From: Macrostomum lignano
Taxonomy: Eukaryota
Direction: 5' to 3'
NCBI GenBank assembly: GCA_002269645.1
Contig: NIVC01000921.1
Location: 1-64,000, forward strand
DNA: 64,000 nucleotides
The notes beneath the pieces were generated by a model. The model saw nothing but the letters and a program-made list of their open reading frames with translations. It was not told the DNA's origin and did no database searches. How positions within the stretch are numbered: position 1 is the first letter of the stretch; every line of letters starts with the position of its first letter. This document shows positions 1 to 64,000 of this stretch, piece after piece. A program made the translations under genes and the position numbers.

Positions 1-190
1 TCCTTCCTTCAGTGAGGTGCTTCCTTGGTCCTTCAGTGGGGTGCTTCCTTGGTCCTTCAGTGGGGTGCTTCCTTGGTCGTTTAATGGGATGCTTCCTTGG
101 TCCTTCCTTCAGTGGGGTGCTTCCTTGGTCCTTCAGTGGGGTGCTTCCTTGGTCCTTCAGTGGGTGCTTCCTTGATCCTTCAGTGGGGTG
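1..190. repeat. 24-bp minisatellite (CCTTCAGTGGGGTGCTTCCTTGGT), intronic
   Basis: Tandem copies visible directly. Confidence 0.9.
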
Positions 191-212
191 TTAAGTGAGC
201 AGTGACTCTCAG

Positions 213-2410
213 AGCGTCCAGTTGCACTTCAATGCCCCGCCCCGCAGCCGGAGAACCGTGAACTACTGCAGCGCATGGTGAACCAGCGAGACGCCAAGCG
301 AGGCTACACCTGCCTAATTGCAGCCCTGCTAAAGTACCTCAATGTGTTTGTTGCGCCGCGAAACTCTGCCGAAAATAAGGTAGTTAATTCTGCGTATTTT
401 CAAGTCATTCACTTCAAATTTATTAACTTTTTATAATCGCTTTCTCACCTCGCCTCTCATGCAGCTGTCAATGTCAAACTGCGGTCTGAAGTTTATCAAA
501 CTGCTGTTGGAGCTCGGAGCCGATCCTGGCATCGCGGTGAAACCGGAGAACTACAAACCTGCCGCTGGTGTGTTCTCAAATATAGTGCATCTTCAGTGTC
601 TATCTTCCTAGTTTCCTTGCTTCCTCACCTAGCTCCATTCGTTCTTGGATCTGTTTGATTATCAGTAATTGATAGCTCCTAATACCTTCTAATACCTCAG
701 TCTATGAGTCACCAATCTGTAAAATCTGACACCCAGCTGTACAAATCTGACACTCAGCTGTACAAATCTCTGAGACACAGCTGTACAAATCTCTGACACC
801 CAGCTGTACAAATCTCTGACACCCAGCTGTACAAATCTCTGACACCCAGCTGTACAAATCTCTGACACCCAGCTGTACAAATCTCTGACACCCAGCTGTA
901 CAAATCTCTGACACCCAGCTGTACAAATCTCTAACACACAGCTGTACAAATCTCTGACACCCCTCGCCCATCAGCCAACAGATTCTCCGCCCCTCGCCGC
1001 GGCCGCTCCGCCTGCTACTCGTCGGCCTTCCTGGCCGATCGCCGGGGCGCCAGGGCTCCCCTATCGCCTGGCGACACCGCCCTGCTGGTTGCCGGCACGG
1101 CCGCTAAATACGATTCGGCCGATGCCTGGAAGCCGTGCTGGCCGGCCATCGGCCTCCATAGCCGCTCTGAACGCCTATCAGAGCTCCGGCCGGACTGTCC
1201 TACAGGAGCTGGTGCTGGCCCGCCATCTGGAGCCGGCTGTCCGAATCCTGGTGCGCTCAGGAGCCGATGTTAGCGCCCCGTCGCGTAGCGTGACCGACCG
1301 CGGCGAGACCTGCCTGATGTCGGCTGTGCGTCTGCTGCACTCGGAGCAGCCGGCCGATGATGCTTCTGAGCAGCAGCCGGTGCTGGCCACGGTGAAGCTC
1401 CTGCTAGAGAACGGAGCTCCACTGAGCGCCGCCGAGGACCGACTTGGCAACACGGCGCTGCACCTGTTGGCCTGCTCGCCTAAACGGACACTCGAGCTGG
1501 AATCTGTGCTGGACGAACTGCTTCGGCATGCCAGTCCGGATTTGGTTAATGCGGCCAATGGTCAGGGCCGGACTGCGCTGCATCTGGCTGTGAACTATTC
1601 TCACCTGTCTGGTAAGGGTGCTGTTTTCCTAGAACTATTCTCACCTGTCTGGTTAGGGTGCTGTTTTCCTAGAACTATTCTCACCTGTCTGGTAAGGGTG
1701 CTGTTTTCCTAGAACTATTCTCATCTGCGACTTTTGTATAGCTCCCTTATAATTCAGGTCAATATTAACTCAAATTTCAGTGCACCTTCTAATATCTCAA
1801 ATATAAATAATATCACCATAAAATTCATAATTCCCATAATTCCCTAGGCAACTCATCCACGGAGGTGGAGGACCGCCTCCTCGGAGCGGGCGCGGATCCC
1901 ACAGTCTTGGACTGCCGCAGCCGCACGGCTCTGCACTACGCATTTGTGAAGATTGGGCAGCACGACCAGACGGCTCACATCGATCCCATCCAGGTGGTGT
2001 CCACCCTGTGCGCCGAGACCAATGTTGAGCACATGGACCGGTCCGACAGATGGGGCGCCACGCCTATGCACTATGCGGCTGTGCGAGGCTCCGCAGTGTC
2101 CATTGTGTTTATGAATGAGGTGACTGAGTGCATTGTTATTGTACTATAATAATAATACTAGTGTGTTTTAATGACTCACCTTCTACTGTGTTCAATTTGT
2201 ATTGCAGCTTGGCATCAAGACTGACACGGCCAGGGCTGATGGCAACACGCCGCTGACGCTGGCAGCCATGTCCGGCCATCAGAAGTGAGCAGATTCTGTT
2301 GCATCTTATGTCTGTCTGTCTGTCTGCCTGCCTGTCTGTCTGCCTGTCTGTCTGCCTGTATGTCTGTCTGCCTGTCTCTGTGTGTCTGTCTGTCTGTCTG
2401 TCTGTCTGTT

Positions 2411-2454
<44 letters not shown>

Positions 2455-2522
2455 CCTGTCTTTCTGTCTGTCTGTCTGTCCGTCTGTCTGTCTGTCTGTC
2501 TTTCTGTTTGTCTTTCTGTCTA

Positions 2523-2609
<87 letters not shown>

Positions 2610-2610
2610 T

Positions 2611-2645
<35 letters not shown>

Positions 2646-2692
2646 GCCTGTCTGTGTCTGTCTGTCTGTCTGTCTGTCTGCCTGCCTGTCTG

Positions 2693-2771
<79 letters not shown>

Positions 2772-5700
2772 CTGTCTGTCTGTCTTTCTGTTTGTCTGCC
2801 TGCCTGCCTGCCTGTCTGTCCGTCTGTCCGTCTGTCTGTCTGTCTGTCTGTCTGTCTGCCTGTCTGCCTGCCTGTCCGTCTGTCTGTCTGTCTGTCTGTC
2901 TGTCTGCCTGTCTGCCTGCCTGTCTGTCTGTCTGTCTGTCTGTCTATCCCACAGCACAAACCAGCACTGATAACCTGTATGTATGACCCGTTCCACTCCG
3001 CAGCGCGATGGTGAGCCTGCTGCAGCTGGGCAGCCGGCTGACAGTCCCAGTGTCGCTGCCGCTACAGCCGCAGCCGGCCCTGGACTATCAGTGGCTGCCA
3101 GCCAAGCTAACGGCTCAGTCTAAAGCCGGCTCTGTTCGCGAATGGCCTCTGTTGGAATTTGCGCTCAGAAAGAATTGGGAAGGCATCGCCTATATTATTG
3201 TGGACAAGCTGCTGCAGTCTGAGCCTTTCTTTTCCATTCTAACTGTAAGTTTTTTGTTCAAGTGTATGAGGTATTGATGACCAGCTGCAATAATGGGGCT
3301 ATTGTTAGTGAGGATAGATAAGCTCTTCTCATCATGGGTAGATAAGCTCTTCTCATCATGGGTAGATAAGCTCTTCTCATTATGGGTAGATTATTTTACT
3401 AAGTTTATTAAGAATACTATTTGATGTAGCAAAACTTTGCAGAGCTGCATCCGCTCATTCAATTATCATTTCGTGTTCGCTTTGATGCGCCGCCATCCGA
3501 CCAAGTCCCTATCGGATCCGCAGCACCGGTCCACTTTGCTGCACGTGCTGGCTAAAGCCGGCGAGACTAATTCAAATTTTGACTTGCAGTTTAAGGTATG
3601 TGGTTTGCTCCTTTGTGTAAGGGTTCGATGAGAGGGTGAGCGGTGAAGGGTCAGGGGGAGGGATGAAGGGTCAGGGGGGAGGGATGAAGGGTCAGGGGGA
3701 GGGATGGAGGGTCAGAGGGTGAGGGATGGAGGGTCAGAGGGTGAGGGATGGAGGGTCAGAGGGTGAGGGATGAAGGGTCAGAGGGTGAGGGATGGAGGGT
3801 CAGAGGGTGAGGGATGAAGGGTCAGAGGGTGAGGGATGGAGGGTCAGAGGGTGAGGGATGGAGGGTCAGGGGTGAGAAATGAAGGGTCAGGGGTAAGAAC
3901 GTGAGATGTATTGAGGAGTGATGTTGAATAGGATAATACAGTGTAAGTAGGGGATTAAAGCGTATAAACTGATCAGAGTAGCTGACAGGCCAGAGAGGCC
4001 CAAGTTGAGGTACGTGGCAGGGTGGAGCAGAGTTTACAGCTACACGCAACTATCTCGGCCTCCGCCAGCTGTTGTCGCTGCTAACAGAGAAGGGCGTGTC
4101 GGCTACGGCCAAGGATGCCCGGGGCGGCCTGCCGATCACCTACGCCTGTCTGCGCGGGCACTACAAGCTGGCACAGGAGCTGCTCAGGCTGAAACTGTGC
4201 CAGTCATCCGCGATTGACGGAATGGGTCGCAATCTGCTGTCAGCCACTTTCTGGTCCTATCCGGCCTATTCTGAATCTTTAAAGTAAGAGATAAGAAGTT
4301 GAACTGCGTTTATTAGAGTTCTCGAGATTTCGAATTTCTTGGGTTTCTCGAGTTCTGCCCGTTCTTCTCAATCCTGAGCACGCACTCATACACGCGCTCA
4401 CACAGGGTGTACAGTGGCCCTGACTTTCTATTCGTCAGACATGTACACTCTCTGTGCCTTTGGACTAGTAGTATGAGAATTAGTATCGATCTTTTTCAAT
4501 TATTAAAACTAGTTTCCAATCCAGATTCTGCTTTTTTAAAGTCCACGACTCTGCGCCTATATAATAATCGTGCGCACGTTTCTGCCTGTTGCCAATCCCT
4601 CAGTGACTGGCTGTCAACCCTGTGCTCGTACAGCTGGGTGAACATGAACAGCCAGATCGAGCTGCCGGTGTACACGGAGCTGTGGCACCTGGAGTCCAGC
4701 CTGCCGCCCGTAGACTATTTCAACCGATCGGCCGAATCTGCTGACATCAAATTCCGCTCGGTGACTCCGCTATTCGTCGCCATCTACCGGCACGACTTCC
4801 GTCTGGCCAGGGCGTTGCTGCTGACTCACCGAGCCGACGTCAACTCCAAGACGTCCGTGGCCGGGCGCACCCCGCTTATGGAATGCGTCGTATTTAACGA
4901 TGAAGACCTAGTCCGGCTGATGCTCGACCACGACTATAAGCCAAAGTCCATGATGTCGGCGGATGAGCAGCTTCGCAGGCGGCGGCAACGGCAGTCGCCA
5001 TCGGCTTTCGGTTTGCCAGTTGAATTGGACGACGATGCCGTACAATCGGCCGAGGCTGCCAGCGACTATGACGGCGGCGACACCGACTCGGTGGATGACG
5101 ATAGCGACGATTCGGACGGCGATCCCGAGTTCAGGCCGGATGCGAGCTCCGAGCAGGTGAGCCAGTCTCTGCGGAACTGCTTATTGCTTGCATGCTCGTA
5201 GGTTATTAAAGTAGTGAGACTAGCATGAGAATGGGCGAGACTAGTATGGGAATGGTTGAGACTAGTATGGGAATCCGTGAGACTAGTATGGGAATGGGTG
5301 AGACTAGTATGAGAATGGGTGAGACTAGTATGGGAATCGGTGAGACTAGTATGGGAATGGGTGAGACTAGTATGGGAATGGGTGAGACTAGTATGGGAAT
5401 GGGTGAGACTAGTATGGGAATGGGTGAGACTAACATGAGAATGGGTGAGACTAGTATGAGAATGGGCGAGACTAGTATGAGAATGGGTGAGACTAGTATG
5501 CGAATGGGTGAGACTAGTATGGGAATCGGTGAGACTAGCATGAGAATGGGTGAGACTAGTATGAGAATGGGTGAGACTAGTATGGGAATGGGTGAGACTA
5601 GTATGGGAATCGGTGAGACTAGTATGGGAATGGGTGAGACTAGTATGAGAATGGGTGAGACTAGTATGAGAATGGGTGAGACTAGTACGAGAATGGGTGA

Positions 5701-8700
5701 GACTAGCATGAGAATGGGTGAGACTAGTATGAGAATGAGCGAGACTAGTATGAGAATGAGTGAGACTAGCGATGCTATAGAATGCAAATGAGTGAGATAT
5801 CGAAGGATTGAGATTGAGACAAATATGAGAACACTCGTATGTCACATTGGCAATACCGAAGCCATTTAGCACTTCTCTATCGCAACCAATCAGCTTCGCG
5901 GAATTCGTTCGTCGCCAAAGAAGCGGCCGAAGAAAACGGCGGCCGGCGCCGGCCCGGCCGCTAAGCCTCGCCTTCGCCGCCAGCGTACCACCCTGCGCCA
6001 GCAGTGCGCCTTCGCCAGAGACTACACGTCTCAGGCCAAGACTAGCTCGGCCAATCTGCGCCTGCCCGACTCGGCCGGCCGCGGCCTACTCGATTACGTC
6101 ATTGATCCTTGGCCGGGCGTTGCTCACGATAATTGGCGCATATTTCTGCTTCTAGTAGACGCCGGCTGTACTATTCACCCAACATTTGACAGCCTGCTGC
6201 AGCTGGCGCTGGATAAGTCCGCCTCCAGGATTGCTCGCCTGCTGCAATTGAAACGGCGCGTACCGTTTGCCGATTGGCGCTATCCGCTGGTTGGCGCCGG
6301 CGCCGCCGCTCTGCAATCGGCGCCTTGCCGGCATCCGGCGAGGCCGCTGCCGCCCGACTGGGACGTCGCTACTGACGCCGCCGCGGAGCGAGCCGTTCTG
6401 GCTAAACAAGTCGGCGACAATGCCGGAGCTGCCGCCGGGTCTGGCGTCGGAGCAGGAGGTGGCGCTAGCGACGGCGCGAATCGTCGGGAGGATCGGTATC
6501 GGCCGAGGCCGGACAAGCGCTGCCGGGTGGCCAAAGTTGAGCTGGTCTGGGACGAGCGGTTCGCGCCGGCTAAACCGTTCACAGCTCTGCTCAGCCGCAT
6601 CGATGTTGGCTGCAGCCTGTCTGGCCTGTACAATTTCTATAAGTTGCAGGTGGGCTTTCTTTGCTGTGTTTATTTGGTTGACTGCCTACCTCACCCTTCT
6701 CCCGGTGTCTCCCTCTCACTCCGGTGTCCCTCTCACCTCTGGTGTCTCCCTATCACTCCGGTGTCCCTCTCACCTCTGGTGTCTCCCTATCACTCCGGTG
6801 TCTCCCTCACCCATGGTGTCTCCCTCTCACCATTCTCCCGGTATCTCCCTCTCACTCCGGTGTCTCCCTCACCCATGGTGTCTCCCTCTCACCATTCTCC
6901 CGGTATCTCCCTCTCACTCCAGTGTCTCCCTCACCCATGGTGTCTCCCTCTCACCATTCTCCCGGTATCTCCCTCTCACTCCGGTGTCTCCCTCACCCAT
7001 GGTGTCTCCCTCACCCATGGAGTCTCCCTCTCATCGTTCTCCCATTGTCTCCCTCGTAGCACTGGTGTCTCCCTCACCCATAGAGTCTCCCTCTCATCCT
7101 TCTCCCATTGTCTCCCTCGTAGCACTGGTGTCTCCCTCTCACCCCGGTGTCTCCATCTCACCCCTGGTGTCTCCTTCTCACCCTGGTGTATCCCTCTCAC
7201 CCCGGTGTCCTCCTCTCACCCCTGGTGTCTCCCTCTCACCCCAGTGTCCCCCTCTTACCCCTGGTGTCTCCTCTTCCCACGGTGTCTCACATCTTCCCAC
7301 GGTATCTCACATCTTCCCACGGTGTCGCACATCTTCCCACGGTGTCTCACATCTTCCCACGGTGTCTCACATCTTCCCACGGTGTCTCACATCTTCCCAC
7401 GGTGTCTCACCATTTTCCAGCTGTGTCTCCTTTCGCCCCCTATCGCAGGTTCGATATGCACACATTCACCATCACCCTCCTCATTCATTAACTGCAGTTG
7501 CTACGCCAGCGCGGCTGCAATTTTTACCTGCTATTCACGTGCTGGGGCCGCATCGGCGACACGGGCCAATACCAGACTACTCCCTTCCCCAGCCGGGCTG
7601 AGGCTGTCAAAGAATTCGAGAAAGTATTCCGCTCCAAAACTGGCAATCGTTGGATCGATCTTGATAAATTTGAGACCAGACAGCGCAAATACAGCCTGGT
7701 GCAGCTGGACTCTATGCGGCTGCAGCCGCGACTGCACAGCCTGCCAGTCAGCCTGGACACCCGGCTGCCGCACGAGCTGCCAGACCGGCTGGCTGACCTC
7801 ATGCGAGACCTGGTGCGTGCCAAGGGGAGGTTGGCGGAGTAGCTCAGCTAAATCGGGGGGGGGGCACGTGATCTGGAGTTGATTCATTTTAGTAGCTACT
7901 TACAGTAGCATAAATAGAAAGGGGTTGTAGCCTAGTGGTATAGAGCGTCGGATACGGGACTTGAATGTCGGGGGTTCGATTCCCGATTCCACTCGGAACA
8001 ATTTGTGTCCTTGAGCAAGACACATAACTCTGCATTGCTTCAGTTCACCCAGTTGTAAAATGGGTGCCAGCATTAGTTGCGGTAATTGAGGGTGTGTGTG
8101 GCGACCCTGACCCCCCCCAGTCCTTGGACTGAACAGCCGTACGCTGCGGCTGAGCTGTCGGTTGCACGTCTGCCTATTAGGGCAGGTGTAATCAATTATT
8201 ATTACAAAATGGAAGAATAGTCTATACATTTTGTTTTTTGAATTTGTTTGTTTCAAATTAAAATCTGCACACTCCTCCCGCCGCGATAGCTGAACCCCAA
8301 GATGCTGATACGCAGTTTCGCTCGCTGCTCTGGCGAAGAGGGTCGCCTGGCTTTCGGCCGAGTGCCGCAGGAGTCCCTAGTCAAGGCGGCGAATCTGCTG
8401 CAGAAGATTTAGTGAGTTGTATTTGCGAAACTGATTCACTATGGGGGCACATTAGTATCACTTTTAATGCTCTATTAATCCCAATCTTCTCCTATGCAGC
8501 GTTTTGGCCTCGGAAGTTCGCAAGCAATTGAAAAAGCCGAAAGAGCTGGACATTAACGAGTGCACTGAAAAGTCTAGACAGGTAAGTCAGTACGTTGTTG
8601 TTTTACTCATTTTGCTTGCTTTTGTCGTGTCTTTACTTTCTTGATAACTGTCTGGTTCTGCTACGAGTATTAGGTTGTATCGATTAGGCTTTGAGCCTTG

Positions 8701-11700
8701 GCTCAACTTTTGGTCAAGGTCAAATCAGGTAAATTTACGAGTAATTTCAAAGTCAAATCAGGTCAATTTCAGGTCAAGGTCAAATCAGGTCAATTTAATT
8801 TCAAGGTCAAATCAGGTTAATTTCAGGCCAAGGTCAATTCAAGGTCAAGGTCAAATGAGGTCGATTTCAGGAAAAGATCGAATCAGGTCAATTTTAGGTC
8901 AATGTCAAAGCTATTAGTACACATTGTATCAAGGTCAAGAGGTCAAGGTTGGGTCAAGGTCAAATCAGGTTCAGTTTATATTAAGGTCAAATCGGGTCAT
9001 GTTAAAGTCAAGGTCATATCTACGCTCGTAGTAGTAGACATGTTTACTGAATTCCGCAGATGAAAATCCTGATTTTCAGTCTAATTAGCGATCTGTAATT
9101 ATAATACTCGTAAACAGTTTTACACACCATGACCTTCTTCCGCAGCTGGCCGAGCTCACAAACCAGTACTATCAGCTGGTGCCACAGACCGGTTTCGAAT
9201 TCGAAGCGATCGAGCCGCTACTATCGTCAGACCATTTGGACGCTCAGCAGGCATTCATCACTAATTTGGCCGAGCTGCAGACAGCCTGTCAGATTTTGTT
9301 GGCTTCGGCGCGCAGACGGCACACGGTGCACCCGTTTGACTACGCGTACAGGGCCACCGCCTGCGATATTAGTGCACTGGGCGAGGCCGACACTGTGGCT
9401 CAGGTTATACTCAGGTATAATATTTAGCAAATAATTGACTCCTTTGGCTTTGACTATGACCGTCATGAGTATTGGTCATTGACTATGACCCTAGAATCGG
9501 TCATTGACCATGACCCTAGAATCGGTCATTGACCATGACCCTAGAATCGGTCATTGACTATGACCCTAGAATCGGTCATTGACCATGACCCTAGAATCGG
9601 TCATTGACTATGACCCTAGAATCGGTCATTGACTATGACCCTAGAATCTGTCATTGACTATGACCCTAGAATCTGTCATTGACCATGACCCTAGAATCGG
9701 TCATTGACTATGATCCTAGAATCGGTCATTGACGATGACCCTAGAATCTGTCATTGACTATGACCCTAGAATCTGTCATTGACCATGACCCTAGAATCGG
9801 TCATTGACTATGACCCTAGAATCGGTCATTGACTATGACCCTAGAATCTGTCATTGACCATGACCCTAGAATCGGTCATTGACTATGACCCTAGAATCTG
9901 TCATTGACTATGACCCTAGAATCGGTCATTGACTATGACCCTAGAATCTGTCATTGACTATGACCCTAGAATCTGTCATTGACCATGACCCTAGAATCGG
10001 TCATTGACTATGATACTAGAATCTGTCATTGACTATGATCCTAGAATCGGTCATTGACTATGACCCTAGAATCGGTCATTGACTATGACCCTAGAATCTG
10101 TCATTGACTATGACCCTAGAATCGGTCATTGACTATGACCCTAGAATCTGTCATTGACCATGACCCTAGAATCGGTCATTGACTATGACCCTAGAATCGG
10201 TCATTGACTATGACCCTAGAATCGGTCATTGACTATGACCCTAGAATCGGTCATTAACTATGATACTAATGAGGATTAGTCATTGACTATGACCCTAGAA
10301 TCATACTCAATGACTATTTCATAGACTATGAGACTTGTATCGCATATTGTTACACTTTGCTACGAATCGCAGGTACATGAGCACCGTGCCAGATGCTCGC
10401 GTCACCGGCATCTACGAGCTCTGCCGCCACGCCGATCTGGACGCAGCTGCAGCCGCGGCAGCGGCCGCCTCGTCTTCCGGATCCGCCGTTGCATTCGGTC
10501 AGCGCAAACTCCTCTGGCACGGCACCTCCGTTGGCAACGCCCTGTCAATCCTGCATCACGGCCTGCTGCTGGCTCCGCCGTACGTCTCTCGGGTTGGCCG
10601 GGCATTCGGCCGCGGCCTCTACTTTGCCGACGTGTTCGCCAAGAGCGTCGCCTACTGCCGGAACGAGGCCGGCCCCGGTTCCGGCCGCCAGTGCCTGTTC
10701 GCCTTCCTGGCCGAGGTTGACCTCACTGACTGCCAGGTGATCCCTCATTCTCACCTTTTTATATTTTTATCGCCCCCACTTATTTAATCTCATACGGAGA
10801 CACTTATATCAAACCATAATCTCACCTGTGCCGGGATAATTGCTCCCACTATCAAAGCCATTAACTCACCTGTGCCGGGATAATTGCTCCCACTATCAAA
10901 GCCATTAACTCACCTGTGCCGGGATAATTGCTCCCACTATCAAAGCCATTAACTCACCTGTGCCGGGATAATTGCTCCCACTATCAAAGCCATTAACTCA
11001 CCTGTGCCGGGATGATTGCTCCCACTATCAAAGCCATTAACTCACCTGTGCCGGGATAATTGCTCCCACTATCAAAGCCATAAGCTCACCTGTGCCGGGA
11101 TAATTGCTCCCACTATCAAAGCCATAAGCTCACCTGTGCCGGGATGATTGCTCTTTCTATCAAAGCCATTAACTCACCTCTGCCGAAATAATTGCCCCCG
11201 CCCTTAAAAAACCCACCTGTGAATGTTAATACGCCCAATCTCACCTGTCCCTAGTAAAATTTATTGTTTTCCCAAACTGCTCATCTGTCAAGGTGGACTG
11301 GCGTGGTTCCCTGGGCAAAGCGGAACAGCAGGACGGCGCCTCATCCGAGGACAGCGATGACGATGCCGATGACGACGGCGCCGGTGCGAATGCCGACGGC
11401 GAGCAGCCGCCTGTGCGTCACGTGATGGGCGCCAAGGTGCCCTCGCCAACCGGCGATCTGCTGTTGCAGCGCCTCGGCGGCGTTATCACCCCTCTAGGCG
11501 AGCTGGCTTCGCCCCAGCCGCCGCCGGGCAAATGCGTGAGCTACACCTATCGCCTGCTGCCCCACTCCGAGTACATTGTTAGCGACGAGACCCGGGTTCG
11601 AATCCGCTATCTGGTTCGGTTCCAACTGGGTAGCCAGGGCGACAGTCGGGACGGCGAGGAAGAGACGGAAGATGACGAAGAGGACGACAGGGCGGATCAG

Positions 11701-11739
11701 GATGGCGACGGCGACGATGACGATACCAGCGATTATTAA
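213..11739 (+). CDS. Ankyrin-repeat / WGR / PARP-regulatory / PARP-catalytic protein (PME-5/tank-1-like 'tankyrase-like' PARP); 5' end lies upstream of the window
   Basis: Exons 213-379, 465-567, 982(or 975)-1611, 1848-2119, 2208-2284, 3004-3244, 3443-3595, 4069-4283, 4604-5156, 5894-6649, 7498-7812, 8290-8411, 8500-8581, 9146-9414, 10373-10736, 11293-11739. All junctions are GT-AG and phase-compatible (~1,590 codons). Ankyrin motifs: GNTALHLLA, GRTALHLAV, GATPMHYAA, GNTPLTLAA, GRTPLMECV. WGR domain: NFYKLQ...LFTCWGRIGDTGQ...EFEKVFRSKTGNRW. Regulatory domain: LAELTNQYYQLVP, HPFDYAY. Catalytic domain: LLWHGT, FGRGLYFAD, AKSVAY, HSEYIV...IRYLVRF. AATAAA near 11874. Confidence 0.9.
721..960. repeat. 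23-bp minisatellite (CTGACACCCAGCTGTACAAATCT), intronic
   Basis: About 10 tandem copies. Confidence 0.9.
1592..1727. repeat. 40-bp repeat spanning an exon end and splice donor
   Basis: GAACTATTCTCACCTGTCTG|GTAAGGGTGCTGTTTTCCTA x3 plus a partial copy. Confidence 0.9.
2308..2945. repeat. (TCTG)n microsatellite, intronic
   Basis: Direct reading. The same class occurs at 14345-14775, 51313-51990 (as CAGA) and 63335-63570. Confidence 0.95.
3640..3890. repeat. 22-bp minisatellite (GAGGGTGAGGGATGGAGGGTCA), intronic
   Basis: Tandem copies. Confidence 0.85.
5212..5772. repeat. 21-bp minisatellite (GAGACTAGTATGGGAATGGGT), intronic
   Basis: About 26 tandem copies. Confidence 0.95.
6680..7410. repeat. 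Composite pyrimidine-rich minisatellite (GGTGTCTCCCTCTCAC-type units, then 20-bp CTTCCCACGGTGTCTCACAT), intronic
   Basis: Tandem copies inside the intron that splits the WGR domain. Confidence 0.85.
7921..8203 (+). mobile_element. tRNA-derived SINE with CORE-like central domain, copy 1 (in PARP intron)
   Basis: A box (TAGCCTAGTGG) and B box (GGTTCGATTCC), then GTGTCCTTGAGCAAGACACATAACTC...CAGTTCACCCAGTTGTAAAATGGG resembling the MIR/CORE domain, and an AT-rich tail. A highly similar second copy is at 42064. Confidence 0.8.
8700..9020. repeat. Degenerate (TCAAGGTCAAATCAGG)-type repeat, intronic
   Basis: Repeated AGGTCA-containing units. Confidence 0.75.
9485..10310. repeat. 25-bp minisatellite (TGACCCTAGAATCGGTCATTGACTA), intronic
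   Basis: More than 30 tandem copies. Confidence 0.95.
10818..11195. repeat. 44-bp minisatellite (CTCACCTGTGCCGGGATAATTGCTCCCACTATCAAAGCCATTAA), intronic
   Basis: About 8 tandem copies. Confidence 0.95.
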
Positions 11740-12879
11740 CTTGTAGCAACCTCCATAACTATACACTGCCGATATGTATCGTAGTACACTTGTTTGAGGA
11801 ACTTTTTTCTCTTTTTTCTTGCTGAATGGTTAGCTTCATTGGTACTATTTGGTTTTCAATAATCTTCTGCGAAATAAAATACTTTTATTGAAGTTCTCCA
11901 ATAATTTTGTATCGAACGGTGTTATACCTCTGTTTTGTTCATTCTTTGATATTTAATTATACCGATTTTATTACCTTATTCTCACTAAATCGCTGAGTTT
12001 CCTGTTTCAAATCTGATTTAAAAAACCAAAGCTTTTTCTGTCATTAACCGCTATTTAATTTAGTTTACAATCATTTGAGCCGACCTGAACTGAAAGTAAA
12101 ACCCGCTTGTGCCTGTTTATAATTTCATTTCAGGATATCCTCTTGTTGCTGGTCCCACACTGAGTTGTTACCATGTTATTGTTCGTTAAAATAATTATTA
12201 GTGTCGGTGTCGCGTCACAATTTTCACTAAAATTGATTAAACAATCAAATATTAATTCTAGGAAGTACGAGCTAATTTCCGTATGTTGCTACTCATTACT
12301 AGTATAGTAGCTCGAACATTATTGACCTTTTTGAATGCTAGATACTTTGTTTTACAATTTCTAAGTTAAATTCTTATTACCTGTCTATAGGCCCCTTTTC
12401 AAATTATTGTTCCGTTCTGAACTTTTTATTAGTAGACAGAAATCATGACTTTGCCTTACATACTACTCAACTTTTGTGTTGTTGTTTTCATTGTTTTAAA
12501 TTATTCGATAGTGAAATTCAACTGCACTTGATTAAAAAAGCTGAAATTTTCCTAAAATTTCTGCTTCTCTTTTTATAGTGCCTCTAAAACTTGCACTTTA
12601 TTCTCCCCATTTAATCATCTGTGGCTCCCGGCACTACTGCACTATGTACAGATATAAATTATACCATAAGTAGTATGTAGTGTGCTGTCCCGCGTTTTCT
12701 AAATCCATCCGATTGATTTCCACATTTTTTCAATAGCGAATGACGGTGTCTGGTTTTGCTGATTTTTCCTTTATGTTCTTTTTTTCCATTTCTAAAATAA
12801 TTTGTCATCTTTGCCTGCTGAATTGGCTGTTAGTGTGATAATATAAATATCTATGACTACAAGTAAATATATCTATGAT

Positions 12880-13735
12880 GGATTGCTCATCTATCCTATC
12901 ATTAGTTAATGAATAGATTGGATTGCTAATCTATCCTATCATTAGTTAATGAATAGATTGGATTGCTAATCTATCCTATCATTAGTTAATGAATCGAATG
13001 GATTGCTAATCTATCCTATCATTAGTTAATGAATCGAATGGATTGCTAATCTATCCTATCATTAGTTAATGAATAGATTGGATTGCTAATCTATCCTATC
13101 ATTAGTTAATGAATAGATTGGATTGCTAATCTATCTTATCATTAGTTAATGAATAGATTGGATTGCTAATCTATCCTATCATTAGTTAATGAATAGATTG
13201 GATTGCTAATCTATCCTATCATTAGTTAATGAATAGATTGGATTGCTAATCTATCCTATCATTAGTTAATGAATAGATTGGATTGCTAATCTATCCTATC
13301 ATTAGTTAGTGAATCGAATGGATTGCTAATCTATCCTATCATTAGTTAATGAATCGAATGGATTGCTAATCTATCCTATCATTAGTTAATGAATGGATCG
13401 GATTGCTAATCTATCCTATCATTAGTTAATGAATAGATTGGATTGCTAATCTATCTTATCATTAGTTAATGAATAGATTGGATTGCTAATCTATCCTATC
13501 ATTAGTTAATGAATAGATTGGATTGCTAATCTATCCTATCATTAGTTAATGAATAGATTGGATTGCTAATCTATCCTGTCATTAGTTAATGAATAGATTG
13601 GATTGCTAATCTATCTTATCATTAGTTAATGAATAGATTGGATTGCTAATCTATCCTATCATTAGTTAATGAATCGAATGGATTGCTAGTCTATCCTATA
13701 ATTAGTTTATTAATGAATAGATTGGATTTCTAAGC
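12880..13735. repeat. 40-bp minisatellite (GATTGCTAATCTATCCTATCATTAGTTAATGAATAGATTG), intergenic
   Basis: About 20 tandem copies. Confidence 0.95.
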
Positions 13736-14344
13736 TATCAAGCTAATAGTATAGCAGTTTTTACTTAATTCTGTTTTTCTGTGTTCTAGTGTGTTGCGAG
13801 TGCACCTCGTTAAAAACCAAATAAACGCTGATCTGCTATGTCTTGTTTTGCAAACTTTTTAACTTAGTCCTAATAATAAATAAAAGTCGATAGCGATTTT
13901 GCAAAGTTTCTTAATAATTTTGCTAAGAAAAGTTTACAGAGCTTTCAGGGGTAAGAGGAGATCTGATAGTCAAGTTTGGATTAATTAGCAGAAAAATTTG
14001 CATTCAGCCTGGGCCAATTCAATTGGCAGCAATGGCTCGTAGTGGGGGGGGGGGCTGGTTCAATTCCAAAGGGGGTTACAGTGCAGTGAACCCAATTCAG
14101 CACTGCAAACGGTCAGGAGCTGCCTGCATGGCTCTATGTAAACTAAGATTCTCTTGCGCTAATCTGCCTACATAATTTTTCTGCTTCTGCTGATCGCCGC
14201 TTGCTGTCAATTCTGAGATCGATATAAATTCGCTGCGTGAGTCAGCCTTTTGTCTGCTTGTGCATTTTAGCTGCTGTATGCATGTCCCCTGCTGCGGTGC
14301 CTGGGGTCTGCAGCTGCTCACTCCTATTTAGTGTCAGTCTGTGT

Positions 14345-14387
14345 CCATCCCTTTTTGGCATTCTTCTATAGTGTCTGTCTGTCTGTC

Positions 14388-14450
<63 letters not shown>

Positions 14451-14510
14451 TAAGTGTCTGTCTGTCTGTCTTAGTGTCTGTCTGTCTGTCTTAGTGTCTG
14501 TCTGTCTGTC

Positions 14511-14551
<41 letters not shown>

Positions 14552-14624
14552 ATGTATGTATGTATGTCTGTCTGTCTGTCTGTCTGTCTGTCTTTCTGTC
14601 TGTCTATTTGCTTGTCTATCTGTT

Positions 14625-14663
<39 letters not shown>

Positions 14664-14678
14664 GTCTGTCTGTCTGTC

Positions 14679-14715
<37 letters not shown>

Positions 14716-14775
14716 ATGTATGTATGTATGTCTGTATGTATGTCTGTCTGTCTGTATGTATGTCTGTCTGTCAGT
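14345..14775. repeat. (TCTG/TATG)n microsatellite
   Basis: Direct reading. Confidence 0.95.
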
Positions 14776-15539
14776 ATATTTCCCCGTCTCCCTACCCAAT
14801 TTTTAAATCCATGATGACTCCCTGGATATGTTATGCATAGCTTTCCACATGGACTATGCATGCAAGCTACTTGTAGGTAAATACTGCAACTCACTGACCG
14901 CAAATTGGCAATCTATTCCATAGTATAGCGAGGTCCAAACTGCATTCCCGATTCCCATTCACCGAACCTATCATTCCATTTACAGACGATGCTGTGTGCC
15001 ACCAAGCATAGACTTAGTCTGTACAGATTTTCTAGATTGGCTTAGCAACTGGCATTTCAGTCCGTAGCTGCGTAGAAACGGGATTAGAAAAAAATTTAAT
15101 ATTTTTATTTTTACATAGCCAATTCTCTTTGTTAGTTATAGCCACGATGGCGCAGCATCGGCTAAAGCGGACTGCTTCTGCACTCTTGCATTGCTTAGCT
15201 GGATTTCAGTGGCTTGTGCCACGCCGCCTTGTGCCTATGCATAGTGGTGCATGCGGAAACACTCGGTTGCGAGTGTTACGGTTAGCAATCAGTGTTTACA
15301 TGTAGTTGTGCATGTAAGTCTGATTATAACCCCTGATAAGCGTGCAGAGGTGTGTTGTGTATAACTTATTACCTTGGACAATATCGAAATGAGCGCATTG
15401 AGCACTGAAGACTGCAGAGTACCGATTTTGCAACTGTAATTTACTGCTGGAGATATGAGATAAACTCGCCTATTTTAGTTTTTAACACTGTCTTAGATTA
15501 CTGCGAAATTTCCCAAATAAGCCCGAAATTCCTCCTGAA

Positions 15540-16030
15540 TCACCTCCAGAGTCCCCGGATCCAACAGTCCCATGATCCCCAAAAGCCTCCAGAAGTTCCA
15601 TGACCCCCAATGCCCTCCAGAGTCCCATGAGCCCCGAAATTCCCGAGAGTCTCATGAGCCCCAAAAATCCCCCGGAGTCCCATGAGCCCCGAAATTCCCG
15701 AGAGTCCCATGAGCCCCGAAATTCCCGAGAGTCTCATGAGCCCCGAAATTCCCGAGAGTCCCATGAGCCCCGAAATTCCCGAGAGTCTCATGAGCCCCGA
15801 AATTCCCGAGAGTCCCATGAGCCCCGAAATTCCCGAGAGTCCCATGAGCCCCGAAATTCCCGAGAGTCCCATGAGCCCCGAAATTCCCGAGAGTCCCATG
15901 AGCCCCCAAATTCCGGAGAGTCCCATAAGCCCCAAAAATCCTCCGGAGTCCCATGAGCCCCCCAAATTCCCGAGAGTCCCATAAGCCCCAAAAATCAATC
16001 GGAGTCCAACGACCCAAAAAATCCCCTGGC
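15540..16030. repeat. 27-bp minisatellite (CATGAGCCCCGAAATTCCCGAGAGTCC)
   Basis: Tandem copies with degenerate edges. Confidence 0.9.
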
Positions 16031-16998
16031 AATCCTTGACTCTTGCGGACTAAAAGTCCTCTAGTATAACTAATTCTCCTGAGCTATGCATTTAAACAAA
16101 AAATAAGTCAAATCCTGAAATTCCCCTCAACATACAAGCTAAAGACAAGCTCCGCCCACGAAGAAGGCTGATCAAAAAGAGAACCCGTCTTCTAATCGCC
16201 AACCCGCTCTCGACCCGAATCTCGACTGGCATCGCCTAAGTCCTCCCCCTTCCCATGCAGATCCCGCAGTTCGTTTACCGCCGCGCGGTGGGGAAGTTAT
16301 TGGTTGTTCAGCCAACCCGCCTGGCCTAGCCAGTTTAGGGAAATCAGAAAATTGGAGAGAGAGTTTCTTTCGTCCCATTTTCAGCCGCAAGTCCCGCATA
16401 TGCGTGCCATGGGGGAGGGTAGCTGGCACCACATGTTCGTATGCCCCGGCGCAACAGGCTTGGGATTTGGCATCGCCCACCTAAGGGGCCCTGGGACGGT
16501 CTCCGGCTAAACCAGCTTCCATCTATCCTTCTATACTTTCATCTCCCATATCAGTCGGAACAACTGCAGGGGGATCTACGAAGCCATTCGACTGAAAAGT
16601 TTCAGTCTCCCCTACATCGCTATTCGCTCTGTGTCTCTCTGGCTCCCACTGGGTCTCCGCCCACCCCACCATTCCTCTATACCAATTATACCTTTCCTGG
16701 CATGGCCATGGCCAACGGCCCCGCCCTATCTTATAGGCTGCAGAATTTTTCCAAGCGTTGCGGGGCACAGACGGAACCTAACCCTGGACCTAACACCGAC
16801 AACACTCAACCAAGAGGATAGAAGTCGCATATCCGAACCCGTAGATTACAATCTTCATTATACTCTTATAACTAACGTACACAACTCGTTTCAACTGTTA
16901 TATTTCTTATCCTTAATAATAACGCTAAAAATCCTTAGGCTTCGTCTAGTCTCAGGTCTTGCCGAGAAGGGAGTTAGAAGCTACTATACTCGTACAAC

Positions 16999-19900
16999 AT
17001 GGACGGGCCCAGCACTTGGGCTGAGGTGAGTAACCTACCTCCCACTGTTGTTTTTGTGTATGTAGAAATTTATAAAATCAGGAGACAATTCCAGACAGAT
17101 CCTATCCTATCAATATCTAGGTGGCCATTTTTGAGCATATTTTCCTAGTAAAAAACTGATTCCCTACTTTCAGTTCAGTAGTAAGAAATAATGCGTTAGC
17201 TATTTTCAAAAAGAAAGGCAGTTGGAATGACTACTTATTAGACGTAAACAGCTTGTTATTAGTGCAGACGTAATGTACACTAGCCAGCGCCACTTAAATG
17301 TACATGGTAGCTTTAGGCGGGAACATCGAGGAAGGCAATAGAAATGGTGGAAAAACAAACATGGTCGGAGGCTTAAGAAGGCTTAAGCCAGAGAATTGGT
17401 ATGTCTTAAAATACTTTAAACAGCTTCGATCTACTCAAATTTCAACTGAGCTGAAAGTAGCTTGCGCAAATGTGCAAAGCTATTTGACTTAGTTAGCTGG
17501 ACTTAGAATTAACTGAAACTATTAAATGGTGTAATTAATTCTTTAATTCCTGGCATAGCCTAGCCATTAGTCTAGACTGTCATTTAATTTTTATTTAATT
17601 GGTCAGGCCATTAAATAGTTTTTATTGCAAATGAGGTAGACCAAAGCTGATTAGCTACTAGGCAGAGAGGGGTCACAATGTACAGTGGCTAGTCCGTATA
17701 GAGAGTACAAATCAAGCTGTGCCATGCCTAAAATTAACTATTCAAATTAGGGGTTGGGTAGTTCGGGCGCAGATAAGAAAGGAGGGGGAAAGAGCCAAGA
17801 TCGACGAGCCAATCAGAAACCTGCTAGAGGGAAGGGAGAGAGATACGCTCGTATAAAACCAGATTGAACTTGATAGACACAGAGAAAGCACAGAGATGAA
17901 CTGAAGAGATGAGTCAAATGACAAAGAAAGTCGCGAAAAAGTACTATTATTCAATATTTTTAAGCGTACTGAAAATAACGCATAGGCCAAGCCAATCCAC
18001 TGTTTTCTGTCTGCCAGTGGCGCGTCCAAGGGGGGGGGGGGCTGGGCCCAGCCCCCCCCCAATTAGGCCACGGCCCTGTGGCCCCCCACTTTCAGTTTTT
18101 TCACTTTGGATTTTCCAAAAAAATAGTTTTAAAAACCCTTTTTTTCTTTTTTACAATTTTAATTTTAGAAACAATACTTTATATACGAGCACTTGTAAGC
18201 TGTTGAAACCTGCGGATCTTGAACCGTGGAATTCAAATTCATTCTCCGGAATTATTTTCGCACGTATTATAAAATTTGAAGTCATACTCAAACAAAAACT
18301 TGTTAATAGTTAGGATGGAGATGAACATAAAATGGAGTAAATTCGTGTAAAATTAAGATTTGAGGCAAGCATTGATCTCGTTGGCTGGAGTGCAGTGCAG
18401 AATATCAGGCAATGTCGATCTGAAACATGTATTGGAAAAGTCAGGAAAACTCTAATCTCTGCCTCTGCCTCTCTCTACATGTACATCCCTCGGATCCTTT
18501 GAAACTTCTATCTTCGCTTCTGTTTCCTCTCTTCTCTTTCATCTTTCGTCTCTCCTGTCATCTCTTCTTTCCTCTTTCCTCTCTCCTCTATCCCCTCTTC
18601 TTTTGTCTCTTCCCCTACCTCTCTTCTCTCACGTCTTTTCTTCCATCCCTCCTTTCTCTTCTTTCATCTCTGCTCTCTTATCTCTTCACATTTCTCTTTT
18701 TTCTCGTCTCTCTCTTCTCTCATCTCATCTCTTCCCTGTTCGTTCCTCTCTCCTCTCTCCTCACTATTTTCTCTCTGCTCTCCTCTCTCCTCTCTCCCCT
18801 CTACTCTCGTCTCTTCCCTTTCCTCTCTTTTCTCTCTTCTCTTCTCTCTCGTCTCTCATTTTTCTTCTTTTATCTCTGCTTGCTCTCTTATCTCTTCTCA
18901 TTTCTATCTGCTCTCTACTCTCTCCTCTCTCCCCTCTTCTCACTCCTCACTCTCCCCTCTCTAAAATCTTCCCTCCTCTTCTCTCTCTCCTATCTTCTTT
19001 CTACTTCTCTGCTCTCATTTCTCATCTCTCCTATCATCTCTATTCTCTCACCTCTCTTGTCTCGATCTTCTCTCCTATCTATCTCCTCTCTCCCTCATCT
19101 CTAATCTGTACTATCCTTTTTAACATCTCTCCTCTCTTCTCTCTGCTTGCTTATCTCCACCCTATAATCTCTCCTTTCTCCACTCTCATCTCTCTACTCT
19201 CTTCTATCTACTCTCTACTTTATCCTATCTACTCTCTCCTCTCTCATCTCATCTCTCTCATCTCTCATCTCTCCCTCTTCTCACCTCTACTCTCTCCTCC
19301 CATTTCTCCTTCCCTACTCTCTCCCCTTCTTCTCTGCCCTCTCCTCTCACTTCTCCTCTCCTCTCACAGTAAAAATATATACTGTGCAGAGATTAGCCAA
19401 TAATTAAATGAACCAACATAGTTTTTTGATGAGAATCTGCCAGGAAAAGTAAATTATAAAGTTAAATGAATTTGTGTTTAGCTTTCTATTCAAAAATTTT
19501 CCAATTGCAAATCCTAAAAAGTGTTCTTGGGCAAAAAACATTTAGAATGTTAGTTAAATCAACTTAGCTATTGCATTCATTTTTTGCGAGATCTTTTTTG
19601 GATGTCATTTTTACTTTTGGGTAAAAATTAGCTTTTACAATAATTACGAGTAAAAAATTCAATTCAAGATGTTGGCATTGCCCCTTCAGTTTTTACTGGG
19701 CCCTAACTGCCCCCCCCATCCTGAAACCTCTGGACGCGCCCCTGCTGAGTGTCTGCATCTAACAAAGAATCGTTTGCAAATCTTCAACTTTATAAAGTTT
19801 GATTTTTTATGGTTTGCTTCATTTTTACAAAGCTAAGAACGAAACAAAAAATGGAAACATTTAGTCTTGTTTTTTTTTCTGCCTTTGTGTTTTAATTTTT

Positions 19901-22900
19901 AAATTGGTTTGGAACAACATTAACACATTTAAACAAACAGTTTTCTACTGTGGCGATAGAATTTAATTTTTTTCAAATTTCATATCTAAGTACTAAGAGT
20001 CCTTACATTTTTGCAACGGTTAACAGCCTTAAAAAGTTTCGATCTGAAGGTACTGATTTTTATTTCCTAAATCTGTCAGTCAGCTAAAAGTTTGCATCTG
20101 GAGACGATGATTCAGCATGAATTATTTTCGTATCCAAGGGCGCAGCCGTCACACCCTGCCTTCGTCACGAATTGATCCAGGCGCAAAAGCTTTGACCTTG
20201 GCGCATTCGAATCTTGACATCACATGCGACTGCGAGCTCTGGCAGTGCGTCACCGGCGAAATTTTTCGGTTGCTATCTGGTTTCGATGGCATATGGTGAT
20301 TGAAATTCCTGAAGCTATGCACGTGGGCAAACAACTACAAGCGTAGATATTTCTAGCCGGTTGCTATGGTACACAACCGTGTAAACAAGTTGCCGGTTGC
20401 TATGATACACAACCCTGAAAACAAGTACCAGTTGCTATGGAACACAACCGAGTAAACAAGTGCCGGTTGCTATGGTAAACAACCGTGAAAACAAGTACCA
20501 GTTGCTATGGTACACAACCGTGTAAACAAGTTGCCGGTTGCTATGATACACAACCCTGAAAACAAGTACCAGTTGCTATGGAACACAACCGAGTAAACAA
20601 GTGCCGGTTGCTATGGTAAACAACCCTGAAAACAAGTACCATTTTCTATGGTACACAACCGTGAAAAAAGTACCGGTTGCTATGGTACACAACTGTCACG
20701 ACTTTCCTAGTCATTTCTTAGTTCACCTTCACTTGTCTCTGTTTACTCTGTTTTCTCTCTCTCTCTGTCGTGAAGACAAGTACCGGTTGCTATGGTACAC
20801 AACGTGAAAACAAGTGCCGGTTGCTATTGCTATGGTAAACAATCCTGAAAACAAGTGCCGGTTGCTATGGTACACAACCGTGTAAACAAGTGCTATCCCG
20901 TTGCTATGCTGCCAAGCATCCATGCACTTTCCCCATGAACCAGATCGACTCCATCCTGGCCTCAATCGATCCCAACCGAGCTTCCTGGATTTCCCAGCTG
21001 GAGGCGGCGGCGGCGGTGGCGGCGACAGGGTCGGCAGGCGACGGTCGCCTGCTGCTCGGCCTGGACGACTGGGCGGCGCTCAACCGGCTGGAAGAGGAAA
21101 TCCTGGCGGGGCTGCTGGCGCACGGGTTCGACTGCGCCGGTTTCATTGTGAGTCCGAGATGCGCTGCAAATACCCTCGTTGCTATGGGGCAGGCTGACAA
21201 TGAAAAATATTCCTGAAACCCCGTTGCTATGCTGATTCAGGGCACCTGTTAAAGGGAATCCGTATCCAAGGGGAACCCCTTTGCTATGCTGATTCAGGGC
21301 ACCTGTTAAAGGGAACCCGTATCCAAGGGAGTTGTAATGCTGATCAAGGGAACATTTTCAAGGGAATCCGAATCCAACGGAAACCTCCGTTTTTATACTA
21401 GTGAAAAGCAGTGAGGCCGTATCCAGAGGAAATCCCCGTTGCTAAGCAGTTAAAGTTTTAAAAGTGCTCGCCCTCCCCTCTCCCTCTCCAGAACGGTGTC
21501 CTGAGCGACGCCGACCTGCAAGAGCTGGGCGTCCGGTCGGGCATGCAGCGGCGGCGGATCCTCGCCGCTGTCCAGGAGCTGCCCAATTGCGCTATGGAAG
21601 GTGAGCTGGGCTAAGACAGAGGGCAACAACAGGATGCGGGGATAATGATGAAGCGGAAGTTGATGATAGCCTCGGGTAGATAAAACGGCCCCCTACTTTT
21701 CTTACCCTGTACGGAGCGGGGCCGCCAATGATTGACGCATCGGGCCTGGCGCATCTTTTTACAGCATTTTTACAGCACCTCTACAGGCGCGTTTCGCCCA
21801 GCCATCCCCAGAAACCCCCCCTGTCTTTTTCCTCTCCTCTCGTATCGACGTTAACCTGCGGTTTTACAATCGCCCTCGTTTTTTGGGCTTCTTGCCGAGC
21901 TTCCCAGATGCAGGCAGGGATTCTGGACGATCCAATTAATCTTCAAGGCATATCCGTATGCACCCAGAACTGCTGAAAGGGCTTGAAAGTTTTGAGCTCG
22001 TTACTGTCTGGCACCGTCTGGTTATATACTTGTAGGTGTAGCATAAAGATGGACTTTTGTCATGAAAAATGATATCTTCTGGTAATCTGCAATGACCTTC
22101 ACTCGATTTTGAAATTTGGTCCGTGAATATAAATTCTTCAGATCGATTATGGTATTCCTGAGTTTGAAATTAACATATCTCTTATCAAAAGTGGCGTCTC
22201 TCAGATCGAAGTGGCATCTCTCAGATCGAAGTGGCATCTCTCAGATCGAAGTGGCATCTCTCAGATCAAAGTCGCATTTCTCAGATCAAAGTGGCGTCTC
22301 TCATATCAAAGTGGCGTCGCTCAGATCAAAGTGTCATCTTTCACACCAACGTGGCGTCTCTCAGATCGAAGTGGCATCTCTCAGATCGAAGTGGCATCTC
22401 TCAGATCGAAGTGGCATCTCTCAGATCAAAGTCGCATTTCTCAGATCAAAGTGGCGTCTCTCATATCAAAGTGGCGTCGCTCAGATCAAAGTGTCATCTT
22501 TCACACCAACGTGGCATCTCTCAGATCAAAGTGGCATCTCTCAGATCGAAGTGTCATCTTTCACACCAACGTGGCGTCTCTCAGATCAAAGTGTCATCTT
22601 TCACACCAACGTGGCATCTCTCAGATCAAAGTGTCATCTTTCACACCAACGTGGCATCTCTCAGATCAAAGTGGCGTCTCTCATATCAAAGTGGCGTCGC
22701 TCAGATCAAAGTGTCATCTTTCACACCAACGTGGCGTCGCTCAGATCAAAGTGTCATATTTCACACCAACGTGGCGTCGCTCAGATCAAAGTGTCATCTT
22801 TCACACCAACGTGGCATCTCTCAGATCAAAGTGGCGTCTCTCATATCAAAGTGGCGTCGCTCAGATCAAAGTGTCATATTTCACACCAACGTAGCGTCGC

Positions 22901-25900
22901 TCAGATAAAAGTGTCATCTTTCACACCAACGTGGCATCTCTCAGATCAAAGTGGCGTCTCTCATATCAAAGTGGCGTCGCTCAGATCAAAGTGTCATCTT
23001 TCACACCAACGTGGCATCTCTCAGATCAAAGTGGCGTCTCTCATATCAAAGTGGCGTCGCTCAGATCAAAGTGTCATCTTTCACACCAACGTGGCATCTC
23101 TCAGATCAAAGTGGCGTCTCTCATATCAAAGTGGCGTCGCTCAGATCAAAGTGTCATCTTTCACACCAACGTGGTGTCGCTCAGATCAAAGTGTCATCTT
23201 TCACACCAACGTGGCGTCTCTCAGATCAAAGTGGCACCCCTTAGATCAAATGCGTTCCATCGTGTGTGTAAACTGACATTAATTATGAGGAATTCTTCAA
23301 ATATTTAATATTAAAAAATTCAAAGTCGAAATAGCATCGTTAAAGATTACATAAAACTGCTGTGTATCAGGTCCAGGACGAAGTTCTGACGAGACTTTCA
23401 ATGTTAATTTTTCACCCGTGACAAACCACTGCAGTGGCTGAGTCCCTGTCAGGCTCAGCCAGTGCCGACTATCTGATGCAGCGGCTCCGGCTCAATCACC
23501 AACTCGGCAGAGAGTTCACTGATGCGGCCGCCGCAGCCACGGTGAACGATCTGGCCTCGGCGACTGAGGCGGAGCTACAGATGGTGAGATTCTGACAAAA
23601 ATTGAATTCTTTTTTCTTGTTCGTCTACTTTCAGTAGTTTTCAGGAGCCCACGCTGATTTTTAAATGGGATTTTTCTTTCTTTTACTTTTTCTCTTCTTT
23701 ATCTTTTTTATTTATTTCTTCACGGGATATTTTTTCATAATCGCCTATTTGCAGTACTTTTTATAGATTTTTAAGGACTACTTAACAAGAAAACGGACTC
23801 CTCAGCGCTCGCAGATAGTGCAGAGTTTTTGAAGGCCCAATTACGAATCATGCCTTCTTTGAACAGTTGAGTGTGGGAGGCTGATGTTTTAAAAATGTCT
23901 AGAAACTTGTCTTAAACTTGTCTAGAAATTTTATTTCTCCTCAAATAAAAATTAGAAATTAATGACCGAAGCCATTAAAAACACTCAAATGCGTCATACT
24001 CTTCGCTCCAACCAAACTAGCGATTCGGCTTGCATAAACTCGGTCACCGACGGCGCGTTTTCTGTTGCCTTGACAACGCACAAGCGTTGGGACGACTTCG
24101 GCGACCTCATCATCAACATCATCAGCATCAGCAGCAGCAGCAGCAGCAGCAGCCAATGATGCAGCAGAACGGAGTTCAGCACGGGCGTCAGAGCTCGAAC
24201 CTATCAGCCAGATCTGCCGCTTCATCTGCAACTGCCGCCGCCGCCCTTCAAACCTCCCCATCCTCCTCCTGCCCCTCCTGTTCCTCCTCTGACGACGGTG
24301 ATCACTCATCATCGATGCTCGCGGCCGCTTCGGCGGGCATCGCGAACCGGCGACAGGGTCTTCGAGCAGCGGCGGGGGCAGCGGTGGTAAAGAACAGCAA
24401 AGCGACGGCGCTCACGGAGGTGCTGCCGCGGCAAGAACTGCCGGCTTTCCCGGCTGGCGGCTGCAGCCGCTCGTGGATGGCGGACGGCGCCGCTGGCGGA
24501 GAGGTCGGCGGCCGCCGGGAGCTGTCAGGAGCCGTGGGAGGCGCCAGCTTCGATGACGCGGTGCTGGTGCGATCGCGGTCGATCGACTGTTTGGACGGCG
24601 ACGCTGCAGGCCTGCAGAGGCGGCGGTTGGCATCGGCGGCCTCGGCGGCATTCCGGCCGCTGGTCAGCGAGTCCTGGCCGCACCATCCCGACGTGCTGCT
24701 CCGGGACAGCTTCTCCTACTCAGTGTCCGTGAGTTCCCCGGGGCCTTGACGGATTTGTTAGTTGGGCCATATACTACTGCTTGAGTAGCCAGTCGAAGCC
24801 TAGTAGCTGGCATAAATATTATTTCGCTTGTCATTTTAGTTTACTAACAGTAGTAATATAAGCAAGTTACAAGTAGAAAATTAATTCATTTTCATTGAAT
24901 TCAAGCTTTTGATTGATTTATTATAAAATATTTTTATCAAAATTTCGACTTCTAAAAGTATGATAACATGAGGCTCGATATTAAAAAAATGTTAATGCAC
25001 TGCCTACGTTACTGCATGTAAAAGTGACTTCAGAGAGAGTTGGTAGAATGGTGTCAACTCTCAGAAATTGATGGTAGAATGGCGCCGACTCTCAGTGACT
25101 GGTGGTAGAATGTCGCCAACTATCAGAGATTGGTGGTAGAATGGCGCCAACTCACAAATATTGATGGTAGAATGGCGCCAACTCTCAGAAATTGATGGTA
25201 GAATGGCGCTAACTCTCAAATATTGATGGTAGAATGGCATCAACTCTCAAAACTTAGTAATTAACTCAGGCGAGCCTGCATACGAGTATCGTAACTAGAA
25301 TTCTGAAGACCGAACGACAATATATTGATTAATTATCTCCGAATTCCAGTATCTGGGTTTCCGCCCACTGGCAGACCATACGGACCCGACAGAGACCGCC
25401 CAGGTCATGCAGATGTTCCGCTGCAAGAGTGCCGACATTCTCAAGCTGCCCAGGATTCGTCTGACAGTGTGCTACAGAGGCGTGAAGTTCATCAATCCCG
25501 ATAATGACGTGAGCTGCTGCGGATCCGTTCAGTTTTAACTTGACATTTCAGTTTCAATTGGATGGATTGGAGAATATTACAATTTTGAGAGTTTTAAACA
25601 GTAAAGCTGTTAGGTAAAACTACCAAGCGGAAATTACCAAGAGGAAACTACCAGAGAGCTAGTAAGGGGAAACTACAATAGTAAGGAGGAAGTACCAAGA
25701 GGAAACTACCAGGAGGAAACTACCAAGGGAGCTAGTAAGGAGAAACTACCAAGGGGTAACTACCAAGGAAGCTAGTAAGGGGAAACTACCAAGCGAGCTA
25801 GTAAGGGGAAACTACCAAGAGGAAACTACCAAGGGAGCTAGTAAGGGGAAACTACCAAGGAGCTAGTAAGGGAAAACTACCAAGGGAGCTAGTAAGAGGA

Positions 25901-26798
25901 AACTGCCAGGAGGAAACTACCAAGGGAGCTAGTAAGGAGAAACTACCAAGGGGTAACTACCAAGGAAGCTAGTAAGGGGAAACTACCAAGCGAGCTAGTA
26001 AGGGGAAACTACCAAGAGGAAACTACCAAGGGAGCTAGTAAGGGGAAACTACCAAGGAGCTAGTAAGGGAAAACTACCAAGGAGCTAGTAAGAGGAAACT
26101 ACCAAGGAGCTAGTAAGGGAAAACTACCAAGGGAGCTAGTAAGAGGAAACTGCCAGAAGGAAAGCTACAAATTGGGGAAACCAGGCATATTCAAGAAGCG
26201 AACCGCGCACTCTATTGCAGATGGTGATCACGGAGCACCGGATAACGGAGATCTACTTCGCCTGTCAGGACAACACTCGGCGAGCCAATTTTGCTTACGT
26301 TACTAAGGACAGCGTGAACGGCGTACACTATTGCCACTGCTTCGCCTCCCACTCACCTGTGAGTCTAACTGTGGCCCAGTATGGCAGTGTTGCTCACTTC
26401 CCACTGAGTCTCATCCTAAAATTTGTCCTACAGAGATCTCATGCCTGATAAAACTGTCACACAGAGATCTCATGCCTGAGAAAACTGTCCCACAGAGATC
26501 TCATGCCTGAGAAAATTGTCCCACAGAGATCTCATGCCTGAGAAAACTGTCCCACAGAGATCTCATGCCTGAGAAAATTGTCCCACAGAGATCTCATGCC
26601 TGAGAAAACTGTCCCACAGAGATCTCATCCTTAAGAACAAATCGTGACAACCCACAGGAGACGGCAGTGCTCATCATCCAGACCCTGTCCGAGGCGTGCG
26701 GCCTCGCCAATCAGCTGATCGAATTCAACCAGCTGCGCCGTCAGCTGCAGCCAGACGCCCGCAGACGATCGAGTCGGAAGCGGAACAAACAGACTTGA
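16999..26798 (+). CDS. ANKS1/AIDA-1/Odin-like SAM-SAM-PTB adaptor protein (no ankyrin exons seen)
   Basis: Exons 16999-17025 (putative first exon MDGPSTWAE, less certain), 20944-21147, 21492-21600, 23435-23583, 24021-24728, 25350-25508, 26221-26358, 26658-26798; phases are compatible. SAM1: LLAHGFDCAGFINGVLSDADLQELGV...RRRILAAV. SAM2: ...ELQMRFGLHKLGHRRRVF. PTB: YLGF...KLPRIRLTVCYRGVKFI...VITEHRITEIYFACQD...FAYVTKD...HYCHCF, closely matching the ANKS1-family PTB. Confidence 0.8.
18015..19744. mobile_element. Non-autonomous TIR element (hAT-like ends) carrying a CT-rich interior
   Basis: 5' end CAGTGGCGCGTCCAAGGG versus reverse complement of the 3' end CAGGGGCGCGTCCAGAGG. The 8-bp flanks match only 5/8 (CTGTCTGC/CTGAGTGT). 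No transposase ORF. Confidence 0.5.
20355..20890. repeat. Degenerate ~35-bp repeat built on GTTGCTATGG, intronic
   Basis: About 12 units; the motif continues to about 21230. Confidence 0.8.
22190..23250. repeat. 20-bp minisatellite with higher-order (60-80 bp) organisation, intronic
   Basis: Variant monomers GTGGCATCTCTCAGATCAAA / GTGGCGTCTCTCATATCAAA / GTGGCGTCGCTCAGATCAAA / GTGTCATCTTTCACACCAAC recur in a fixed order. Confidence 0.9.
25040..25255. repeat. 31-bp minisatellite (TGGTAGAATGGCGCCAACTCTCAGAAATTGA), intronic
   Basis: About 7 degenerate copies. Confidence 0.85.
25615..26160. repeat. Composite minisatellite (GGGAGCTAGTAAGGGGAAACTACCAA-type), intronic
   Basis: Tandem copies. Confidence 0.85.
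26405..26630. repeat. 31-bp minisatellite (CACAGAGATCTCATGCCTGAGAAAACTGTCC), intronic
   Basis: About 7 copies just before the last acceptor. Confidence 0.9.
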
Positions 26799-26894
26799 TT
26801 GGAATTCGAAGATCAAAAATTTGATTCTGCCACTACATAATCGTAGCTATAGAACAAGCATGACAACAGGAGGCTTCCAAGGATTTCTTCGAAT

Positions 26895-27460
26895 CGTGTG
26901 AATTGAAGGCCGATCAGCAACTCAAAATCGTGTGAATTGAAGGCCGATCAGCAACTCAAAATCGTGTGAATTGAAGGCCGATCAGCAACTTAAAATCGTG
27001 TGAATTGAAGGCCGATTAGCAACTTAAAATCGTGTGAATTGAAGGCCGATCAGCAACTCAAAATCGTGTGAATTGAAGGCCCAATCAGCAACTCAAAATC
27101 GTGTGAATTGAAGGCCGATCAGCAACTCAAAATCGTGTGAATTGAAGGCCCAATCAGCAACTCAAAATCGTGTGAATTGAAGGCCGATCAGCAACTCAAA
27201 ATCGTGTGAATTGAAGGCCGATCAGCAACTTAAAATCGTGTGAATTGAAGGCCGATCAGCAACTTAAAATCGTGTGAATTGAAGGCCGATCAGCAACTCA
27301 AAATCGTGTGAATTGAAGGCCGATCAGCAACTCAAAATCGTGTGAATTGAAGGCCGATCAGCAACTCAAAATCGTGTGAATTGAAGGCCGATCAGCAACT
27401 TAAAATCGTGTGAATTGAAGGCCCACAAAAAACTTAAACTCGTGTGAATTGAAGGCCGAT
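26895..27460. repeat. 34-bp minisatellite (AAATCGTGTGAATTGAAGGCCGATCAGCAACTCA), 3' of the SAM-PTB gene
   Basis: About 16 copies. Confidence 0.95.
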
Positions 27461-28044
27461 TCAACCTACGCTGCTTTTCAATATTCGTTGATGAGAAAAT
27501 GATCTCAGAAAAACTACAGTTGCTACATTTGACCCGACGTAGTCTCTATTGTCCATTATCTTTCATGTCATCATTTTATTGATAAATAATCGCTATGCAT
27601 TCATTATCAGTAAATTAATATAAAAGACAAGACACTCGGGAGTTTTAATTCGATTTGCTCGCCAGCACAGTATTATAATATATGCATATATTGCTCATAA
27701 TAGTAGCATGAGTTAAACAGTGCATTAATTAGATCATACTATTATAACAAATCAAAAAGCAGGAAACAAACCAAGTCTGTGGTCTAAATTTATAACAAAT
27801 CTATTGTGCAGAGAGGAATCATTAGCAATGTATTCTTGGATGCATTGAATTTACCATCATAATAATAATAAATTAACTATTATTATAGATATAGTGACAA
27901 CAAAAATAAGCACAATACTAGCTAGATTATATATAATGTCAGAAAATTCAATTTAAAATCAGCCTCATCTACCTACTGCTAGTAGCGTCTGCTGAATATA
28001 CAAACATGAACTAAAATAGTTGAATCAAAAACTTTTAAAAATGT

Positions 28045-29081
28045 TTATCGGAAATTCTCGCCCGAGAACACGCCCTTGGCGCGACGGAACACGCTGTCCT
28101 TGCTGGCATCGTAGGGATGCTCCTTCGAGGGGATCTCCAAAACCGACGGCAGAGGCGCCGTGTGCTGATCGATCACGGGACGGATCATCTCGGCAATGTG
28201 CTGCACTACAAGAATGATTGACACGTCGTCTCGGGCTACCAAGCGTTTGAAGGCCTCCTCGATATCGTGCACTCTGAGTAGCGGGCGAGGGCGACCAATA
28301 TTTAGTTTACCGACTTTTAAGTCAGCAGGTTCTGGACAGGTTTAGGAGTGACTCTTGGGGTTTAGGGGCGATTCTTAGGGTTGAGGGGCAATTCTTAGGG
28401 TTTAGGGGCGATTCTTAGGGTTTAGGGGCGATTCTTAGGGTTTAGGGGCAACTTTTAGGGTTTAGGGGCGATTCTTAGGGTTTAGGGGCAATTCTTAGGG
28501 TTTAGGGGCGATTCTTAGGGTTTAGGGGCGATTCTTAGGGTTTAGAGGCGATTCTTAGGGTTTAGGGGCGATTCTTTGGGTTTAGGGGCCACTTTTAGGG
28601 TTTAGGGGCGATTCTTAGGGTTTAGGGGCGATTCTTAGGGTTTAGGGGCGATTCTTAGGGTTTAGGGCGGATTCTTAGGGTTTAGGGGCGATTTTTAGGG
28701 TTTAGGGGCGATTCTTTGGGTTTGGGGGCGATTCTTTGGGTTTGGGGGCGATTCTTAATGTAGCTTTAGGGGCGATTCTTTGGGTTTGGGGGCGATTCTT
28801 AATGTAGGTTTAGGGGCGATTTCTAAGGTAGGTTTAGGGGCGTTTTCTATAATAGCTAAGATCTTTTGGTAGGGCTTAGGGGCAGTTCCTGAACACAAAA
28901 GCACACACATTAAGCGAGTGGCCAGCCCACACCCCGCTCACTTGGTGTTGTTATCCACAACAAAAAAATTGTTGCCCTTCCGCTTATCCGACTCGCCAAT
29001 GCCGCCGAGCAGGAATCCGGTGATTGTGTCCTCGTCTCCGATGATGGCCATCAGTTTACCTCTGGCGGCTGCTAGCGACAT
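28045..29081 (-). CDS. ATP6V1F: V-type proton ATPase subunit F
   Basis: Exons 29081-28942 and 28273-28045 (122 aa): [23 protein letters not shown]...[11 protein letters not shown]...[17 protein letters not shown]...[20 protein letters not shown]. Confidence 0.95.
28350..28870. repeat. 20-bp telomere-like minisatellite (TTAGGGTTTAGGGGCGATTC) in the ATP6V1F intron
   Basis: Tandem copies containing TTAGGG. Confidence 0.9.
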
Positions 29082-29169
29082 GACTGAGTGAGTGGGAGAA
29101 TCACTGCTGCAATGCGAGTGGGAGATCGTGTGATGCGCTGCGAGCGTAGGCCAGCCTATCGTCGAGTCT

Positions 29170-29462
29170 AAGCGAATCTCAGTGTGGCATGGGCGAATCT
29201 CAGGGCGGTTTAGGCGAATCTCAGGGTGGTTTAGGCGAATCTCAGGGGGGTTTAGGCGAATCTCAGGGCAGCTTAGGCGAATCTCAGGGGGGGGGGGTTA
29301 GGCGAATCTTAGGGCAGTCTAGGCGAATCTCAGGGGGGTTTAGACGAATCTCAGGGCGGTTTAGGCGAATCTCAGGGGGTTTAGGCGAATCTCAGGGCGG
29401 TTTAGGCGAATCTCAGGGGGGTTTAGGGGAATCTCAGGGCGGTTTAGGCGAATCTCAGGGCA
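29170..29462. repeat. 21-bp minisatellite (TTAGGCGAATCTCAGGGCGGT)
   Basis: About 13 copies upstream of ATP6V1F. Confidence 0.9.
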
Positions 29463-30309
29463 GATCTCTCGTAGTTTAAATAATTTAAAAAGCCTAACAA
29501 AACTTACAAATAATCAAAATTCTCTTCGATCGCTTGCGTGCCATTTTGACATCAAATTTATTAAATAAAAATTCTCAAAAAGCAAAGATAGATCCACATA
29601 GATGTGCAGAATAGAATAACAAGCATAGTAATATTAATTCGTTGCAAAGCAAATAGAGCTAAGCTTTTATTATTGCGTACTACGGCTCGTAACTACTGTT
29701 CATAAGTAGCGTCTTGTCAGTAAACTATTTAATTTGATGTACAGATAGTAGCAATTTGGGCAAAAATTTACACAACAAAAACCGGAATGCAAAAAGTAAA
29801 GACATGAATGATACGTGGGTATTATAGCATAAAATATGCTGGGTTGTGAACAAAAGTACTCTAAAGATATTAATGTTTTCTAATTCTAAAGATACTGTCA
29901 TTATGGGACAAAGTAACGGGAACTCAGAAATTAAGAAAATAAAAAATATAAATAGCTTTAAAAACGCGGATTTAAATACTGCAACTCAATGCTAAAACAC
30001 ATTCGCTGCTCTCACTACTCAATAAGATATGAAGCGGAGATGATGGGATTTTTTGAAAGACAACATAACTTAATTAAGGCATGAGCGCCAGGTGCAAATA
30101 AATGTTTTTACGCTTAGAAATACTTTTTTAACTGAGTGCTTTAAATGGGCACTAGCTATTGGAGCTGTACAAAAACTTGCCGATATGTAGCGCAAATAAT
30201 ATAATAGTGCAGAAATTTCATCGCATAGACTATACATTAAGCGTGTGTAAGGCTTTAAATCAAATTGGCAAGCATGTGCTGCAAAACTGCTATTCAGGGA
30301 AAGTGATAG

Positions 30310-30900
30310 GGCTCGAGAGGAGAGGAGGAATAAGAGAAAAAGAGAGGAGGGGCGAGGAAATGAGATGAGAGAAGAGGGAAGAGAAAAACAGATGACAAAA
30401 GAGAGAAAAAGAGAGGAGGGGCCAGGAGATGAGATGAGAGAGATGGGAGGACAGAGGAGATGAGATGAGAGGAGTTGAGAGGAGAGAGATGCGAGCAAAG
30501 ATGAGATGGGAGGAGGGAGATAACGGAAAGATGAGATGAAAGATGGGGTGAGAGGAGATGAGAGAGGAGAGGCGAGGAGAGGAGAGGCGAGGAGAGGAGA
30601 GGAAAAAAGAGGAGAGGAGAGGAGACTGGAGGAGATGAGAGGAGAGAGGAAATGAAAGGAGAGAGAAGATGAAAGGATATGAGAGGAGAGGAAACGAAAC
30701 GAAACAAGAGGATAGGAGAGGAGAGCAGAGAAGAGAAGAGAGAAATGAAAGCCAAAGGAGAGGAGACGAGAGGAGATGAGATGAGATGAGATGAGATGAG
30801 AGAGGAGAAAAAGAGGAAATAAGATGGGATGGGGGAGGAGGGACGGGGAGTAAAGAGGAATACAAACAGAAGAGAGAAGATTAGTGGCAATGGCAACAGA
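30310..30900. repeat. GA-rich low-complexity tract
   Basis: Direct reading. Similar tracts at 40185-40790 (19-bp AGAGGAGAGGGACGGGAAG) and 63870-64000. Confidence 0.85.
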
Positions 30901-31032
30901 TGAAATAAAACTGACAGATGATACAATACAGTGATATCCGTCGCAAACTAAAATCCAAGATTACACGCAACTAAGCGATAAGGATGGACAGAATCAATCA
31001 ATTGGAAAGAGAAGGCGAGCTAGTCCAGCCAG

Positions 31033-34000
31033 CTAGTCGTCGCAGGACACGTGTGTAAACAAATAAGACATGCTCTCATTATTGTGTATGCGCCGGATGC
31101 CCTCAGCAACCAGCACAGACACGTCTACAGTTTTGATTTTGTGACACTGCATCTTCTGCACCTCGTGCGGCACTGTGTTGGTGACCACTACTTCGTCTAT
31201 GCGACAGTCGTGGGCGGCTATTTTAGTAGCGGCATCGGCGCTCAACAGGCCGTGGGTGGCCATCACGATGACTCGGTAGGCGCCGCGGTCGTGCAGCAGC
31301 TCGGCGGCTCGTACAAACTGTTCAATATCGTCTACCATGTCCTCTACGATGATGGCGATGCGACCGGAGACGTCGCCAACTAGCTGCATGTGAGCCTTCT
31401 CCTTGGCCACAGGCATTGGGAAGAATTTCACTCCGGCATGGTGCAGCGGTCTGGCGTTTGATTGCCGAAATTACAGCATGTAAATTAATGCATGACTAGC
31501 CCTCCTACGCAATCCCTGCCTTACCCTCATAGACAATCCCTGTCTTACCCTCCTAGACAATCCCTGTCTTACCCTCCTACGCAATCCCTGCCTTACCCTC
31601 CTACGCAATCCCTGCCTTACCCTCCTAGACAATCCCTGTCTTACCCTCATAGACAATCCCTGTCTTACCCTCATAGACAATCCCTGTCTTACCCTCATAG
31701 ACAATCCCTGCCTTACCCTCATAGACAATCCCTGTCTTACCCTCCTAGACAATCCCTGTCTTACCCTCCTACGCAATCCCTGCCTTACCCTCATAGACAA
31801 TCCCTGCCTTACCTTCATAGACAATCCCTGCCTTACCTTCCTAGACAATCCCTGTCTTACCCTCATAGACAATCCTTGTCTTACCCTCATAGACAATCCC
31901 TGTCTTACCCTCATAGACAATCCCTGTCTTACCCTCATAGACAATCCTTGTCTTACCCTCATAGACAATCCCTGCCTTACCCTCATAGACAATCCCTGCC
32001 TTACCCTCATAGACAATCCCTGCCTTACCCTCATAGACAATCCCTGTCTTACCCTCATAGACAATCCCTGCCTTACCCTCATAGACAATCCCTGTCTTAC
32101 CCTCATAGACAATCCCTGCCTTACCCTCATAGACAATCCCTGCCTTACCCTCATAGACAATCCCTGCCTTACCCTCATAGACAATCCCTGTCTTACCCTC
32201 ATAGACAATCCCTGCCTTACCCTCATAGACAATCCTTGTCTTACCCTCATAGACAATCCCTGCCTTACCCTCATAGACAATCCCTGCCTTACCCTCATAG
32301 ACAATCCTTGTCTTACCCTCCTAGACAATCCCTGCCTTACCCTCATAGACAATCCCTGCCTTACCCTCATAGACAATCCTTGTCTTACCCTCCTAGACAA
32401 TCCCTGCCTTACCCTCATAGACAATCCTTGTCTTACCCTCCTAGACAATCCCTGTCTTACCCTCCTAGACAATCCCTGTCTTACCCTCCTAGACAATCCC
32501 TGCCTTACCCTCATAGACAATCCCTGCCTTACCCTCCCAGTGGTACCTCCCTAGATAAAACTATCCAAAAAAGCAGTCGAGCACTTGATCAATAATAACG
32601 AAGAATGCAAAGTAAAGAAACAGCATATTCAACTCTACCAGCTATGAAACTATATAATAACTTTAACAATAAAGGCAGATTATTATAATTTATACACGCG
32701 AATAAGTCATCAGTGTAACAAAATAAAAATCCATAAAATGGCAAAGCCTATACTTGAATAACTGCATATGCTACATAGTAACTGTAACGAAATCCTCCCA
32801 ACCTCATTAAGCAAATATAATAGTGAAAGTACAGACTTCAATAATTAAAGCACTATAGTTGCCATGCAATGCAGATAATACGTAAATACCTGTGGCCCAG
32901 ACGGGCGGGCTGTTTTAATCCACGAGTTAGCCTGGAAATATTGGTTCGAAGTTTTACAGTGCTTAATGCACTCAATAGCTACTGACAGGGTTAAATACGT
33001 TTTGCTTAATAATTTTAATGTGCTACATGTAAGTACAAACCATAGTACACAACTCGAAAAACAACAATTAAAAGCGTATTGAATCTACAAACCCGGTACT
33101 TTGTGTATAAGTTTATGTACTTTTAATGTCAATATATGTACTTTAAATCTAAAAATGTACTTTTAATCTAAATTTGTAGTTTGAATCTAATCGATGTACT
33201 TTTATTATAAATCTACGCAGGTATGTACTTTTATTATAAATTTATGTACTTTTAAATCTAAATCTATGTACTTCGAGTCTAAATCTATGTACTTTGAGTA
33301 TAAATCTATGTACTTCGAGCATAAATCTATGTACTTCGAGCATAAGTCTATGTACTTTGAGTATAAATATATGTACTTCGATTCTAAATCTATGTACTTT
33401 AAATCTAAATCCAGACACGCTCTCGCAGTTCGGAACGGATTGAAGGTCCCAGAGAAACACAGAATCAAAGCAATCTAACGCACAGAAAACTATTAGGACA
33501 CTATTTGCAGAAGTACGATAACAAGCAAAACCAAAGCGCAAATTAAGATCCTGCCCGGATCTACCAGCTACTAACCTTCGCTCTTCGACAGCACCTACGC
33601 CGCTAGCGCCACCAACGCCACCAGACGCTCCGGCAGCTTCCAACTGATCAGCCTGCTGCATGGGCGGCGGCGGCGAGTTCCTACCGTCGGCCTGTTCCGA
33701 TTCCGAGTGCTCCTCGCCGTGAATAACGGCCAAGGGCAGCCGGAGCCGTTCAGAATAGGAAGCGGCCCGCTGCATAGCGGCGGCATTCCTGGCCACAATG
33801 ACCGCATTGCGATAATCCGACACGTCGTTCATCACGTATTGGATTAGAAACGAAGACGCTCTCAGATTGTCAATAGGCACGCTGTAGAAGCCTTGAATCT
33901 CTTTCTTATGCAAGTCAACCGTGATCATGCGGCTTAGGCCGGTGTGACAGAATAGCGCGGCTAATAGCCTACTAACGATTGCGCCGCGTTTTCTCATCTT

Positions 34001-34327
34001 ACTCTGCTTACAGTAGGGCAGATAGGGCATGACAACGTTAATAGTGCGAGCGTCGGCGGTTTTACAAGCGTACATCATTATAATGAGCTCCATAATATCG
34101 TTATTAACGTTCTTAGTGCCAGTTTGAATAATAAACACGTCCCTAGATCGCATTGTCTCGTTGATTTCAACACTAGTCTCTCTGTTGCTTTTTTGTAGCA
34201 CGGATACGCTGCCTAGAGGCACGGAGAGGTACCTGGATACCAGGCGGGCGAATTCCGGATGCGAGTTGCCGGCTAGAAGTACCATGCCTTTGGTTGGCAT
34301 GCCCATTGCTGTGGCCTGGCGATTCAT
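31033..34327 (-). CDS. PRPSAP: Phosphoribosyl pyrophosphate synthase-associated protein (PRPSAP1/2-like)
   Basis: Exons 34327-33576 and 31450-31033 (389 aa). [60 protein letters not shown]...[48 protein letters not shown]. The SKMRKRG and DGRxSPP motifs mark the associated protein rather than catalytic PRPS. Confidence 0.92.
31495..32540. repeat. 24-bp minisatellite (CTTACCCTCATAGACAATCCCTGC) in the PRPSAP intron
   Basis: More than 40 copies. Confidence 0.95.
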
Positions 34328-34454
34328 TCTGCCGCTGCAAAGCATCAGTATTGAAGTTGGTTGTGCAGCTGCACTGTGCATATATTTCATACTGCATGCA
34401 TTTAGCACTGATTGCTAAGGACTATCTGTGCTCCAATGATAAATTAATGGGTCT

Positions 34455-35860
34455 TAGTCATCTAAGTGTGTCTCAGTCATCTCTCTTCGTCTGTCTAAGT
34501 GTGTCTCTTCGTCTGTCTAAGTGTGTCTCAGTCATCTCTCTTCGTCTGTCTAAGTGTGTCTCTTCGTCTGTCTAAGTGTGTCTCTTCGTCTGTCTAAGTG
34601 TGTCTCAGTCATCTCTCTTCGTCTGTCTAAGTGCGTCTCAGTCATCTCTCTTCGTCTGTCTAAGTGTGTCTCTTCGTCTGTCTAAGTGTGTCTCTTCGTC
34701 TGTCTAAGTGTGTCTCTTCGTCTGTCTAAGTGTGTCTCAGTCATCTCTCTTCGTCTGTCTAAGTGTGTCTCAGTCATCTCTCTTCGTCTGTCTAAGTGTG
34801 TCTCAGTCATCTAAGTGTGTCTCAGTCATCTAAGTGTGTCTCAGTCATCTCTCTTCGTCTGTCTAAGTGTGTCTCTTCGTCTGTCTAAGTGTGTCTCTTC
34901 GTCTGTCTAAGTGTGTCTCAGTCATCTAAGTGTGTCTCAGTCATCTAAGTGTGTCTCAGTCATCTAAGTGTGTCTCAGTCATCTAAGTGTGTCTCAGTCA
35001 TCTCTCTTCGTCTGTCTAAGTGTGTCTCTTCGTCTGTCTAAGTGTGTCTCAGTCATCTCTCTTCGTCTGTCTAAGTGTGTCTCAGTCATCTCTCTTCGTC
35101 TGTCTAAGTGTGTCTCTTCGTCTGTCTAAGTGTGTCTCAGTCATCTAAGTGTGTCTCAGTCATCTAAGTGTGTCTCAGTCATCTAAGTGTGTCTCAGTCA
35201 TCTAAGTGTGTCTCAGTCATCTCTCTTCGTCTGTCTAAGTGTGTCTCTTCGTCTGTCTAAGTGTGTCTCAGTCATCTAAGTGTGTCTCAGTCATCTAAGT
35301 GTGTCTCAGTCATCTAAGTGTGTCTCAGTCATCTAAGTGTGTCTCAGTCATCTAAGTGTGTCTCAGTCATCTAAGTGTGTCTCAGTCATCTAAGTGTGTC
35401 TCAGTCATTAAAGTGTGTCTCCTCGTCTGTCTAAGTGTGTCTCAGTCGTCTAAGTGTGTCTCAGTCATTAAAGTGTGTCTCTTCGTCTGTCTAAGTGTGT
35501 CTCAGTCGTCTAAGTGTGTCTCAGTCATCTAAGTGTGTCTCAGTCATTAAAGTGTGTCTCTTCGTCTGTCTAAGTGTGTCTCAGTCGTCTAAGTGTGTCT
35601 CAGTCATCTAAGTGTGTCTCAGTCATTAAAGTGTGTCTCTTCGTCTGTCTAAGTGTGTCTCAGTCATTTAAGTGTGTCTCTTCGTCTGTCTAAGTGTGTC
35701 TCAGTCATCTAAGTGTGTCTCAGTCATCTAAGTGTGTCTCAGTCATCTAAGTGTGTCTCAGTCATCTAAGTGTGTCTCAGTCATTAAAGTGTGTCTCTTC
35801 GTCTGTCTAAGTGTGTCTCAGTCATCTGACTAAGTGTGTCTCACTCGTGTCTCACTCATC
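34455..35860. repeat. Composite 19/22-bp minisatellite (CTAAGTGTGTCTCAGTCAT / CTAAGTGTGTCTCTTCGTCTGT)
   Basis: Tandem copies between the CED-6-like and PRPSAP genes. Confidence 0.95.
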
Positions 35861-36602
35861 TAGCTAAATGTGTCCAGTACTAGTCTACCTATACTAAACC
35901 CAGAACTTATGATGGACTAACACATCCGATTGCACAAAGACAAGCAAGGACGCAGAACAAACTATTGGAATGCTAAAAAAGCTATATGAATATATTTATC
36001 AATTAAAAAAAGATTTTCAGAAATCGTTGTAAAATCTCATAAATCAAATAAAATTCAACGTGCAGACTACTTTAATTAGTTAACACACACGGGATCCATC
36101 ATTATCTAATCAGATGTAAAGATCGGACTCACATAGTATTAACTAACTAATTATTAGCAAAAATGCAATCAACAAATGAATAAAATATTCCAACTACCAT
36201 AATTAAAAAATTAAGACAGTTTAATTAATAGGCCAGAATAAAAAATAAATTGGAATTGCACAATTTGGAAGACAAAAAAGACTGTTAAAATCATTGAATC
36301 CAACATATTTTGTTGACACGTGGTTTATCATCGAAATACTACTGCTACTACTTGACCAGCATAAGTAGTCAGTATGAATATTGTAGAAGATTTTTAGAAA
36401 ATCACAGGAATCATGTGTAAATTATATTTGTCCTTGTATCGGAAATCCGTTTAAGGAAAAGCTAGATTTTGATCTGCGAAAAATTATCCAGTTAAGGGTG
36501 AACAATTTGAAATTGGGAATAAAACTACGATTGTATATGAATGATTAAAAATTCGTCACCTGGAGCAGTGCAAATCGGATTAGTGTAAATGTAGGTTAGC
36601 CA

Positions 36603-39600
36603 CTATTTCGTCTTCAGCGGATCAAACTCGAAATCGGCGTCCATAGGACCGAAGCCGAGGCGCATCAGGTCTTGCTGCTGCTGCTGCTGCTGAGCAGAAG
36701 CAGAGGGCGCGGCGGCGGCGCTCGACGTTGTTGGCGGAACAAACGGAGCGCCAAAAAATGAATCTGAATTGAAGCCGCCCTGTTGCTGCTGCTGCTGCTG
36801 CGGAAACGGATTCGGCGCTGGTCTGGACGGTGGCGGAGCAACGGTCTGCTGCTGCTGCACCGGAGCCCAAGACTGATCGGTGTCAAAGTCCAGTATGACC
36901 TCCGGCTGCGGCTTGGCTGCGGATGTGGCGGAGGCAGTCTGCAACAGCGGCTTGGCAGGAGTTGTAGCGGCAGCAGAAGCAGCAACGGTGGCGGTTGCTG
37001 CGCCAGACGCAGACGGCCTTGTTGTTGGCTGGGCCGTGGCGTCTTCGGAGGGCTGCGAGGATGCAATGTTTCGTATTTCAGTTAACTAGCAGTTATCAGT
37101 TTTAGGCTGGCTGGCTGGCTGACTGCCTGACTGACTGACTGACTGACTGCCTGACTGACTGCCTGCCTGACTGACTGACTGACTGACTGACTGACTGACT
37201 GACTGACTGCCTGACTGACTGACTGACTGACTGCCTGATTGACTGCCTGATTGACTGGCTGACTGACTGCCTGACTGACTGACTGACTGACTGACTGACT
37301 GACTGACTGCCTGACTGACTGACTGACTGACTGACTGACTGACTGACTGACTGACTGACTGACTGACTGACTGACTGACTGACTGACTGACTGACTGCCT
37401 GACTGACTGCCTGATTGACTGGCTGACTGACTGCCTGACTGACTGCCTGATTGACTGCCTGATTGACTGGCTGACTGACTGCCTGACTGCCTGACTGACT
37501 GCCTGACTGACTGCCTGATTGACTGGCTGACTGACTGCCTGACTGACTGCCTGATTGACTGGCTGACCGACTGCCTGACTGACTGACTGACTGACTGACT
37601 GACTGGCTGACAAGCCAACCAATTAAAAGCAGTAAAAATGCAAAACATCTTTGCAAACAAAACCAACCAAACATCACAGCCCTTGGCTACAAAGCATAAA
37701 TGAGACTCTTAAGTTACGCGTCTCACCTGAGTAACCATCGTATGCGGAGCCTTTGCGTCTCCGCCAACGCCGCGAATCTCCGTGACCTCTGTGATGTTCA
37801 AAAGTCGCAGGAATTCGTTTAGCTTGTCGGCCGGCACCTGTTCGCTGAGCTGCTTCAGCCTGGACCGGTAGATGTCTACCTGCTCTTTTAGACCCTGAAA
37901 TAGCAGGCGATAGATTACAGATCCGTGATGTATATGAATGCTGTAGGATGGGGATTCTTCGGGTGCTGTAGGATGGGGATTCTTCGGGTGCTGTAGGATG
38001 GGGATTCGGGGTGCTGTAGGATGGGGATTCGGGGTGCTGTAGGATGGGGATTCGGGGTGCTGTAGGATGGGGATTCTTCGGGTGCTGTAGGATGGGGATT
38101 CTTCGGGTGCTGTAGGATGGGGATTCTTCGGGTGCTGTAGGATGGGGATTCGGGGTGCTGTAGGATGGGGATTCGGGGTGCTGTAGGATGGGGATTCTTC
38201 GGGTGCTGTAGGATGGGGATTCTTTGGGTGCTGTAGGATGGGGATTCTTCGGGTGCTGTAGGATGGGGATTCGGGGTGCTGTAGGATGGGGATTCGGGGT
38301 GCTGTAGGATGGGGATTCGGGGTGCTGTAGGATGGGGATTCTTCGGGTGCTGTAGGATGGGGATTCGGGGTGCTGTAGGATGGGGATTCGGGGTGCTGTA
38401 GGATGGGGATTCTTCGGGTGCTGTAGGATGGGGATTCTTCGGGTGCTGTAGGGTGGGGATTCGGGGTGCTGTAGGGTGGGGATTCGGGGTGCTGTAGGAT
38501 GGGGATTCGGGGTGCTGTAGGATGGGGATTCTTTGGGTGCTGTAGGATGGGGATTCTTCGGGTGCTGTAGGGTGGGGATTCGGGGTGCTGTAGGGTGGGG
38601 ATTCGGGGTGCTGTAGGGTGGGGATTCGGTGTGCTGTAGGGTGGGGATTCGGGGTGCTGTAGGGTGGGGATTCGGGGTGCTGTAGGATGGGGATTCGGGG
38701 TGCTGTAGGATGGGGATTCTTCGGGTGCTGTAGGGTGGGGATTCGGGGTGCTGTAGGATGGGGATTCGGGGTGCTGTAGGATGGGGATTCGGGGTGCTGT
38801 AGGATGGGGATTCTTTGGGTGCTGTAGGATGGGGATTCTTCGGGTGCTGTAGGATGGGGATTCGGGGTGCTGTAGGGTGGGGATTCTTTGGGTGCTGTAG
38901 GATGGGGATTCTTCGGGTGCTGTAGGGTGGGGATTCGGGGTGCTGTAGGGTGGGGATTCGGTGTGCTGTAGGGTGGGGATTCGGGGTGCTGTAGGATGGG
39001 GATTCTTCGGGTGCTGTAGGGTGGGGATTCGGGGTGCTGTAGGATGGGGATTCGGGGTGCTGTAGGATGGGGATTCGGGGTGCTGTAGGATGGGGATTCT
39101 TTGGGTGCTGTAGGATGGGGATTCGGGGTGCTGTAGGATGGGGATTCTTTGGGTGCTGTAGGATGGGGATTCTTCGGGTGCTGTAGGGTGGGGATTCGGG
39201 GTGCTGTAGGGTGGGGATTCGGGGTGCTGTAGGGTGGGGATTCGGTGTGCTGTAGGGTGGGGATTCGGGGTGCTGTAGGATGGGGATTCGGTGTGCTGTA
39301 GGGTGGGGATTCGGGGTGCTGTAGGATGGGGATTCTTGGGGTGCTGTAGGGTGGGGATTCAGGGTGCTGTAGGATGGGGATTCGGGGTGCTGTAGGGTGG
39401 GGATTCGGGGTGCTGTAGGATGGGGATTCGGGGTGCTGTAGGATGGGGATTCGGGGTGCTGTAGGATGGGGATTCGGGGTGCTATCGATACACTCACCAC
39501 TTTGGGTATCTTGCCCTCTTTAACGCGCATCTCGTAAGCCAAATCGAAGGCCTGATTCAGAGTCAGCACCATGTCGCGGGTCTGCAATATTAATAAGAGA

Positions 39601-40075
39601 AATAATATATATAAAGTCACGATGCTCAAAGAATTCCAGTTTAGTATGCACTAACCTTGTTAATATCGTGTTTAAACAGCGTGCACTCGAACTCCGCTTT
39701 CTCAGCCGCTTTAGGCGGCGAAGTCTCGTACACAATAGCCAGGTAGTGCCGGTCAGCCGGGTCGCGGGCAATGTAGGAAATCTTCTCGATTGGCACCTTC
39801 ATCAGGTGGGTCTTGGTCACCACCTCTTCGCCGCTGAATACCTCGATGCCCTGCACGGAGATGTGCACAGACACCATTGGCGCCTGCTTCACGCCGGATT
39901 CTTTTCGCCGAGATTTGCCTTCGCGCATTTTCTCGCTGGCCCGCTGAACAACGTGGATGCCTTTGGCCTCGGCGGCCGGGTACGTGCCCTCGAATTTGCA
40001 CTGGAATGACACGCCGTCGCGTCGGCGAAGATCTTCGTCTGGGTGGAGGCGCTGACTGGATTGGGTGTCGGGCAT
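36603..40075 (-). CDS. ced-6: PTB-domain engulfment/endocytic adaptor, CED-6/GULP-like
   Basis: Exons 40075-39656, 39581-39498, 37894-37727, 37085-36603, all phase 0. PTB: DGVSFQCKFEG...KGIHVVQRA...VSVHISVQGIEV...ISYIARDPADR...MVLTLNQAFDLAY. It is followed by a helical segment (QVDIYRSRLKQLSEQVP) and a low-complexity tail with NPF, DSFF and FDPLK endocytic-type motifs. A Dab-like assignment is not excluded. Confidence 0.75.
37105..37610. repeat. (CTGA)n microsatellite, intronic
   Basis: Direct reading. Confidence 0.95.
37935..39485. repeat. 23/26-bp G-rich minisatellite (GGGGTGCTGTAGGATGGGGATTC), intronic
   Basis: More than 60 copies. Confidence 0.95.
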
Positions 40076-40184
40076 GGCTGCGGATGGAAGTTGCGGCAAA
40101 ATGAACCGATTAGACTGTGCGCTAGTATAACAGTAACTGCACCTGCATGATGAGGCTGAGAAGAACAGATGGAAAATTGCGAGG

Positions 40185-40790
40185 GGAGGAAGGAGAAAGA
40201 GAGGAGAGGGACGGGAAGAGAGAAGAGGGAAGAGAGGAGAGGGACGGGAAGAGAGGAGAGGGACGGGAAGAGAGAAGAGGGAAGAGAGGAGAGGGACGGG
40301 AAGAGAGGAGAGGGAAGAGAGGAGAGGGACGGGAGAGAAGAGAGGGAAGAGAGGAGAGGGACGGGAAGAGAGGAGAGGGACGGAAAGAGAGAAGAGGGAC
40401 GGGAAGAGAGGAGAGGGAAGAGAGGAGAGGGACGGGAAGAGAGGAGAGGGACGGGAAGAGAGGAGAGGGACGGGAAGAGAGGAGAGGGACGGGAAGAGAG
40501 GAGAGGGACGGGAAGAGAGGAGAGGGACGGGAAGAGAGAAGGGACGGGAGGAGAGGGACGGGAAGAGAGGAGAGGGATGGGAAGAGAGGAGAGGGACGGG
40601 AAGAGAGGAGAGGGGCGGGAAGAGAGGAGAGGGACGGGAAGAGAGGAGAGGGACGGGAAGAGAGGAGAACGGAAAGAGAGGAGAGGATGGAGAAGGAGGA
40701 GGGATGAGGGAGAAAGGAGAGTGAGGAGTAAGAGAGGAGAGGGAGAGGCGGAGGGAGGTGAGAGGGAGAGAGGAGGGGAAGGGAAAAGAG
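40185..40790. repeat. 19-bp purine minisatellite (AGAGGAGAGGGACGGGAAG)
   Basis: Tandem copies upstream of the CED-6-like ATG. Confidence 0.9.
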
Positions 40791-42063
40791 AGAGCCAAAT
40801 TATAGAGTAGAGGTTTAGGCCACATGTACTCAGAAAAACACAAATTAGTATTGACGTTGCAAAAAACACAATATTGTAATTAGCTCTTACCCATAATTCA
40901 ATATTTTACTTCTTAAATTTGTTTTTTAATCATGCAAGGCACAGAAAATAAAACTATAAGACAATAGAAGCAACAATTATAACACTAATTTTGACTAGCC
41001 TTATATACTTAGTTTAATAATACATATTATTTGTACATGACTAAGTTCTGAATTAACCTTGATAACAAAAATACGAGAATAAATAACAAAAACGCGCATA
41101 CGTGTATATATTGTAAAGATTGAACCTCTATATTTGTTTAAATATAACTGCTGTGAGATTTTCATACACAAAAAGGCGCTTTACGCAATGAAACCATGCA
41201 GTTTTAAAAGAGAAAGAAATCATTACAAAAATATTTATCATCTGTTCTTTTCTGTCGAACCAGACATTTAAAAATTGAAACATATCAGCCAAAATCTTAA
41301 ATACTACTAAATCAGAGAAGTAGCATTTAAAAGTCTCGGTAATAATCTGGAAGAAAAAAAAGGACGGAAGCTACAGACAGAAACAAATTCTCCAATGAAA
41401 TCTATTATTCTTGATATTATGAATACATAAACAGCTAGATAAACACAAAGGAAAAATCTCTAGCTGAGTCTATTCATGTGTAAAAAGGCAACAATAGCAA
41501 TAATTAGTAGATAATTCAGTCAGCTGAGTTCACTCAGTTTTCTATATTACGATTACAGGGGCACCATGGATGACCCTCAGGTCGCCAGGAAGACACGGCA
41601 AGGTTCAACTGAAATGCGACAGCCAATAATAGGAGCGATTGTAATATATTGTTGGGTGGCTCTATTGTTCTACTTAATTTACTGATTTATTTATTAAGCT
41701 GCGGTTTCATATTTAAGATTAGATGATTAAAAGAAATCAAACTTGAGTGTCTCAATTGTACAGAAAGGAGAATTTCTCGTTTTGTTTGAAGTGTAATATG
41801 TTCAATTTTTGCATATTGAGCTGTTGCAATTTGCCATATTTTGTAGCGGATGTCCCCAAATAGTATTATTTTAATTGACTCCTAGCTGTTCGTCAATATT
41901 ACGCCCTGACCTCTAGATTGAATATAGACAGAAATGAGCTTTGCGCACAGGCAAATGAAGGTCAGTGTCAGCATGTTCTGTATCGGATTACACCATGGGC
42001 TCAGGCGCTTTGTCTCTTTTAAAGCAACTTCTGTCGATTTTCAAGGACTTTCAATTGGCCATA

Positions 42064-42342
42064 GGGGTTGTAGCCCAGTGGTTAGAGCGTCGGACTCACG
42101 ACTAGAAGGTCGGCGGTTCGATTCCCGATCCCACTGGAACAATTTGTGTCCTTGAGCAAGACACTTAACTCTGCATTGCTTCAGTTCCCCCAGCTGTAAA
42201 ATGGGTGCCAGCATTAGCTGGGGTAATTGAGGATGTGTGGCGACCCCCCCCCCAGCCTTCAGATGCACCGCGCAATAGCTGCGGCTGAGCTGTCGGTTGC
42301 ACATCTGCTCATTAGGGCAGGTGTAATCAATTGTTATTTATT
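42064..42342 (+). mobile_element. tRNA-derived SINE with CORE-like central domain, copy 2
   Basis: Collinear with 7921-8203: A box TAGCCCAGTGG, B box GGTTCGATTCC, CCTTGAGCAAGACACTTAACTC...CTGTAAAATGGG, and 3' end GGGCAGGTGTAATCAATT. Confidence 0.8.
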
Positions 42343-42600
42343 CCTAATTATTACTCTAATTGGTTCCTTTTCTCTTCCGTGAATCAAGTTGATGATCCGA
42401 TATGCGTCTGTTCTGTCTATGGCAAACTCCGGGAGCGCATTTAATTAAGGGAGTTTAATTGATACGCGCAATTGAAATCACAAAAAAACTATCAGAGTTG
42501 GAAGAATAGTATGCAAAAATAAATTTGTGTTTGGTTATGAATTGAACAATTCTCAATACTAGACTAATCTCGATCATTCAGCTTCAGTAATACACATGCA

Positions 42601-43905
42601 ATGACCAACACAATGAGCAGCAATAAAACGCAACAGGAACAACTGGAGACTCAATCTGCTTTCCGTCTGGACTTCTGCTCACCAGTTTATCTAAACAGCC
42701 TGCTCCGCCAACAGCACCTGCACTGGCTGGAGATTCATCAGCGGAGCAGGGACAGCTGTTCGATTGCCACAGTAACCCAGTTTCTATTCGTCATCCCAAC
42801 CAACTTGGCTAATTTGATCTGCGTACTCGGCACCGAAGCTCCTCTGTTAAAAGCGCAGCTGGGCTGCCAGTTGCGCCGGGTTCGAACTCCGGACTACGTC
42901 GCTCCGGACGGCCTGCAGACGTTCAGCGTTGACTATGCCGACGGAGGAGCGAGTGCGCACGCCAAATTTCTGGCCGCTTTGAATCGAATCTGCGTGCGTC
43001 TGCAGCTGACAAACATCTGCTTGGGACCGGCCGACAGTCGCAGCTGCGGAGACACTACAGTCAATGGCGCCAGGTGCAGCGCCTGCGCCAAGGTGCGAAC
43101 TCACACCAAGACTGTCCGTGGCGCCAGCGCTGCGCCCCGATTCCAGCGTCAACCGCTGCTCACGCCTCCGCCACCGTCGCAGTCGCAGCGACCAAAAACT
43201 GCAGACAAATCAAAAGAGAAAGCAGCCGCCGACCAAATGGCTGAAGCAGCAGCCAATGAAATTATGCACCGATTGCAGCTTGTCAACTCTGCTATCGACA
43301 CCGCGGCTGTGGCAACGGCTTCCACTAGGGTGGCACTGCGCCGCTGCGAAGACAAACTGATGGAAGCTGCGTTTGTCAAATTGCGTCTGCACGCTAGCGC
43401 TGTGAGCATCTTCTCTGACTGGGCAGGCCAGCTAACGGACAGACTTATTGTCGGTTGCGCTGGCCTGCTAGCCAGAGCTGTCGCTTTGCGCCATGCCGCA
43501 GCCTCCGGCGTTGCTGACGCCGCAGTCGACGAGTTGATTCGTCTGGTGGCCACCGGGCCGCTCATCGCAGAGCTGGCCACAGTTGAAAGGACGCCGCTGT
43601 TCCGGGCTTGCCTGCTCTGCGACCTGCGCACCAGCCGTCAGCTGCTGTTGGACCAGCAGCCGTTGCGCCGTCGCTGTCCAGGTTGCGGCGCGAACTTCAC
43701 AGCCGTCGCGGCCACCAGATTCGGCGCTGCCTACCAGCTCACCGTCAAGTCGCAGCGATGCGGCGTGGCCTGTCACGCATCGCTGCTTCAGCTGGCCGAA
43801 AGTGCCCGCGTTGCCAAGGACGCAAGCCTGGGCAGCCTACTGCTGCAAAAGATTGCCGCATTGCCTGTCTCAAATTCTTCGGGTCTGGCATTTTTCCAAT
43901 CATAA
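42601..43905 (+). CDS. Intronless uncharacterised 434-aa protein with a C-terminal Cys4 (CxxC-x17-CxxC) motif
   Basis: Long non-repetitive ORF, GC-rich like the other exons and flanked by AT-rich DNA. ATG at 42601, stop at 43903-43905, AATAAA near 44031. No family recognised with certainty. Confidence 0.65.
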   Translation: MTNTMSSNKTQQEQLETQSAFRLDFCSPVYLNSLLRQQHLHWLEIHQRSRDSCSIATVTQFLFVIPTNLANLICVLGTEAPLLKAQLGCQLRRVRTPDYVAPDGLQTFSVDYADGGASAHAKFLAALNRICVRLQLTNICLGPADSRSCGDTTVNGARCSACAKVRTHTKTVRGASAAPRFQRQPLLTPPPPSQSQRPKTADKSKEKAAADQMAEAAANEIMHRLQLVNSAIDTAAVATASTRVALRRCEDKLMEAAFVKLRLHASAVSIFSDWAGQLTDRLIVGCAGLLARAVALRHAAASGVADAAVDELIRLVATGPLIAELATVERTPLFRACLLCDLRTSRQLLLDQQPLRRRCPGCGANFTAVAATRFGAAYQLTVKSQRCGVACHASLLQLAESARVAKDASLGSLLLQKIAALPVSNSSGLAFFQS

Positions 43906-44634
43906 TATTCATCCCGCCTGTTAGCTGCTCCAGTTTAGCGGTAGCTGCAGTACATAAAAATTAGCTTTGTTTTGTTTTAATTTTAATAGACAAAGACTTT
44001 TTGCAGGATGCTATTTGCTGTAACTTGTTGAATAAAAGGTTGCATCGGACAAAATTTTCAGTAGATATTATATTTTCATAAATACTTTATTACCGCGTAA
44101 CCTTCGTCACCAGCGTGAGTTTTCAGTTGCTAACCTACCAGAGCCAGCTATTTGTGTCAGTCGGTTCCGAGCATAAGAAACTCCACCGATTATTTCCAAG
44201 CAATCGTCTTCAGTTAGCAACAAAGCAATTGTAAATGTGCGTGTTTGACCTAGCTGCTCACAACAATGGTTCAAACGGTGACTTTCGCATTCCATATTAT
44301 AAATATATTATCTAGATAGTACAGTACACAGTGCTTATTTTGTTACAAAGCATTTCGACTTGAACGATTTAAAATGAACTATATAAAATAGTCTAAAAGG
44401 CTTTCAGTAGATAGCTATGGACAAACCAATATTTTACTATCGATTAAACTTCAGTGCCACGTCCAAATCATTCATTAGGCACTCTTTTAATCTGAATCCA
44501 TACCTGCTGATCAATAATGATCATTAATTATCAATAGGCAATGCAGTGGGATACTGCAAGTCGACTGCCGACGATTCAGGATAGGACTATTGTTGAAGTT
44601 TAGGTTATGATTCAGGTTAAAGCTGCTGTTTAGT

Positions 44635-44822
44635 TTAGGGTTTGGGATTAGGTTAGGGATTGGGATTAGGTTAGGGATTGGGATTAGGTTAGGGATTGGG
44701 ATTAGGTTAGGGATTGGGATTAGGTTAGGGATTGGGATTAGGTTTGGGATTGGGATTAGGTTAGGGATTGGGATTAGGTTACGGTCTGGGATTAGGTTAG
44801 GGATTGGGATTAGGTTAGGGTA
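44635..44822. repeat. 18-bp telomere-like repeat (TTAGGGATTGGGATTAGG)
   Basis: About 10 copies. Confidence 0.9.
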
Positions 44823-44882
44823 AGGACTAAATTTGCAGTCAATTTGTGGCAGTCAAATGTCACTGACAATCAATTGCGCCAG

Positions 44883-47340
44883 TTAACCACTCCGTACAGT
44901 AGCTAAAAGGCGCACAATTGTGTAAAAAACTAACCACGACTGATCGACGGCCGCTTCAGTCACCTCGTGGTCGTCAATGAACAAAGTCTGTATAATGCCT
45001 GTGCGCCGCTTGCCGCTAGACACGGCACGGATGAAGCAGGCATGATCGCCTACTGTAAAGTGCGTCTCAGTGCCTTCGTCTGTGAACTCGCCCTGGGGAT
45101 GTGGGATATTGTGGGAATGGGGTCTTCGTCAGGCTGATAAAGTAGCAAGACTTTCTTCTATAGTAAATCAAATCCGTCTAAACATTAAGGCTCAAGGCAT
45201 GTGAGGATGGCGATGACCCAAGAACTGAGGATCTGGGAGGCTGGTGGAACAGAAACTGAGGATCTGGGAGGCTGGTGGAACAGAAACTGAGGATCTGGGA
45301 GGCTGGTGGAACAGAAACTGAGGATCTGGGAGGCTGGTGGAACAGAAACTGAGGATCTGGGAGGCTGGTGGAACAGAAACTGAGGATCTGGGAGGCTGGT
45401 GGAACAGAAACTGAGGATCTGGGAGGCTGGTGGAACAGAAACTGAGGATCTGGGAGGCTGGTGGAACAGAAACTGAGGATCTGGGAGGCTGGTGGAACAG
45501 AAACTGAGGATCTGGGAGGCTGGTGGAACAGAAACTGAGGATCTGGGAGGCTGGTGGAACAGCAACTGAGGATCTGGGAGGCAGGTGGAACAGCAAATGA
45601 GGATCTTGGAGGAGACAACAGTCTGGGATCTGACAAAACTGGCCAGAAATAAAATGATAGGGATCAAGATAGAGCCCAGGAAACTCACAGCTGTCTCAAC
45701 GACTTTTCCATCAACGTAGACATCAAGCGAATCCTTCTCCAGTACAATTCTCACGAACTCGCCATCAATAATAGGCAGCCAGCATTTGAGAATGCGCGCC
45801 TGGTTCTCGCTGAAGCTCTGCACGGATTTGCCATTCACCAACAGTTTATAATGATAATTAAAATCGTCTGCTGCGACGATTTCAATTGTGCAGGGAGTGC
45901 TGCCGATTTTGAAATGCTCAATGCCAACTAGCTTGAACATGAAGTCTTCGCGCTTGATGCACTGGCGGAGAAATGCGGAGCACGAGGGAGGGCATCTTAG
46001 ATAGCGTTCAGACAGAATCTCGCACAAGCTCGAACCTTCACAATATCTAACCTTCACAAGCTCTAACCTTCACAAGCTCGAACCTTCACAAGATCTAACC
46101 TTCACAATCTCTAACCTTCACAATCTCTAACCTTCACAATCTCAAACATTCACAATCTCAAACATTCACAATCTTTAACATTCACAATCTCGAACATCCA
46201 CAATCTCAAACCTTCACAATCTCAAACATTCACAATCTCAAACATTCACAATCTCGAACATTCACAATCTCGAACCTTCACAATCTCGAACCTTCACAAT
46301 CTCAAAAATTCACAATATTTAACCTTCACAAGCTCAAACCTTCACAAGCTCAAACCTTCACAATCTTAAACATTCACAATCTCAAACATTCACAATCTCG
46401 AACCTTCACAAGCTCGAACCTTCACAATCTCGAACCTTCACAATCTTAAACATTCACAATCTCAAACATTCACAATATTTAACCTTCACAAGCTCAAACC
46501 TTCACAAGCTCAAACCTTCACAATCTCGAACCTTCACAATCTCAAACATTCACAATCTCAAACATTCACAATTTCCAACCTTCACAATCTCGAACATTCA
46601 CAATCTTGAACTTGAACATTCACAATCTCTAACCTTCACAATCTCTAACATTCACAATTTCCAACCTTCACAATCTCTAACATTCACAATCTCTAACATT
46701 CACAATCTCAAACATTCACAATCTCTAACATTCACAATCTCTAACATTCACAATCTCGAACATTCACAATCTCTAACCTTCACAATCTCTAACATTCACA
46801 ATCTCTAACATTCACAATCTCTAACATTTACAATCTCTAACCTTCACAATCTCGAACATTCACAATCTCGAACATTCACAATCTCGAACATTCACAATTT
46901 CTAACCTTCACAATCTTTAACCTTCGCAATCTCAAACATTCACAATCTCAAACCTTCACAATATTTAACCTTCACAAGCTTGAACATTCACAATCTCTAA
47001 CCTTCACAATATTTAACCTTCACAAGCTCGAATCTTCACAATCCCTAACCTTCAAAATCTCTAACCTTCTCTAACCTTTCGGTTTCCAAGCTTATGGTTG
47101 TGACGTCCGACAAACAAGACTTTCGACAATGTGAAATTTCGAGCTTGTGAAAGCGATCTAGCATTTTTTGGGATTGAATTAAGACACGGGACTTCGGCAT
47201 TCAAACCTTACCTCTCCGTTAAGAAAGATGGCCCTCCGGCCCGAGGTCGTACCATGGTCAAACTGCACAACATGCACCCTATCGCTCAGAGGCACCTCCC
47301 ATCTGGCGCTCATGACTTTTTTCTGGCCGTTTTCTTCCAT
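44883..47340 (-). CDS. FAIM: Fas apoptotic inhibitory molecule 1
   Basis: Exons 47340-47212, 45961-45689 and 45092-44883 (or 45092-44935 spliced to 44311 to form the stop codon). WEVPLSDRVHVVQFDHGTTSGRR, FMFKLVGIEHF, RIVLEKDSLDVYVDGKVVETAGEFTDEGTETHF, RAVSSGKRRTGII. Confidence 0.92.
45222..45605. repeat. 30-bp minisatellite (AACTGAGGATCTGGGAGGCTGGTGGAACAG-type) in FAIM intron 2
   Basis: About 12 copies. Confidence 0.95.
46025..47075. repeat. 16-bp minisatellite (AACATTCACAATCTCT) in FAIM intron 1
   Basis: More than 60 degenerate copies. Confidence 0.95.
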
Positions 47341-47894
47341 TTTTCTGCTGTTTTCTTTAAAGGTCAAAAGAAAAAGGCCAAGCGCTGAAATCAATGGCAT
47401 TCGTGCTATAATTTAATGAAAATATAAGCTACGCATAATACAAAGGCTACTAATTATTTCCTTACATTTTTTCGACTAGTAAATGCAACTAACAAAGATA
47501 AACAGTAAAAAGCCAAACGTATCCAAGTCGCACATATGCACAATATTAATATTATATAAAGTGCAACTGTTGCCTTTGTTAAATTGAGTTCACAATAATT
47601 AATTTTATTTGAACAAACAATAAAACACTAATTATCGCCAATACAATTGAATTAATAAGACCCTGTAATATATTTACCGATGGAACAGGATTCAGGACTA
47701 TTCAAACAGATTATAGATAGCAAAACAGAAACGGAACTAGCAGCAAGGGAAACCTTCGATAAGCCCGCATGAATCACTGATTAATTAATTATTATAGCAA
47801 TAGCAATAGCGGGCCGCGGGGTGAAAATGCAATCCAAGCCAAACCGGGGTACCATCGCTGCCTCGTTGATATTTAGATCGCGAAAATCCCCCAG

Positions 47895-48311
47895 CTAATA
47901 ACCGCCTCGACCGCCGCCTCGACCACCACCGCGACCGCCTCCGCCGCCGCCTCGACTGCCACCGCCGCCGCCTCGTCCGCCGCGGAATCCGCCCCGGCCG
48001 CGGTGCATCATAGTCTTGCCGCGGCCCATGCCTAAGCCTTTAGTGCCGGTAGTTCGTTTAAACATTGGCGCATTTTTAAGCATGTCGGGCAGAATGAAGA
48101 ATCGAGCTTTTGAGCCGCGCAGGAAAATGTTTTCCAGATGAGCAACGCGACCGTCGCGGAATGTGACCGTGACGTCCGACATCTGGCAGTTCATATTCTC
48201 CTCGGCTTCTACTAGCATGCCGCGGTACATCTCGCCTGTGTCCATCTCGCATGTGATCACGTGACCTTCGGCTTCGTGCAACAGTTTAGATGGAACTCCT
48301 AGCAAGGCCAT
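47895..48311 (-). CDS. SNRPD3: Small nuclear ribonucleoprotein Sm D3 (single exon, 138 aa)
   Basis: [18 protein letters not shown]...[19 protein letters not shown]...[34 protein letters not shown] plus an RG/GR-rich tail. The true ATG is at 48311; the ORF track starts 5 codons earlier. Confidence 0.96.
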
Positions 48312-48494
48312 GCTGTTGACAAGCATGCATTCACATATTTAATTAAGGGCCAATTAATTATCAGGAGCTAATGGAAAACATCTTCTTTCTATGATAATGA
48401 ACTATGTTATTAAAGTGTACTTTAAAATAGCTGGATATTTTTATCAATTATAGATTGTGCTTTTCGTCTACCACTTTTTTGGATACACCTTTGG

Positions 48495-50170
48495 GCTTAT
48501 GACTCAATGAGATTTATGGGCTATGACTCAATGAGACTTTTTGGGACTTATGGGCTGCGACTCAATGAGACTTTTAAGCTGACTCAATCAGACTTTTAAG
48601 CTGACTCAATCAGACTTTTGAGCTGACTCAATCAGACTTTTTGAGCTGACTCAATCAGACTTTTGAGTTGACTCAATCAGACTTTTGAGCTGACTCAATC
48701 AGACTTTTTGAGTTGACTCAATCAGACTTTTGAGTTGACTCAATCAGACTTTTGAGTTGACTCAATCAGACTTTTGAGTTGACTCAATCAGACCTTTTGA
48801 GCTGACTCAATCAGACTTTTGAGCTGACTCAATCAGACTTTTTGAGTTGACTCAATCAGACTTTTGAGCTGACTCAATCAGACCTTTTGAGCTGACTCAA
48901 TCAGACTTTTGAGCTGACTCAATCAGACTTTTGAGCTGACTCAATCAGACTTTTGAGTTGACTCAATCAGACTTTTGAGCTGACTCAATCAGACTTTTGA
49001 GTTGACTCAATCAGACTTTTGAGCTGACTCAATCAGACTTTTGAGTTGACTCAATCAGACTTTTGAGCTGACTCAATCAGACTTTTGAGTTGACTCAATC
49101 AGACTTTTGAGTTGACTCAATCAGACTTTTGAGCTGACTCAATCAGACTTTTGAGTTGACTCAATCAGACTTTTGAGCTGACTCAATCAGACTTTTGAGT
49201 TGACTCAATCAGACTTTTGAGCTGACTCAATCAGACTTTTGAGTTGACTCAATCAGACTTTTGAGCTGACTCAATCAGACTTTTGAGTTGACTCAATCAG
49301 ACTTTTGAGTTGACTCAATCAGACTTTTGAGCTGACTCAATCAGACTTTTGAGTTGACTCAATCAGACTTTTGAGCTGACTCAATCAGACTTTTGAGTTG
49401 ACTCAATCAGACTTTTGGGACTTTTGGGCTATGAATCAATGATAGACTTTTGAGCTATGAATCGATGATAGACTTTTGGGCTATGAATCAATGATAGACT
49501 TTTGGGCTATGAATCAATGATAGACTTTTGGGCTATGAATCAATGATAGACTTTTGGGCTATGAATCAATGATAGACTTTTGAGCTATGAATCAATGATA
49601 GACTTTTGGGCTATGAATCAATAATAGACTTTTGGGCTATGAATCAATGATAGACTTTTGGGCTATGAATCAATAATAGACTTTTGGGCTATGAATCAAT
49701 AATAGACTTTTGGGCTATGAATCAATGATAGACTTTTGGGCTATGAATCAATAATAGACTTTTGGGCTATGAATCAATGATAGACTTTTGGGCTATGAAT
49801 CAATAATAGACTTTTGGGCTATGAATCAATGATAGACTTTTGGGCTATGAATCAATAATAGACTTTTGGGCTATGAATCAATGATAGACTTTTGGGCTAT
49901 GAATCAATAATAGACTTTTGGGCTATGAATCAATGATAGACTTTTGGGCTATGAATCAATGATAGACTTTTGGGCTATGAATCAATGATAGACTTTTGGG
50001 CTATGAATCAATGATAGACTTTTGGGCTATGAATCAATGATAGACTTTTGGGCTATGAATCAATGATAGACTTTTGGGCTATGAATCAATGATAGACTTT
50101 TGGGCTATGAATCAATTATAGACTTCTGGGCTATGAATCGATGATAGACTTTTGGTCTATGACTCAATGA
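48495..50170. repeat. Two related adjacent arrays: 22-bp (GACTCAATCAGACTTTTGAGCT) to ~49420, then 26-bp (GACTTTTGGGCTATGAATCAATGATA)
   Basis: Tandem copies sharing the GACTTTTG and TGA(C/A)TCAAT cores. Confidence 0.95.
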
Positions 50171-51312
50171 TATTCCGAGGAAATCTACTTGTTTTCATAT
50201 AAACTGCTAATAAAAATGCTTTTAATAACTTAGACGAAACAGAACCGACTGCCGAATCCAAAAATTGAAACGTGTACAAAACACACGCAAGTGTATATTA
50301 TGTTTATTAATATGAGTAACTGAGGATTTACTTTTTGCAAGTGAAATTACAGAAGGCTGGTGGGCGGGTGGAGCAAATAGCCAGGGAAATTAAATTTGCT
50401 GCATTTAATAGAAAAAGCACAATTTTTTCAACATGATCAACGAACATGACCGCTTCTGTCAAGCTTTAATAAAGATCAAGTTTACTGTCAATGCAGATTA
50501 TTAGCTTAGTGTAGTAAGGAGGGCAATAGATATAAGATATATATAATATGAATACGAGACAATAATTGGTTATAATGACATAATTAACAGTTCAAAAGCA
50601 TCAATTAATAAGCGGTCATCAGTGTATCATATAAATTTCTAAACCTGTTAGAACTATAATTAGCGCCTCTAAGGACTTGATAACACTGAACTATGATCTT
50701 ACTAAATCACTATGCAAATAACTACCAAAGCTACAGACACCACCGCAACTGCCGCTCTCTCTATCTGCCTGGTTCAACTGCATCAAAGAAGGGAAGAGAA
50801 AATATTAGTTATAAAAAACTCTTGACAGCCAGAAGAAGAAGATCTAAAAAACAGCAATAGAAATGGAAACAAATTAAACAGTTTAATTCAGTAGAGAAAC
50901 CGCACGAACAGACACGGTAAACTGGGACAAACAATAGAAGAAAAAATAGAAATTGCAGCACCGATACACGCTGTTTTCATAATTAATAATAATAATTAGG
51001 CTTGGGGGAGACTGCTAATGGCTTAACAATAGATAACTATATGAAGACATTGTACTGGCCAAAATATTACCGAGCCCCTCAATTAACATTTATAAATCAG
51101 TAATATTTGTAACAACTAATAAGAAGTGTGCGCTACTAGAACACAAACAACACCCCAGAAGCAAGCGCAAGGGACAGGGAGTTAACATTAACACTACAAT
51201 TAGTTAAAAAGCATATTATTACAATAGCAAGTCCTCAGAATTTGTTTATAGATTTAAGGCACAATTAAAGCAAACTAGATAAAGAAAAGGTGCGCCAACA
51301 ATTCATAGAGAC

Positions 51313-51319
51313 AGGCAAG

Positions 51320-51374
<55 letters not shown>

Positions 51375-51400
51375 ACAGACAGACAGACAGACAGACAGGC

Positions 51401-51441
<41 letters not shown>

Positions 51442-51784
51442 GGCAGACAGACAGACAGGCAGGAAGGCAGACAGACAGACAGACAGACAGACAGGCAGAC
51501 AGACAGACAGGCAGACAGACAGGCAGGAAGGCAGACAGACAGACAGACAGACAGGCAGACAGACAGACAGGCAGGAAGGCAGACAGGCAGGCAGACAGAC
51601 AGACAGACAGACAGGCAGACAGACAGACAGACAGGCAGACAGACAGACAGACAGACAGGCAGACAGACAGACAGACAGACAGACAGGCAGACAGACAGAC
51701 AGGCAGGAAGGCAGACAGGCAGGCAGACAGACAGACAGACAGACAGACAGACAGGCAGGCAGACAGACAGACAGACAGACAGGC

Positions 51785-51821
<37 letters not shown>

Positions 51822-51833
51822 GGCAGACAGACC

Positions 51834-51885
<52 letters not shown>

Positions 51886-51990
51886 GCCAGACAGGCAGGC
51901 AGACAGACAGACACTAAGACACTAAGACAGGCAGACAGGCAGGCAGACAAACAGACAGACAGACAGACAGGCAGACCAGACAGACAGAGA
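51313..51990. repeat. (CAGA/CAGG)n microsatellite
   Basis: Direct reading. Confidence 0.95.
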
Positions 51991-53788
51991 GTCAGAGACA
52001 AAGACAGAGTACATTAATGAAATGAAGGCCAAAATATTCACCCCTGTACACAGTTGCGCATGAAAAGAACAGTGCGAATTAATGCATATCTCGTATACAT
52101 TTGCTATAAAATTTTAAGCAGCGTACGCGCATTCTTCACATCGGTGCATAGAATGGAACTATATAAACAAAAGCATTTTTAATTACAAGTGCAAATTTCG
52201 AATACTTAAAGTAAACATCTCTGGTATTCGATTCAAGTTATAAGGTGAATTTATGAATTATTTTGTGTCCATTTCCATTCTGATAACTGGAAGATTATAC
52301 TATAACTTTCTACATTTTTAAAGAACATTAAAACTCATAGAACACGAAATCCAACGATTCATGCTAACTACTTCGACCTATACTACTAACAGTATTACAT
52401 GACATCATCTGATGCAAAAAGCTGCGAAAATTATCTACTAATAGCTTCTATTGCTTTGCTTCATCATAATTATTATCTGTATTCAGGTTATATAAAATAT
52501 TACGCAAGACCTAGCTAAGCTAAGCCTCATTTCCTAACCAGTAATAAATAGGTGTACGAACTACGGACGGCAGATAAGGAGATGAGCTAAATAAACTTGA
52601 ACAATACAATACACCCGACGTAGATTCAGTTGAGCCACAGATAGTAGAATAACTAGATGTATCACTCGCAAAAAATACGCTGATGGACTCTGTTTTGAGT
52701 AGCAAAATTAGCATTTTTGCATTAAATCTTACAAACTATTTACAAATTTTTGAAGCTGCAACAATCGTCTTTTGCTTCCTACAAGTAGACCCATTAAAGT
52801 AGTATCTTCACCTTGTTTAAAGCTGCACCCAAATCCAGTGAGTGTGCATTGCCAGCAAAAGAGAAAGGGTGTGGCGCCCCAGCCAGACCCATAAACAGTT
52901 GGGCTTTCCTCTTTCCCGCTTGTGACTCACTTTGACCTCTTACTGCTCTCTCATTGGCTGAGCGAGATCGGGTCTACCCCTTAAGCCTGAGCTTCGTCCG
53001 TCTGATTTTGACCTCTCTCCTTACTGCTCTCTTATTGGCTGAGCTAGGTTGGGCCTGTCCCCGTAGGCTGTGCTTCGTTTGTCTTGCGTTTACTTGTGTA
53101 CATCGAGTTAATTGCTAATTTTTCATTCTTAACCCATTATGCCTCCGAGACCGCAAGCCTCGTAAAAGGAAAGGAAATATTAGCTGCCAAATTAAATTTA
53201 AGCGACAATGCGCAAACAAACTACTGAAAAAAGTAGACACTCTACTTTTACACAGGTTTAAATTGCGAGTGACATAATATCTGGTTACTCTAGTATCTAT
53301 GAGTCAAACAAACGAATCGCATTGGCGAGAAGGAAGCTGGAAAAAGATCTTTCACACATAGAAGGATAATTAAGATTATCATTACCGTAAAGAAACCATG
53401 GTGTCGCATCACTCCACTCAGAAGTGGGTCGATAAAAATGGAGAAACCGAGAATGATATTTATGCATATATGGTTAGGAGTTTATATAGTTAAGTCTGTA
53501 TGAATTCGCTATTTTACTAGTAAAACAAACAATGGGGAAACCACCGTGCTGCTGCCAATGAACATTTTAATGATCAATAAACAGAGAGACAAACAGACAG
53601 ACTCTAGCGAGCGTAGGCCTACAAACAGCGGAGAGATATAAAGATAACAGAGAGAAAAGATGCCATCATAAGCTAAAAAACAAACAAATAACAAAACTAA
53701 TAATTAGCTAATGTAAAGCATGGATAACAGAATTGGTATCTCTAACAATATATATATAGAGAGAAATCGGTGTGTATGTATAAAAACG

Positions 53789-56053
53789 TCAGTCCGCTGC
53801 ACCAGCGGGCGGCAGTGCGGACAGGCGGAAGGCGAACACGCCAATTCTGAGGCCGCACAGGCCGGCAGACGCGGAGGAGCTGGCCAGTGTAGAGCGAAGT
53901 TCCGCCGCCTCGCCGGCAACGCAAGCTGAAGCGGAGGATCTGGGAAAAGCGATGCGCAAACAATTCTCGCCAGCTGTTGGACCGGTTAGCGCAGTAAGAA
54001 ACGGTGCGCCGCAGGCTGTTAGAGATCGTTGAATAGCGCCATTGAGCTGAACAGATTCAACTAAGCAGGGCCCGTCGGATAGCCAGCAGTGCATTGAAAT
54101 TGGATCCGGGCAAGGCTGACGGCGCATCAAGGCCGAGCAGGGACGCTGACGGCAGTGCAGCAGGGCGACGGCGTGGCCATATTTGGAGGCCTCCTCTTCG
54201 GGCAGGCGAAAGCGCACCTGGCACACAAGGCCTGGCTGTGGTCGCAGGTAGCGTGGAGCAAATAATAGCGCCGCAGGAGCGAAGCCTAGCCTAGCCAGAT
54301 GATCGGCCAGATGGTCGTGCATAGTCCGGCACAGATGGCCAACGTACAATTGCAGTACGGCTGCACTTTGAGGACAGGCGCGCCTGGCGTACCGTAGCGG
54401 AGTTTGACCTTCGCAGGTTTCTACACCAAAATCGACACCGCCAAGGCTGCACAATGCGTCTACTAAATGCGGCTTGCGCAGCTTAATAGCACGCTGCAAA
54501 GTGGAATTGCCGGCCGGACAAAGCAAATTGGGATCGGCGCCGGCTAGCAACAGGCGATGAACTAATGCCGGCGAGTCTCGTTCAACTGCCAGCATTAGCA
54601 GTGTTAGACCGGACTCGGGGGAGCGACAATCAATGTCTATAGTCTCTGATAGGTGAGCCACGGTGCCAGCCGTATCTAGTAACAAATCAACTATGCAAGC
54701 GTGACCGCGGGCCACGGCTAAACAGAGAAGCCGCTGCAAGTCTGCTATAGTCAGCTGCGGCTCCTGCTGGCTGACGGTCCGGCTAACAGCCGGCCAGTCG
54801 CCTCGTTCAACCGCTCGGCAGAGCAGCGGCCAGGAAAGCGGAGGCGGCCGGTTTGGCGGCAGTCGGGCAGCCTGTCCGGCCAGGTGAGCGCGCAGCAGTT
54901 CAGCCTGATTAGCTACGTAGCGAAAGTCGGCCGCTGTCTCTTCGATTGGCGTCGTTGAGACCGACGCTGACGATGATGTCGACGGCTGCTGTTGTTGCTG
55001 CGGCGGAGGCGGCGGAGTCGGCGTCGAGGACACCGCCGAGGCGGTCGCGGACGCCGCTTTGTCTGATCGTTCATCGGAGGCGTCGCCAGCGGCTGAAGCT
55101 GCGGCCGAGGCCGAGGCAGAGGCTGTCGCAGCGGTGGTTGAGTCTCGCTTAGCGGAACCGAGCAAATCCGCCAGCAGCGGCGACTGATGCTGCGATGGCT
55201 TTGTTGATGACGCCGACGAAGCGGATTGCTGCGTAGGCGTTGGCGGTTGGACTGACTCTCCAACCGTGGCGGCAGACGCTATTGTTGAGTCTTTCAAAAC
55301 TTGTCCGCCGCTTCCAGTTGTTGCAGCGGCAGCCGAGACAGTCGGTTTGCCTTCGATTTCTAAAGTGCTCGACGAGCCAATTGAGTTAGCGAAACTGCTG
55401 CCGCCTTCGGAATTGTTTGAATTGCCCTCCTCCCCGGTTGTGTCCTCGGCCGATGCGTCCTCGCTCTCTCGGCCGACGCTAACTCCGCTGCCACCGTTCA
55501 GCCGACGCCGGGATTTTGGCCGATTTTCGTCCAGACTGTCCACCAATTTGTTAGTCTTTGCCGACCCACCGCCAGTTGTTGGCAAATGCATTGCTGCCGC
55601 CGCTGCCGTTGTTGAGGAGCCTTGATCCCATCGCTTTGGCGCTGGACGCTTTCTGCTGCCGCTGCTATTGCTGCTGTTACTATTGCCGCCAGTCGATGCC
55701 CGATTGCTGCTGCTGCCGCTGCTGAGCTTACTGGCTCGAGCCGATCGGAAGGCTTGAATCATATCGGATACAACTGTTAAATTGTCCTCAGGCTCCCAGG
55801 TGTCATTCGATGGCGGATAATTTTTCCAGCGAACTTTAAAATAAGACATGCCATTCTCAGTTTTCTCGGCCAGAATTTTGCCAACAACATATAAATCGTC
55901 GCCATTGTTTGATGCTGATGGCGGGGATGGTGCACTTTTAGCGCCAAGTCCTCCACTGACGCCGCCCGCCTTGACTGCGGAGGCTGCTGCAACTGCCGCC
56001 ACTGTGCCTGAGGCGGCGCCGCAATTGCTAGGCCGCCTGGCTGTTGTCTCCAT
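53789..56053 (-). CDS. MPHOSPH8: M-phase phosphoprotein 8-like chromodomain-ankyrin protein (single exon, 754 aa)
   Basis: N-terminal chromodomain (YVVGKILAEK...YFKVRWKNYPPSNDTWEPEDNL), a long low-complexity linker, ankyrin repeats (GLTLLMLAVERDSPALVHRLLLAGADPN, GNSTLQRAI, GQTPLRYA), and a C-terminal domain GPCLVESVQLN...AGENCLRIAF...IGVFAFRL. That last domain resembles, from memory, the MPP8 C-terminus (GPCSVQAVVLN...AGPNKLFIRL...IGAYRV). Confidence 0.8.
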   Translation of the reverse strand: METTARRPSNCGAASGTVAAVAAASAVKAGGVSGGLGAKSAPSPPSASNNGDDLYVVGKILAEKTENGMSYFKVRWKNYPPSNDTWEPEDNLTVVSDMIQAFRSARASKLSSGSSSNRASTGGNSNSSNSSGSRKRPAPKRWDQGSSTTAAAAAMHLPTTGGGSAKTNKLVDSLDENRPKSRRRLNGGSGVSVGRESEDASAEDTTGEEGNSNNSEGGSSFANSIGSSSTLEIEGKPTVSAAAATTGSGGQVLKDSTIASAATVGESVQPPTPTQQSASSASSTKPSQHQSPLLADLLGSAKRDSTTAATASASASAAASAAGDASDERSDKAASATASAVSSTPTPPPPPQQQQQPSTSSSASVSTTPIEETAADFRYVANQAELLRAHLAGQAARLPPNRPPPLSWPLLCRAVERGDWPAVSRTVSQQEPQLTIADLQRLLCLAVARGHACIVDLLLDTAGTVAHLSETIDIDCRSPESGLTLLMLAVERDSPALVHRLLLAGADPNLLCPAGNSTLQRAIKLRKPHLVDALCSLGGVDFGVETCEGQTPLRYARRACPQSAAVLQLYVGHLCRTMHDHLADHLARLGFAPAALLFAPRYLRPQPGLVCQVRFRLPEEEASKYGHAVALLHCRQRPCSALMRRQPCPDPISMHCWLSDGPCLVESVQLNGAIQRSLTACGAPFLTALTGPTAGENCLRIAFPRSSASACVAGEAAELRSTLASSSASAGLCGLRIGVFAFRLSALPPAGAAD

Positions 56054-56569
56054 TTATAGAGAATTCCAAAATAAAGCGCTTAGGCCTGCTTTTTACGCAT
56101 CGGAGCGATTGGCCAATGGTGAAAAGGCGCGCGCCCGAACAGCAACTCAGACTGCTTCAAGATGGAAGAGCCACAAGGTCAATGAGCGTTTAAGAAAGTT
56201 CAGCTCAAGGATTCGACACCTAGTAGGTCAACTTGGAGGTGCGCAACTCCCAGAGTTATTCCAGAAATTCTTTATCAAGTTATGCGCCAGTGCTGAAAGA
56301 TAAGGTTGAACAAATAAACTTAATGCATATTGCTACAGCCATTAGTTTATAAAACCAATGTTTAAGCCAATTAAACCATAAATATTCAGGTTATACAAAT
56401 TAAAAAGAATATTTGAGTCAAAGGTTTTATAAAATGTCACATTCACAATGCTATATGGCATCCTGGATTCACACTCTGTCTAAGTGCAATTTGTTAGGAA
56501 TAGTTATAAAAACTGTTTTATCTAGGGACATAAAAGTTAAACATAATACCAATATGAATAATAAGATTT

Positions 56570-58796
56570 TGATGTAACCGCCCTTGTCGCCTGTCCGCTC
56601 CGTAGAGAGACGAACGCATGACTAGAGGGGGCAATGACCGTAGGCTGCCTATGACCGGGCAACGACCTGACGGACCTCCAGCACCAGACTGTCCCGCCTA
56701 CATGATTAGTAGCTTTTGGTAGCGCTTCGTGACCAGAGGGCCAAGGACCCACATGGACCCCACCTGTAGCCAAGGTGCAATAGTTGGTCACTCGGTCATG
56801 GTATGACCGAGTGGCTGCCACCACTCTATGTGACCTGGCGCACCTGGATCTTTCTACCAGACCTCTCGAGGCTAGAGCCCCGCCTGGATTGGTTACCAGG
56901 GGATTTAGGCTAACAGGGGAGACGCATGCAGCCGAGTACAGGGACTCTGCTTGGGGCATGATCGGGAACTCTGGGCTCAATCCTGGAGGATTTCTCAGCA
57001 GGGGATCCTTTGTGGCTGTGAGCGAGGCTGACTTGCGACTTTGATTACTAAGAGTAGTATGAGGCGAACATGTACTGTCTACAGTTTAGATTGCTCAGGG
57101 CGAAGGGACGCGTCAGCATGGGGTTGCAACCTTCCTACTGCCATTCTGTGCCAAGACTCGCTAATCCCTCTACTGCACGCACACGCGGCCCCGCAGCACG
57201 CACTCACAGGCGGGCTTTGCACGGGGAGAGGCCATTAGCTTACCCAAACTTCCTTATGCTTTGCCACCCCGGGAGAAAGGCTTAGCAAGCCATGAGTTAA
57301 ATGATGGTGAAAGATTGAATAATGATGAAGTTAGTTAATAGTTAATAATTAGGCCCTTAGGCGAATAACCAGGCAATTAGGCGACTTCACTATTGTGTAA
57401 AATACAGCAAAAGATACGGTATCACAATTGGCTCAGCTCTCTAATCAGACAATGGAAAATAGGCAAACCCCGGATAAGCAAAGGCAATTAGAGCACAAAT
57501 TAGTAACAGGAACTTACCGGCAGCTGCACAGAGAGAGAGAGAGGCGGAGTGACCAGTGGCGGCTGTAGGCTGCAATCAGGCAGACGGTGAAGCGGCGATG
57601 CGCTGGAGCGACGAGGCGCTGATGTGGATCAGGCGATGCTGATGATGCTGGGCGGTATCAGACCGCTGGCCGATAGGCGAGCTCACTTGGGGAGCTAAGG
57701 ATAACTTGGCGGTGACAGACCGCGGACCGGCAGAGGTTCGTCTTATAGACGAATGGGTCAGAACTCAGTCTGACGGCACGCCCCAAGAGGCGAAAAGTTG
57801 AAGCGCAGAACGCGAGAGAAAAAAAAACTGACGATTCTCATGCCGAAATCGCTTCCTTTTATAGACCTCACAGCCGCCTCCTCAAGGTCGTTACCATGGC
57901 TCCCTCTCTCTGATTGGCTGCCGGCAGAATGACGTCAGAATGAGTCATGATGAGAAGCATGAGACCGGCATAGCAACATGAGAAATAGGGAAGTTGCGCA
58001 ATCCGGAGGTGGGGTGGGGGGATAATTGGCGCAGCGGGTGGTCGCGAAAGTGTTGCGCAAGCAAACATTGAGAACAATAGGGCTGGGGTCGAGAACAAAG
58101 GAATTGGAAATCGGGGATAATTGGGGAAAACTGAGAACAATGGAAAAGTAAACATTGGAGAAAAGGTGATAATTAGGTGCGAAAACGAGAACAAAAGAAA
58201 GAGAAAATCGGAGAAAATGTGATAATTGGTGGGGGTCGAGAGAACAAAAGAATCAAAAACGAGAACAATAGAAGCGGAGGTGGGGTGGGTGTCGCATGAG
58301 AAATTTGGGGAGGAGAACAATGGCATGAGAAAAGGTTGCGCAAGAGAGGGGGATGAGTCATCAATGAGTCATCGGGGGGAAGAAGGGGTCACACGACTTG
58401 CGTCACCGTTTGGGAGTTTGGGAGGGGATGGGGAGACGGTGAGCACACAAAATACTGTAAGTAGACACAGGGAAGGAGGGGACAGCGCAGGAAAAGAGTG
58501 CAGAGAGAGATAAAAAGAGGGGGGAAAGGGAAAGTACAGGAAGAATAGGGTGGAGTGCAGGGGAGATAAGGTAGAGGGGAGGGTACAGAGAGGGGTAGGG
58601 GGCTCCGGAAAGGCAGGTGTGGCGGCAGGAGAGACGGGACCAAGGCAGCAGGAGGGGTGCAGCAGAGCGGGAGTCTCCAGGCCCGGTCGGAGACCTGGCC
58701 GAGTCTCGACAGCTCTGTGCAGAGGGTGCACGGGATAGGAGGCACTTTCGAAAAAGTTCCCATGCCCTATCCCGCGACCAGAGCGTGGTTACATCA
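56570..58796 (-). mobile_element. Probable solo LTR (Ty3/Gypsy-like), 2,227 bp
   Basis: Ends TGATGTAACC...GGTTACATCA (10-bp perfect inverted ends, TG..CA), flanked by the direct repeat ATTT (56566-56569 and 58797-58800). Minus-strand TATAAAA at 57863-57857 and donor GTAAGT at 57517. No gag/pol ORF inside. A non-autonomous Ginger-type element is an alternative. Confidence 0.7.
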
Positions 58797-59672
58797 ATTT
58801 TCAATATTTAGATCAATGATTCAATGGTTGCATTTTATCTAAGCAAGTGACAATCACCATTCCTTTAATTTTATATGGGCTATATTCATATATGTCAACT
58901 TTGCTTTTGATTCTTCTACTTCTATCTTTGGTACTATGTCTCTTCTCTTCTCCTGTCTCTATTCTCCTGTTACTTCTATGAGCTATTTTCTAATGCTTTT
59001 GCTCTTTTTCTTCTATTGCAAAAGTTCTATCCATGGTTGAACTAGTGGGCTTGACTTGGTATAACTCTATCCTTTAATACTTATTCTACTTTTAGCCATA
59101 TCTTTTGAAGGAAATAACATTCTGTTGAAATTAAAAAAGCAATAAAACTGTAAAATACTTATCTATATAGTGATACATTGCATTTAATTATGATTTTGCC
59201 ATCAGTATATGTGGAAAAATAGTGGGAAAAAGGTATGGATCAATTTTCCCACTATTTTTAGGATTTACCTTGTATTAAGGCAAAATGCTTTGTCATCTAG
59301 TACCATATCTGTATTTTTAGGTAGGCATTTTTGTGACTTACCTTGGCTAGGCCCCAGATCAGCTAGCTTGGCTAGGTATTAGGCATATACAAAACTATAT
59401 TTTATCCTATAGTTGTGCAATAAAAATTTCAGTTTTGTATTGTTTTTTTATTTTATAAGACCAAGCCAAAAATATATTTGCAAATAAAATGTTTTGTTCC
59501 TTTTTGAATCAAGTATATTTGTAAAAAATGTTGTATATAAATACTAAAATTTGTCACTTTTCTAAGACTAGATCAACAATATGAAAAATGATATAGGTTA
59601 ACTTTTAATTATATAAAAATATTTAGATTAGTCTAGGAATAGCTATTACTATATATTTAAATAACTATACCT

Positions 59673-60321
59673 CCATAGTGTGGAAGGATGGGTATACACC
59701 AGAAATCTCCGTCGTACACAGGGATCGCCTGTCGTACATGTTGTACATTGCTAATTTTTGGGGGGCGCTATGTCGTACACTGTCATATATGTAAACATGT
59801 TACATGTCTGTCTGTCGTACACTTGTCAATGTCATACGACTCATACGTGAAGTATAGACATAATTAGTATTCCTTTGATGGACAATCGGACACTAGTACC
59901 AGATACTCGTAGTCTTGTAACTAACTCATAACGTCGTTGTTAACGTATTGCGTTGAAGCAAAGAAGTAAAAATTCAATAGTTGCACTTTTCCACTCAAAG
60001 GGTAATTTAAATTATCAGTATTATATTCGTACAAACTCTTAAATTCAATTTTATTGGCGCAAAACTATACTTGACATTGCAAGCAGAAAAGTACAATATA
60101 TCTGTTGTTTTACTTGGCATATTAAAAAAACGCAATATCAAGAATTTCCCGCACCTACCCACATATGTAAGTGCCACTATTTTTGTCGTACAGCACTTCC
60201 TTAAACTCTAACTCTGTCGTACAACACTAGTACCATTTTCCAATCCCTGTCGTACTGTCGTACAACAGGCCGAAATGAAAGTTTACCTTCCATCGTATAC
60301 AGAAATCCTTCCGCACTATGG
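59673..60321. mobile_element. MITE, 649 bp, 17-bp TIRs, 8-bp TSD (hAT- or P-like)
   Basis: CCATAGTGTGGAAGGAT at the left end and ATCCTTCCGCACTATGG at the right end (16/17 inverted match). Flanked by the direct repeat CTATACCT (59665-59672 and 60322-60329). Eight subterminal GTCGTAC motifs. Confidence 0.85.
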
Positions 60322-62235
60322 CTATACCTATATTAATAGTTTGCGTACTATTCATATTAAAATCTTTCTTTTTATTAGAGGCCAAATTATAAAAGAAACA
60401 TTTATATAAGGGCCTATACCATATAGGCCCTAGTAATCAAATAGCCTTAGTATAGGTCTACTAATAATAATAATCTTATATGTTTGCAATTGCTTATCTG
60501 CCAAATAGCTCAACCAATTTTCAATATTTCTTTACCAAAATATGTCAAATGTGTCTAAATTGATATATAAATTTTAATGAGCTTTAGCTCATTGTTAAAA
60601 GGATTAAATATTCAAAAAAAACTATATCATAGGGGCTTTTTAGTATATTTGCTTCTAAGCTAAATTTAACTGCACATTCAAATATTAGCAATAAAACTAA
60701 AAAAAATATAAAGACAATAAAAACCTCCTTCTAAGAGGGGATATGTCTCCAGTGTCTCCTTTTTTAGATATATCCCTGTTGGCAAGACAATTACTTTATT
60801 TACATTGCATACCAATATGAGAAATGAGAAATGATTATTTGCTAGCTGGCAGACAGCTCTTTTTATAGCCTTAGCTAGTAACTAGCGCCTAGTTTTATAT
60901 ATTATTCTATTTTCTAAATTATCTTTGGTATAGGTTAATACTATACAAATGCCATATAACACACTATACATTACATTATTATAAGCTGAATAAAATATTG
61001 AGATAATCTTTACTTTTACTTCTCTAACATTTTAGTTTATTTATATTTTATGCTTAATTAAAAGAAAAAAGAAAAATTTATTGTATTTCCATTGTTCTAA
61101 ATGTTTTTTTCTAAATTCTAAATTTTATAATTAAATTAAAAGTACTAGATCCATACTGTCTAATACACTGGCCATTTTGATTGTGATATTAAACCTCCCT
61201 CAGCCACTAGGCCCTACCAAGGGAATTGGCTAGCCTAGCCTATCACTATCAATATATAGAAAAATTACTTAGGCCTAGCAAAAAACTTCTGCCTAATACA
61301 AAGCCAAAACATTAGTTATCGTTTATTTTTTATCTATTTAAAGATAAGGCCCTTACTATTTTTATTAAAAACTGTTTGTGCAGCAAATTTCTTGGTTCTT
61401 TAAACATAGATTGAAGGCCCCACACCCGAAATGTATCTAAATAATAAAATACTAGCCATTTCTATAGCAAAGAGTTAGTAAACACAAAATGTTTTTAGCT
61501 ATTATAATCAATTAATTTTCAACCGTGTCTCTAATATACTAATAGACCTATATATACCCTGTGACAGACAATAGAATTTTTGCTTGTTATTTCTTTTCGT
61601 CCATTGATTTAATTTTCTGTGCTTTTTATAAGCAATCGTAAAAATTTTAAACTAAAATATTTATAAAACCTCTTTTTAAAGAGTTTAAACGTTTAAATTT
61701 TTTTCTTTACTCATTGCTACTAATATATTGTAAAACTTTGTTGTATCTTTCTTGTCATAACGGTTGCGTTTTAAATTATTGATTCGAATTGTGTGTTACA
61801 AAAAGATTTTCGAAATAGAAATAGAATAGCTACCACCTGAAAGCCTGAGCTATTACCTGAAAGCATGAGCTACTAGCCTACTACCTGAAAGCCTGGGCTA
61901 CCACCTGAAAGCCTGAGCTACCACCTGAAAGCCTGAGCTACCACCTCAAAGCCTAGCTAAGCCACAATCTAAAAGGAACGATAATTGTCTCTCATTGCAG
62001 AACAGTTTGTTCAATTCTGGCAGCTTTAGCGTCAACTAGAATTTCTGGGTATTTCTGGTAGGGACGAGTGGAGTGTTTCTGGTAAGGACGAGTGGAGTGA
62101 TTCAGGTAGGGACGAGTGGAGTGATTTTGGTAGGGACGAGTGGAGTGATTCTGGAAAAGACAGAGAAGAATCTAAGGACTAAGTGTCAATAAAAGGTCGT
62201 ATTTGAGGCTGACAAGATGCGAGTTTCTCCCGCAG

Positions 62236-63349
62236 ATGAGCTCGAGCATGTACATGGAAAAGTTGTCAGGCTACGTGTACGGCGGTGCCAACTTTACAGC
62301 CATCCAGTTGAGACACTTCGGAAGCGAAAATTTTTCTGATGACGCCCAGGTGAGAAAACACAAATGATGAATAACGGATTGACTCGCTTTGAAAGCTGCA
62401 GTCACTTAAAGTGACTACAGTAAATAATTAATGGAACAGATCAGAAGTAGCTTATGAATTATCGCTGTTTGCTACAATTTTGCATGAACAGCCAGCAAAT
62501 AGGCCAATGCTCCCGTGAGACTGCTCACTCTGTCTGTGCTAATCGAAACTGAAATTGACGCTTCTCAGTGAGGGACTTATGACTGGTGTTTATTTCATTT
62601 GTTAGGCCAGGGGCTCTTAGAGGCTAACAAGCTTCACGGCTTGAATACGGAGACTTCTGACACTAACCTGACACTGACACCTTCGGGAAACAATGATTGG
62701 AACCATTTTCTTTAGAGCTTGAAACGAAGTACTGCAGTGAATAATAATTTCTGCTTCAGCTCGACCAGATACTTAATTCAGAGGCCGAACAGGTGCCGCA
62801 AGCTGCTTACCTGACCACCAAGTCGAGCGACAGGCCCGACGGCTCGAGCTCACAAGCTCGAAGCTTCACATAGTAGAAATCTTTTCAAGTTGTGAGCTAA
62901 CGGAAGTAAATTTTTAGTTGATTATAAAACTTCTTTTCACCTAAGCTTTAGAAAAAATCCAACTCAATGGCCCATTCAGACAGAAACTTTCTCTCTTGCA
63001 AATGCAATACAGGCTACTCATGTCAGTAGCAATAATAAAATACTCGTACAATCAGAAAAACAAACAATCATCTGTGCGAAAAGCTAACTGAAGAGATTTC
63101 GCACCTGCAAAAGGAGCAGTACTTGAGCAGCTCACCGAGCATTAGCTCAAGCGTTACAATGTCACCAAGCCGTGCAGCGAGCTGGCAGCCAACAAAACCG
63201 ACACCGGCGTATTCGGTGTCGACGCCGTCGGAGGCGTCTTCGTGGCCCCGCTAAGCGGCCTGTCCGCAGCTGTCTGTGTCTGCCTGTTGAAACTGTTAAT
63301 TCGGCTGACCTGAAGCTCCGACGTGAGCCGTCTGCTGTCTGTCTTAGTT

Positions 63350-63424
<75 letters not shown>

Positions 63425-63427
63425 TAG

Positions 63428-63512
<85 letters not shown>

Positions 63513-63657
63513 TAGTGTCTGTCTGTCTGTCTGTCTGTCTTAGTGTCTGTCTGTCTGTCTGTCTGTCCTGACTCTCCAGTCGTCAGCAACCACTTCAGCT
63601 GCCACGGAGCTGCTGCCGCCGCGGCAGAGACGAAGTTCGGACTTGCTGGCGAGCTGA
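62236..63657 (+). pseudogene. Degenerate ionotropic glutamate receptor-like exons
   Basis: Exon-like 62236-62349 (cgcag|...|gtgag) encodes YVYGGANFTAIQL, similar to the iGluR amino-terminal GGANxTGFQL motif. 63078-63313 encodes EKLTEEISHLQKEQYL / EQLTEH*LKRYNVTKPC...FGVDAVGGVFVAPLSGLSAAVCVCLL, similar to S2-end/M4, with a frameshift near 63124 and TAG at 63143-63145. Donor at 63323, acceptor at 63579, short tail exon to 63657. The intervening S1/M1-M3 exons were not found. Confidence 0.45.
63335..63570. repeat. (TCTG)n microsatellite between a donor (63323) and an acceptor (63579)
   Basis: Direct reading. Confidence 0.95.
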
Positions 63658-64000
63658 CTGGCAGATTCGAAGATATCGAAATCATTCATTGACTGGACAG
63701 GACAGGACAGGATCGTCATTATTGACAATATGAGAGCAATGCCCTTCGCTGACAAATCTCTAATGAAAATCAAATGCAATAAGCGAGTAAATTTTCATGA
63801 TTATCACCTTGATTTTTCTTGTGTTAGTACAAATAGCGAACAGAAAGGTCAGTACAGTAGGTAGCAGAGGGAGAGAAGTAAGTAGAGAGAAGAAGAGTAG
63901 CGAGAATCGGAAGAGGGAGACTAGCGGATAAAGAGGGGAGAGTAGCGAGGAGAGAAGGGAGAGTAGCGAAGAGAGAAGTGAGAGTAGCGAGGAGAGAAGT

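What the first reader, a model, noticed from the sequence alone, without database searches (positions are those of the whole stretch)
53789..56053. Invertebrate MPP8 (HUSH complex) homologue encoded by an intronless gene
Seen: complete chromodomain-linker-ankyrin-C-terminal domain architecture in one 2,265-nt exon. The methyl-lysine cage looks intact (Y at 55891-55889; W and Y in RWKNY). Established: MPP8 reads H3K9me3 and, with TASOR and Periphilin, forms HUSH, which silences retroelements and long intronless transcripts. It has been characterised mainly in vertebrates and is not known from fly or worm models. Inference: a HUSH-like silencing system may operate in this repeat-laden invertebrate, and the intronless gene could be a retrocopy or be subject to its own surveillance (feedback).
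Basis: partly seen in the sequence, partly recalled or inferred. Interest (0 to 1): 0.8.

Follow-up and report, generated by a model that had tools for sequence, protein, structure and literature searches.

The report
Flatworm MPP8-like gene, intronless paralogue
This is a real, intact, selectively maintained gene of the flatworm Macrostomum lignano that encodes a protein built like human MPP8 (the methyl-histone reader of the HUSH silencing complex), and it is an intronless sister copy, probably an old retrogene, of a five-exon paralogue in the same genome.

Summary
Window 53789-56053 (-) is one uninterrupted 754-codon ORF with an N-terminal chromodomain, a ~290-aa low-complexity linker, ankyrin repeats and a conserved C-terminal domain (CTD). 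The window is Macrostomum lignano contig NIVC01000921.1.

MPP8 identity is well supported:
- The chromodomain's best solved-structure match is human MPP8.
- A profile of the flatworm CTD hits only one PDB chain, the human MPP8 CTD (weakly).
- AlphaFold models of the C-terminal half, for this gene and for its paralogue, both have the human MPP8 CTD crystal structure 8QFB as top Foldseek hit, 4-6 orders of magnitude ahead of generic ankyrin proteins.

The same genome holds a ~46%-identical paralogue with 4 introns, so the intronless copy is most likely an old retrogene. No poly(A) remnant or target-site duplication survives. Three near-identical syntenic copies differ by 10 synonymous and 3 nonsynonymous changes, which indicates purifying selection.

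Not tested: whether TASOR-like or Periphilin partners exist in this genome, H3K9me3 binding, and any silencing or self-surveillance. The gene is already in GenBank as a 'hypothetical protein'.

Verdict: new member of a known family, outside the vertebrates to which HUSH is usually confined. Moderate interest.

The parts
53789..56053 (-). Complete single-exon CDS (754 aa plus stop) of the MPP8-like gene. It is identical to the GenBank-annotated protein on M. lignano contig NIVC01000921.1.
55745..55891 (-). Chromodomain (aa 55-103). Aromatic cage: Y55 (55889-55891), W76 (55826-55828), Y79 (55817-55819). E87 corresponds to human E91. N83 sits at the position of human D87.
   Evidence: Pfam Chromo E 3.2e-12. 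Best PDB hits are human MPP8 chromodomain chains, 42.9 bits against 35.4 for HP1. Alignment.
54869..55726 (-). Low-complexity Ser/Ala/Gln-rich linker (aa ~110-395), presumably disordered. It carries short motifs conserved with the paralogue (SRKRxAxxxWD, RRRxNG, LLxxLLxSAK, ELxRAHL).
   Evidence: Alignment. No Pfam domain. Human MPP8 residues 125-535 are likewise unstructured (PMC7618375).
54377..54832 (-). Ankyrin-repeat block (aa ~408-559): four full helix pairs plus the first helix of a fifth repeat.
   Evidence: Pfam Ank_2/Ank/Ank_3/Ank_5. AF2 model with pLDDT 63-92 (mostly 76-92) over this block.
54290..54373 (-). Long 28-residue helix (aa ~561-588) that completes the fifth ankyrin repeat. 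It is the counterpart of human MPP8 helix alpha10.
   Evidence: Model helix 166-193. HMMER alignment of this stretch to 8qfb_B residues 111-211. Description of alpha10 in PMC7618375.
53816..54283 (-). C-terminal beta-rich domain (aa ~591-746, about 9 predicted strands), the putative PINIT-like beta-sandwich. It contains a low-complexity insertion (aa ~705-735) that the paralogue lacks.
   Evidence: Secondary structure (low pLDDT, 29-59). Foldseek full-length match to 8QFB. Conservation with the paralogue.
53942..54073 (-). Conserved CTD core motif GPCxVxSVxLN...Q...GEN.LR (aa 661-704). This is the stretch that aligns to human MPP8 'GPCSVQAVVLNDKFQLPVFL...'.
   Evidence: It is the only PDB hit of the CTD profile, 8qfb_B, and appears again.

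Best explanation
What it is: a functional M. lignano gene for an MPP8-family chromatin reader.

Shown:
- The protein has an N-terminal HP1-type chromodomain with the three aromatic methyl-lysine cage residues.
- A long low-complexity linker follows, as in human MPP8.
- The C-terminal module is five ankyrin repeats whose last helix is elongated, followed by a beta-rich domain. Its closest solved structure is the human MPP8 CTD.
- The gene is one of two MPP8-like paralogue families in this genome. This family has no introns in the CDS and the other has four.
- The intronless gene is present in three near-identical syntenic copies and evolves under purifying selection.

Inferred:
- The chromodomain binds H3K9me2/3-type ARK(me)S/T marks.
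- The ankyrin/PINIT-like module docks onto the SPOC-DomI region of a TASOR-like scaffold. The protein would then anchor a HUSH-like silencing complex on H3K9-methylated chromatin and help spread or maintain the mark.
- The intronless copy arose by retroposition of a spliced mRNA of the intron-containing paralogue lineage. This happened long enough ago that identity has fallen to about 46% over aligned positions and the poly(A) tail and target-site duplications have decayed.
For: ORF and domains.

Chromodomain:
- The best PDB sequence hits are three human MPP8 chromodomain chains (E 2e-10 to 2e-9). HP1 follows at 4e-8 and CDYL at 5e-7.
- The paralogue shows the same ranking (47.1 bits against 40.8).
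- Cage residues Y55, W76, Y79 and E87 are aligned.

CTD, sequence level:
- The flatworm CTD profile hits one PDB chain out of 177,635 at E<=10. That chain is 8qfb_B (MPP8), and the match is collinear.
- With the ankyrin repeats included, 8qfb_B ranks second in the PDB (E 0.0012), with two collinear stretches.

CTD, structure level:
- The AF2 model shows five helix pairs, a 28-residue helix and about nine strands. This is the layout published for the human MPP8 CTD (PMC7618375).
- In Foldseek, 8QFB chains take ranks 1-4 (E 4.5e-13, TM-score on target 0.59, 363-375 aligned columns). The next hits are generic ankyrin proteins at about 5e-7 with 160-200 columns.
- The paralogue's model replicates this (1.3e-9 against 1.5e-5).

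Paralogy and introns:
- The window and P0002 come from the same assembly, GCA_002269645.1.
- P0002 maps to 5 exons separated by gaps of 336-1518 nt.

Functionality:
- Three copies share LSM and FAIM1 neighbours.
- The CDS is 99.5% identical among copies while the flanks are about 93-98% identical.
- Changes are 10 synonymous and 3 nonsynonymous, P = 2e-4.
- GenBank gene models of this assembly derive from a transcriptome assembly (PMC5730564), which implies transcription.

Partner plausibility: TASOR-like DUF3715-SPOC-DomI proteins are reported in invertebrates (PMC10578480).
Against: - CTD sequence similarity to human MPP8 is weak (E 0.28 alone, 0.0012 with the ankyrin repeats; 17-19% identity in Foldseek).
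- The exhaustive HMMER search with the CTD profile found nothing outside flatworm copies.
- Both models rest on alignments of 2-3 sequences. pLDDT is only 29-59 over the beta domain, and TM-scores are moderate (0.59 and 0.37).
- I had no full-length vertebrate or other invertebrate MPP8 sequences, so no true reciprocal-best-hit test or phylogeny was done. The PDB served as a proxy.
- The acidic cage position is Asn (His in the paralogue), and human F813 at the TASOR interface aligns to Ile (Arg in the paralogue).
- No partner protein was looked for in this genome.
- No poly(A) tract or target-site duplication flanks the gene, so retroposition is inferred only from the intron contrast.
Confidence: 0.75

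Rival explanations
1. It is a lineage-specific chromodomain-ankyrin fusion that only resembles MPP8 by convergence. It reads methyl-lysine but is not an MPP8 homologue and has nothing to do with HUSH.
For: - The CTD has no significant sequence match outside flatworms in 1.8 billion representatives.
- The PDB match is E 0.28.
- The beta domain is modelled at low confidence.
- Chromodomains and ankyrin repeats are both promiscuous modules.
Against: Three independent parts all point to the same human protein, in the same order along the chain:
- the chromodomain;
- the last ankyrin repeats with the elongated helix;
- the beta domain with the GPCxVxxVxLN motif.

Foldseek separates 8QFB from all other ankyrin proteins by 4-6 orders of magnitude in two separate models. 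cpSRP43 appears neither among the 60 listed rows nor in the top 50. CDY-family chromodomains score lower, and (from my own knowledge, not tested here) CDY proteins lack ankyrin repeats.
Confidence: 0.1
2. It is a true MPP8 homologue, but in flatworms it works without a HUSH complex. For example, it could be a stand-alone H3K9me reader that recruits H3K9 methyltransferases or other partners through its ankyrin/CTD module.
For: - The human MPP8 chromodomain also binds methylated ATF7IP, GLP, G9a and SETDB1 peptides, and HUSH-independent roles are reported (PMC7618375; PMC13643101).
- The TASOR-contacting residue F813 is not conserved.
- No partner was demonstrated here.
Against: - The CTD, which in human exists to bind TASOR SPOC-DomI, is the best conserved part between the two flatworm paralogues.
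- TASOR-like proteins with the DomI domain are reported in invertebrates (PMC10578480).
Confidence: 0.25
3. The intronless state comes from DNA-level duplication followed by gradual intron loss (or the introns of the other paralogue are gains), not from retroposition.
For: - There is no poly(A) remnant within 800 nt of the stop and no flanking direct repeats.
- Two of the four paralogue intron sites coincide with 11-12-aa indels, which shows that exon boundaries have been remodelled.
Against: - All four introns are missing at once, while M. lignano genes average 4.9 introns (PMC5730564).
- The two paralogues lie on different contigs.
- Loss of retroposition hallmarks is expected at about 46% protein identity.
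Confidence: 0.25
4. It is a dead processed pseudogene that happens to keep an open frame.
For: It is intronless and has a GC-rich body in AT-richer flanks.
Against: - The 754-codon ORF is intact in three copies.
- The CDS is more conserved than the flanks.
- The ratio of 10 synonymous to 3 nonsynonymous changes gives P = 2e-4.
- Domains are far better conserved with the paralogue than the linker is.
- The gene model comes from a transcriptome-based annotation (PMC5730564).
Confidence: 0.03

Closest known systems
Human MPP8 (MPHOSPH8), HUSH subunit; structures 3LWE/3QO2/9H77 (chromodomain) and 8QFB (CTD)
   Same: - The order of parts is the same: N-terminal chromodomain with a three-aromatic cage, a long disordered linker, five ankyrin repeats with an elongated last helix, and a C-terminal beta domain.
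- It is the best sequence and structure match for each part.
   Different: - Identity is 44% in the chromodomain and only 17-19% in the CTD.
- The acidic cage position is Asn.
- F813 aligns to Ile.
- The beta domain carries a low-complexity insertion.
- The protein is 754 aa against 860 aa (construct numbering in PMC7618375).
- The CDS is intronless. The human gene is, from my own knowledge, multi-exon.
- Partner binding is untested.
M. lignano paralogue BOX15_Mlig020555g1 / Mlig006785g1 (P0002, P0030)
   Same: - Same genome and same architecture.
- 46% identity over aligned positions.
- The same CTD motifs (HCWLSDGPC, LRIGVFAFRL).
- Also best matched by MPP8.
   Different: It has five coding exons and four introns, different linker content, and lies on different contigs. 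It is the likely parental lineage of the intronless copy.
C. elegans CEC chromodomain proteins
   Same: Some have chromodomains described as highly similar to MPP8 (PMC7649781).
   Different: According to that review, CECs diverge from MPP8 outside the chromodomain. The flatworm protein keeps the ankyrin/CTD module.
Siz/PIAS PINIT domains
   Different: There is no sequence similarity and no RING domain. I did not test the flatworm domain against PINIT structures on its own.
cpSRP43 and CDY/CDYL
   Same: They contain chromodomains. cpSRP43 also has ankyrin repeats.
   Different: - cpSRP43 is absent from the listed hit rows.
- CDYL chromodomains score about 11 bits lower than MPP8.
- CDY proteins carry a crotonase-like domain, not ankyrin repeats (my own knowledge).

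Membership tests
MPP8 family | N-terminal HP1-type chromodomain with an aromatic methyl-lysine cage (human F59, W80, Y83) | tested here: met
   Pfam Chromo E 3.2e-12. Y55, W76 and Y79 align to the human cage.
MPP8 family | Chromodomain closer to MPP8 than to the HP1/CBX, CDY or SUV39 chromodomains | tested here: met
   Among PDB chains, MPP8 scores 42.9 bits, HP1 35.4 and CDYL 31.9. For the paralogue the figures are 47.1 against 40.8. The margin is modest and the PDB is only a proxy for a full reciprocal search.
MPP8 family | Acidic residue completing the cage (an aspartate in human MPP8, PMC7618375) | tested here: inconclusive
   Human D87-D88 (my numbering, counted from F59) aligns to N83-D84 in the window protein and to H-D in the paralogue. 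One Asp is kept and the other is not. Which one forms the cage was not verified here.
MPP8 family | C-terminal five ankyrin repeats whose last helix (alpha10) is about twice the normal length | tested here: met
   The AF2 model has ten helices in five pairs, the last one 28 residues long. The ankyrin part has pLDDT 63-92 (mostly 76-92) and the long helix about 56-61. HMMER aligns this stretch to 8qfb_B.
MPP8 family | PINIT-like beta-sandwich packed against alpha10 at the C-terminus | tested here: inconclusive
   About nine strands are predicted. The full-length Foldseek match to 8QFB ranks first by 4-6 orders of magnitude, and the only PDB sequence hit of the CTD is the MPP8 CTD. However, pLDDT over this part is 29-59 and the domain was not tested on its own.
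MPP8 family | Orthology by reciprocal best hit or phylogeny against complete proteomes | not tested
MPP8 family | Binding of H3K9me3 and H3K9-like methylated peptides | not testable with these tools
   Needs peptide pull-down or ITC.
HUSH complex | A TASOR(-like) scaffold with SPOC-DomI in the same genome that binds the MPP8 CTD | not testable with these tools
   No searchable M. lignano proteome was available. Supplements of the M. lignano papers hold no such names. The literature reports TASOR-like proteins in invertebrates generally (PMC10578480).
HUSH complex | A Periphilin RNA-binding subunit and SETDB1/MORC2 effectors | not tested
   Same limitation as above.
HUSH complex | Transcription-dependent H3K9me3 silencing of long intronless transcription units | not testable with these tools
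   Needs knockdown or knockout with RNA-seq and H3K9me3 profiling.
Retrogene (functional retrocopy) | Intronless CDS while a paralogue in the same genome has introns at internal positions | tested here: met
   The window ORF is continuous. The paralogue has 4 introns of 336-1518 nt. Two of the junctions map to well-aligned, uninterrupted positions in the window protein (aa 239/240 and 470/471).
Retrogene (functional retrocopy) | 3' poly(A) remnant and flanking target-site duplications | tested here: not met
   None within 800 nt downstream. There are no flanking direct repeats. This is expected for an old event, so it weakens the call but does not exclude it.
Retrogene (functional retrocopy) | Evidence of function (intact ORF, purifying selection, expression) | tested here: met
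   Three intact copies, with 10 synonymous and 3 nonsynonymous changes, P = 2e-4. The gene model comes from a transcriptome-based annotation (PMC5730564).

The most novel reading that the evidence does not exclude
Macrostomum lignano runs a genuine HUSH-like complex (MPP8-like plus TASOR-like plus a Periphilin-like RNA binder). That would show HUSH predates vertebrates and was lost in flies and nematodes. The reader subunit has also been duplicated by retroposition, so one paralogue is itself a long (2.3 kb) intronless transcription unit. That is exactly the kind of target human HUSH silences, which would set up either a feedback loop or a specialised (for example germline or neoblast) HUSH variant.
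Probability: 0.15. Interest if true: 0.75.

Novelty: new member of a known kind. Interest (0 to 1): 0.45.

Why it matters
The HUSH literature describes the complex as vertebrate-specific (PMC7532188, PMC10915761) and notes that MPP8 has no fly or nematode orthologue (bioRxiv 10.1101/2021.11.29.466909). One study finds TASOR-like proteins across metazoa (PMC10578480).

A flatworm protein with the full MPP8 architecture, including the TASOR-docking module, supports an older, pre-vertebrate origin of at least the MPP8-TASOR pair. I found no paper that links MPP8 with Platyhelminthes.

M. lignano is also a practical system for testing this. It has transgenesis (PMC5730564), and I believe RNAi works in it (my own knowledge, not checked here). 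More than half of its genome is repetitive, with 21% LTR retrotransposons. Whether intron-dependent self/non-self discrimination exists outside vertebrates could therefore be tested directly.

The retrogene aspect is a neat but secondary twist.

Tried and rejected
1. Word-indexed homologue search with the full protein and with the C-terminal half. The first returned only the query itself and one paralogue. The second was swamped by generic ankyrin proteins. Neither was useful for family placement.

2. Search with the human MPP8 chromodomain to obtain full-length MPP8 sequences. It returned only short chromodomain fragments, so no profile-profile comparison with a vertebrate MPP8 family was possible.

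3. Exhaustive HMMER search with the CTD profile. It found only flatworm copies plus two spurious repeat proteins (P0026 and P0027; P0026 was inspected).

4. Retroposition hallmarks. There is no poly(A) tract and no target-site duplication.

5. Supplements of the M. lignano transcriptome and genome papers, and of the DUF3715 paper, searched for MPHOSPH8, TASOR, FAM208A, PPHLN1, MORC2, SETDB1 and flatworm names. Nothing is held.

6. cpSRP43-like or CDY-like identity was rejected.

7. My first assumption was that P0002 was an orthologue from another species. This was corrected when one search showed the window is M. lignano itself.

8. Transposable-element context. Among the ten longest other ORFs the Pfam hits are cellular domains (PRPS, FAIM1, PTB/PID, ankyrin). 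The one exception is a weak, stretch-less Integrase_Zn hit on ORF 22116-23276 (+), which I did not follow up.
Full report
**1. Observation**

The ORF list shows a single ATG-to-stop frame of 754 codons at 53789..56053 on the minus strand, exactly as reported.

Pfam finds two domains:
- Chromo, aa 55-103, E 3.2e-12, 46.6 bits against a gathering score of 25.1.
- Ankyrin repeats, Ank_2 E 3e-12, best stretch aa 486-559.

Y55 is encoded at 55889-55891, and W76 and Y79 sit in the RWKNY motif. They align to human MPP8 F59, W80 and Y83. Human E91, which contacts the +1 Ser/Thr of the bound peptide (PMC7618375), is E87 here.

One qualification applies. The acidic residue that completes the human cage lies in the pair D87-D88 (my numbering, counted from F59). 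This pair aligns to N83-D84 here and to H-D in the paralogue. So the cage is intact for the three aromatics but not necessarily for the fourth wall.

**2. Source and copies**

The exact protein is encoded on contig NIVC01000921.1 of assembly GCA_002269645.1, and window coordinates equal record coordinates. The organism is the free-living flatworm Macrostomum lignano.

Two further copies with near-identical protein sequence (BOX15_Mlig014748g1 and BOX15_Mlig017043g1) lie on other contigs. They also have uninterrupted 2,265-nt ORFs and the same downstream neighbours: an LSM-like gene and FAIM1. This fits the known redundancy of this assembly (PMC5730564).

All copies are named only 'hypothetical protein' or 'Chromo domain-containing protein'.

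**3. Is it MPP8-like?**

Three parts of the protein were tested separately.

(a) Chromodomain.
- By phmmer against all PDB chains, the three best hits are human MPP8 chromodomain chains (E 2.3e-10 to 1.8e-9, 40-43 bits).
- These are ahead of HP1 (35.4 bits), CBX5 and CDYL.

(b) C-terminal domain (CTD), sequence level.
- A profile was built from aa 551-754 plus the paralogue's CTD.
- At E<=10 it hits exactly one of 177,635 distinct PDB sequences. That sequence is 8qfb_B, 'M-phase phosphoprotein 8'.
- The match is in the collinear C-terminal position: GPCLVESVQLN... in the window protein against GPCSVQAVVLND... in human MPP8. E is only 0.28.
- With the ankyrin repeats added, 8qfb_B ranks second in the PDB (E 0.0012), behind an 11-repeat ankyrin protein. 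It matches in two collinear stretches: the last ankyrin repeats plus the long helix, and the beta domain.

(c) Fold.
- An AlphaFold2 model of aa 396-754 has mean pLDDT 61. The ankyrin part is at 63-92 and the beta part at 29-59.
- It shows ten helices in five pairs, the last one 28 residues long, followed by about nine strands.
- This is the published layout of the human MPP8 CTD: five ankyrin repeats, a double-length helix alpha10 and a PINIT-like beta-sandwich (PMC7618375).
- In Foldseek against the PDB, the 8QFB chains take ranks 1-4. The best has E 4.5e-13, a TM-score of 0.59 on the target and 375 aligned columns (363-375 across the four chains).
- The next hits are generic ankyrin proteins at about 5e-7, covering 160-200 columns.
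- A separate model of the paralogue gave the same top hit: 1.3e-9 against 1.5e-5 for the runner-up. That model is poorer, with a TM-score of 0.37.

cpSRP43 appears in none of the listed hit rows. CDY-family chromodomains score lower.

Weak points:
- The alignments behind the models hold only 2-3 sequences.
- The beta domain is modelled at low confidence.
- The exhaustive HMMER search with the CTD found no relatives outside flatworm copies.
- I could not obtain full-length MPP8 sequences from other animals for a phylogeny.

**4. The intronless point and the paralogue**

The only close relative, P0002 (BOX15_Mlig020555g1, 780 aa), comes from the same genome. It is therefore a paralogue, not an orthologue.

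It aligns over the whole length. Identity is 46% over aligned positions and is highest in the chromodomain, the ankyrin repeats and the CTD.

tblastn places its coding sequence in five blocks on its contig, separated by 591, 1169, 336 and 1518 nt. The window gene has none of these interruptions. Two of the junctions (aa 245/246 and 485/486 of P0002) map to well-aligned positions in the window protein, aa 239/240 and 470/471.

M. lignano genes average 4.9 introns (PMC5730564). The simplest reading is that the intronless gene is a retrogene derived from the intron-bearing lineage.

The classical hallmarks are absent. There is no poly(A) tract within 800 nt downstream of the stop and no flanking direct repeat. 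That is expected at this divergence, but it leaves stepwise intron loss as a live alternative.

**5. Is it functional?**

- The three intronless copies differ at 13 sites, 10 synonymous and 3 nonsynonymous. The expected synonymous fraction is 0.27, giving a binomial P of 2e-4.
- The CDS is 99.5% identical among copies, while the flanks are about 93-98% identical.
- GenBank models for this assembly come from a genome-guided transcriptome (PMC5730564), which implies transcription.
- A dead pseudogene is therefore very unlikely.

**6. Mechanism**

Shown: the domain anatomy described above.

Inferred from human MPP8 (PMC7618375, PMC7532188):
- The chromodomain binds H3K9me2/3-type marks.
- The ankyrin/PINIT-like module docks on the SPOC-DomI region of a TASOR-like scaffold.
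- The protein thereby anchors a silencing complex on methylated chromatin.

The CTD is the best-conserved part between the two paralogues, which suggests a conserved partner. TASOR-like DUF3715-SPOC-DomI proteins are reported in invertebrates (PMC10578480).

I could not search this genome for TASOR, Periphilin, MORC2 or SETDB1. The supplements of the M. lignano papers do not list them. Human F813, a validated TASOR-interface residue, aligns to Ile here and to Arg in the paralogue. That could reflect co-evolution or a different partner.

The self-surveillance idea is untested speculation.

**7. Comparison and novelty**

HUSH is described as vertebrate-specific (PMC7532188, PMC10915761). MPP8 is described as lacking fly and nematode orthologues (bioRxiv 10.1101/2021.11.29.466909). 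C. elegans CEC proteins share only the chromodomain (PMC7649781). No paper in the library pairs MPP8 with Platyhelminthes.

I therefore file this as a new, un-named member of the known MPP8 family in a flatworm, with a retrogene twist. The gene itself is already in the databases. I expect, from my own knowledge, that MPP8-like proteins are automatically annotated in other invertebrates, so I rate interest as moderate.

**8. Context**

The neighbours are ordinary cellular genes: LSM, FAIM1, PRPS and a PTB/PID-domain gene. The repeat content near the gene is tandem: (AGAC)n and two minisatellites. The only transposon-related hint among the longest ORFs is a weak Integrase_Zn hit on ORF 22116-23276, which was not followed up.

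Noticed in passing
window 51309-52008: An (AGAC)n microsatellite of about 175 copies. It produces the spurious 'CLSVCLSV...' ORFs on both strands.
   Followed up: yes
window 48559-49417 and 49419-50172: Two adjacent minisatellites (22-nt unit x39 and 26-nt unit x29) lie between the MPP8-like gene and the LSM gene. The blastn ladder against L003/L004 suggests the array differs between the three homeologous copies.
   Followed up: partly
window 33242-34408 (-), 45185-46057 (-), 39641-40843 (-), 4407-5201 (+), ~47895-48317 (-): The neighbouring ORFs carry ordinary cellular domains: ribose-phosphate pyrophosphokinase, FAIM1, PTB/PID, ankyrin repeats and an LSM gene.
   Followed up: partly
window 22116-23276 (+): This 386-aa ORF gave only weak, stretch-less Pfam hits. 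They include Integrase_Zn (E 2.6e-05, 24.6 bits against a cutoff of 22.6), a possible trace of a retroelement integrase.
   Followed up: no
L001 6178/6770 and 9813/11332 (paralogue introns 1 and 4); window aa ~176 and ~611: Two of the paralogue's four exon junctions coincide with 11-12-aa segments that the intronless copy lacks. This suggests exon-boundary remodelling, or retroposition from an alternative isoform.
   Followed up: no
window 54900-54930 approx. (aa ~383-391, motif NQAELLRAHL) and other linker motifs: Short linker motifs are conserved between the paralogues: SRKRxAxxxWD, RRRxNG, LLxxLLxSAK and ELxRAHL. The last lies just upstream of the first ankyrin repeat, where human MPP8 residues 536-562 bind the TASOR SPOC domain (PMC7618375).
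   Followed up: no
window 53816-53950 approx. (aa ~705-735): A Ser/Ala-rich low-complexity insertion sits inside the C-terminal beta domain and is absent from the paralogue. It is modelled as a spurious helix at low confidence.
   Followed up: no
window 54001-56000 versus flanks: The CDS is 59% GC (GC3 57%), against 39-49% in the flanks and 46% for the whole window. The paralogue's exons are 53% GC.
   Followed up: partly
P0025 (UniRef A0A1I8GI69, 670 aa): An isoform or model of the intron-containing paralogue lacks part of the linker and about 30 aa at the start of the beta domain. It could be an alternative splice form or an older mis-annotation.
   Followed up: no
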